In this document: positions 1-25,527 of the stretch, piece after piece
Layout of the letters: the number at the start of each line of letters is the position of its first letter
Position numbering within the stretch: the first letter of the stretch is position 1
From: a virus
DNA: 25,527 nucleotides
IMG/VR virus record: IMGVR_UViG_3300010357_000632
Reading direction: 5' to 3' (one strand)
Notes under the pieces: model-generated
What the model saw: only the letters and a program-made list of their open reading frames with translations
Told to the model about the DNA's origin: nothing
The model's database searches: none
Program-made: the position numbers and the translations under genes

Positions 1-1
1 C

Positions 2-424
2 GGAGTCCTGCAGCTGGCCGCATTTGGGGCACCGCCATGAGGTCTTTGCACCGCATACCGGACAATGGGTGGCCGGACCCGTCGACCGGAATACAGCGTC
101 ACATGCCTTGCAGTGGACTTGCGACCCTTCCCAGACGGTGGTCTCCTTGTAGATGACCGGTTCCTCGCCTTCTGCCAGAGGTATGATTATGGCAAGAGAC
201 TGAGTAGGGATGCCGTACTCTCCACAGCTCTTCATCTTCTGAGCCAGACCAGGAGTCACCGGCAGCCACCCGACTTTAGCCAGGCCGTCGGGTGTCTTGG
301 GTCCCCAGGGTGATATCTGGCCGGTGAGGAGGTCAAACTCCTGTTCCTGTCGGCCATCCCGGTACTCTCGCCACCAGAAAAAAGAGAGGGCAGCCTTCCA
401 GCAGTTGGGAGCTATCTCGGGCAC
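2..424 (-). CDS. Multi zinc-ribbon protein, 3'-partial (not in the ORF track)
   Basis: Translated by hand. GTG at 424 directly follows the upstream TGA, with GGAG upstream. The frame is open to the window edge: MPEIAPNCWKAALSFFWWREYRDG...HCKACDAVF...HCPVCGAKTSWRCPKCGQLQDS, with three CxxC pairs. Confidence 0.75.
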   Translation of the reverse strand, partial: MPEIAPNCWKAALSFFWWREYRDGRQEQEFDLLTGQISPWGPKTPDGLAKVGWLPVTPGLAQKMKSCGEYGIPTQSLAIIIPLAEGEEPVIYKETTVWEGSQVHCKACDAVFRSTGPATHCPVCGAKTSWRCPKCGQLQDS

Positions 425-1027
425 TCAAATCTCCTGCCACCGGATGAAGTTCGCCAGCTCCGCCTTCTCTCCAAAGCTGGAATCGTCTTCCAACACAAGC
501 TGATGGACTACCAGTTTGGTCACTTTCAGGGGGCTCGCGGGAGTGTAGACGGTGGTATCGAACACAAGCGGGCTGGTGGTTGTGTAGTTGTCTGCATCGG
601 CGCATGGTGCGGTCTCGCCCTTGTAGTATGTGTGGCCGTTCACGGGATCTTTGATGTCATACCCGTAGCTGCCGGACACTCCGGTTGGTGCTTCATAGCT
701 TGCGACCGGACACCCGTGATCTCCGGTATCCTTCAGGGCGACCTGAACCTTGCCGCTTCCCAGGTCCCACACAGCTGGATCTTTGATGTTCCCGGGTGTC
801 CCCCATCGCCAGTTGGTGAGCTGGCTGTAAGTTCCGCCGGTGATCTCTGCTCCTGTGTACATCCAACAAGACCGATAAGTCTCGCCGGATGGGGGGATGT
901 TGTTGGGAAAGCTCAGGCCAGGGTCTCTCTGGCTGGGTATCGCTGTATTGTACCTCTGAACAGTCAGCGGCGTCTTAACGCCGGGTGCGGGTCCATAGTA
1001 ACCTACAATCTGCACAGTTGCTGCCAT
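425..1027 (-). CDS. Putative virion structural protein (200 aa)
   Basis: In operon directly after the neck gene; G/T/P-rich, beta-type composition; no family recognised. Confidence 0.65.
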   Translation of the reverse strand: MAATVQIVGYYGPAPGVKTPLTVQRYNTAIPSQRDPGLSFPNNIPPSGETYRSCWMYTGAEITGGTYSQLTNWRWGTPGNIKDPAVWDLGSGKVQVALKDTGDHGCPVASYEAPTGVSGSYGYDIKDPVNGHTYYKGETAPCADADNYTTTSPLVFDTTVYTPASPLKVTKLVVHQLVLEDDSSFGEKAELANFIRWQEI

Positions 1028-1029
1028 AA

Positions 1030-1404
1030 TTACCTCTCAAATTCTTCTATAATCTTGTCTGCTATCGCTTCTTCAAGTTCGTCTAAAAACTGCTCACCAG
1101 GACCGTCAGCCACCGGCCCGAATACGGGTCTTGGTGGGATTGTCTTGGTGCCGTGTTCATTCCAATAAACGTACTCAGCAATTTTAGGATCGAAAACCCC
1201 GATCTCAACGCTTTCGGTGTCAGTGTGGACCTCGATGCTTTCCCGATAGGCCCACGTATCCCTGAGAGTCAGGTCGTGACCCTTCTTCATGATGGTATAA
1301 GGCGCATTGGGCGGCGGCACACCAGAATCTATCCGATCCTCGATGGCCTTCTTGTACTTCTGGCCCGCAGCATTGAGTTCTTCAGTGAAATCCAAGGTTA
1401 CCAC
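1030..1404 (-). CDS. Neck / tail-completion (virion morphogenesis, HK97 gp10-like) protein
   Basis: Motifs PPNAPYTIMKKG..LTLRDT and YVYWNEHGTKTIPPRPVFGP are typical of this family. Confidence 0.75.
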   Translation of the reverse strand: MVTLDFTEELNAAGQKYKKAIEDRIDSGVPPPNAPYTIMKKGHDLTLRDTWAYRESIEVHTDTESVEIGVFDPKIAEYVYWNEHGTKTIPPRPVFGPVADGPGEQFLDELEEAIADKIIEEFER

Positions 1405-2453
1405 AGCCCAATGATCTGGGGTGCACTCGTTCTCTGCTTCGACAGGTTCTTGAGCAGCCTAGCAGGTACGATCAGCCTGCTGGATGGGACATGGCTGGCA
1501 GCATCCAAATAACCGGAGATTGGATGGTAATGCCAGTCATAGCAGTACCGATCATAGTACAGATCGCTAAACGCATTCGGTCCATTGTAAGTCGAGCTGT
1601 TCCCGGATAGGGATTGCTCGTGTGTGTCCGATCCTGTTAATGATGGATCTGAGTTGCCTGCCTTCAGGTTTCCGCCCGCCCAACCGGTCAGGATCTCCCA
1701 GTTGGCGCTTACCGCGCCATCAACGAACACCACGCTACCGGCCACTGCCTTAGAAGTGTTCTGTAAGGCATGGTACAGCCTGGTGACCAGGTTCCTTGGC
1801 TCTACGTATTTGGCCTCGGAGGCAAAGCTGAAAGTGTGGCCGTGATGGAGAGCACGGTCGCCCACCTTCTTCGTAAACCAGCCATCTGAGAAGACCACTC
1901 CCTGGACGTCCCCCAGACTACCAGATACGGTATGAGATTGTGGTGTTGTGGTGCCTACCGTGCTCTCTGGTGTCGCATGGACTATGTATTTCCCATCTGC
2001 TGCGCTGTACCTCTCCAGGCTGGCGTCCGCCAGTGTCCCATTGGACATGATGATAGAGCCTTCTGGGAAGGACCGGACGCTGCTCTCCCAGGTAGCCAGG
2101 TCCATATAGATGATATCTAGGCCCCACCCGAGAGGATTGTTATTATTGGCATTCTCGATGCTGTATCCGGTTATGGGGTGATCGTTATGCACTCCCATGA
2201 TCGAATCATTGGTGGGGGTCTGTCTGGTGCCGTGCTCTCCACCATGAACTGAGTTTCCCACGTTGATACTTGCGGACGGGTGGGTATGAGTGGTCGCTCC
2301 TGTTTGGGTCCAGTGATTTCCTGGAGTTCCATTGAACCTGAGATACTGGTTAGTCCTCGTGAGCCTAGTCCAGGGGGAGGGCGGATCGGCGACCTTCCTC
2401 CAGAAGACGTATAAATTGGTCATGCTCAGGTGGCCTCGCAGAACAGCCTGCAT
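1398..2453 (-). CDS. Tail fibre / collar-like protein with His-containing needle modules
   Basis: Segments TGATTHTHPS, TPQSHTVSG, HHGHTFS, GSDTHEQS and WHYHPIS resemble HxH metal-binding fibre-tip hairpins. The exact start is uncertain. Confidence 0.55.
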   Translation of the reverse strand: MQAVLRGHLSMTNLYVFWRKVADPPSPWTRLTRTNQYLRFNGTPGNHWTQTGATTHTHPSASINVGNSVHGGEHGTRQTPTNDSIMGVHNDHPITGYSIENANNNNPLGWGLDIIYMDLATWESSVRSFPEGSIIMSNGTLADASLERYSAADGKYIVHATPESTVGTTTPQSHTVSGSLGDVQGVVFSDGWFTKKVGDRALHHGHTFSFASEAKYVEPRNLVTRLYHALQNTSKAVAGSVVFVDGAVSANWEILTGWAGGNLKAGNSDPSLTGSDTHEQSLSGNSSTYNGPNAFSDLYYDRYCYDWHYHPISGYLDAASHVPSSRLIVPARLLKNLSKQRTSAPQIIGLW

Positions 2454-3631
2454 ACGATCTGTTTGGCGGCGGTTATGCCGCTGACCTCGATTCTTAGAAC
2501 GTTGTGTTGACTAACTGATATGTTCAGTCCGGTTTTGGTCATATAGACGTTGCTGGATATGGCAAAACTGTCCACGGCGGACCCTTTGGCTGCACCAATG
2601 GCATGCTTATAAAGAGTGCAGGTGATCGAGCTTGACACGCGGCCAACTTCCCAGACATCGGCCCTGGTGATCTTGCAAGCGATGGGGGCTGCAAATTCAT
2701 GAACAGCGGCCTCAATAACATCCGATCCGTTCCCAAAAGGAAAGTCGATCTCAAAGTTCCTGGTAATCCACGAACCATCTCCCTTGAGGGCCTGGGCCGT
2801 GTTTGGATATTTCTGCATCAGGCCATGCTTTGTGGTGGAGGCGTTGAGGTCGGTGTTGTCATCGCCTGCCGCAAGATCATCGATCTTGATGGCGTCCGCT
2901 CCACCGGATGCATGCCGGGCAGCATGAGCTAGCTGAGCATACCGGGCATCTCCTCGGGCCTGGTTGTAATAGATTGAGTGATCGTCATCTGTTCTGCCCC
3001 CCAGGCTACCATGATCTATCTGGGCACCATCTCCACCTGAATGGTCGTGAGAATCGCCGTTGGTGACTCCTTTGGCGGCTGGTGCACATTCCGCCAGAAC
3101 ATCCCTCACCGCCTTCTCGGAGGCGGGCATGGCGTCCGTGCCTGGTGTCCCTATGGAGGTTGCCAGATCGCCCACCCCCCCAGCGAACATCCAGATGTAT
3201 TCGGATGTGATGGCTGTGCATTCTGCCGGTATCCAGATGGCTCCTATAATGGCTCCGGGTGGGATAGAAGAGGGGGGCAGAGGAGAGGTATAGCTCTTCC
3301 AGTCGCTCAGCCCCTTGGGGTCCTCGATCGTCGCTGGTGTGCCTTTAGCTATCTGGGCAGCCCCAGCTACATCTCTGTAAATTATATCAATCCTGGGTAA
3401 CGTAGCATGCGCGGCATCGTGGGTTACGGTATCCTCTACCACGTCGGATGGTGTTCCGGCTATCTTAATCCTACCGGCACCGATCGTCACCACCATATCT
3501 GCCGGGGTCGATGCGGTCAGCCGGTTGCCATTGACAACCCCGGTTTCCCGGCTGGCTCTCGACACGGCCTCGATGTGGCTAGTCAGGATTGTTTGGTTTA
3601 CTACTGGTGATAAAAAATCAGTGTCGGTCAA
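2426..3631 (-). CDS. Tail fibre-like protein (401 aa)
   Basis: N-terminal attachment-like domain (HATLPRIDII), fibre motifs HDHSGGDGAQIDH and HAARHASGGADAI, and a C-terminal beta domain. Confidence 0.6.
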   Translation of the reverse strand: MTDTDFLSPVVNQTILTSHIEAVSRASRETGVVNGNRLTASTPADMVVTIGAGRIKIAGTPSDVVEDTVTHDAAHATLPRIDIIYRDVAGAAQIAKGTPATIEDPKGLSDWKSYTSPLPPSSIPPGAIIGAIWIPAECTAITSEYIWMFAGGVGDLATSIGTPGTDAMPASEKAVRDVLAECAPAAKGVTNGDSHDHSGGDGAQIDHGSLGGRTDDDHSIYYNQARGDARYAQLAHAARHASGGADAIKIDDLAAGDDNTDLNASTTKHGLMQKYPNTAQALKGDGSWITRNFEIDFPFGNGSDVIEAAVHEFAAPIACKITRADVWEVGRVSSSITCTLYKHAIGAAKGSAVDSFAISSNVYMTKTGLNISVSQHNVLRIEVSGITAAKQIVCRLFCEAT

Positions 3632-3646
3632 GATTAACCACCCACA

Positions 3647-3877
3647 TTAAAATAATCCGAAAGCGGCAGCAGCCAAACCGACCAGGGTTACCACGACGGC
3701 AGACGCGATATACACAGACATCTTAAATCCTTCAAGGCATCCGATGCGCTTTTCGTGGTCACCTAGCTGGTTACAATGGGCGTCCAGCTTCTTCTCTATC
3801 CGTTCGTCTCGTTCGTCCATACGGTGTGTCCGCTCATCAACACGGGCCAACATAGTTTCTACCGTATCGGCTGGCAT
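3647..3877 (-). CDS. Small coiled-coil protein with C-terminal transmembrane helix (lysis-cassette type)
   Basis: LARVDERTHRMDERDERIEKKL...RIGCLE followed by hydrophobic VYIASAVVVTLVGLAAAAFGLF. Confidence 0.7.
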   Translation of the reverse strand: MPADTVETMLARVDERTHRMDERDERIEKKLDAHCNQLGDHEKRIGCLEGFKMSVYIASAVVVTLVGLAAAAFGLF

Positions 3878-3891
3878 TGTTATCGCCAGCG

Positions 3892-4104
3892 TCAGATTTT
3901 AGCCGGACTATTTGTGATTTTGCGCAGGAAAGCCATGATCAGGGCCGCGATCATGAGCACGTTGGCAGGATCCATATCAATCAGGCCGCCGATGAACCCG
4001 GCTGCACCGGGGTCGATGAACTCAGCCAGTCCGATGATGAACATTGCCAGGGCCACGATGTAGGTCTTAGATCCTGGTAGGATCTCTTCGAGCTTGTTTA
4101 ACAT
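3892..4104 (-). CDS. Putative holin-like membrane protein
   Basis: 70 aa, two hydrophobic segments, GSKTYI motif at the start of TM1, basic C-terminus; GGAGGT RBS. Confidence 0.6.
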   Translation of the reverse strand: MLNKLEEILPGSKTYIVALAMFIIGLAEFIDPGAAGFIGGLIDMDPANVLMIAALIMAFLRKITNSPAKI

Positions 4105-4106
4105 TT

Positions 4107-4472
4107 TCAGTTACCTCCGGGGAAGGTCTTGATACTGGCCTGGTCCTTGGACAGCCTCATGAATCCGGCAGTGTTGAGCGTTACTTTGGTGCTGTCACTC
4201 ATGCCCTTGATAGCATTTCCAAGGACAAACAGGTTCTTGTCCACCTCTTCGACTATCTCATCCAGGAACTTGACAATATCGTTGTCATCGTCCGGCAAGT
4301 ACCCGGCCTGGATGTCTGTGGACTGGAGCTTGTCAATCATGGTCTGAAGCTCAGCGATCTCTTCTCTGAGGTAGTCCATCATCCTGCTGTTCTTCTCTAC
4401 GAATGAGTTGTATCCACCGTCTATAACCATCGATGCCAGCTTAGCATCAGTATTGACTCTTTCGTCTGCCAT
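4107..4472 (-). CDS. Hypothetical coiled-coil protein
   Basis: Start moved to MADERV (4472), which has GGAGGAG upstream and follows the previous stop; heptad-like MMDYLREEIAELQTMIDKLQ. Confidence 0.7.
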   Translation of the reverse strand: MADERVNTDAKLASMVIDGGYNSFVEKNSRMMDYLREEIAELQTMIDKLQSTDIQAGYLPDDDNDIVKFLDEIVEEVDKNLFVLGNAIKGMSDSTKVTLNTAGFMRLSKDQASIKTFPGGN

Positions 4473-4474
4473 TT

Positions 4475-4753
4475 TTACACTCCTCCACATCTTAACGGTA
4501 TTTTCTTAGTTACGTTACCCGGCACGCCTTCCCCATTGTCAGCCAGGAAGGCATTGATACTGGGGGTCCATCCAGCACCACCAGCATCGGACACCACCCA
4601 TCCGGTGCCGTCCCCCGCGAATATTGCCTCGATCTCAGACATATTGAGGCCGCTGAGGTCCTTGACGGCAGGGCTGGTGTATTGTACGTAGTCTGCGGAT
4701 GCTACCCCCACAATCGCTATGAAGGCGATCATTGTAAGTAAAATTGCGTTCAT
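4475..4753 (-). CDS. Small secreted protein with signal peptide
   Basis: MNAILLTMIAFIAIVGVASA-D signal peptide; two N-x-S/T sequons; GGAG RBS. Confidence 0.7.
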   Translation of the reverse strand: MNAILLTMIAFIAIVGVASADYVQYTSPAVKDLSGLNMSEIEAIFAGDGTGWVVSDAGGAGWTPSINAFLADNGEGVPGNVTKKIPLRCGGV

Positions 4754-5091
4754 CGTGTGTCTCCTTGTGTCGGAAACTTTCCCAGGCTCCCGACTGCCTG
4801 ATCTTTCTCGCTGTTCCAGCCCAAGACCGCTATCTTCTGCTTACACATACGGTCCCAGACCGGCACTGGGTTGTAGCCGAAGCGTTTCTCCCATTGTTTC
4901 TCTGTCCACTGCTGACCGGCCCCATCGATATAAACGATAGTACCATCGGGATATCGCAGCTTGCCGTTGGGAATCCTCTTCAGCTCCTCCGGAGTCTTAC
5001 AGAAGCTTGCAAACTCCTCGTCGGTAAGCCCCTCCCCTGGCAGGCAGCAAGCCTCTTCCTTCTTTGGGGCCTTCTTAAATTGGTGTACCAT
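4750..5091 (-). CDS. Hypothetical protein (113 aa)
   Basis: GAGGT RBS; 4-bp overlap with the next gene; no family recognised. Confidence 0.7.
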   Translation of the reverse strand: MVHQFKKAPKKEEACCLPGEGLTDEEFASFCKTPEELKRIPNGKLRYPDGTIVYIDGAGQQWTEKQWEKRFGYNPVPVWDRMCKQKIAVLGWNSEKDQAVGSLGKFPTQGDTR

Positions 5092-5101
5092 AAAAATAAC
5101 C

Positions 5102-5731
5102 TCAGATGTAAATTATGACCGAATCGTCCCAGTCACTGCCATCGATCCAGGTTGTGTCGTTGATCGAATCGATGGTTTCCGTCTCATTGGTCGTCTGGTT
5201 CGGCGTCTGGTTGATGTCGATCACCGGAGTGTTCGCCCACTCCGTGCCGTTCCACATCTCGATTGGGATGTTCTCGAACTCCGTGGTCACGTGGAGGAAG
5301 AGCTTTCCTTCGCCCTTCAATCCGCCTATCGGAAATGGCCGGACACTGGAAGCGTATGGCCGGGTTGGATAGGATATGGCAGACATCTTTCCACTACCAG
5401 AGAGATCGATAATGGTGCCATTAGAATCAGCTTCGGCAACGATCTCCCCGGAGAACTTCTTCAATCTGATTGAATAGTCGCCAGACTGGAAGGAATAGCT
5501 CGCAGAGCCATTGGAAATGTTCAGGCCGCTTGACAGTCCGCTGGGGTAGATTTCGGCTCCGTAATCATACCGGCCCTGTGCGATCGTCCGGTCGGTGACC
5601 TTATCGCTATCGTGCCAGGCTTCCATGTAGCCTTCGCCTTGGAACGATTCTGAGAGGATGCATGCACCGACAGAAACGAGCGGCAGAAGGACGATGATGA
5701 GCCACCACACTTTGGTAGGATCTATTTTCAC
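5102..5731 (-). CDS. Secreted/membrane-anchored putative glycoprotein
   Basis: GTG start with GAGGT RBS; N-terminal hydrophobic segment WWLIIVLLPLVSVGA; eight N-x-S/T sequons. Confidence 0.75.
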   Translation of the reverse strand: MKIDPTKVWWLIIVLLPLVSVGACILSESFQGEGYMEAWHDSDKVTDRTIAQGRYDYGAEIYPSGLSSGLNISNGSASYSFQSGDYSIRLKKFSGEIVAEADSNGTIIDLSGSGKMSAISYPTRPYASSVRPFPIGGLKGEGKLFLHVTTEFENIPIEMWNGTEWANTPVIDINQTPNQTTNETETIDSINDTTWIDGSDWDDSVIIYI

Positions 5732-5761
5732 GAAATTACCTCATTTAGATTTTTTGGCCGT

Positions 5762-5825
5762 CCCCTAGGGGCAAACTTGGGCCGCGAAAGCAATACTTAG
5801 CGGCCCGAATGTGGGTTTATAAAAA
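5762..5825 (-). promoter_or_regulatory. Putative internal archaeal promoter with hairpin and palindrome
   Basis: TTTATAAA at 5816-5823, stem GGGCCGC (5779-5785) / GCGGCCC (5800-5806), and perfect palindrome CCCCTAGGGG (5762-5771), all in a 102-bp intergenic gap. Confidence 0.5.
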
Positions 5826-5833
5826 TGTCCGTA

Positions 5834-6424
5834 TTATGCACAATTATAAACCCTGAAAGGCTGGGTATTGTCCAGCTCCAGGTCTACCGCACTGTCTACA
5901 TTTTTTACGTAAATGTCAATCATCCGGTCGCCCTGGTGAGGATCTACAAACCGGATCTGATCGCCGATGTTTAGGGGCTCTTCGCTCCATATGTCATAAT
6001 TTGTTTGTTGCCACCCCGAACCGCTCCTGTCTCTCAGGATGCGCGTCTTGGGGAAGCATATGATCTCCATCGGCGCCAGCGTCTCGTTCTGTAGGCATTC
6101 CCCATCGACTGAGATCAACTCGACCGTGATCTTGCAGTCTAGGCCGGTTACTGTGATAGTGGGCCAGGAGGTGAGCTCTTCCTCGGCGGTCAGCCTGGTC
6201 GCCCTGGTGAAGGTCAGTTCCTCATCATTCACCTTCACGATTCCGGCTACATCCGTATGCCCTGCTATGGCCTGGGTTATGATAGCCGCCCGGAAGGGCA
6301 CCGTTGGAATGGACCCTGCCAGTACCACGGGAGGCACGCCGGAGAAAGCGACCCAGTTGCCAAGTTCAACCTTCCAGGCGTTGTTCACGCCCGTCTTGAA
6401 CTCGGCGAAGTACTCTCCGCTCAT
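5834..6424 (-). CDS. Putative head-closure / neck-associated structural protein
   Basis: Directly follows the adaptor. The C-terminal half (ICFPKTRILRDRSGSGWQQTNYDIWSEEPLNIGDQI) resembles small beta-barrel head-closure proteins. Confidence 0.5.
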   Translation of the reverse strand: MSGEYFAEFKTGVNNAWKVELGNWVAFSGVPPVVLAGSIPTVPFRAAIITQAIAGHTDVAGIVKVNDEELTFTRATRLTAEEELTSWPTITVTGLDCKITVELISVDGECLQNETLAPMEIICFPKTRILRDRSGSGWQQTNYDIWSEEPLNIGDQIRFVDPHQGDRMIDIYVKNVDSAVDLELDNTQPFRVYNCA

Positions 6425-7095
6425 ATATATCCAGTGATACTGTAGCTGCCGCCTACGTTGTCATGCTGACCCAGGCTGAATTTCCTCGCGCCCGATGCAG
6501 AGCTGCTCGCCCTCGGGGTGAGGCTGGGGCTCATGGCCTGTGCTCGGAGGGCCATAGCCTTCTTTCTCCAAGCCTCACTTTTTTGTGAGAGGGATACTGA
6601 AGAGTTCCCCATCGACTTGTCGACCAGGCCGGCGTACATGCCTGCGATGGTCTCAGCGCAGAAAGCGGCTGCCAGGAGAGGATTGCTGTGAGCTCTGGCC
6701 AGGTTGTAGGAGATCTCGGAGTCCGTGAGTAGAGCGAGACTGAGGTCCTTGCCCAGCTCCAGGCGAACCGCATCTATAGGCCTGCCCGTCGGGTTGTTGG
6801 TGTAGGCGGCTATGGAGAAATCAGTCTCCTGGACCTCCAGGACGTAAGGATCACCCGGAGTCTTTGAGGTCTCGTGAAACTCCACGTAGGCGATCACCAG
6901 ATAGACGCCAGCCTGTGATAGCTCCCCTTCCTGTGTGGTGTATTGCAGTGTTGTATCGCTGCTGGCTGTTGCCGCCCAGGTGGTCGTCGTGCCGTCTGGC
7001 CGGACCACATTGAAGCGGACCAGTGTGGCTCCCGACAACGAGATGCCGGTGTCGAGGGTGACCGACACCCCTACCTGATCCTTGAATATCGTCAT
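6421..7095 (-). CDS. Head-tail adaptor fused to an N-terminal BppU-like/Ig-like domain
   Basis: N-terminal ~90 aa (VVRPDGTTTTW...LQYTTQEGELSQAGVY) plus a C-terminal adaptor-like helical domain (YTNNP...IDAVRLELGKD...LLTDSEI...AAFCAETIA...KSMGNSSVS). Confidence 0.7.
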   Translation of the reverse strand: MTIFKDQVGVSVTLDTGISLSGATLVRFNVVRPDGTTTTWAATASSDTTLQYTTQEGELSQAGVYLVIAYVEFHETSKTPGDPYVLEVQETDFSIAAYTNNPTGRPIDAVRLELGKDLSLALLTDSEISYNLARAHSNPLLAAAFCAETIAGMYAGLVDKSMGNSSVSLSQKSEAWRKKAMALRAQAMSPSLTPRASSSASGARKFSLGQHDNVGGSYSITGYI

Positions 7096-8879
7096 GCTAC
7101 CTCACCAATAAGGGATCTCCCCTGTACCGCTCGCTGGATCGGAGATGACCCGACCACGGCCTCAAAGACGATTACCTGCGCACTGTCCAGACCCACATCA
7201 CCGACTGTTATATCGGCAGTGCCTACAATCTCGACGGTGCCCTCCGATTCCAGGGTAACAACGCCGATGGTACGGTTGAGCGAGCCTGTGATGGCATCTG
7301 CTCCACCGTTTGCCTCCACAGTAACCGCGGGAACCTGAATATTGGCTTGCCCGGTGATTACTGGGGAGCCTTCGGCGTTGCAGTCGACAGGACCGATCTG
7401 GATATCTGCAGAGCCCTGGATTGCGCCACTATCATCTGCCGCGAGAACAACCGGCCCGATCTGGATATCGGCCTGCCCCGAAATGGGTAATTCACCCGCA
7501 GCCTCCAGGGCCACAGCCTCGATCTGAGTTGCCAGCTCCCCAGAAATGGGGACGTTTCCCGCCGCCTCCATTGTGATGGGTGCAACTTGCAGAGATGTCT
7601 CGCCGGTAATACCGACCGTGCCTTCCGCATTACAAGTGACTGCGGGTATCTGGATATTGGCCTGACCTGTAGTGGACCCAGCGCTTCCTTCGGCTTCGAT
7701 GGCAATTACTGGGATCTGGATATCGGCCTGGCCGGTGATAGGCACATCACCAACAGCCTCCAGGCCAACTGCCGGAAGGTCGATATCGGCCTCGCCGGAG
7801 ATCTCCACAGATCCCTCTGCAGATATGCCCACTGCTGGAATCTGGATGCTCGCTTCGCCGGTAATAGCACCAGAACCCCCCTCTGCTTCGCAGGTGACGG
7901 CTCCGATTTGGATATCGGCCTCGCCGGATATGGGCAGCTCGCCGGTGGCTTCCAGGGTGGCTGGTTCAATCTGAAGAGATGTCTCGCCGGTAATACCGAC
8001 CGTGCCTTCCGCATTACAAGTGACTGCGGGTATCTGGATATTGGCCTGACCTGTAGTGGACCCAGCGCTTCCTTCGGCTTCGATGGCAATTACTGGGATC
8101 TGGATATCGGCCTGGCCGGTGATAGGCACATCACCAACAGCCTCCAGGCCAACTGCCGGAAGGTCGATATCGGCCTCGCCGGAGATCTCCACAGATCCCT
8201 CTGCAGATATGCCCACTGCTGGAATCTGGATGCTCGCTTCGCCGGTAATAGCACCAGAACCCCCCTCTGCTTCGCAGGTGACGGCTCCGATTTGGATATC
8301 GGCCTCGCCGGATATGGGCAGCTCGCCGGTGGCTTCCAGGGTGGCTGGTTCAATCTGAAGAGATGTCTCGCCGGTAATACCGACCGTGCCTTCCGCATTA
8401 CAAGTGACTGCGGGTATCTGGATATTGGCCTGACCTGTTGTGCCCTCCGATTCTCCAGCAGCGCTTAAGACGACCGCGCCTATTTGTGCATCGACCGCGC
8501 CAGTAATCGGAGATGTGCCCGCCGCTGCAAGGCTGACCTCGCCCACCTGGGCAGCCATAGAGCCGATTAAGGGCAGCTCTCCGACGCCCTCTAGGGAGAT
8601 ATTGCCAATGCTGGCCGAAAGCTCGCCCGTGATCTGTGGCGCTCCTGCGGCTGTAAGGGCAACAGCACCAATCTGAGATGCTGTTTCTCCCTCGATTTCC
8701 ACCGTGCCGGCTGCAGTCAGACCTACCGCACCGATCTGGGCCGAGGCTTCGCCTTCGACCTCTACCGTTCCGGCGGCTTCGCAGGTGACTGCGGGGATGG
8801 TGATAGATGCCGTTCCCTCGATGATAGAATCCTCTTCCGTCGTCGGCCAGCCGAAGAACCAGATTGCAGACATAATCAC
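7092..8879 (-). CDS. Repeat-rich acidic fibre/appendage protein with about 26 repeats of 21-22 aa
   Basis: Repeat consensus I[TS]G.A.IQI.AV.L.A.G..., running from about aa 19 to 575. Confidence 0.8.
   Translation of the reverse strand: MIMSAIWFFGWPTTEEDSIIEGTASITIPAVTCEAAGTVEVEGEASAQIGAVGLTAAGTVEIEGETASQIGAVALTAAGAPQITGELSASIGNISLEGVGELPLIGSMAAQVGEVSLAAAGTSPITGAVDAQIGAVVLSAAGESEGTTGQANIQIPAVTCNAEGTVGITGETSLQIEPATLEATGELPISGEADIQIGAVTCEAEGGSGAITGEASIQIPAVGISAEGSVEISGEADIDLPAVGLEAVGDVPITGQADIQIPVIAIEAEGSAGSTTGQANIQIPAVTCNAEGTVGITGETSLQIEPATLEATGELPISGEADIQIGAVTCEAEGGSGAITGEASIQIPAVGISAEGSVEISGEADIDLPAVGLEAVGDVPITGQADIQIPVIAIEAEGSAGSTTGQANIQIPAVTCNAEGTVGITGETSLQVAPITMEAAGNVPISGELATQIEAVALEAAGELPISGQADIQIGPVVLAADDSGAIQGSADIQIGPVDCNAEGSPVITGQANIQVPAVTVEANGGADAITGSLNRTIGVVTLESEGTVEIVGTADITVGDVGLDSAQVIVFEAVVGSSPIQRAVQGRSLIGEVA
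7591..8438. repeat. Perfect tandem duplication, period 384 bp (about 2.2 copies)
   Basis: AGAGATGTCTCGCCGGTAATACCG... recurs at 7591, 7975 and 8359. The copies read identical by eye and give identical shadow ORFs (7672..7974 = 8056..8358). Confidence 0.95.
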
Positions 8880-9553
8880 CTATCTCTGATCTGTCTCAAT
8901 ACCTTATGACATTCAGGAGGCAGCTGTCCGGTTATGCCGCGCCGCTTGCATTCCATCAGACAGGTTGTAGCCTGCCCAACGATATTTGTCACTGCCCCGA
9001 TATCATTAGTTTTACCTTTGATCAGGCTCGCCTCCCGGCAATACCTAACCGTGAGATGGATTAGCTCATCGGTGTCCTTGTTCTTTGTATCAAATGATCC
9101 ATCATCCAGGCCGCTCTTTATCTCAGACCACATCTTAAGTTCTCTTATACGGTCCTTGGCCTGGATTTTCATTCCCTCGATTTCGAAGAGGAGTCTGTCC
9201 CGTTTGACCTCCAGCCGCTGTTTTTCGTAGCCCTCGGACCCCTCCAGCTTCTCCAGAGTCTCGGCAAGGTCGATTTGCTTTTCCCGGTAGTCAAATGATA
9301 GAAGGATGGTCTGTTCGTAGAAAACTAGCTGCTCCCTGGTAGCTTGATGATACTTTGAAGCTGGAGTGGGAAACTTGATATTGTTCAGCACCGAGAAGTT
9401 GGCCTCTGTGAACGTCCGCCAGACCACTTGATTGTCCCATGCCTCAGAAATTTCTTCCCGGAGGCTGGCTAGATCCTGGGACTGTTCCTCAGTAAACAGC
9501 CCCGAAGAATCAACTACAGCGGGCAACTTATCAGTGTATTGAAGCATCGGCAT
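8876..9553 (-). CDS. Hypothetical coiled-coil phage protein
   Basis: Start moved to MPMLQY (9553), which has GGAGG upstream and reduces the overlap with the upstream gene to 23 bp; long helical segment. Confidence 0.7.
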   Translation of the reverse strand: MPMLQYTDKLPAVVDSSGLFTEEQSQDLASLREEISEAWDNQVVWRTFTEANFSVLNNIKFPTPASKYHQATREQLVFYEQTILLSFDYREKQIDLAETLEKLEGSEGYEKQRLEVKRDRLLFEIEGMKIQAKDRIRELKMWSEIKSGLDDGSFDTKNKDTDELIHLTVRYCREASLIKGKTNDIGAVTNIVGQATTCLMECKRRGITGQLPPECHKVLRQIRDR

Positions 9554-11315
9554 AACCGGTCCTCCATACCCAACTGGCAGTTCTCGCACTAATATACATC
9601 CGGTACGAGTCATCCTCCATTTTTGTGAGGCAACTCAGATATACTTGTGCATTCCCCCATCCGGTAAATTCATTCAAAATGGCGACAGTATCAAACATGA
9701 TAGGGGCATCCATAGAATCTGCATATGCCCAGTACAGATCAGTTTGCCCATTGTTCCCACCCGTGGGATAGGCACAAACTAAAAATATATATTTATCTCC
9801 AAACTTATTCACTGAGATGTGCCAGGGGATTAGTGTATTTTTTGTTCTTAATCCATCAGAAATATTGTAAAACTCCGGGAATGTTTGGCCGCTCCATACC
9901 AACCCATCTGTTGATACCCATTTTTGAAGTTTTACATCTTTGTCCAAAAACCACATTACCCAATCGCCAGATCCATTACGATACACACAAGGCGACCATC
10001 CAACCGCCGTATCTGGAGTACACAATACTTTAGTGCCCACTGTCAAAGGATCTTCGGTTATGGGAAATCTGTATATATTTATTACACCAGAAGATAAATA
10101 TTCTACATAATATAAATACAATACAGATGCATCATTATCCCAAACCAGACAGCAATCGCAGTTATGATGACTTGGCATCGGAGCAAGCGGATTTGTTATG
10201 CCGCTTGGAACTTCCCAGGTTATTCCATCATTTGATGCAAGTAATGACGGATTCTCATAATCGTCATTACCGCCCGGATATGGTGTTATACCCATCCAAT
10301 ATTTGTATCCGGCGAAACCTCCATCAATATAAACAACAGACGGATGAACAGTTTGACCACTTCCATCATACGTTGGGGTGGTCAATACCGTAGGCGGACT
10401 CCATAGTAATTTTGGTTTGAACCGTGTTATTCGGCCACTAGAACTTTGTCTATTCTCAGATAATATTCTAGTTATTTCTTCCAGCGATGTCGTCCACGCA
10501 TAAGTTTCAACGGTTTGCACTATCTTGGTCGTATAACCAGCTATACTAATTCCAGAACCAGACGATCCCGTAGCACTCGCCCCGCCGCTAACTAATCTCC
10601 TGGTGGTGTTTAAATTTCCACCTGTTGCCCAACTGGTGCCGTCATATTCTTCAGTACTATTCATGATCGACGGGCCACGCCCACCGAATGCAACTGCGTA
10701 TGAAGAGCATCCACCACAACCATGCTCATAACGAGCTGTGGACAAACTGTTTTTATTTGTCCATGAAGACCCATTATACACTTCGCATGTAGACTGATAA
10801 GTAGTGCTGTTCAATCCACATGTAGAAATAGCATCAGAACTATCTCCACCAGATGCCGGTGATAAAACGGCGAATGTATATGTGGCAGCATTCGCCCAGG
10901 TGGACCCATTGAATGATTCTACTGAATCTAGTTTCCCACCGGTGTTGGCACCACCAAGAGTGATCGCATCAGCCGAATCCCCAGATGTACTATGGCTCCA
11001 CCTGATCACAGACATATCACCGACCCAGGACCATGATGTGCCATTATACGTCATCGCATTTTTTAGGCCCACCGAACCAGTATGACCTCCAGTAACCACG
11101 GCATCACTAGCATTTCCAGCATCTCCTGATGCACATCTCGTCCTCACGCTTAAGAGGTTTCCACCAGCACTCCAAGCAGATCCATTCCATTCTCGACATG
11201 TGGCATTGGCAGTAGCACCACCACCCGCCGCAAACGCACTGGCTTGACTTCCACCTGCGTTCGGCTGATAAGTAGCATATCCGACGTTCGACCCCGCACT
11301 CCAAGTTCCAGCCAT
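9531..11315 (-). CDS. Two-domain protein: six Kelch-like repeats plus a C-terminal five-bladed-propeller glycosidase-like domain; candidate receptor-binding/depolymerase protein
   Basis: Six W..GG.L...R.....GG.....E.YNGS/T repeats (aa 1 to about 275). The C-terminus has HPSV...YKYWMGITPYPGGNDDYENPSLLASNDGITW, WSPCV and PWHISV motifs. AT-rich. Confidence 0.75.
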   Translation of the reverse strand: MAGTWSAGSNVGYATYQPNAGGSQASAFAAGGGATANATCREWNGSAWSAGGNLLSVRTRCASGDAGNASDAVVTGGHTGSVGLKNAMTYNGTSWSWVGDMSVIRWSHSTSGDSADAITLGGANTGGKLDSVESFNGSTWANAATYTFAVLSPASGGDSSDAISTCGLNSTTYQSTCEVYNGSSWTNKNSLSTARYEHGCGGCSSYAVAFGGRGPSIMNSTEEYDGTSWATGGNLNTTRRLVSGGASATGSSGSGISIAGYTTKIVQTVETYAWTTSLEEITRILSENRQSSSGRITRFKPKLLWSPPTVLTTPTYDGSGQTVHPSVVYIDGGFAGYKYWMGITPYPGGNDDYENPSLLASNDGITWEVPSGITNPLAPMPSHHNCDCCLVWDNDASVLYLYYVEYLSSGVINIYRFPITEDPLTVGTKVLCTPDTAVGWSPCVYRNGSGDWVMWFLDKDVKLQKWVSTDGLVWSGQTFPEFYNISDGLRTKNTLIPWHISVNKFGDKYIFLVCAYPTGGNNGQTDLYWAYADSMDAPIMFDTVAILNEFTGWGNAQVYLSCLTKMEDDSYRMYISARTASWVWRTGYADASIH

Positions 11316-11321
11316 TCAAAA

Positions 11322-12155
11322 TCACCTATTGAATGGCACGACCTCAACAGTACAACTCGTGCCATCGGTGTCTTCAGTTGCCACAATCTTTGCGTACGGA
11401 GCACCGCATGGCCACATAATCACCCTGGTGGTATCTTGGAGCTGAACTGAGCACGCATTAGCACCATCATACAGATCCATAAAGGTTCCGCCGCTGTTGG
11501 CAGCCCCCTGAAGCTTTACAGTCCAGTTGTAAGCTCCGGCCACGGTGATGAACACTGTTATGTAATTGTGCCCACTCATATTTATTTCGTTAGAAGTGGT
11601 AGTAGCCGTTACTGCACTCAATCCAAGAGTTGCAGCAGTGATGCGAGAACCTTTCCCCATCTTATCGACATCGATGGAGTCATTGCCGGAGTCCAGGACC
11701 TCAGCAAAATGACAAGACACATGCAACCTGCCAAGAGCATCCACCTCAAGAGGTGCATAGTCTCCAGCAGTTCCAGCTATGGCTTCAGCGGTATCCTTTC
11801 GCACAGCCAGGATCTGGATACCAGGATCTCCTGTTGTGTGGGCCGCATCCTCGGCTTTGGACAGGGCCGCTATTGTGGCGGAGTTGGGATCGAGAACATG
11901 GAGGCGGCCATTGGCATCGACTATGAGAGGGATGTAATCTCCGTCCGTGTCAGCCAGCGCAGCGGCGGTATCCTTTCGGACCGCCAGCAGCATCAGGCCC
12001 GTATCGCTTGATACATGGGCCACATCCTCGGTTCGCTCCGCGTCTAGGACGATGATAGACGCATTGACCAGATTCGGGCTGGCCTCCACTTGTTTGGAGG
12101 CGGCCTTAAAAGCGGTTCCGTTTGCGTCTTTCAACTCCACATAGTCGTATGCCAT
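11322..12155 (-). CDS. Virion appendage protein with two ~47-aa internal repeats
   Basis: EDVAHVSSDTGLMLLAVRKDTAAALADTDGDYIPLIVDANGRLHV versus EDAAHTTGDPGIQILAVRKDTAEAIAGTAGDYAPLEVDALGRLHV. Confidence 0.7.
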   Translation of the reverse strand: MAYDYVELKDANGTAFKAASKQVEASPNLVNASIIVLDAERTEDVAHVSSDTGLMLLAVRKDTAAALADTDGDYIPLIVDANGRLHVLDPNSATIAALSKAEDAAHTTGDPGIQILAVRKDTAEAIAGTAGDYAPLEVDALGRLHVSCHFAEVLDSGNDSIDVDKMGKGSRITAATLGLSAVTATTTSNEINMSGHNYITVFITVAGAYNWTVKLQGAANSGGTFMDLYDGANACSVQLQDTTRVIMWPCGAPYAKIVATEDTDGTSCTVEVVPFNR

Positions 12156-12167
12156 TTCACTACCCCC

Positions 12168-12575
12168 CTATGCTCCCGGTGCCGTCAGGGTAAAGCTGGT
12201 GATGGTGATTGGCTGGCCCACTGCGATGTTGGTGTTCACCAGGGTCAGGTCGCCGCCGCCACCCGTCGCCGTGATGGTGCCCTGTGCGACACAGGTGGTG
12301 CCATCGGACTTGTAGAGTCTCCAATGGGCTGCTGTGCCGGCTGCGTCGGCGCTTGCGTCTTCCCAGGTTCCGGCCTTGGCCTTGCTGCCATTCGCTGCCG
12401 CGGCCATCCAGTCAGATGGAAGGCTCAGAGTTGCCAGGACTGTCCCAGCGTCTGCTGTATCACAGTCTGCCGGAGCCGCGCCCGTCCTGATCTTCAATAC
12501 GGCGCTGGTGCCTGCGTAGGTTTCCAGCGCATCGAGGAACGCATTCCTCGTCAGTTTCGAGAATTGTATTGCCAT
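12168..12575 (-). CDS. Small beta-rich phage structural (fibre-subunit-like) protein
   Basis: 135 aa, A/T/G-rich; resembles a conserved hypothetical family of bacterial phages (RNA.LDA.E...G.SAVLKIRTGA.PA.C...GTVLATL.LPSDWM), recognised from memory. Confidence 0.7.
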   Translation of the reverse strand: MAIQFSKLTRNAFLDALETYAGTSAVLKIRTGAAPADCDTADAGTVLATLSLPSDWMAAAANGSKAKAGTWEDASADAAGTAAHWRLYKSDGTTCVAQGTITATGGGGDLTLVNTNIAVGQPITITSFTLTAPGA

Positions 12576-12584
12576 GATTACCTC

Positions 12585-13211
12585 CTAATAGAGCACCCAG
12601 ATCTTGGTGATATGCCCGCCCGGTGCCGTGGCGGTGTCGATGGTGTTCTGAGCCAACACCGTTGAGGATACCGTTACTGCAGGAGCCGTGGCCTCTCTTG
12701 CACCGTTGACTGAACAATAGACCACTGGGTTGACTGCGAACTTCTTGTTCAGAGCTAGCTTGTCAGCCGTGCCGATATCTACGGTCCGAGTGGTGCCTGA
12801 TGTGGTGGCATCGATCCGTGTCACGTTCTTGAATGCCTTAGTCGTGGTCTGGGCATCGGAGGATGCTGAGAAGGTCAGGTTTTCGGTAATGACCGCTCCC
12901 GAGATGTCCAACCCGGTGAACTTGATCTCGGTTGTGACTGCGCCTGATGGAGTCACTATGAGGCATCGGGGGACATCCGGATCATCGAGGAAGTTCGAAG
13001 ATCCGACGCCAGTAGACCTTATCAGCAGTTTGGTGGTCGAGTTCAGGCTGGCGTCGTTCACGATCTGGTCGGTGTCGCTGGTTTCGGCTGCTGGGATGGT
13101 GATAACAGCTCCCACCAGGTTCTTGTTGTAGACTCCGGCCACGTCCGAAGATGCGGCACTGGCGGCACCCATCAGAGCGAGCAGCACCAGCAGAATGGCT
13201 ATGAATCTCAT
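12585..13211 (-). CDS. Putative structural protein with an N-terminal signal peptide
   Basis: MRFIAILLVLLALMGAASA-A; T-rich beta body with DVPRCLIVT and TTKAFKNVTRI; three N-x-T sequons. Confidence 0.7.
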   Translation of the reverse strand: MRFIAILLVLLALMGAASAASSDVAGVYNKNLVGAVITIPAAETSDTDQIVNDASLNSTTKLLIRSTGVGSSNFLDDPDVPRCLIVTPSGAVTTEIKFTGLDISGAVITENLTFSASSDAQTTTKAFKNVTRIDATTSGTTRTVDIGTADKLALNKKFAVNPVVYCSVNGAREATAPAVTVSSTVLAQNTIDTATAPGGHITKIWVLY

Positions 13212-13588
13212 TTCAGTGGCCTCCAGAGTAGCCAGATAGTACCGGCACCTGCCGTGGTCGATGCACCGACGGCCAGCTTGATTGCGGTGGCGGTGGCGAA
13301 CGGGATGTTCAGGGCGATAGGATCATGCATGCCTGCCGTCTTGGGGAAGTCGTCGTTCTCTATGTAGGCATCCGGGTCCGAAGCATCCCCGAGGGTTAGC
13401 GTGTCGTTAAAGCCTGTGGCGATGTTGACCACGGCGTACTCCAGGATGCTGTTGCCGGGCACGGTTCCTATCTTGAAACTGCCGGGCGTATCGTCAAAGA
13501 CCAGTTTGGCCTGGTTGGCGTAGAGCTTGTCTGCCATCAGGTTATCGGCCTTGACTGGCCCCCAGATGCGGTCTACTCTATGAGTCAA
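13208..13588 (-). CDS. Putative capsid-associated structural protein (126 aa)
   Basis: GAGGTG RBS; position directly after the capsid genes; beta-sandwich-like pattern. Confidence 0.65.
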   Translation of the reverse strand: MTHRVDRIWGPVKADNLMADKLYANQAKLVFDDTPGSFKIGTVPGNSILEYAVVNIATGFNDTLTLGDASDPDAYIENDDFPKTAGMHDPIALNIPFATATAIKLAVGASTTAGAGTIWLLWRPLK

Positions 13589-13784
13589 TTGGTGTCACCT
13601 CCTCGGGTATAGCCACTATAGCTCCTGAGTTGATCAGGACTTCAATGGTACTTTGTCGCTTCGTCTCGGGCCTGACAGCCATCTTAGCGGCATCTTTCGG
13701 GCTGATGATAGAGCCCCGCGTGAACTTGCGCAGGGCTTTGCCATCATGCCTTTCGAATGCTCGCACCACTTTGTAGCGAGTCAT
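13578..13784 (-). CDS. Hypothetical protein (68 aa)
   Basis: Start moved to MTRYKVV (13784), with GGCGGT upstream, just after the MCP stop. Confidence 0.65.
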   Translation of the reverse strand: MTRYKVVRAFERHDGKALRKFTRGSIISPKDAAKMAVRPETKRQSTIEVLINSGAIVAIPEEVTPIDS

Positions 13785-13795
13785 CGTTACCGCCT

Positions 13796-14848
13796 TCAGG
13801 CTACCACGTTCTTCATGAACATGCCTGCAGTTTTGGCCATTACCACCGGGCACCAGCACTGGAAGCCCTGGTAATAGGTTGTGTGGGTGTGCAGGTCGGG
13901 GACCTGAGAGAGGGCGGTATCGAATCCACCCAGAGGTTCGTTGAAGGACAGGTTCATGCCCGCTAGGGTAGTCAGAGGTCCGGGGGAGGTCACGTATCCC
14001 AGCCAGATGTGCTTACCGAATATCCAGTCAAGCGCGACAGTATCACCGGGAGCGGCGGTGTTGTACATGGCTTTAGCCACCAGAACGTTATCGATGTCCA
14101 GAGCCTGAGCTATCATCTGCTCGTTCAGCTTGGTGGGGACCTTGTCAGCACCCTGTGGGTTCCTGTAGAGACTGATCAGCTGGTTGTTGATCCTCAGCTC
14201 CTCGTATGCCTGCTCCCCTATGACCATGGTGTTGGGCAGGAGACCGCATGCCTTCTTAATGGCCAGCTTGCTGTCCTTGAATACGCCCAGGGGGTCAGAG
14301 TCTGCATCATTGAACTGCCTGATAGTCTCGCCTGTGGTGATCTCTCCAGGAGTCCAGGTCTCACCGCTGCCAGTTCCAGTGACATCGATTCCCCAAACAG
14401 ACTCCTTGAAGTAGCTGTTGGCGATGACCAGCTCCTTATTCAACTGGAGCACGTCAGTAACCATGTTGGTTGTCGCCTGCTCGATGGGGTAGCCCTGGTC
14501 GGCCACAAAGGGGATGTCGGCCATGAGGGGCATTTCGAAGGCATACCGTCGGCACACATACGAGCCGGGGGTATCTACCTTGAGTTCTCCCTGGGGCGGG
14601 ATGCTGCCGGGTCTCCACTCACCTGCCTTGTTGGTAAAGTGATTCTCCATAGCCCACTTGGGATAGAGACCGGCTATCTGGTTCACCGATATCATGGGGA
14701 ACCATTTATCAGCCACGAAGTTTGTGGGTTCCTGCCTGTAGGCGAGAGACCACTCCGATTCCAGCCGGGCTACGTGGATCTGTGAATAGTCCAGGCCCTT
14801 GTTAACCACCTGCTGGGCCAGGGATGCTATAGTTTCTTTGTAATCCAT
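13796..14848 (-). CDS. Major capsid protein (HK97 fold)
   Basis: 350 aa; IHV...AY.Q...FVAD..FP.ISV N-terminus and PNTMVIG...YEEL..N motif; position after scaffold and cement genes; GAGGTGA RBS. Confidence 0.9.
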   Translation of the reverse strand: MDYKETIASLAQQVVNKGLDYSQIHVARLESEWSLAYRQEPTNFVADKWFPMISVNQIAGLYPKWAMENHFTNKAGEWRPGSIPPQGELKVDTPGSYVCRRYAFEMPLMADIPFVADQGYPIEQATTNMVTDVLQLNKELVIANSYFKESVWGIDVTGTGSGETWTPGEITTGETIRQFNDADSDPLGVFKDSKLAIKKACGLLPNTMVIGEQAYEELRINNQLISLYRNPQGADKVPTKLNEQMIAQALDIDNVLVAKAMYNTAAPGDTVALDWIFGKHIWLGYVTSPGPLTTLAGMNLSFNEPLGGFDTALSQVPDLHTHTTYYQGFQCWCPVVMAKTAGMFMKNVVA

Positions 14849-14859
14849 GAATCATCACC

Positions 14860-15279
14860 TCAAATGTTCGCCTGGTACGTGAACAGTCTCACGGTAGCCG
14901 GGAGCCCCGCAGCAGCAGCGACTTCGCACTGTCCCACGATGATATCCTTGTTGGTGGGCGTGGCCTTGTCGCCGACACCACCAGTACCGACCTTCACCAG
15001 GTCACCTACTGCCAGACCCGCGCTCCCTGCCTTGACCAGTGCTTTACCTCTCCACTGGACCAGCGCGGTGATTGAGAAGTTGGTGGAAGTCGCGGTTTCC
15101 GTAGGCCTGTTGCACAGGACGCCTACCGGATGGCCGCTTGTGAATGCCTGTACTGTCCGGGCTCTTGTGGTGTCCAGCTGGACGAAACAGTACTCCAGAG
15201 CAGACATGTCACCGTCCGGATTGTAGGGGCTAATGTCTCCTGGAAGAGCTTCCCTGAAGGGGGCTGTCATGTCAGTCAC
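14860..15279 (-). CDS. Capsid cement/decoration protein (DUF2190-like)
   Basis: 139 aa directly upstream of the MCP; PVGVLCN, GKALVKAG...LAVGDLV and IVGQCEVAAAAG motifs. Confidence 0.7.
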   Translation of the reverse strand: MTDMTAPFREALPGDISPYNPDGDMSALEYCFVQLDTTRARTVQAFTSGHPVGVLCNRPTETATSTNFSITALVQWRGKALVKAGSAGLAVGDLVKVGTGGVGDKATPTNKDIIVGQCEVAAAAGLPATVRLFTYQANI

Positions 15280-15280
15280 T

Positions 15281-15931
15281 TCAGATCACCCCCATCTGAG
15301 CGCGCACAGTACCTGCCCTCTCCTCGGCCAACACGGACTTAGCCAGAGCGCCATTCTCGCGAGTGGCTGCGGCTACCGCCAGAGCATGGCGAACCTTGGG
15401 ATCTGTGGGGCCGCTACCGGACTTCTGGATTAGGCTCTCGTGCTTGGTTACCAGGGCTTCGAACTCGGCCATAGAGGTCCCAGGTGCGGGCCTGTCGCTA
15501 CCCATCGGATGATAGAGCAGCTTACCGGCCTCGGCCTTCATTACGCTGGCCTGCTTGAGGGTCTTCAAGATAGTCTTCCGGGCCTCGGTCGGCAGAGCTT
15601 CCAGGCTCTTCAGGATCTCAGCACCCTCTTCAGGAGTCCCCAGGCCGGAGAAATCGGACTTGGCTATCTGCTCATACTCCTTCTTGCGGAGGATAGAGCG
15701 CAGCTCCTCGTTCTCCTTGCGGATCGGTTCGACTGCTTTCTGGACGATATCCAGCAGCTCAGCCTTGCTGACCAGAGCCCTAGCTCCGGCCTTGTCAGCC
15801 CTAGCGGGCTTGGTCTTTCTCATCGGTACACTTCCATTAGCTGATTTATATAATAAGAAACGCTTCCCATTAGCCGCTTTACCGACTAGGGAAACCTCAT
15901 CCAGTTCTAAATCCGTAAGTTCGTTTGGCAA
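15281..15931 (-). CDS. Capsid scaffolding protein
   Basis: TTG start with GAGGTGA RBS; N-terminal L.DLE.DEVSLV.K.AN...FLL.K motif; helical; lies between the protease and capsid genes. Confidence 0.65.
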   Translation of the reverse strand: MPNELTDLELDEVSLVGKAANGKRFLLYKSANGSVPMRKTKPARADKAGARALVSKAELLDIVQKAVEPIRKENEELRSILRKKEYEQIAKSDFSGLGTPEEGAEILKSLEALPTEARKTILKTLKQASVMKAEAGKLLYHPMGSDRPAPGTSMAEFEALVTKHESLIQKSGSGPTDPKVRHALAVAAATRENGALAKSVLAEERAGTVRAQMGVI

Positions 15932-15963
15932 TTAGAATCACCTCGGGTCATCAAGAAAAGATT

Positions 15964-16929
15964 TCAGAAGGGGGTGCGTGTGCCGGTCCCTGCGATGGAG
16001 AAGCCGGTTATCTCGCCTTTCTTCACGGCCTGCCAGAGAGAGGGGTCGTGGATCTTTACCGCCATTACCCAGCTTCCTTTTCTGACCTTTTGGCCGTTGC
16101 ACTTGAAGTTGGTTGGGGCGATATAGCTCTCGATGATACTGGCTTTGGCGGGCCCGGAGTGCTCCTTGCCGATCCTCTGGCTGGTCTGCATGAACTTGTG
16201 ACATGCCTTCCTGATCTCGGACTCGCTCAGTCGGTCGCCCTGAAGATCGATTACCCCAGGTTCACTAACGACTCCATAGCAGATCTGCTGGTCTGCGGCC
16301 TTGGAGACAATGATAGGCACCCGGTAGGACTTCATGACCTTGCTTACTTCGTCCTCGTCTTCCTCATCCTCATCATCTTCCTTCAGGAACTCGGGGAGGT
16401 CTTCATCCTCTTCATCTTCGTCCTCTTCAGGCTCTTCGTCCTCGGCCTTCTCTGCCTCATGCTCTGCCAGGACTTCGCGGATGTCGTCTATGAGGTCACT
16501 GGTAGCCTCCTCTTCGGGCTCAGTTTCATCACCGAAAAGATCCTCTTCAGATATGCCGTCGTCTGGGTCAGCATCGGCCTCGATCTGCTCTTCTTCGCCT
16601 TCATCGGGGTCTGGTGTGTCCTCGGGCTCAGGCTCGTCTGATCCGCCCTCGTCCTGCATCTCAAGCCACTGCTCAAGTGCTGCCTTGTGCTTGGATTCGT
16701 CTTGTTTGATGGCTTCCGCCATTTCTTTGAGCTGTGGGTCAGTGGCCATCTCGATCAGCTGGTCGATTTCATCTATGCCTTCGCCTTCACCGGCCAGTAT
16801 GGCGCGAACGCGATCTAAATCGGAGCCTTTCTCCAGCTCCTCGTCTTCTATATATTCTTCTTCATCCATAGAATTACCTTCTAATCGGGGAACGTGGATG
16901 TCTCCGAAATCGATACCTTTGTTAATCAT
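15964..16929 (-). CDS. XkdF-like putative prohead serine protease with extended N-terminus (capsid-arm copy, ferritin-like hairpin, acidic linker)
   Basis: C-terminal QQICYGVVSEPGVIDLQGD...EIRKACHKFM...IGKEH...IIESYIAP...KGSWVMAVKI.D..LW..VKKGEITGFSIAG is the XkdF signature. A second possible start lies at 16869 (GAAGGT upstream). Confidence 0.85.
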   Translation of the reverse strand: MINKGIDFGDIHVPRLEGNSMDEEEYIEDEELEKGSDLDRVRAILAGEGEGIDEIDQLIEMATDPQLKEMAEAIKQDESKHKAALEQWLEMQDEGGSDEPEPEDTPDPDEGEEEQIEADADPDDGISEEDLFGDETEPEEEATSDLIDDIREVLAEHEAEKAEDEEPEEDEDEEDEDLPEFLKEDDEDEEDEDEVSKVMKSYRVPIIVSKAADQQICYGVVSEPGVIDLQGDRLSESEIRKACHKFMQTSQRIGKEHSGPAKASIIESYIAPTNFKCNGQKVRKGSWVMAVKIHDPSLWQAVKKGEITGFSIAGTGTRTPF

Positions 16930-16943
16930 GAGAACACCGATAG

Positions 16944-16974
16944 ATATATATACTAATACGTACTAGTATGTATT
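16944..16974 (+). promoter_or_regulatory. TATA box followed by a palindromic operator
   Basis: ATATATATA at 16944-16952; AATACGTACTAGTATGTATT at 16955-16974 is an 18/20 palindrome; GGTGA RBS precedes the ATG at 16986. Confidence 0.7.
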
Positions 16975-16985
16975 GGTGAAGTGAA

Positions 16986-17480
16986 ATGAACACGAACGAC
17001 CTAATATCTCAAGTCACGGAATGTAGAAGCGAACGATGGCAGAACAGTGATATCAGCAGAGGCGGGGAGAGGCTGCTGGAGATCCTGGCTGCCCATATGC
17101 AGGAATGTGAAGAATGCAGAGACGCATTCGACGCGGAAGAGTATGAAGAAGATACACTCATAGACCTCTGGCATCGCTACATGTGCCAGACAGAGGATAT
17201 CTCCGAATGGATTTGCGAGGAAGGGCTTCAGGCCCTCTTCGACCATCCTTTAGACGTTTTCGTGATTGTCCCCGCCCAGGAGGGGGTTGTGGGATATCCC
17301 AGATTCGTGATCGAACTCTCCGAGCCTGCCCTGGAGTATGAGGTCGAAAAAAGATGGCCCGGCGCTGAAATGGGCGATTTCGAACTCTGCGAAGAACCGG
17401 AGGCATCGGAGGATGAGTATGTAATGATGGTCACTGTTGGTGGTGAGACCGTGGCCCGCGTCTACACCCAGGAGGCTTGA
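16986..17480 (+). CDS. Highly acidic protein with C-x23-H-x3-C-x2-C motif; function unknown
   Basis: Only substantial plus-strand ORF with no competing minus-strand gene; own promoter and RBS; about 41 D/E versus about 10 K/R in 164 aa. Confidence 0.85.
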   Translation: MNTNDLISQVTECRSERWQNSDISRGGERLLEILAAHMQECEECRDAFDAEEYEEDTLIDLWHRYMCQTEDISEWICEEGLQALFDHPLDVFVIVPAQEGVVGYPRFVIELSEPALEYEVEKRWPGAEMGDFELCEEPEASEDEYVMMVTVGGETVARVYTQEA

Positions 17481-17481
17481 A

Positions 17482-17616
17482 ATGGTTTTCGTGAAGAAAA
17501 CCATTACCATCCGGCAAGACCAGGATGTGTGGATCAAAGAGCATCCCAAGATCAATCTCTCTGGCCAGATCCAACACTGGCTAGATAACCTCATAGACGC
17601 ATATGAGCAACACTAA
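17482..17616 (+). CDS. Ribbon-helix-helix DNA-binding protein (44 aa, below the ORF-track cutoff)
   Basis: Translated by hand: MVFVKKTITIRQDQDVWIKEHPKINLSGQIQHWLDNLIDAYEQH. GGAGG RBS at 17471; alternating beta-strand KKTITI, then a helix, then NLS..I...L. Confidence 0.75.
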   Translation: MVFVKKTITIRQDQDVWIKEHPKINLSGQIQHWLDNLIDAYEQH

Positions 17617-18818
17617 TATGTGTGGAACCTCTTCTTTGATTTGGTTCCATCCGGATGGGCATACTCTACCACGATATCGGTACTGCACTCCCCATGTTCG
17701 CTGTCGCACGGGGAAGACCATCGCCGAATCTCCGTTTTTTCGCCCGTGGACCGCGCTTGGTCGAATGCTTTGGCCTCTTGTGCTGCCCTTTTATCAGCAT
17801 GTGCCTTGTCGCGGGCCGCTTGCTCCCCCTCAGCCGCATCGATGATCTCCTTGAGCTTCTCGTGCGGTATTTCGTACCACCTATAACCACCCGCGTCCGG
17901 GGCACGTTTGCTGCTGTTCAACATGGCCTGCCATATCTGTGTGTGATATCTCTCGATCTTGGCTTTCATGTCCTGCAGATCGGGCCGGAACTCGGTTCCA
18001 ACTTCCTTAGGATGATAGACCGGCATGCCATCGTCGGTCCAGCGCCACGTCTTGACCTGGACTTTGGCAGCATCGTCTTTTAGCCCCTGAATGTTTCTCT
18101 TGTCCTCTTCTTTGATGTGGGTGATGGCTTCGGGTGGTAAGGTTAAGAAAACGTCTTGCTTTCCCTTTCCAAGAAGTTTTCCTATATTGCTATATCTCGA
18201 AAAGTTGACGCCGGACTTGCCTTGTTTCACTCCGACATCTGACGCGCTAAACTTAGCATCTACCGAAATTGGCCTGGTGATCTTTATTGCGAACGTTGAC
18301 CGGCTCACGCCATTGTGGTGAGACGTTCCGTCGAGTGTGATCTCTACGTCCTTATTGGCGTCGGAGAACTTCTTGGTTTCGGGTGTCTGTGTTTGTTCAG
18401 GTTTCCCCTCCCCCTCCGGCTTCTTTGTGGGCTCCGGCTGCTTCTCAGGTTCTGGCTTCTTCTCGGGCTCTTTTGGCTTGCTCGTGTTCAGCCATCCGAT
18501 CTTGTCCAATGCGCTGCCACCACTCAAGAGTGTCTGGATAGCACCGGACACTCGTCCCTGGCTGGCTGCTTCCGCACGCCTTTCCAGCTTCCTCTTCGTC
18601 TTGGATGGCTTCTTGGAGCCGCCTCCTGAGCCCGACGTGAACTTGCCATCGTCTGCACGGGGGTGCTTGGATTCCTCCCAATCGCCCGCTTTCTTGAGTC
18701 GGTGATTGGTGCCGCCGAGAAATATAGAGCCGTCCGGGGCTACGTGGTGCCGCCTAGCCTCTTCGAACCAATCAAGATTCCGGAGGATAGACTTGAGGAT
18801 GGGTATGCGCATGATCAT
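17613..18818 (-). CDS. Putative head-associated cargo protein with WEESKHPR..GKF motif
   Basis: GAGGT RBS; MIMRIPILKS leader; DWEESKHPRADDGKFTSGSGGG; P/E/K-rich linker; C-terminal domain of unknown function. Confidence 0.8.
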   Translation of the reverse strand: MIMRIPILKSILRNLDWFEEARRHHVAPDGSIFLGGTNHRLKKAGDWEESKHPRADDGKFTSGSGGGSKKPSKTKRKLERRAEAASQGRVSGAIQTLLSGGSALDKIGWLNTSKPKEPEKKPEPEKQPEPTKKPEGEGKPEQTQTPETKKFSDANKDVEITLDGTSHHNGVSRSTFAIKITRPISVDAKFSASDVGVKQGKSGVNFSRYSNIGKLLGKGKQDVFLTLPPEAITHIKEEDKRNIQGLKDDAAKVQVKTWRWTDDGMPVYHPKEVGTEFRPDLQDMKAKIERYHTQIWQAMLNSSKRAPDAGGYRWYEIPHEKLKEIIDAAEGEQAARDKAHADKRAAQEAKAFDQARSTGEKTEIRRWSSPCDSEHGECSTDIVVEYAHPDGTKSKKRFHTY

Positions 18819-18827
18819 AATATAACC

Positions 18828-18953
18828 TCAGCAATATTTTTCGGCTTCAGAACCAAGCTCTCGCAGGGCCTGCCAATCGTCCAGCAATGCCCGACAGCGA
18901 GCTACCATGGCCCGGTGGGCTTCTCGGGCTTCGAAATCTTCTTCAGGAAACAT
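18828..18953 (-). CDS. Small hypothetical protein (41 aa)
   Basis: ATG 1 nt after the upstream TGA: MFPEEDFEAREAHRAMVARCRALLDDWQALRELGSEAEKYC; fills the gap exactly. Confidence 0.5.
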   Translation of the reverse strand: MFPEEDFEAREAHRAMVARCRALLDDWQALRELGSEAEKYC

Positions 18954-18954
18954 T

Positions 18955-19920
18955 TCAGGTCGATCCAGGATAATCAATTGGCAATAAGTGGTGAATGCAA
19001 TTCGGATGCAGGAGGCCCTGTGAAATGGCAGTATCAAGAGCAGGATACTCTTTCGACTTTCCCGAGATAGATACAATCTTCCCGGCCCACTCGCGGCATA
19101 CGTCGCAGGTGTTCGGCCTGATCTCACGAGAAATCAAGACCAGATCCTCTTTCTGCTCGACTGCCCGGTTGATTGATCCTTCGTTAAATGAGTTCCTAGC
19201 AGCTGTGATCGCCACCATCTGAATGTAATCTGCGATCCCCAGCTCTTTTCCGTCTATCGTCTTGTGACCTATGATCCTGCCTTTCAGGCCTGTATAGTCA
19301 GCCTTCTTGTTAGCCAGCGCTGCCTGTGCCCGTCTCTTCTCCGATTCGGCTATGACCTCTTCTATGTGTCTGGAGAGCTGAGCATCCACTTCCCGGAAGC
19401 GGTTCATCTCCTGAGTGGCCATGGCCTGAGCAGCTTTAGCATGCGGCCCCTGTAGTGACCCAGCACGAGATCCCGCCAGGTACAGACCTGGGATGGAAGT
19501 TCCCAGCCAGGAGGCGGCATTCACCAACAGCTCTCGCCTGATCCGGTCTGTGAGGGCCCTCAGCCTGTCCGGGTTATCGAGGTTCTGGTCGATGGCCGCC
19601 TTGATCGCCTTCTCGCCTCGCTTGTAGAGCAGAGCGATGATAGCAGCGGTCTCTTTGATCCTCTTCCGGGGGTCCTTCTCTTTCTCGGAGGCTCGGACAG
19701 CCTTCTCGATCTCTGACAGAGGGAGCTGGGATAGAAGGAAGGTCTCTGGTCTGCCGGCAGCACGCCAGAGCTTGCGCTTCAAGTCTGGCAGGTCATAGCC
19801 CAGAGCTCGAGCTCTGCGCCAGAACGATGGGGTGAGCAGGTCGTATCTGGCTTGATCGGTGAGGTCCCCATCCGACAAGTAGCCGGTTGCTCGGATCAGA
19901 GAGAGAAGTTCGGAGTTCAT
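18955..19920 (-). CDS. Phage minor capsid / head morphogenesis protein (MuF / minor capsid 2-like)
   Basis: C-terminal TCDVCREWAGKIVSISG...YP.L...GLLHPNCIH motif; position after the portal. Confidence 0.85.
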   Translation of the reverse strand: MNSELLSLIRATGYLSDGDLTDQARYDLLTPSFWRRARALGYDLPDLKRKLWRAAGRPETFLLSQLPLSEIEKAVRASEKEKDPRKRIKETAAIIALLYKRGEKAIKAAIDQNLDNPDRLRALTDRIRRELLVNAASWLGTSIPGLYLAGSRAGSLQGPHAKAAQAMATQEMNRFREVDAQLSRHIEEVIAESEKRRAQAALANKKADYTGLKGRIIGHKTIDGKELGIADYIQMVAITAARNSFNEGSINRAVEQKEDLVLISREIRPNTCDVCREWAGKIVSISGKSKEYPALDTAISQGLLHPNCIHHLLPIDYPGST

Positions 19921-20105
19921 ATGATTTCGGTTACCTTCGCCACGACACGAGCGCTTAGATCAGGGCGGCTCATGTCATCACATCGCATCACGAGATGGTC
20001 TGCTAGGGAGAGGACGTACTCTTTGCTCGACCACCTCACCGGGCAGTCTATAAGCTCGATCAGTGCATCTACGCGCCTATCGAGATCGAGGGTGTAGCTG
20101 GGCAT
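19917..20105 (-). CDS. Hypothetical protein (62 aa)
   Basis: GAGG upstream; 4-bp overlap with the next gene. Confidence 0.55.
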   Translation of the reverse strand: MPSYTLDLDRRVDALIELIDCPVRWSSKEYVLSLADHLVMRCDDMSRPDLSARVVAKVTEII

Positions 20106-20114
20106 TTAGGCCTC

Positions 20115-20477
20115 TCAGTTGTAGCCGTCCACTGCGGCGGATGATGCTATATATGGGCCGGTGGCGCAATCGCAATCATCTTCGTCTTCGCTACAAGTGC
20201 ATCCAGATGGGGCAACTGCCATCCCTGCCATAGACCGGGCCAGACCGTCAAAGTACTCTTTCTGGGCCTGTTCGAAGGCGTTCTTGTAGCCCGACGCCCA
20301 GGTAATTTGCATAACTCGGTTCATGGGAATGGTGATGCAGGAATCCTCGCCCGTAACGCATTCTACGACGCCAGGACCCTGGCGGATCTCGCCACAGAGT
20401 ACGGTCGGGACGATGCCTCTGATGTGGAACTTAAGTCTCTCCCAAACCGTCTCGGGATAAGTCAGAACGTAAATCAT
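20115..20477 (-). CDS. Hypothetical protein (120 aa)
   Basis: GGAGG RBS; 4-bp overlap with the upstream gene; acidic Cys-containing tail. Confidence 0.65.
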   Translation of the reverse strand: MIYVLTYPETVWERLKFHIRGIVPTVLCGEIRQGPGVVECVTGEDSCITIPMNRVMQITWASGYKNAFEQAQKEYFDGLARSMAGMAVAPSGCTCSEDEDDCDCATGPYIASSAAVDGYN

Positions 20478-20731
20478 GTTTCCCTCCGATTATTCAGAAA
20501 TCCTCTGAAGTTGTAGTATTCGTATCCCACCAGGAACAATAGAGCCTGGGGGACGTCGCCTGTCTGGTAAAAACCAATACCGATCATTCCGTTGCTGATC
20601 ATCCAGACAGCGAACCCTATCTTCCGGGTGCGTCTGGTCGCGCTGGACACCAGCCGGGCACCCAGGAGCGATAGAACGACGATCAGCCAGGGGTAGAGAC
20701 TATCGACCGGATGGAGCAAATTCTGCACCAC
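20474..20731 (-). CDS. Small membrane protein, short PnuC-like pattern
   Basis: Three hydrophobic segments with W..V.LSLLGA.L...K.GF..W.ISN...G...QA.LF; overlaps the portal end by 32 bp. Confidence 0.55.
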   Translation of the reverse strand: MVQNLLHPVDSLYPWLIVVLSLLGARLVSSATRRTRKIGFAVWMISNGMIGIGFYQTGDVPQALLFLVGYEYYNFRGFLNNRRET

Positions 20732-22208
20732 CCAATATCGCGTCTATTGCGCTCTGGCCATCGAGCAGGCTCTCTATCGGGCTGTCGCCGTGCTCCTGCA
20801 GAGCGTCGTTCGTCTCCTGCTCCACATAGTTTGGCAAGCCCAGGTTGTCGATGATGGTGTCCCGTATTCCCTTCTGCTGTGATAGATCCCAACCAGCTTT
20901 CTCGAAGAGACTCAGGATAGCCACCACATCCTGGGTGGCTATGGGGACAATAGGATCATAGACGATCCTGGGCATGGGTGTACCCTTCTCGAACTCGAAA
21001 TGTGGGTTGAGGGCGAATAGCCGTCTGACTGCTTGGTTGTTGATCGACTCCTGGAAGCTCTGCAAGTTGGCTTCGACTGCTAGCGTGAAGTTGTCCGTCT
21101 TATCCCTGCTGAGAGCAAGACTGCCAGTTCCTCCCATCCCGAGCGCCAGGAACTCTGTGAACGTGCTCATGAGCACCGCTTTTGCCTCAGCCTCGATCGA
21201 GCTGGTTATGTGGTTGACGATATCGCCGTTTGTGGACGGCTGTAGAAACCCTATCTTGATGGTGGGGTTCCCGTTCTGATCCCAGACCTGGGGGGTAATC
21301 AGCCAGTGCTGCTCCTGCATGGATATGCTCTCAAGGCTTTCCTTGATGCTGATGTAAGATCCGTATGCTTCTTGTGCTACTGGATCGTCAGGATTGGCCG
21401 CAAGCAACGCCGGAGCACTGGCTATGTTGGCCGGAACCTCAGCCCACGGTATTCCCGCACCTCCTCTCTCTATAATTATATTTCTATAATCTTCAAGATA
21501 CTTCTTAGTCCTCCAAGATCGCCAGGCAGATCGCAGGACTGACCGGCCTTCTGGTGAGTCCTTGCCGGGGTCTGATCTGAGGAGGAGGATCTTCTGGATA
21601 GGGATAAATGTGGTTTTGTAGTCTGGTGCTGCCAGCTGGGTAAATCCCAATAGACGGGTTACGTCCTGGGGGTCGTAGTCCCAATGAAAAACGCTGTCAG
21701 GAGCACGGTAAGCCAGGTTGGACCATCCTATGAGGCCGTCATCGTACTGCGAGGACATCCGTTCATCTTCGTGATCTCCGGCTCGTTCCTTGTAGACGAT
21801 CTCCAGGGGGAGGAATCCGTACTGTGGCACCGCACGGGCTGCGGTGGCGATGATAGTCTGCCAGCTGTGGGCCATGTCAGCCATGCATTCCTGCAGGAAC
21901 TCCGCAGAGCCATTATCCTTGTTGGCGTCGTCTACCGCATCCACCTTCCAGTGGGCGCGGCGGATGAAGACTGCGAAGGCGCTGAGGGCGGCACCCACGA
22001 AGGCGTCATTATCACCCATCTCGGTGTAGGTGCGAAATAGAGCCTGACCCTGCAGCTGCGGGAGGAAGTCGCGTTTGATCCACCCCGGCATGAAGTACTG
22101 CAATCCTGAGCGCCCGTACTGCTGGCCAGCGAGCGCCCTTGGGCTCTGGATAAATTTCGGGTAGATGCCGCCGTTGGGGGCTGCTGGGGGCTGGGGGGAT
22201 TGTGGCAT
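20700..22208 (-). CDS. Portal protein (DUF935-like)
   Basis: 502 aa after terL; YGRSGL, Y.EM..ND..VGA, YGF...EIVYK, PEGRSVLRSAWRSW..K and ALG...TGS.ALS motifs. Confidence 0.9.
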   Translation of the reverse strand: MPQSPQPPAAPNGGIYPKFIQSPRALAGQQYGRSGLQYFMPGWIKRDFLPQLQGQALFRTYTEMGDNDAFVGAALSAFAVFIRRAHWKVDAVDDANKDNGSAEFLQECMADMAHSWQTIIATAARAVPQYGFLPLEIVYKERAGDHEDERMSSQYDDGLIGWSNLAYRAPDSVFHWDYDPQDVTRLLGFTQLAAPDYKTTFIPIQKILLLRSDPGKDSPEGRSVLRSAWRSWRTKKYLEDYRNIIIERGGAGIPWAEVPANIASAPALLAANPDDPVAQEAYGSYISIKESLESISMQEQHWLITPQVWDQNGNPTIKIGFLQPSTNGDIVNHITSSIEAEAKAVLMSTFTEFLALGMGGTGSLALSRDKTDNFTLAVEANLQSFQESINNQAVRRLFALNPHFEFEKGTPMPRIVYDPIVPIATQDVVAILSLFEKAGWDLSQQKGIRDTIIDNLGLPNYVEQETNDALQEHGDSPIESLLDGQSAIDAILGGAEFAPSGR

Positions 22209-22288
22209 GAGAGACTTCCTACTTGATGGGTACTTGATGCGGTTCTACAAAATCGATAACATGAGACTATGATGGAGATTTGGCTGCT

Positions 22289-22561
22289 CTATTTTTTCTT
22301 ATCGGCCTTGTGCCGGTTGGTGCTCCGGCTGACTGCCCGAAGGTTGCGTTTGCTGTTGCTGCCGCCATTGCTGAGTGGGTTCTTGTGATCGGCTTCCCTC
22401 GGATCGCCCTTTGGGATGCCCAGCTTTCTCCTGGCTGCGTTCCTCTGTGCCCGTCGCTTGATCTGCTCGGGCTTCCCGTGGTAGCTGCGATATTCTTCCT
22501 TGTAATCCCGGGCCTTCTCTTTCTCCAGGACAGCCTTCAGGATCGGGATTCGCATGATCAT
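22289..22561 (-). CDS. Stand-alone HNH endonuclease
   Basis: EADHKNPLSNGGSNSKRNLRAVSRSTNR core (H-N-N variant); basic; MIMRIPILKA leader. Confidence 0.85.
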   Translation of the reverse strand: MIMRIPILKAVLEKEKARDYKEEYRSYHGKPEQIKRRAQRNAARRKLGIPKGDPREADHKNPLSNGGSNSKRNLRAVSRSTNRHKADKKK

Positions 22562-22567
22562 AGTGGT

Positions 22568-24058
22568 CTACTTCCAAGGGGGCACTCGTTTGCCTCCGGT
22601 GAGTGTGAGCTTGGGCATCACAAAGGTATTCACCGGCGCAAATGTGAGCATGACAGCGTCGGCTCTGTCCGGGCTATGCCCGAGACGCTTCTTTGTCTCT
22701 TCTTTGTCCTCGATCTGGATCTGGCCTTTTCCCGTGATCTTGTAGATAGGAGCTGCCAAGTCTCCGAGGAGGTCGTCGTCTGGTGGTAGTGCTAAAGGTT
22801 CGGGATTCTTCGGGTCCAATGATTCACGGAGAGCCCACCAGAGCTCGGCCCGGAGATTAAGATAGACCTTGTTGCCATCGTCATCTACCACATCCGAAGC
22901 GGACCCGACATTAACAGGAATAACAGGAGCTTTCGCGGCTTTCAGAGGATCGACCACGCCAGCGCCCAGACCTATCACATCCACCTTGATGTGCTTGGCG
23001 TTGATTTTCCTAGCAGCCACCAGGACCTCGCCTGTGACCTCCTGGGTGTCTTTGCCCGACATCACCTGAAGAGGATAGACTTTCATGCCCTGGCGGGGCG
23101 CTATAACGCTCAGATCGGAGCCGTAACGGGCTACATCGACCCCCAGCTCATACGAACCCTCGCCCTTGGTGTCTTCCCACCGAGCCATTGATGCTTCTAT
23201 CCATGCCAATGGGATGACGTTGTTCTCACCCTGTGTTGGGAAGTTGCCTGCTACCCTGGCCTGATATGCAGGATGGTTCTTGCCCCAGCGGGTTAGCTTG
23301 TCTGCTGCCCAGGTGGGCGTGATGAGGTACGGTGCGGGCCAATTGTACGATCCATCTGGGTTTTTGGCCGCTTTCTCTTTCCAAGCCCCAGACTCCAGGT
23401 CATCCTCAGTAATCCCAAACGCTGTGAAGTTTGGAGTGTCCCAGGCGGCGATATGGAACCGGGACCATCCCGGCTCCCGATGAGAGCGGTAGAATGTGCC
23501 GCCGATCAGCGTTGGGTTTCCTAATAGCAATAATCTGCAATGACCTGACGTGACAACGCCCTCGATGGCCTCGAAAATGTCCTCTTTTACGCCCGCCGCT
23601 TCGTCTACTATAACTAAGAGATGCGGCGCATGGAACCCCTGGAACCTGTCGGGTTGGTTGGTTGACAACCCCAATGCTACCCATTCATCCTGCACTATCT
23701 GAAGCTCGGGGCTCTTTTTCGCCAGCTCTCCACCCAATAAGATCTTGGACTTGCGGACACTCGACCTAACCTCTTTCCAGATCAGCTTTTCGACCTGGCG
23801 GAAGGTTGGTGCTGTGGTGAGTACTATAGAATAAGGAAACGTGTAAAGGAACCATAGCGTGGCGTTGCCTGCCAGATGGGATTTGCCTATGCCGTGACAA
23901 GACCGTGCTGTGGTGCGCTCGTTGTCCCTGATGGACTCAACTATATCTTTCTGAGCCGACCAGAATTTAGTACCCAGCGCACGATTGATCCACCACACCG
24001 GATCTGCTGGGGCGCGGGCTTTCAGCTCCTTGCGCTGTTCCTTCGTGAGTGGTATCAA
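22568..24058 (-). CDS. terL: Terminase large subunit
   Basis: Walker A (RSCHGIGKS), Walker B (LLVIVDEAAG), nuclease motifs LGVDVARYGSD and RLGHSPDRADA; TTG start. Confidence 0.95.
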   Translation of the reverse strand: MIPLTKEQRKELKARAPADPVWWINRALGTKFWSAQKDIVESIRDNERTTARSCHGIGKSHLAGNATLWFLYTFPYSIVLTTAPTFRQVEKLIWKEVRSSVRKSKILLGGELAKKSPELQIVQDEWVALGLSTNQPDRFQGFHAPHLLVIVDEAAGVKEDIFEAIEGVVTSGHCRLLLLGNPTLIGGTFYRSHREPGWSRFHIAAWDTPNFTAFGITEDDLESGAWKEKAAKNPDGSYNWPAPYLITPTWAADKLTRWGKNHPAYQARVAGNFPTQGENNVIPLAWIEASMARWEDTKGEGSYELGVDVARYGSDLSVIAPRQGMKVYPLQVMSGKDTQEVTGEVLVAARKINAKHIKVDVIGLGAGVVDPLKAAKAPVIPVNVGSASDVVDDDGNKVYLNLRAELWWALRESLDPKNPEPLALPPDDDLLGDLAAPIYKITGKGQIQIEDKEETKKRLGHSPDRADAVMLTFAPVNTFVMPKLTLTGGKRVPPWK

Positions 24059-24592
24059 TCATCCAGCCTCATCTTCTAGCATCAGGTCAACCCATGATTG
24101 CATGGCTCCGGCCTTTTTGCTGCTACCATCTTCGCCCAACAACTCCTGTTTGGTCTTCAAGACCTGCCTGATCTCTGCTGCACAACCTGTATAGAGAGAG
24201 ACGTAAGCCATTGGGAGCTTGGGCAGATCAGCCGGGCCCCCAACGTCTTCCAAGTCCGCGAGCCGGTTGGTGATGATCCTCTCCAGCTTTTGGTGGAGAG
24301 CGTGCTTCCCAGCTACCATCTGATCCAATACCTCGATCTCTGACAGTCTGGCCTCGGCGTCCACCTGCATGTTTGCCTGGCTTTCGGCGTACTGCTCAGA
24401 GGCTACGTCTGCGACATTGTAGTGTTCATCGAAATGATTATCGAGGGCTCGATAGCTTATCTTCTCACCCATTTCCTTCAGCCGGGCGGAGATTACACGA
24501 GAGCTGTCACCGTCTTTGGAGTGCCACTGCTCGATCTGAGTTCTCAGCGGCGAATTGCAGGCTTTACAGCGAGATGAGTATCCGGCGGGCAT
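24059..24592 (-). CDS. Probable terminase small subunit (N-terminal CxxC, helical)
   Basis: Abuts terL; RCKAC...IE.W.......SR.IS..L.....IS..AL.NH...H DNA-binding-like N-terminus and helical C-terminus. Confidence 0.65.
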   Translation of the reverse strand: MPAGYSSRCKACNSPLRTQIEQWHSKDGDSSRVISARLKEMGEKISYRALDNHFDEHYNVADVASEQYAESQANMQVDAEARLSEIEVLDQMVAGKHALHQKLERIITNRLADLEDVGGPADLPKLPMAYVSLYTGCAAEIRQVLKTKQELLGEDGSSKKAGAMQSWVDLMLEDEAG

Positions 24593-24597
24593 GGTGG

Positions 24598-24641
24598 GAA
24601 GGTTGCGAAGGCTATTGCGTAGCTTATGAAGGTTGCGAAGG
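24598..24641. repeat. Two 14-bp direct repeats, 30-bp period
   Basis: GAAGGTTGCGAAGG at 24598-24611 and 24628-24641. Confidence 0.9.
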
Positions 24642-24644
24642 TCG

Positions 24645-24657
24645 TTATACTATAAAG
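24645..24657 (-). promoter_or_regulatory. Putative TATA box of the packaging/structural operon
   Basis: Minus strand CTTTATAGTATAA, about 55 nt upstream of the terS ATG. Confidence 0.55.
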
Positions 24658-24665
24658 TGGCTGGT

Positions 24666-24708
24666 CGGTGGCCAGGGAAAGGAGGGATCGAGGAAGCCCC
24701 GGCCACCG
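24666..24708 (-). terminator. GC-rich hairpin, possible terminator of the upstream small-ORF cluster
   Basis: CGGTGGCC(A)GGG / CCC(C)GGCCACCG inverted repeat just after the stop at 24720; pyrimidine-rich loop on the minus strand. Confidence 0.4.
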
Positions 24709-24719
24709 GGTTGGGATGA

Positions 24720-24860
24720 TCATCTTGGTGCCAGAAAACCTCTTTTCGGAGAGGCTGCCCTGAGCGCCTTCTCGACCCGGATGGCTTCCTCGACGAAATC
24801 CAGATCGTGGTTGCTCCATTCCTGGATGCACCTCCAGTCTATATCGCAGCGTCGCGGCAT
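24720..24860 (-). CDS. Small hypothetical protein (46 aa)
   Basis: MPRRCDIDWRCIQEW...; GAGAGGA upstream of 24860. Confidence 0.4.
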   Translation of the reverse strand: MPRRCDIDWRCIQEWSNHDLDFVEEAIRVEKALRAASPKRGFLAPR

Positions 24861-24977
24861 AGCAAAGTTCCTCTCAGAGCAATAACAAGGAGCCCTCGTT
24901 GGCCGTTGAAGGCCCGAGGGCCAGCGTAGTCCTTTTTCCGCCAGGCCAATGAGGCGGTGCATGGGATGATTAGGATA

Positions 24978-25133
24978 TTACGGGCGAAGCCATCCACCCA
25001 GGATCAACAGCAGCCGGTCGAACTCCGCCGTGCTGCCTTCGAAGTGGAGGCCCTGGCCGGTGACTGTGATAGCCGGGAGCTGGTCGGCGTTGCCGTCTTC
25101 CCACAAATCCAAGTCGATTATTCTGTCTGGCAT
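24978..25133 (-). CDS. Small hypothetical protein (51 aa)
   Basis: Translated by hand: MPDRIIDLDLWEDGNADQLPAITVTGQGLHFEGSTAEFDRLLLILGGWLRP; GAGGT RBS. Confidence 0.55.
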   Translation of the reverse strand: MPDRIIDLDLWEDGNADQLPAITVTGQGLHFEGSTAEFDRLLLILGGWLRP

Positions 25134-25252
25134 GCTACCTCGTGCTTACGGAACCGGAAAACTTCGTCAGGCTCGTCGTCGAACAGATACGGAAAATTTG
25201 GATAATAAAGTGCCTTACGATACGGCTTTTTGCGTTTTTTGATGAAAGACAT
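25118..25252 (-). CDS. Small basic hypothetical protein (44 aa)
   Basis: Translated by hand: MSFIKKRKKPYRKALYYPNFPYLFDDEPDEVFRFRKHEVACQTE; no clear RBS. Confidence 0.3.
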   Translation of the reverse strand: MSFIKKRKKPYRKALYYPNFPYLFDDEPDEVFRFRKHEVACQTE

Positions 25253-25330
25253 TGGAAATCACTGGGAGAAAGCTTACGCAAAAGAAGACGGAGATCTGCC
25301 GTCCAAATAACTTTATGAAGCTTCTCCTAT

Positions 25331-25525
25331 TTATATTTTTCTTGAGACAAGGCTCATCGCAAATTCCCGCATGGCCTTCTTTTTCTTTGCCTTGCTCATG
25401 TGGTACTCAGTGCCCCGGATGGTCTTGCTGTCGTTGTAGACCTCCCCACAGGATTCGCATGCAGCGAACCCGTTTTTGTCGATGCGGACAATGGCACTGC
25501 ATTTTTTACATCTGAAGTGGCCTTC
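25331..25525 (-). CDS. Zinc-ribbon protein, 5'-partial
   Basis: Translated by hand: ...EGHFRCKKCSAIVRIDKNGFAACESCGEVYND...MSKAKKKKAMREFAMSLVSRKI*. Confidence 0.6.
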   Translation of the reverse strand, partial: EGHFRCKKCSAIVRIDKNGFAACESCGEVYNDSKTIRGTEYHMSKAKKKKAMREFAMSLVSRKI

Positions 25526-25527
25526 TT

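Follow-up and report, generated by a model that had tools for sequence, protein, structure and literature searches.

A major capsid protein-like N-terminal peptide on the XkdF-type protease ORF of a virus with a likely Methanothrix host

The window, the whole stretch of 25,527 nucleotides that was analysed (IMG/VR virus record IMGVR_UViG_3300010357_000632), carries its head genes on the minus strand throughout, with portal, terminase and tail genes nearby. The genes and features of the locus are listed in Table 1, together with the tag junctions (see below) of related lineages; a downward arrow marks a putative cut. A TATA-like AT-rich element and a palindrome of the divergent small cassette (16930-16985) precede the first ATG of the XkdF-type ORF by only 15-45 nt. 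In genomes of the window type this promoter arrangement may influence which isoform of the XkdF-type protein is made. The locus was compared with 42 related viral contigs, whose major capsid protein (MCP) identity ranges from 99% down to 51%, and with a contig from a Methanothrix MAG (L058) and a Logan contig (L063). Contig L058 (JAOAKP010000055.1) was binned to Methanothrix sp. and has an MCP identity of 76%; one further protein match carries a Methanothrix label. The host of the clade described here is likely the acetoclastic methanogen Methanothrix.

Table 1. Head genes of the window in transcription order, features within the XkdF-type ORF and the MCP, and tag junctions in the window and in related lineages
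Feature	Position	Strand	Description
MuF-like minor head protein	18955-19920	minus	First of the head genes in transcription order
401-aa protein	17613-18818	minus	Second head gene in transcription order
Small cassette	16986-17616	opposite to head genes	Between the 401-aa protein and the XkdF-type ORF
XkdF-type ORF	15964-16929	minus	321 aa; starts MINKGIDFGDIHVPRLEGNSM
Tag of the long XkdF isoform, residues 1-17	16879-16929	minus	Leader MINK, putative cut K4↓G5, then GIDFGDIHVPRLE
Shine-Dalgarno-like GAAGGT	16876-16881	minus	Upstream of the internal ATG; overlaps codons E17-G18
Internal ATG (Met21)	16867-16869	minus	Start of the putative tag-less 301-aa isoform; in all relatives, as GTG in L063
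EncFtn-like half-ferritin helical hairpin, residues 31-94	16648-16839	minus	E...ExxH ligands; PDB matches, AF2
Very acidic linker, residues 95-200	16330-16647	minus	Ends at invariant V-M-K200↓S201, candidate cut before the protease domain
XkdF-type putative serine protease domain, residues 204-318	15976-16320	minus	PF14550, phrog_3017
Scaffold-like protein	15281-15931	minus	216 aa; candidate partner of the MCP N-arm; role suggested by synteny
Cement-like protein	14860-15279	minus	Between the scaffold-like protein and the MCP
MCP, HK97 fold	13796-14848	minus	350 aa; VVNKGLDYSQIHVARLE at residues 14-30
MCP residues 1-17	14798-14848	minus	Putative propeptide ending V-N-K17; family start point and junction rule
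MCP residues 18-30	14759-14797	minus	GLDYSQIHVARLE; predicted mature N-terminus, N-arm tip; the stretch that is copied
Tag junction, window			MINK↓G
Tag junction, L028, L039			IRK↓G
Tag junction, L037			IIK↓G
Tag junction, L007, L036			ILSK↓S; 9-residue leader before the tag
Tag junction, L063			YRK↓G
Tag junction, L032, L058			M↓G

The MCP matches phrog_1005 (E-value 4.8e-55), and its AF2 model has the HK97 fold with a pLDDT of 90.6. In a Foldseek search the model matched 3bjq (2e-18), followed by HK97, HFTV1 and many phage capsids (1e-10 to 1e-9); encapsulins were found as well. A structure search of the PDB gave the 3bjq crystal as the only close solved relative and no solved capsid of this MCP family. 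Residues 18-30 have a low pLDDT in the monomer model, as would be the case for a flexible arm.

An exhaustive search yielded 1906 relatives of the MCP, 96 of which were aligned (alignment A2). About three quarters of the aligned proteins begin 9-10 residues ahead of a conserved His, with a typical start of M-P-x-P-T-x-x-D-V-H-V-x-R-P-L and the family motif (x)PTxxDVHVxRPL. N-terminal extensions are found in 23 of the 96, and all of these except one (22/23) have hydrophobic-x-K/R exactly where the unextended proteins have the initiator Met; position P3 of these junctions is V, I, L, M or F. According to the simplest reading, the extensions would be propeptides that are removed after K/R, restoring the fixed N-terminal length of the family. 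The common start point and the junction rule together suggest that the length of the free MCP N-terminus is constrained. The MCP of the window would be cut at V-N-K17↓G18, and x-NK↓G, proposed as a processing site from the sequence of the window, is very probably a real one, given how consistently the extended proteins follow the rule. In HK97 the cut in gp5 likewise follows a Lys.

The long isoform of the XkdF-type protein would consist of four parts, namely the N-terminal peptide that resembles the MCP (the tag), a ferritin-like hairpin, an acidic linker and the XkdF protease domain. The protease domain matches PF14550 (Peptidase_S78_2) with an E-value of 9.4e-33 and 113 bits against a cut-off of 24, over profile positions 2-124 of 126, and phrog_3017 'head maturation protease' with an E-value of 2e-39. 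H244, H257, S286 and S311 are invariant in alignment A4. The MCP junction rule is the one indication that XkdF may cleave after Lys; a literature search gave no paper on XkdF specificity. The first 44 residues of the scaffold-like protein (15800-15931, minus strand) match positions 1-43 of phrog_3017, and positions 37-154 are matched by the XkdF domain; on these profile matches, the pair of ORFs resembles a rearranged protease-scaffold protein.

A phmmer search of the hairpin against the PDB matched 5da5 and 6suw (E-value about 2e-3), with E32, E62 and H65 of 5da5 paired with E, E and H of the query. Profile A1 matched bacterioferritin (3e-10), NE0167 (6e-6), EncFtn (1.5e-5) and EncB (9e-5) in the PDB. 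AF2 placed the helices of the hairpin at residues 37-61 and 65-94, and a TDPxL turn is present in it. For PF22277 the protein of the window is below the cut-off (19.3 vs 27 bits), and its relatives P0052, P0053 and P0066 carry matches. When the XkdF model was used in a structure search, generic helical hairpins made up the bulk of the matches, and the match to EncB (Z 8.6, 25% identity) is not distinctive. A C-terminal cargo-loading peptide and an adjacent encapsulin gene were looked for at this locus and are absent; the hairpin is followed by the acidic linker and the protease, the only terminal tag on the hairpin protein is the N-terminal, MCP-like one, and the neighbouring shell gene is that of a tailed-virus MCP. 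The literature search gave no paper on ferritin-like domains in phage proteases, and to our knowledge a ferritin-like domain has not been described in the head protease of any virus.

Residues 95-205, comprising the linker, were mostly modelled by AF2 with low confidence, the exception being a helix predicted at 142-162. All sequences of alignment A4 have K200. V-M-K200↓S201 is followed by YRVPIIVSK↓A (16300-16340, minus strand), just ahead of the protease domain. The 401-aa protein and the HNH protein presumably have MIMRIPILK[SA] leaders, which the sequence-only reading linked to the K200 segment; this likeness is possibly a second case of peptide copying. In the monomer fold of the long isoform residues 1-35 are disordered (pLDDT about 30) and do not dock on the protease domain, which counts neither way as to where the peptide binds. 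In L017 (2865-4568) and L036 (1480-3228), both on the plus strand, the tag, hairpin and linker precede another XkdF domain with 43% identity, which is fused in frame to the scaffold protein to give a total of 567-600 aa. The presence of the same three elements on a different XkdF domain indicates that the N-terminal module is shuffled as a unit.

The ungapped alignment of XkdF residues 2-17 with MCP residues 15-30 that had first drawn attention to the tag was borne out, with 10/16 identities plus I/V, I/L and F/Y, and six of the ten identical residues do differ in codon between the two copies. Pairwise BLASTP aligned XkdF residues 1-17 with MCP residues 14-30 without gaps (E-value 1e-4). The DNA identity between the copies is 31/48. 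When the whole window was scanned in six frames, the comparison of the two copies had a score of 60, against 33 for the runner-up 16-mer, and no third copy was found; blastp-short of the MCP N-terminus against all ORFs of the window gave the XkdF match at an E-value of 2e-5. The match recurs in independent relatives and is best in L058 (11/14 identities, E-value 8e-6), whose tag also has the best match to its own MCP (10 of 13 residues). The similarity between tag and MCP exceeds chance. From the comparison of the MCP family, the copied stretch corresponds to the cut site and the mature N-arm tip, not to an arbitrary internal segment, and GIDFGDIHVPRLE would reproduce residues 1-13 of the mature MCP.

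The tag always stands directly after K or the initiator Met. The same register is reached by three routes, which are a short leader with K↓G, a long leader or polyprotein with K↓G or K↓S, and a start at M↓G. As the protease copy either keeps the site or starts directly at M↓G, the same N-terminus would be free in protease and MCP, and the existence of three routes to it suggests that the retained free peptide is the functional unit. Conservation of the tag is highest at D-[IV]-H-V-P-R-L, which occupies P6'-P12' of the putative cut, 6 to 12 residues beyond it. A cut of the T4 type (LxE↓) behind RLE was rejected, since this position varies (E, G, V or Q).

A lack of translation and of in-frame conservation in the first 20 codons of the XkdF ORF had been named as one ground for refutation. 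Among the relatives they are conserved in frame, with many synonymous changes; the tag itself is in frame in every lineage except L041/L042, and many third positions differ with the residues unchanged. For the 12-codon core of the tag in eight haplotypes, pN/pS is 0.38 with a pS of 0.60, and the shifted frames of the same stretch give 0.98 and 1.45. These values agree with the earlier proposal that selection acts on the peptide and that the likeness is not simply a DNA copy. Judged by this codon evidence, the tag peptide is translated and under purifying selection. No Rfam family covers the tag site, and its RNA folds less stably than shuffled sequences (z +2.3), so RNA structure does not account for the conservation of the tag.

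Contig L063 has the tag at residue 564 of an 886-aa ORF (3207-5867, plus strand), with Y-R-K directly before it. Within this ORF, residues 1-201 of the MuF-like protein are fused to a middle part like the 354-aa protein, which is followed by tag, ferritin-like hairpin, linker and XkdF. The ORF may be a head polyprotein that occurs in nature or else the result of a deleted or chimeric contig, and it was used as supporting evidence only, because it is a single contig that may contain deletions. In L041 (3050-3095) and L042, both on the plus strand, an in-frame TAG interrupts the tag and leaves the remnant ..YVPKLGDNM; the hairpin of these two contigs also has no ExxH motif. This joint loss, a single event, hints that tag and hairpin work together.

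A second start with its own ribosome-binding site had been proposed at 16869. The start codon stood the comparison, as it is universal in the relatives (Table 1); the Shine-Dalgarno-like motif of the window itself is weak. Met21 is the only possible start in L041/L042, the gene call of the window itself (P0027) begins there, and gene callers are split between both starts. A few codons before Met21 there is always a purine-rich Shine-Dalgarno-like motif, and the amino acids at this place are not conserved. Shine-Dalgarno strength was taken as the predicted pairing to a generic 16S tail, by which 9% of all minus-strand ATGs reach -8 kcal/mol. The GAAGGT of the window has a value of -4.4 kcal/mol, which is about the background mean. 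The internal start is preceded by GGAGG, GGTGA, AGGTGAT or similar in six other lineages (-9.4 to -10.5 kcal/mol), and the value in L041 is -7.2 kcal/mol. At the first start the values are -8 to -10 kcal/mol in L007, L028, L032 and L058, -6.5 kcal/mol in the window and -2.6 kcal/mol in the L002 type. The suggestion of long and short isoforms is plausible in view of the conserved internal ATG and the strong motifs of the six other lineages. Since the internal ATG with a Shine-Dalgarno-like motif is universally conserved, a tag-less short XkdF isoform likely exists. In T4, a nested start in the gene of the protease gp21 gives rise to a short form (gp21s, Met45) that is essential (PMC9026906).

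The MCP family is shared by seven cultured phages (Shrooms, 9NA, RHph_TM3_3_10, RDJL Phi 1, KPP23, ValentiniPuff and 13VV501A), in which the synteny of the protease, scaffold, cement and MCP genes is also the same. A second copy of the own MCP N-terminus is absent from all seven, which shows that the motif is not a generic feature of XkdF proteins or MCP modules, an explanation that had been named as fatal to a specific role. A degenerate DNA pattern for the tag, run on viral contigs, gave matches only in the same clade. Single-protein scans with the L037 MCP, P0077 and P0073 gave zero new loci, and a search for shorter stand-alone proteins with tag and ferritin-like part gave fragments only. 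The tag is restricted to one clade. Co-variation between the tag and its cognate MCP, which had been suggested as a check, is present but weak, with a mean score of 36.6 vs 35.1 +/- 0.7 in shuffled pairs (P about 0.025, relatedness uncorrected). Only 4/13 positions agree between the tag and its own MCP in L063 and in L039, and two tag residues are fixed differences from the MCP (D6 vs Q, P10 vs A/S). All lineages with His at position 8 of the MCP have His in the tag too, and where the MCP has Met the tag has Ser or His or is lost; this pattern is suggestive.

What the peptide does was considered on the basis of these comparisons. We tentatively prefer, although we stop short of calling it probable, the reading that it is a docking tag, which mimics the tip of the MCP N-arm and tethers the polyprotein inside the assembling shell. 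A cut after Lys4 (MINK↓G) would give the same free N-terminus in the same register as in the MCP cut at VNK↓G, and where the protein starts M↓G the removal of Met alone would do so. The tag would then fill a site of the procapsid that normally receives an MCP N-arm tip. Either the scaffold protein or an adjacent MCP could provide this site, which on the MCP would be empty for as long as the MCP propeptides are uncut. Docking would hold the polyprotein against the inside of the shell, and initiation at the ATG at 16869 would yield the tag-less isoform, so that the choice of start would set the number of tags. Of these steps, we infer the cleavage after K, the docking itself and the identity of the receptor site from the pattern as a whole.

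Docking is favoured by the established role of N-arm tips as contact elements. In procapsids with a separate scaffold, one end of the scaffold touches the MCP N-arm helix, and in mature heads the N-arm makes inter-capsomer contacts near the threefold axes (PMC12749128). The conserved tag-less isoform is a further point, since it suits a sub-stoichiometric docking tag better than an obligatory inhibitor. The position of the conservation peak after the cut, the M↓G forms, which cannot be substrates, and the fact that other putative substrates carry h-x-K↓[SAG] only, without the extended motif, all argue in the same direction. L032 and L058 have no P-side residues and keep the downstream part best, which places the function in the retained peptide and not in the scissile bond. 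A complex prediction with three copies of MCP residues 31-350 and XkdF residues 5-34 had a score of 0.00, which speaks neither for nor against binding.

Several observations count against docking. The co-variation of the tag with its cognate MCP is weak and the differences D6 and P10 are fixed, both starts of the window are weak in Shine-Dalgarno pairing, and the first ATG has the TATA-like element only about 15-23 nt ahead of it, so that the main transcript may not include this start. The protease persists in L041/L042, where the tag was lost, so the tag is not needed for protease function in every lineage. L017/L036 keep the tag though they are fused to the scaffold, which would be unexpected if scaffold binding were its sole role. 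Docking could also take the form of self-mimicry cargo loading with a built-in timer, an elaboration that we consider unlikely. The tag would fill the pockets of uncut MCPs, the tethered protease would trim the MCPs, and their own N-termini would later displace the tag; release or final placement of the ferritin-like cargo would in this way be coupled to the completion of maturation. On this reading, the way in which an archaeal tailed virus loads EncFtn-like cargo would be related to encapsulin loading and yet distinct from it.

The strongest rival of docking, though a rather doubtful one, is a pseudo-substrate or regulatory peptide. The copy of the MCP site would bind the cleft of XkdF, in cis by way of the long flexible linker or in trans, and would keep the protease quiet, or compete with the MCP, until a high local concentration of MCP in the procapsid displaces it, in the manner of the propeptide of a zymogen. 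Prohead proteases must stay inactive before assembly, and the copy does include P3-P1 and P1' of the presumed MCP site (I-N-K↓G vs V-N-K↓G). Autocleavage of T4 gp21 has been suggested to be linked to activation, which also fits a regulatory role (PMC9026906). The decoy-substrate reading of the earlier note is, however, weakened by the two M↓G lineages L032 and L058, which start without P-side residues and have the downstream 12 residues almost intact. The conservation peak is far from the scissile bond, and a conserved tag-less isoform would escape such control.

Quite improbable is the reading as a processing cassette only, in which the copied site would let the protease cut its own polyprotein from an upstream part and the 13 residues would otherwise have no role. 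The internal junction of the 886-aa ORF in L063, the 9-residue leader in L007/L036 and the hydrophobic-x-K↓[SAG] at other junctions, such as the invariant VMK200↓S, fit this reading, but these other junctions do without the extended motif, and the window would lose only four residues and L032/L058 none, with the downstream part still under purifying selection. It is very improbable indeed that there is no functional peptide at all, but 5' leader or promoter DNA with a chance likeness, or a decaying partial duplication of the MCP 5' end: the gene call at the second ATG, the weak first starts of the window and L002 types, the in-frame stop in L041/L042 and the TATA-like element close to the first ATG would suit it, and it is opposed by the low pN/pS at near-saturated synonymous divergence with values of about 1 in the other frames, the frame kept in all lineages but one, the peptide internal to a long ORF in L063, the strong first starts of L007, L028, L032 and L058, the lack of an Rfam match or a stable RNA fold, and the six-frame E-value of 2e-5. 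Other partners of the tag, for example the portal, take up the probability that is left.

The entry of maturation proteases and other internal proteins into the procapsids of tailed viruses is known for only a few model phages. If docking by the tag is true, it would be a new and simple principle, in which the lattice's own contact peptide is used as an address label, and the tag would be a portable, testable handle by which foreign cargo might be brought into HK97-fold shells. It would also link a virus capsid to ferritin-like cargo of a kind so far known from encapsulins. From the hydrophobic-x-K/R↓ junction rule a cleavage specificity can be predicted for the XkdF protease family, for which no such characterisation was found in the literature searched.

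Known systems share single features with this arrangement. The CTS of the T4 internal proteins IPI-III is a short N-terminal peptide with a cut site of the prohead protease (PMC9026906). Its position on proteins that enter the prohead and its cut site are found here as well, whereas the T4 CTS is a propeptide that is removed, targets the scaffolding core and contains no MCP copy. In the XkdF-type protein the conserved part lies downstream of the presumed cut, would be retained, and copies the predicted mature N-terminus of the MCP. T4 gp21 resembles it as a prohead protease with long and short forms from nested starts, and the gp21 N-terminal propeptide has been suggested to target or activate the protease (PMC9026906). 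The N-terminus of gp21 is not reported to resemble gp23, and the protease families differ (gp21 vs XkdF PF14550). In HK97, a C-terminal peptide of the protease is reportedly responsible for procapsid incorporation, a result attributed to Duda, Oh and Hendrix in 2013. This too is a terminal peptide of a maturation protease, but it is C-terminal and not copied from the MCP, and the scaffold of HK97 is the delta domain of the MCP. Encapsulin cargo peptides are likewise short terminal peptides that dock ferritin-like cargo inside an HK97-fold shell, as might be the case for the EncFtn-like hairpin here; they are usually C-terminal and unrelated to the shell sequence, while the present tag mimics the shell and the shell is a virus capsid. 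In 80alpha the capsid, the scaffold and the host L27 share an N-terminal cleavage motif that is processed by the Prp protease. Two head proteins are thus alike at their N-termini through a common processing protease, but the likeness is in the removed part and the protease is that of the host, whereas here it extends 13 residues into the part that would be retained. None of these, the T4 CTS, the HK97 signal, the encapsulin peptides and the 80alpha motifs, is a retained copy of a mature MCP N-terminus. The initial statement that no case had been described has nevertheless to be qualified, because T4 gene 61.1 is a parallel at the sequence level: gp61.1 residues 3-40 match gp23 residues 58-95 with 45% identity (E-value 1.4e-5), a stretch that we take to span the maturation cut E65↓A66. 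Gene 61.1 encodes a free-standing protein of 54 aa that is not fused to a protease, and the MCP and protease families are other ones, but its copy of the MCP region about the maturation site makes it the nearest parallel in sequence to the tag of the XkdF-type protease.

Follow-up and report, generated by a model that had tools for sequence, protein, structure and literature searches.

A putative self-repressing two-gene cassette, opposite in strand to the surrounding head genes, in a probable methanogen virus

The stretch of DNA analysed here, called the window in what follows, is the whole of virus record IMGVR_UViG_3300010357_000632 as presented, with a length of 25,527 nucleotides. In its block of morphogenesis genes, two small genes run against the direction of their neighbours (Table 1). 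The first encodes an acidic protein of 164 residues, here called the payload, the second a protein of 44 residues that is predicted to be of the ribbon-helix-helix (RHH) type. On one side the pair diverges from the gene of the prohead protease, with a spacer of 56 nt in between; on the other it converges with the gene of a 401-residue protein. The start of the 44-residue gene is found one base past the TGA of the payload gene. Its own TAA (17614-17616) shares letters with the stop codon of the 401-residue gene, which on the minus strand occupies 17613-17615. We re-read the coordinates of every element from the letters, and they agree with those of the first-pass annotation; the TATA box, the 18/20 palindrome, the two genes and the 4-bp stop overlap are all present as it had claimed.

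Table 1. The cassette and its immediate neighbours, in window coordinates
Feature	Position	Strand	Remarks
ACCGAT element	16936-16941	+	3 nt 5' of the TATA box, BRE-proximal region; invariant in 8/8 RHH-linked promoters
TATA box TATATATAC	16945-16953	+	plus-strand-oriented; invariant 5' of 164-aa homologues at 5 loci
Putative operator	16950-16976	+	two overlapping 18/20 palindromes between TATA box and predicted start site
GGTGA, Shine-Dalgarno-like leader element	16975-16979	+	6 nt 5' of ATG
Payload gene, 164 aa	16986-17480	+	25% D/E, pI 4.05
AGGAGG, ribosome-binding site of 44-aa gene	17470-17475	+	within the last payload codons
Gene of predicted 44-aa ribbon-helix-helix-type repressor	17482-17616	+	
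Converging stop codons, RHH gene and 401-aa gene	17613-17616		4-nt overlap
Gene of 401-aa basic protein (context)	17613-18818	-	downstream of MuF-type gene; pI 9.33
XkdF-type prohead protease gene (context)	15964-16929	-	Pfam PF14550, E 9e-33

The purine skew is strongly positive at 16900-17600 only (+0.08 to +0.19; window mean -0.07), and this inversion points to real plus-strand coding. It agrees with the pair being the sole clear plus-strand unit of the morphogenesis block; the first-pass annotation had called it the only one in 25 kb. The skew is also weakly positive at about 24.4-25.3 kb. The GC content of the cassette is slightly below that of its flanks. At the position of the window's AGGAGG, relatives carry GGAGG or GGGGG. 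Around the converging genes, inspection of the letters revealed no T-run terminator on either strand. A 9-bp hairpin over the RHH start codon (17482-17504) was considered as a control element and discarded: it is found in the window and in lineage L018 only, not in L007, L010 or L049.

The payload contains 41 aspartates and glutamates (25.0%) and has a net charge of -31. It consists of two parts. Residues 1-80 (16986-17225) make up a four-helix domain, in which H37, C41 and C44 are invariant among 65 sequences and C77 is near-invariant; residues 81-164 constitute a beta-rich domain. The N-terminal domain was found in 83 representative clusters. The model of this 77-residue domain reached a pLDDT of 93.4 and a pTM of 0.83; the model of the full-length protein has a pLDDT of 75. 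The dN/dS of the payload, 0.07-0.20, is that of ordinary purifying selection, with no diversifying selection visible.

The databases have little to say on this protein. Searches with the full-length and N-domain models in Foldseek PDB, VIA-align wide, ESM Atlas and BFVD gave no fold match, and a feature search of ESM Atlas with the 164-residue protein gave nothing usable. Nothing usable was obtained either when the 164-, 44- and 401-residue proteins were compared with Pfam, PHROGs, NCBIfam and PADLOC; in these collections and in the PDB the payload resembles no anti-defence, defence or regulator family. Its homologues are absent from a collection of species-representative genomes, and when the region was compared with GenBank phages by blastn, chance matches in jumbo phages were all that appeared. 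An ArdA gene is located five genes away from a 48%-identical homologue (L020), which is a weak association. The N-terminal domain, with its H-x3-C-x2-C motif and C-terminal cysteine, is a widespread unannotated family without a known fold match. A relationship to the sulfhydryl oxidases Erv1/ALR was considered and rejected. Weak matches to Evr1_Alr occur in 5 of 65 members, and the alignment with Erv1 (E 0.12) stops at W-x-C; the domain stops short of the FAD-binding helices, and stand-alone members terminate right after W-x-C77. Nor is the W-x-C of the payload (P0001) followed by a motif of the type H-N-x-V-N, which we take to belong to Erv1/ALR. An AbrB-like C-terminus of the homologue P0022, noticed by eye, found no support in Pfam and was likewise dropped.

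The 44-residue protein is built from a strand (KKTITIR), a first helix, a PKINLSG turn and a second helix. Its homologues are found in 8 lineages, and a dN/dS of 0.05-0.30 indicates purifying selection. Its homodimer is predicted with an ipSAE of 0.75 (best control 0.00), 100% contact agreement across three runs and a partner pLDDT of at least 91; the ipSAE mark was attained by 20 of 30 solved pairs and by 1 of 23 single chains. In the predicted dimer, residues 3-11 pair in antiparallel fashion (contacts 10-4, 9-4, 8-6, 7-7, 8-8 and 4-11), which would yield the ribbon of RHH dimers. Such dimers are abundant among solved structures, and the pass may reflect likeness to them. Language-model neighbours of the protein are RHH_1, RHH_3 and RHH_12 at 0.84-0.88, which is below the lead threshold of 0.9. 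For five members of the family no Pfam match was obtained at E values up to 10, the best PHROG match (E 0.086) was not significant, and a profile search of the PDB yielded irrelevant matches only. The RHH label, given earlier from the letters, thus has the predicted contacts and the language-model lead on its side, but no sequence match in Pfam, PHROG or the PDB. We use it for a predicted RHH-type dimer.

In the promoter, TATATATAC has a single exact copy in the whole window, and other small genes of early type use it as their TATA box in related loci. Counted from the first letter of the TATA box, position -6 of the arrangement ACCGAT-N3-TATATATAC is a G and position -3 an A, as in the rule for a strong BRE (PMC11065993). 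Judged from TATA geometry, transcription would start near 16972-16976. The palindrome AATACGTACTAGTATGTATT at 16955-16974 matches in 9 of 10 pairs; a second one of the same quality lies 5 nt to the left (16950-16969), and a 24-nt dyad at 16953-16976 matches in 10 of 12 pairs. There are three 20-mers of 18/20 palindromy in 25.5 kb, versus 0.8 expected, and shuffling the 56-nt spacer produced such a palindrome in 30 of 20,000 shuffles. The leader GGTGAA(A/G)TG is kept in the promoter alignment and in 15 metagenome contigs; its GGTGA presumably matches the 3' end of 16S rRNA. That the TATA box is shared with a promoter of the opposite strand, as the first-pass annotation had considered, is unlikely. 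The conserved ACCGAT and purine-rich element is on the side that directs the promoter to the plus strand, and a minus-strand start some 25 nt away would fall within the protease reading frame, of which the first 20 residues are conserved.

Among RHH-linked lineages, the promoter-operator of about 42 nt is 83-93% identical, whereas the synonymous sites of the RHH genes differ by 32-80%; it evolves 3-6 times more slowly than these sites. Recent spread of one recombination module could, in part, account for this conservation. The fetched loci, 335 kb in total, were scanned for the operator with up to 4 mismatches. In these loci it was confined to promoters of operons that terminate in a homologue of the 44-residue RHH gene (RHH44); operator and RHH gene co-occur in 8 of 8 lineages. 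In L047 and L043, the operator precedes unrelated first genes for proteins of 253 and 104 residues, respectively, and the operons again end in an RHH44 homologue. In digester and sludge metagenomes, the identical 20-mer with its leader was found before at least 8 unrelated small genes. The first genes behind the operator are those of the 164-residue family and of proteins of 253, 104, 127, 78, 95, 95 (MYKL), 45 and 45 residues. Longer metagenome contigs carry two operators each, and these flank an operon with a terminal RHH-like gene of 49-56 codons. The products share with RHH44 a T-x-T-x-R-x-DQ strand, and RHH44 can be linked to the 49-residue proteins only weakly (hhalign E 0.003, probability 10%). 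The idea that the operator is restricted to RHH44 operons was given up, since the contigs with the divergent RHH-like gene carry it too. It had been suggested at the outset to look for other genes beside the RHH gene in related viruses; they exist, and several of them are unrelated to one another.

The cassette comes and goes. In about a dozen viruses with MuF and protease genes 87-100% identical to those of the window, the slot between them lacks this cassette, which is also missing from a Methanothrix-binned relative. L031 and L033 have a different opposite-strand cassette in the slot, with genes for 96 and 90 residues followed by an RHH-like gene for 50; in L031, its end shows the identical 4-nt stop overlap. 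The flanks in L009 match those of the window at 95-100% identity, but the payload is only 47-73% identical in DNA and represents a 65%-identical allele. Contigs from RNA libraries of another study span the cassette; they also reveal the same promoter followed by yet another payload and, in another strain, replacement of the slot. The libraries are not strand-specific and may contain carried-over DNA, and neither cover nor its absence is taken here to bear on expression. G001, the nearest virus record, stops at about 15933 of the window, before the slot. Elsewhere, homologues of the payload adjoin integrases (L001, L007) or early and replication genes (L005, L018). The acidic protein is, accordingly, neither a conserved protein of the virion nor one of replication, as it is missing from the slot in about 12 close relatives. 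The earlier description as an independently promoted, self-regulated pair of anti-CRISPR (Acr)/Aca-like architecture is supported by these comparative data. Like a moron, the unit has its own promoter, is situated inside a late operon and is missing from close relatives; as in acr-aca operons, the regulator gene comes last, an inverted repeat covers the core promoter, and the payloads vary behind a conserved operator and regulator.

What could such a unit do? We consider it to be a moron-type accessory operon that would have entered, against the direction of its neighbours, the gap between the prohead protease gene and the MuF-associated cargo gene of what appears to be a head-tailed virus of a methanogen; on weak evidence, Methanothrix is the likely host. 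From the strong archaeal promoter, a bicistronic mRNA would be made with the swappable payload first and the RHH gene last. The RHH dimer would then bind to the 20-24-nt dyad between TATA box and start site and, after a first burst, silence the promoter of its own operon. Like an Aca repressor, it may also act in trans on other promoters that have the same operator. Comparative data make this mode of repression and trans-action the most likely one. The payload, in turn, would most likely attach to a protein of the host or the virus, or work by mimicry, early in infection or in the lysogen, and counter-defence or superinfection control would be our leading guess for its role. We are highly confident of the regulatory architecture as such. 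For the architecture together with an accessory, non-structural role of the payload, we put the probability at roughly 0.6. That the payload is specifically an anti-defence protein is a tentative proposal, with the odds somewhat against it.

The cysteine motif of the payload invites a different idea. The protein could be a regulator of the lysis-lysogeny decision or of the early-late switch, and not an anti-defence effector; its zinc-thiolate helical N-terminal domain, working like the ZAS domain of anti-sigma factors, could sequester a transcription factor or sense redox state or metal. The invariant H-x3-C-x2-C is placed at the junction of helices 2 and 3. The top profile match in the PDB is the ZAS motif of the anti-sigma-W factor RsiW (E 0.0019 over 26 residues), zf-HC2 is matched by 3 of 65 relatives (best E 6e-4), and RsrA appears at an E of 0.05. 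P0100 combines the N-domain with a fused helix-turn-helix of sigma-70 region-4 type, and homologues immediately adjoin integrases. The matches to ZAS, however, are limited to the metal-binding motif and do not reach the cut-offs of the families; for P0001, the payload itself, Pfam gave no match, and no anti-sigma domain turned up in the fold results, where Foldseek gave nothing and VIA-align a best Z of 3.8. Archaea, moreover, have no sigma factors. Also, close relatives can dispense with the gene, and a component of a switch is not expected to be swapped between near-identical genomes. A regulatory role of the payload is improbable.

About equally doubtful is the role of an immunity protein, which has to be discussed together with the 401-residue neighbour. 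Among about 17 close relatives, the latter keeps its N-terminal 113-174 residues, and its C-terminal part varies. It could thus be an effector delivered with the capsid, composed of a conserved packaging part and a variable toxin-like domain, and the payload its cognate neutraliser, though we would not give this more than a small chance. By the same unlikely scheme, the separate promoter would protect lysogens and producing cells, and the copies next to integrases would be orphan immunity genes directed against incoming virions. Several observations fit. The polymorphic gene, with its conserved N-terminal part, lies beside the MuF gene, and small immunity genes are usually found downstream of MuF toxin genes (PMC5576092). 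The C-domain type and the cassette occur together in all assessable lineages with the cassette in the head slot (the window, L009, L010 and L049), and in L018 the cassette is accompanied by an 83%-identical remnant of the C-domain. The RNA contigs show that 16929-18457, that is C-domain plus cassette, was exchanged as a single unit in another strain; L031 combines a different C-domain type with a different opposite-strand cassette; and the net charges, -31 for the payload and +12 for the cargo protein, are opposite. Linkage alone, however, predicts that adjacent pieces of DNA co-occur, and the partners are also found apart, each without the other. Payload homologues exist without the C-domain in L001-4, L005/6, L007/8, L017 and L020/21, and stand-alone C-domain homologues without the payload gene in L047 and L048. 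L009 has its payload swapped for the 65%-identical allele, yet the C-terminus of its cargo protein is still 94% identical. Cargo variants of L024, L025, L030 and L035 have no small gene beside them at all, a toxin domain is recognisable in none of the variants, and the genes converge instead of following each other on the same strand, which is the usual order. If one nevertheless extends the idea, the slot between MuF gene and prohead protease might, at long odds, be a locus of virus-virus or virus-host conflict in methanogen viruses, equipped with an effector of swappable C-terminus that the capsid delivers and with independently expressed, RHH-controlled neutralisers. The acidic zinc protein of 164 residues would then, with no better prospects, neutralise the type-A effector domain, and the orphan copies beside integrases would shield lysogens against the cargo that incoming virions bring. 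Should it be true, no polymorphic effector-immunity system would have been described from archaeal viruses before.

Still less probable is that antisense control of the late operon is the main role of the cassette, i.e., that plus-strand transcription from the strong promoter collides with that of the head operon, which has to pass 16930-17616 on its way to the protease gene, and that the proteins are secondary. The protease gene has no room for a promoter of its own, as the spacer measures 56 nt and TATA geometry would put a minus-strand start inside the reading frame; L010 and L022 retain the N-terminus of the protease as well, and late transcripts would thus probably run through the cassette. 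Between the converging genes, 4 nt are shared, and no T-run terminator is seen on either strand. Purifying selection at the protein level, however, is clear in both reading frames; the promoter-operator is used without a converging late gene in L007, L043, L047 and L062; and close relatives do without any cassette. Interference may rather be a side effect that is limited by RHH repression.

A toxin-antitoxin module was also among the proposals of the first-pass annotation. That the RHH protein and the payload are antitoxin and toxin, or the reverse, of a type II toxin-antitoxin or abortive-infection system is so unlikely that it may be set aside: a tightly coupled two-gene operon with an RHH autorepressor does recall the RelBE and ParDE types, and the language-model search placed VapB-type antitoxin clusters near the RHH protein (0.84), but its 44 residues are a bare DNA-binding fold, used over its whole length in the dimer model and devoid of a C-terminal toxin-binding extension, the payload precedes the RHH gene, each of the two genes is found without the other in several lineages (the payload family lacks the RHH gene in at least four, L001, L005, L017 and L020), at least 8 unrelated first genes are served by RHH and operator, neither toxin families nor PADLOC yielded a match, and the extreme acidity is atypical of type II toxins.

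We thus return to the accessory operon with a swappable payload. Its interest lies in the scarcity of comparable cases: very few genes for anti-defence or host takeover are known from methanogen viruses, and guilt by association has so far had no bait there. The 20-24-nt operator, the TATA box and the small RHH gene provide one, and a single pattern scan led to at least 8 unrelated payload families. If the RHH protein works like an Aca, the list of payloads is a list of candidate genes for counter-defence or superinfection control in hosts of the Methanothrix and Methanosarcina type. Two by-products are the unannotated 77-residue helical H/C/C/C domain, for which there is a confident model, and a polymorphic capsid-cargo gene beside MuF in archaeal viruses.

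With the ZAS anti-sigma domain (zf-HC2; RsiW, RsrA) the payload shares the H-x3-C-x2-C at a helix-helix junction and the small helical format. The match is confined to the motif, however; the fourth ligand is probably the C-terminal C77 instead of an N-terminal residue, there is no fold match, and archaea offer no sigma factor as a partner. For the repressor, comparable archaeal regulators are SvtR of SIRV1 and F55 of SSV1, which we take to be small RHH dimers that bind to repeats near the TATA box or the start site and repress viral transcription. These presumably control core viral genes or a lysogeny switch and not a portable payload cassette.

The polymorphic MuF toxin-immunity modules (PMC5576092) resemble the locus in having, next to MuF, a gene with a conserved N-terminal and a polymorphic C-terminal part, and variable small genes nearby that change along with the cargo. 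Here, in contrast, MuF and cargo are separate genes without a recognisable toxin domain, and the adjacent cassette converges with the cargo gene, possesses a promoter and an RHH gene of its own and occurs independently of the cargo domain. The morons of temperate phages (PMC3594210) likewise are independent units with their own promoter between genes of a late operon, missing from close relatives, spread horizontally and with a GC content slightly under that of the flanks. The present unit differs by being archaeal, by a dedicated repressor, by an operator common to other operons and by the lack of a visible terminator.

The acr-aca operons, finally, are known with an RHH-type Aca, Aca14, from bacteria (bioRxiv 10.64898/2026.07.27.740549), and shared strong promoters mark the early anti-defence genes of archaeal viruses (PMC11065993). 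None of the payloads discussed here is an established Acr or other anti-defence protein, the host would be a methanogen and not one of the Sulfolobales or a bacterium, and the unit of the window lies within the head module, opposite in strand, and not in an early region; Aca14 is likened by its description. The common traits with Aca14 and with Aca8 and the early-promoter regulon of archaeal viruses are these: a small variable payload comes first and a DNA-binding autorepressor last, an inverted repeat overlies the core promoter, one operator stands before several neighbouring operons, a conserved regulator is combined with differing payloads, and a strong consensus TATA/BRE is common to small early genes.

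On its minus strand, the window carries the morphogenesis block of a head-tail virus; the cassette lies on the plus strand between the 401-aa gene, here called the cargo gene, and the protease gene (see the table). All its elements that the first-pass annotation had described, i.e., the TATA box, the palindrome, both reading frames and the overlapping stop codons, were found in place. Palindromic 20-mers matching at 18 of 20 positions occur three times in the whole window versus 0.8 expected, and a shuffled 56-nt spacer yields one in 30 of 20,000 shuffles. The third (CCCAGAGCTCGAGCTCTGCG) falls within the MuF-type gene, in its 5' part. The cassette had also been called the only plus-strand unit. 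It is indeed the sole sustained plus-strand purine-rich stretch, with GC and AT skews inverted at 16900-17600; past the start of the structural operon, at 24373-25300, the purine skew is weakly positive and plus-strand ORFs are seen (e.g., 24373-24885, 170 aa), and further plus-strand genes may be present at this right end.

Coordinates of features in the window and of IS200/IS605 genes in compared loci (L numbers)
Sequence	Feature	Position	Strand	Remark
Window	Large terminase	22568-24058	minus	
Window	Mu-type portal	20700-22208	minus	
Window	Third 18/20 palindrome	19799-19818		
Window	MuF / SPP1-gp7-type minor head protein	18955-19920	minus	
Window	401-aa protein (cargo)	17613-18818	minus	no known family
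Window	Converging stop codons	17613-17616		4-nt overlap
Window	44-aa ORF	start 17482	plus	1 base past upstream TGA; preceded by AGGAGG
Window	164-aa ORF	16986-17480	plus	D+E = 41, net charge -31, pI 4.05
Window	Palindrome AATACGTACTAGTATGTATT	16955-16974		9/10 pairs matching
Window	Second 18/20 palindrome	16950-16969		5 nt to the left of the first
Window	TATA box TATATATAC	16945-16953	plus	
Window	XkdF-type prohead protease	15964-16929	minus	
Window	Scaffold, cement and major capsid protein	13796-15931	minus	
L010	IS200/IS605	9891-10952		
L013	IS200/IS605	1067-1516		
L018	IS200/IS605	1-501		
L020	IS200/IS605	2319-3437		
L043	IS200/IS605	3144-3581		
L048	IS200/IS605	1263-2668		

Relatives, recurrence and dN/dS demonstrate that neither cassette gene is spurious. 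In a set of 5.8 billion proteins, 13 are related to the 164-aa protein (dN/dS 0.07-0.20), and the 44-aa ORF is found again behind the 164-aa gene in several lineages (dN/dS 0.05-0.30). The smaller protein had been labelled ribbon-helix-helix (RHH). Sequence searches of Pfam, PHROG and PDB give it no name, and its nearest named language-model clusters, RHH_1, RHH_3 and RHH_12 at 0.84-0.88, are a lead only. What upholds the label is the predicted homodimer, whose ipSAE of 0.75 (0.00 for the best control) passes the mark; among proteins with solved structures, 20 of 30 pairs reach that mark, as does 1 of 23 single chains. The contacts are 100% the same in the three runs, and the partner pLDDT is at least 91. 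According to these contacts (10-4, 9-4, 8-6, 7-7, 8-8, 4-11), residues 3-11 form an antiparallel ribbon and helix 2 packs on the partner's helix 1, as in the RHH topology. Such dimers are abundant among solved structures; the prediction therefore shows a likeness, not a proof.

As judged from the aligned promoters, the promoter-operator goes with this RHH-like gene (RHH44), not with the 164-aa gene. The TATA box is invariant 5' of all 164-aa homologues, and the sequence after it is lineage-specific in loci without the RHH gene (L001, L005, L017, L020). Where the last gene of the operon is an RHH44 homologue, the 42-nt ACCGAT-N3-TATATATAC-TAATACGTACTAGTATGTATTGG is kept whole (window, L009, L049, L007, L018, L010). 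The same 42 nt precede an operon of a 253-aa gene followed by 84-aa and 245-aa genes in L047, and one beginning with a 104-aa protein in L043. This non-coding element is 83-93% identical, versus a difference of 32-80% at synonymous sites in the RHH gene beside it; the operator was found nowhere else in 335 kb of fetched loci. In L017 (4498-5000), which lacks RHH44, ATAGGATA repeats lie just 3' of two TATA boxes, that of the 164-aa homologue and that of a 48-aa gene next to it, suggesting another, lineage-specific regulator for the same payload.

A scan of IMG/VR and JGI metagenomes with a degenerate operator pattern found 18 contigs. The identical 20-mer with the leader GGTGAAATGTG-ATG stands in front of at least eight unrelated first genes: the 164-aa family, a 104-aa protein, a Cys-rich 127-aa protein, a 78-aa protein, two 95-aa proteins (one acidic, one starting with MYKL) and two different 45-aa proteins. 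A change of genes beside the RHH was what the first-pass annotation had proposed to look for in relatives. The longer contigs have two operators each, and the operon between them ends with a 49-56-aa protein (..ATVTFRPDQFAxVRRLQDxRKLSEVCQKAVDEE), in register with KTITIRQDQ..NLSGQIQHWLD of RHH44, the alignment being weak (hhalign E 0.003, probability 10%). The proposed self-regulated architecture, resembling anti-CRISPR genes with their associated repressors (Aca), is well supported by the comparative evidence and extends to a regulon of small operons.

A TATA box shared by both directions, as had been suggested, is unlikely, since the conserved ACCGAT and purine-rich element marks the plus-strand upstream side and transcription of the minus strand, if begun about 25 nt from the box, would start within the protease ORF, whose residues 1-20 are conserved in L010 and L022. 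Late transcripts probably cross the cassette in antisense, and this read-through could be a source of interference. The N-terminal half of the protease is very acidic, with weak EncFtn-like and ferritin-like matches (E 1e-3 to 4e-3); its residues 1-17 match the N-terminal region of the L022 major capsid protein (tblastn), and the L010 protease (6739-7944) has an additional basic N-terminal extension, HNH-like by eye.

By comparison of contigs, the cassette is an add-on, and its slot is polymorphic. About 12 IMG/VR contigs with MuF and protease 90-100% and 87-97% identical to those of the window lack both cassette genes, and of the cargo protein they retain no more than residues 1 to 113-174. 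Across about 17 IMG/VR contigs (L023-L041), this part (leader, HPR..GKF motif, P/E/K linker) has an identity of 73-100%, the C-terminal parts being unrelated and the products 324-518 aa long. The window's C-domain (type A) has homologues in other viruses that are separate proteins of 253-254 aa (L047, L048). In L031 (1632-2340, minus) and L033 (5176-5900), the slot holds a different opposite-strand cassette coding for 96-aa acidic, 90-aa and 50-aa RHH-like proteins; it has the same 4-nt stop overlap with the cargo gene and a related promoter with two 10-nt direct repeats (TATATGCTAT), 21 nt apart. A homologue of its 96-aa gene is present in L039. One relative, found in the bin of a Methanothrix MAG and with a major capsid protein 76% identical to that of the window, has neither cassette nor 401-aa gene. 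Elsewhere, the 164-aa gene adjoins integrases (L001, L007) or replication or early genes (L005, L018), or lies between terminase and tail genes (L017). In L020 and L021, a 48%-identical homologue belongs to a series of small genes on one strand, and five genes 3' of it comes the anti-restriction gene ArdA (7106-7576 and 5934-6404, respectively). IS200/IS605 genes (Y1 transposase, TnpB) within two genes of cassette or N-domain genes, in six unrelated contexts, may account for the mobility.

The payload itself can apparently be exchanged. L009 has an identical RHH gene, flanks 95-100% identical and the promoter of the window except for a few leader bases immediately 5' of the ATG; its payload (3260-3745) shares only 47-73% of the DNA and 65% of the amino acids, with breakpoints near 16980 and 17440. 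The synonymous sites of the payload are saturated. This is an allele replacement rather than fast evolution in place. Among RNA-library contigs of an independent study, 894 other letters stand in place of 16929-18457. There are also contigs diverging from the window at 16980 and returning at 17577; the departing sequence has ATGTACAAACTC.., and its opening (MYKL) is that of the first gene of L065. These libraries are not strand-specific, may contain DNA and are used solely to show that variants exist. The L009 swap left the cargo unchanged, which speaks against the payload being an immunity protein for the cargo. That idea draws on the acidic payload, the basic cargo and the joint presence of type-A C-domain and cassette (window, L009, L010, L049, a truncated remnant in L018); yet the 164-aa gene occurs without this domain (L001, L005, L007, L017, L020) and the domain without the gene (L047, L048), and adjacent DNA co-varies through linkage anyway. 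We consider it rather improbable.

An exhaustive profile search extends the payload family to 83 representative clusters, most of which have only residues 1-79 in common. This N-domain is found alone (about 77 aa, ending directly after W-x-C) or joined to various C-termini. H37, C41 and C44 are invariant; W18, S21, F48, W75 and C77 nearly so. The confident four-helix model (pLDDT 93.4, pTM 0.83) found no match among solved or predicted folds, and the sequence likenesses are only motif-level: RsiW ZAS motif (E 0.0019), RsrA (E 0.05), Erv1 (E 0.12) and zf-HC2 in 3 of 65 relatives. An Erv1-type oxidase is out, because the domain stops short of the FAD-binding helices of Erv1. It would rather be a module for protein binding, stabilised by zinc or possibly sensitive to redox state. 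The partners include a sigma-70 region-4-type HTH (302-aa fusion). The fusion gene heads a type IV CRISPR-Cas-like block (L015 2586-8714; L016) of PAPS-reductase/DUF3440, ParB-like, Csf1, Csf3 and a second PAPS-reductase-like gene, with an nSTAND3 gene upstream.

In practice, the promoter-operator and its RHH are useful as bait for accessory genes in viruses of methanogens. In archaeal viruses, early anti-defence genes have a strong promoter and flanking regulatory sequence in common (PMC11065993), as do the operons that share this operator. The operator pattern spanning several operons also fits Aca repressors, which include the RHH-type Aca14 (bioRxiv 10.64898/2026.07.27.740549).

Follow-up and report, generated by a model that had tools for sequence, protein, structure and literature searches.

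In phage T4, the internal proteins IPI-III and Alt bear a capsid targeting sequence (CTS) that was proven to target the scaffold core, is cut at L/I-x-E and has served to load nucleases artificially (PMC9026906). Polyvalent proteins, together with phage effectors fused to portal or MuF proteins, have been described by Iyer et al. (2017; PMC5512222), and the MuF polymorphic toxins by Jamet et al. (2017; PMC5576092). Small HNH proteins of the kind considered here belong to a family that adjoins terminase genes and aids cos cleavage, acting outside the capsid (PMC3592412). Encapsulins load unrelated cargo into their HK97-fold shell by means of a short terminal peptide.

The locus described here lies in a window of 25,527 nucleotides (the whole stretch of DNA analysed; IMG/VR record IMGVR_UViG_3300010357_000632). 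The source is an uncultured Mu-like tailed virus, linked to the methanogen Methanothrix (Methanotrichaceae). Two proteins of its head-gene cluster, a 90-aa probable HNH nuclease (the HNH protein) and a 401-aa cargo protein, share an N-terminal leader, here called tag A. Like the T4 CTS, this is a peptide of about ten residues common to otherwise unrelated head-gene-cluster proteins, with exchangeable cargo. It differs in having no sequence similarity to the CTS, in its association with an XkdF (S78_2) protease rather than gp21 and in showing no evident conserved cut site; it is also found on two families only, and has an internal sibling (tag B) and cis-fusion equivalents. Targeting and cleavage, proven for T4, are putative here. 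Membership of the T4 system was considered and rejected, as the protease is of the Peptidase_S78_2/XkdF type and the leader has no L/I-x-E site, unlike the CTS described in PMC9026906.

The 401-aa protein resembles the polyvalent and MuF-associated proteins in its HPR-x3-G-x-F tag, its variable C-terminal domain and the position of its gene near those for MuF and portal, and relatives of this virus fuse such modules to the portal. It differs in being single-module and free-standing, in its extra lineage-specific leader, in its archaeal association and in a C-terminal domain without a recognisable enzyme fold; the term "HPR" is absent from the full text of PMC5512222 and PMC5576092. The HNH protein is, like HK97 gp74-type proteins and the Gme HNH enzyme (4h9d), a small HNH of the same sequence family encoded beside terminase and portal genes. 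It differs from these in that its N-terminal tag also occurs on a cargo protein and that in relatives it is fused to portal, protease or cargo; this tag and these fusions fit poorly with a helper that acts outside the capsid. The encapsulin peptides offer a parallel to the candidate role of the leader, and the protease of this virus has an encapsulated-ferritin-like domain; no sequence similarity was seen, however, and the links found here point to portal and protease rather than to the shell protein.

The HNH and cargo proteins

The features of the cluster are collected in Table 1. The HNH gene lies between those for the large terminase and the portal, and starts 6 nt after the terminase stop codon. 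Its product scores 18.9 bits against Pfam HNH (PF01844), under the cut-off of 21.4, and matches PHROG 4590 with an E value of 1e-14, along with further HNH PHROGs; D58, H59, N73 and N82 are invariant in the alignment. In the AF2 model, the core has a pLDDT of about 90, while residues 1-5 are unstructured and residues 6-15 form a short helix (pLDDT 55-66). The top Foldseek rows are all HNH nucleases, at E > 0.1, and in structure the model comes closest to 4h9d, the Gme HNH nicking enzyme associated with prophage cos sites (PMC3592412).

Table 1. Features of the head-gene cluster, in window coordinates
Feature	Position	Strand	Basis
Large terminase	22568-24058	-	PHROG 2 terminase large subunit, E 3e-40
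HNH gene, 90-aa product	22289-22561	-	translation
Tag A of HNH protein, residues 1-12, MIMRIPILKAVL	22526-22561	-	translation and DNA
EKEKA spacer (residues 13-17) and HNH core (residues 18-90)	22292-22525	-	Pfam HNH, PHROG
Mu-type portal	20700-22208	-	Pfam Portal_Mu, E 2e-24
Portal C-terminal tail motif, residues 480-494, SLLDGQSAIDAILGG	20727-20771	-	conservation in relatives
MuF/SPP1 gp7-like minor head protein	18955-19920	-	Pfam Phage_min_cap2, E 1.6e-9; PHROG minor head protein
Cargo gene, 401-aa product	17613-18818	-	translation
Tag A of cargo protein, residues 1-12, MIMRIPILKSIL	18783-18818	-	translation and DNA
Module D, residues 13-45 (RNLDWFEEARRHH..NHRLKKAG), optional insert between leader and HPR tag	18684-18782	-	comparison with relatives
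HPR-x3-G-x-F tag (motif C), residues 46-67	18618-18683	-	profile search
Basic stretch (residues 68-96) and internal junction motif B (residues 97-114, LLSGGSALDKIGWLNTSK)	18477-18617	-	relatives
Pro/Glu/Lys-rich linker (residues 115-148) and folded C-terminal domain (residues 149-401)	17616-18476	-	AF2
Prohead protease	15964-16929	-	Pfam Peptidase_S78_2, E 9e-33, from residue 204

The cargo gene has the MuF gene immediately upstream. Relatives of its product have only the N-terminal ~30% in common: the N-terminal module ends, conserved, at motif B (tag B, described below), all sequence beyond it varies, and the C-terminal domain is exchangeable. Module D is missing in relatives with a short leader, and also heads a protease-scaffold fusion protein (P0085). 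A profile of the HPR tag gave 458 matches among 1.84 billion proteins; its positions 2-30 are repeated 2-16 times per protein in proteins of 600-7334 aa, and ART-PolyVal, Zeta toxin, ADP-ribosyltransferase or portal domains accompany it in several of these. In the AF2 model of the cargo protein, residues 1-145 are disordered and residues 149-401 have a pLDDT of about 85. This C-terminal domain gave no match in the PDB (Foldseek E > 0.03, VIA-align Z <= 5.7), and it also stands alone as a 253-aa protein (P0008/P0009). The C-termini of cargo relatives show weak matches to ART-PolyVal, MPTase-PolyVal and metallopeptidase domains. In both the HNH and the cargo model, the leader is a flexible appendage outside the fold.

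The shared leader

Both products start with MIMRIPILK[S/A][I/V]L, residues 1-9 being identical and residues 1-12 similar, with two conservative replacements (S/A and I/V) between the leaders of the window. The first-pass annotation had reported this common leader, and both genes, on the minus strand, lie where it had placed them. An estimate from amino-acid frequencies excludes chance as the source of two N-termini with nine identical residues within one window. The first 12 codons show five synonymous differences (cgc/cga, ata/atc, ccc/ccg and, twice, ctc/ctg), and the DNA upstream of the two leaders is unrelated. Leaders with identical peptides differ in codon at five of nine positions, and certain HNH genes retain the first residue of the leader by means of a TTG start. 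In one relative (L052), both leaders have changed jointly (..IPLL..ALSV), yet 5 of 14 codons differ synonymously. The earlier view that the peptide rather than the DNA is conserved was thus borne out, with synonymous sites varying while the leader peptide stays. Such divergence around a preserved peptide speaks for selection at the peptide level rather than for recent gene conversion, and the purifying selection on tag A is strong.

Across all of IMG/VR, MIMRIPxL stands at the start of real ORFs only in the HNH family and the family of cargo proteins with the HPR tag; the remaining ~35 matches lie mostly in frames of less than 55 aa, and the two in longer frames belong to unrelated sequences. 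Similarly, a regular-expression search of 124 loci placed motifs A, B and C only on the HNH and cargo classes, the sole exception being a short unrelated ORF that matches by chance. In related viral genomes the leader recurs, with just HNH and cargo as attached domains (41 of 121 HNH sequences, counting the query and its 120 best relatives, and 67 of the 83 cargo-family sequences tallied, query included). The earlier proposal of a modular cargo tag stands insofar as the leader is a portable N-terminal module on two different head-gene-cluster proteins; it does not extend to a general tag for many cargo classes, since only two families carry the leader, and in relatives the two are joined in one polypeptide.

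The conserved core of tag A comprises positions 1-8, M-I-M-x-I-P-x-L, and is followed by a short amphipathic stretch. At position 9, relatives have K, R, H, D, P, Q or S. Cleavage after Lys9, as had been suggested, is unlikely to be the conserved feature, because this residue is not conserved. Five HNH relatives retain MIM but have no RIPILK.., so the tag is dispensable for the HNH enzyme itself.

Tag B and the portal tail

A second motif, PSA[LM]DRIPWL (tag B), is located at module junctions, between a Zn-ribbon domain and HNH, between domain X and HNH, and, in the cargo protein, between the N-terminal module and the linker with its C-terminal domain. When sequences are anchored at the HNH core, MIM-RIPILKAVLEKE-KARDY aligns with SAMDRIPWLHTTIEKEEKARDY, and tag A is a homologous, N-terminally shortened form of tag B, specific to this lineage. 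The two motifs also occur in tandem, and one 27-aa composite tag is common to both families. The free-standing HNH copies examined in this lineage each have tag A, tag B or both, while copies fused to portal or protease have no leader tag; among HNH relatives in unrelated phages, none was found with a leader tag. In the HNH tree, fused copies nest among tagged ones, and A and B swap between near-identical cores.

A B-like motif is also present at the portal tail, ahead of fused HNH or cargo. The tail is conserved through ..AILG and variable beyond, and fused modules begin exactly there (L065, L036/L037). It is the top non-self match to motif B in the six-frame translation of the window, at 16.6 against 16.0 for the best chance hit, whereas HMMER gave no motif B match to the portal tail. 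The apparent likeness between motif B and the portal tail is statistically weak.

Fusions in relatives

The first-pass annotation had also stated that the two proteins share nothing beyond the leader. This is true of the present genome, but not of its relatives, in which HNH and cargo occur in a single ORF (L051, and P0074, P0075 and P0077). In viruses with fusions, the portal, MuF, protease and capsid genes of the window are present at 33-98% identity. HNH is joined to the portal C-terminus, right after the portal's own tail motif, in L065, and to the N-terminus of the prohead protease in L099, each of these fusions being represented by one metagenomic contig; a metagenome scan for a second HNH-protease fusion found none. 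An HPR-type cargo module is joined to the portal C-terminus in L036/L037, and in L036 a duplicated portal tail flanks the inserted cargo. Another protein (P0118) is a recombinant of leader, broken HPR tag and HNH. As HNH is fused to portal and protease, cargo is fused to portal, and the 401-aa protein bears the HPR tag known from modules of polyvalent and portal-fused phage proteins, the comparative evidence supports placing both tagged proteins at the portal or in the prohead interior.

Proposed function of the leader

Because the counterparts of the tagged proteins in relatives are fused with portal, head protease or one another, the leader is tentatively read as an address: a trans-acting tag for targeting to the portal or prohead, possibly also a processing site, to which we assign a probability of about 0.45. 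Tag A would mark two accessory proteins of the head cluster, a small HNH nuclease and a "polyvalent"-type cargo with an exchangeable C-terminal domain. On free-standing copies, the tag would do in trans what fusion does in cis, so that the protein would reach the portal crown or the inside of the prohead as the particle assembles, and the XkdF-type head protease may trim or release the module at the tag. In solved portals the C-termini face the capsid interior, and prohead proteases work inside the prohead. Targeting is inferred, as are cleavage, if it occurs, and delivery to the host cell.

A more specific proposal, which we regard as doubtful, is a "self-mimicry" address code in which the exposed termini of structural proteins are copied, in short form, on accessory proteins. 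The HNH nuclease and the polyvalent-type cargo would carry a motif like the portal tail, and the protease would carry the N-arm of the capsid protein. Such copied termini would allow loading in trans into the prohead, and evolution could switch freely between tag and covalent fusion. If this were true, a nuclease would be among the loaded proteins, possibly delivered with the DNA.

It is unlikely that the tags are processing sites only. In that case tag B, with tag A as its remnant, would be what the XkdF head protease recognises where modules meet; the protease would separate fused modules, and the leader of a free-standing protein, as a short propeptide or inherited half-site, would play no part in targeting. 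The location of motif B at module junctions and of the B-like motif before HNH or cargo at the portal tail is in keeping with this, and substrates of a prohead protease are by definition inside the prohead. A pure processing role does not account for tag A, however, because there is nothing upstream of an N-terminal tag to remove; with only MIM upstream, tag A is still under strong purifying selection. Its conserved residues are, moreover, hydrophobic (I-P-x-L), with no clear P1/P1' pair and a variable residue 9.

Rather improbable is a tether to the packaging motor, in which HNH would be the usual terminase helper in cos cleavage, neither protein would be cargo, and the tag would keep HNH, together with the neighbouring protein, attached to portal or terminase on the outside of the prohead. 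The place of the HNH gene, so close behind the terminase stop codon, suits such a role, as do the likeness to 4h9d and the untagged HNH relatives that adjoin terminase genes, just upstream, in other phages. The fusions at the C-terminus of the portal and the N-terminus of the prohead protease, however, put HNH inside rather than outside, the portal topology on which this argument draws being established knowledge, and the partner with the same tag is cargo of the polyvalent type, whose effector-like domains are exchangeable.

A functionless peptide, conserved at the 5' ends of genes through repeated recombination and cassette exchange much as the conserved borders of polymorphic toxins, is very unlikely. 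Recombination certainly has occurred, as seen in P0118, in the duplicated portal tail of L036 and in the swaps of A and B between near-identical HNH cores, but the two leaders of one genome preserve the peptide in spite of synonymous differences, which affect 5 of 12 codons in the window and 5 of 14 in L052. Hardly credible is a leader that imitates the start of a host protein and is thereby trimmed by a host protease: the capsid and scaffold proteins of staphylococcal phage 80alpha, two unrelated proteins with a common cleaved N-terminal leader, do copy the L27 leader cut by Prp, but no protein starting with the present leader was found in two Methanotrichaceae MAGs (1.5 and 1.9 Mb, incomplete), where three matches occur by chance, two of them in frames of 20 aa and the third in an unrelated frame of 84 aa.

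The protease segment

A segment resembling the leader had been described as preceding the protease domain. This segment, RVPIIVSKA (protease residues 203-211, window 16297-16323), is instead the first strand of the XkdF domain, since the Pfam XkdF match (PF14550) begins at residue 204, at profile position 2. A loose pattern for the segment also matches a non-coding frame of the window, so the resemblance to the leader is at chance level. The protease as a whole consists of a copy of the capsid-protein N-arm (16876-16929), an EncFtn-like domain, an acidic linker and the XkdF domain, and the resemblance of its N-terminus to the capsid protein is seen both in the window and in relatives.

A leader shared by two protein families

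The 90-aa HNH nuclease and the 401-aa cargo protein of the window begin with nearly the same peptide, M-I-M-x-I-P-x-L (the leader, or tag A; see table). This observation of the first-pass annotation is borne out: across their first 12 codons the two genes differ by five synonymous changes and two conservative replacements, and the DNA upstream of them is unrelated, so the shared leader is real rather than a product of chance. A pattern scan of IMG/VR for MIMRIPILK returned 38 ORFs on 35 contigs, every one of the ~90-aa HNH or the cargo type. The looser MIMRIPxL added a few members of the same two families, together with about 35 chance matches, mostly frames shorter than 55 aa, with two longer ones that were unrelated. 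The leader had been taken for a modular tag on varied cargo; in IMG/VR it does recur in related viruses, but attached to two families only.

Features of the window and segments of the 401-aa cargo protein
Feature	Position	Strand	Order or start
Possible small terminase, then large terminase	22568-24058 (large terminase)	-	First in minus-strand order
HNH nuclease (90 aa), then Mu-type portal, then three small ORFs	22289-22561 (HNH)	-	Behind large terminase; HNH translation begins MIMRIPILKAVL
MuF/gp7-like minor head protein, then 401-aa cargo protein	17613-18818 (cargo)	-	Behind three small ORFs; cargo translation begins MIMRIPILKSIL
Small plus-strand cassette		+	Between 401-aa protein and protease
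Protease, EncFtn-like and XkdF domains	15964-16929	-
Scaffold, cement-like protein, major capsid protein	15281-15931 (scaffold)	-	Behind protease
Cargo: leader	residues 1-12
Cargo: optional insert	residues 13-45
Cargo: motif DWEESKHPRADDGKF..	residues 46-67
Cargo: basic stretch	residues 68-96
Cargo: motif LLSGGSALDKIGWLNTSK	residues 97-114

Among the HNH query and its 120 best relatives, leader A was found on 41 of the 121 sequences, a second, junction-type motif (B, PSA[LM]D[RK][IL]P[WY]L) on 9, both on 3, and neither on 68. The untagged HNH proteins belong to phages whose head genes are unrelated, and in which the HNH is encoded upstream of the terminase or at the ends of other proteins. Within the window's lineage, each free-standing HNH examined has the tag, a protease-fused copy lacks it, and a portal-fused copy directly follows the portal tail. 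In a poorly resolved HNH-core tree of 72 columns, tagged and untagged forms cluster, A and B exchange between near-identical cores, and both fused copies nest within the tagged ones. Five HNH relatives (P0133, P0136, P0137, P0138, P0164) start with (..)MIM-AEKARDY, retaining MIM but not RIPILK.., as if the tag had been precisely deleted.

Leaders of identical peptide sequence differ in their codons at most positions, and TTG encodes the first residue in some HNH genes. In one related locus (L052) both leaders have changed jointly (MIMHIPLLDVALSV and MIMNIPLLPAALSV), yet five synonymous sites differ between them, and in other viruses an identical 27-residue A+B composite occurs on both families. 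The codon variation, the joint change and the common composite argue for selection on the leader peptide and against recent gene conversion, and the leaders of the HNH and cargo proteins probably have a common partner.

Architecture of the HNH and cargo proteins

By sequence, the 90-aa protein falls in a large family of small HNH nucleases of phages, in which D58, H59, N73 and N82 are invariant; it matches HNH PHROGs, and its Pfam HNH score falls slightly under threshold. Its core was modelled confidently by AF2, and all top Foldseek rows were HNH nucleases, none of them significant. In the AF2 model of the 401-aa protein the N-terminal 145 residues are disordered and residues 149-401 form a folded C-terminal domain, for which Foldseek and VIA-align gave no convincing fold match; a protein atlas search with the N-terminus gave low-score rows only. 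Relatives of the cargo protein have the N-terminal part alone in common and differ downstream, with weak ART-PolyVal and metallopeptidase-like matches among their C-termini. When 1.84 billion proteins were searched with a profile of residues 43-116, 458 matches were obtained, in which proteins of 600-7334 aa contain 2-16 copies each of the HPR-x3-G-x-F portion (the HPR tag); of the multi-copy proteins scanned, several have ART-PolyVal, Zeta-toxin, ADP-ribosyltransferase or portal domains. This spread of the HPR tag and the accompanying domains identify the 401-aa protein as a relative, with a single module, of the polyvalent and portal/MuF-anchored cargo proteins that Iyer et al. described (PMC5512222). 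The full texts of a key paper on MuF toxins and of one on polyvalent proteins do not contain the term 'HPR'.

The cargo C-terminal domain (window 17616-18374) has a counterpart in a stand-alone 253-aa protein (P0008, P0009). Two other family members (L057:2136-3680 and L065:11556-12965) have C-terminal domains with HExxH motifs that weakly match MPTase-PolyVal and a putative metallopeptidase; the cargo gene of L057 is placed between those for the terminase and HNH, not behind MuF.

A junction motif and the portal tail

An alignment anchored on the HNH core places MIM-RIPILKAVLEKE-KARDY against SAMDRIPWLHTTIEKEEKARDY, so that A is B with its first half exchanged for a start; judged by this alignment, the two are one element. 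Motif B is found at module junctions, behind a Zn-ribbon-like domain or 'domain X' in longer HNH proteins, and also closes the conserved N-module of the cargo protein. The portal tail, SLLDGQSAIDAILGG, is similar to the cargo's TLLSGGSALDKIGWL, and fused modules begin exactly at this tail. With a simple PSSM of motif B the portal tail was the top non-self position in the window, barely above a chance match, and HMMER profiles of B searched in the window found neither the portal tail nor leader A. Given this narrow margin and the HMMER miss, the relation of motif B to the portal tail is suggestive only and statistically weak.

Fusions in related viruses

Four kinds of fusion were found in viruses whose portal, MuF, protease and capsid genes match those of the window at 33-98% identity. 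In L051, a single ORF in the terminase-to-portal interval combines tag, HNH, HPR tag, motif B and a variable domain, and there is no separate cargo gene behind MuF; P0074, P0075 and P0077 have the same architecture. In L065, the conserved portal tail, ..SALDAILG, runs straight on into the HNH core. In L099, the prohead protease carries a second HNH copy fused at its N-terminus, and immediately behind this HNH stands the capsid N-arm copy found at the head of such proteases. Finally, in L036 (1737-4528; 828 aa) and the similarly arranged L037, a portal 98% identical to that of the window continues past ..SAIDAILG into a module of ~335 aa headed by a HEH..GRF tag. In both loci the ORF that follows (78 aa) consists of the first 56 MuF residues and a second copy of the portal tail, and has the look of a recombination scar at the tail motif. 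One contig each supports the portal-HNH and the HNH-protease fusion; a metagenome scan for more of the latter gave two proteases and no second fusion.

Proposed role of the leader

The portal C-terminus points to the capsid interior and the prohead protease acts within the prohead. Taken with this topology, the 'Rosetta-stone' fusions suggest that the HNH and cargo proteins would be located at the portal crown or in the prohead interior, and most likely the tag on free-standing copies replaces the covalent link seen in the fusions. The partner of the tag may be the portal, protease, scaffold or MuF. A complex prediction for portal and HNH (score 0.00, no controls) gave no verdict and counts neither for nor against binding.

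Cleavage at the tag is possible, as B is located at junctions, and in a rival reading the tag may be a pure processing site. The cut after Lys9 that had been proposed is unlikely to be general, since residue 9 may be K, R, H, D, P, Q or S whereas M-I-M-x-I-P-x-L is conserved. Another rival reading is that the tag may tether a terminase-helper HNH outside the capsid. A recombination joint with no peptide function is a further possibility. Two Methanotrichaceae MAGs gave no support for mimicry of a host N-terminus.

Lineage and host

In a portal-based scan of species genomes, relatives turned up on a contig of a Methanothrix MAG and at the end of a 159-kb contig of a Methanotrichaceae MAG, which makes an archaeal host plausible. 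The nearest virus record among those searched (G001) is a fragment without the HNH gene. Two close relatives (L011, L051) have the same portal and head genes, yet their large terminase shares only about 25% identity with that of the window, indicating that the packaging enzyme was swapped within the lineage.

Relation to known systems

The T4 capsid targeting sequence (PMC9026906) is the known system nearest in function, although the leader is not a member of it, differing in sequence, protease type and proven properties. Tag, architecture and position place the cargo protein in the polyvalent/portal-MuF cargo class. No published description was found of this lineage-specific leader, of its relation to a junction motif, of such a leader on an HNH nuclease, or of alternation between a trans-acting tag and cis fusion in archaeon-associated viruses. 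The natural fusions to portal and head protease allow a short, easily recognised peptide to be interpreted, and tie the candidate signal to the HPR tag of phage polyvalent proteins, which is widespread yet hardly described. To our knowledge, the molecular details of how non-structural proteins are loaded into heads are understood in very few phages, T4 foremost, and in no archaeal virus. On comparative grounds, the leader is a concrete candidate for the signal by which viruses of a globally important methanogen load such proteins; if it is one, the tag could allow virion-borne effectors to be predicted from sequence and foreign proteins to be loaded into capsids.

The prohead protease

A segment of the protease, RVPIIVSKA, had been described as leader-like and as preceding the protease domain. 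It occupies residues 203-211. Since the Pfam XkdF (Peptidase_S78_2) match begins at residue 204 (profile position 2), the segment belongs to the protease fold, as its first strand, and does not lie upstream of it. Relatives have QVPIIKGD or MPIVK at this position. As a loose form of the pattern also matches a non-coding frame in the window, the likeness to the leader was rejected as meaningful and is treated as chance.

The N-terminus of the protease seems to accept passenger modules (domain X, HNH, EncFtn). Domain X, of ~110 residues with an HE..E motif, is found there in L052:16793-18115 and L172 (ORF around 1479), and in P0208 it stands on the N-terminus of an HNH protein, followed by motif B. 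In L065:12874-14808 and P0085, an EncFtn/rubrerythrin-like domain, XkdF and scaffold form one ORF, unlike the two adjoining protease and scaffold genes of the window. The start of the window's protease, MINKGIDFGDIHVPRLE (16876-16929), is similar to capsid-protein residues 15-30, VNKGLDYSQIHVARLE (14798-14848), and this pairing of protease start and capsid N-arm is retained in relatives.
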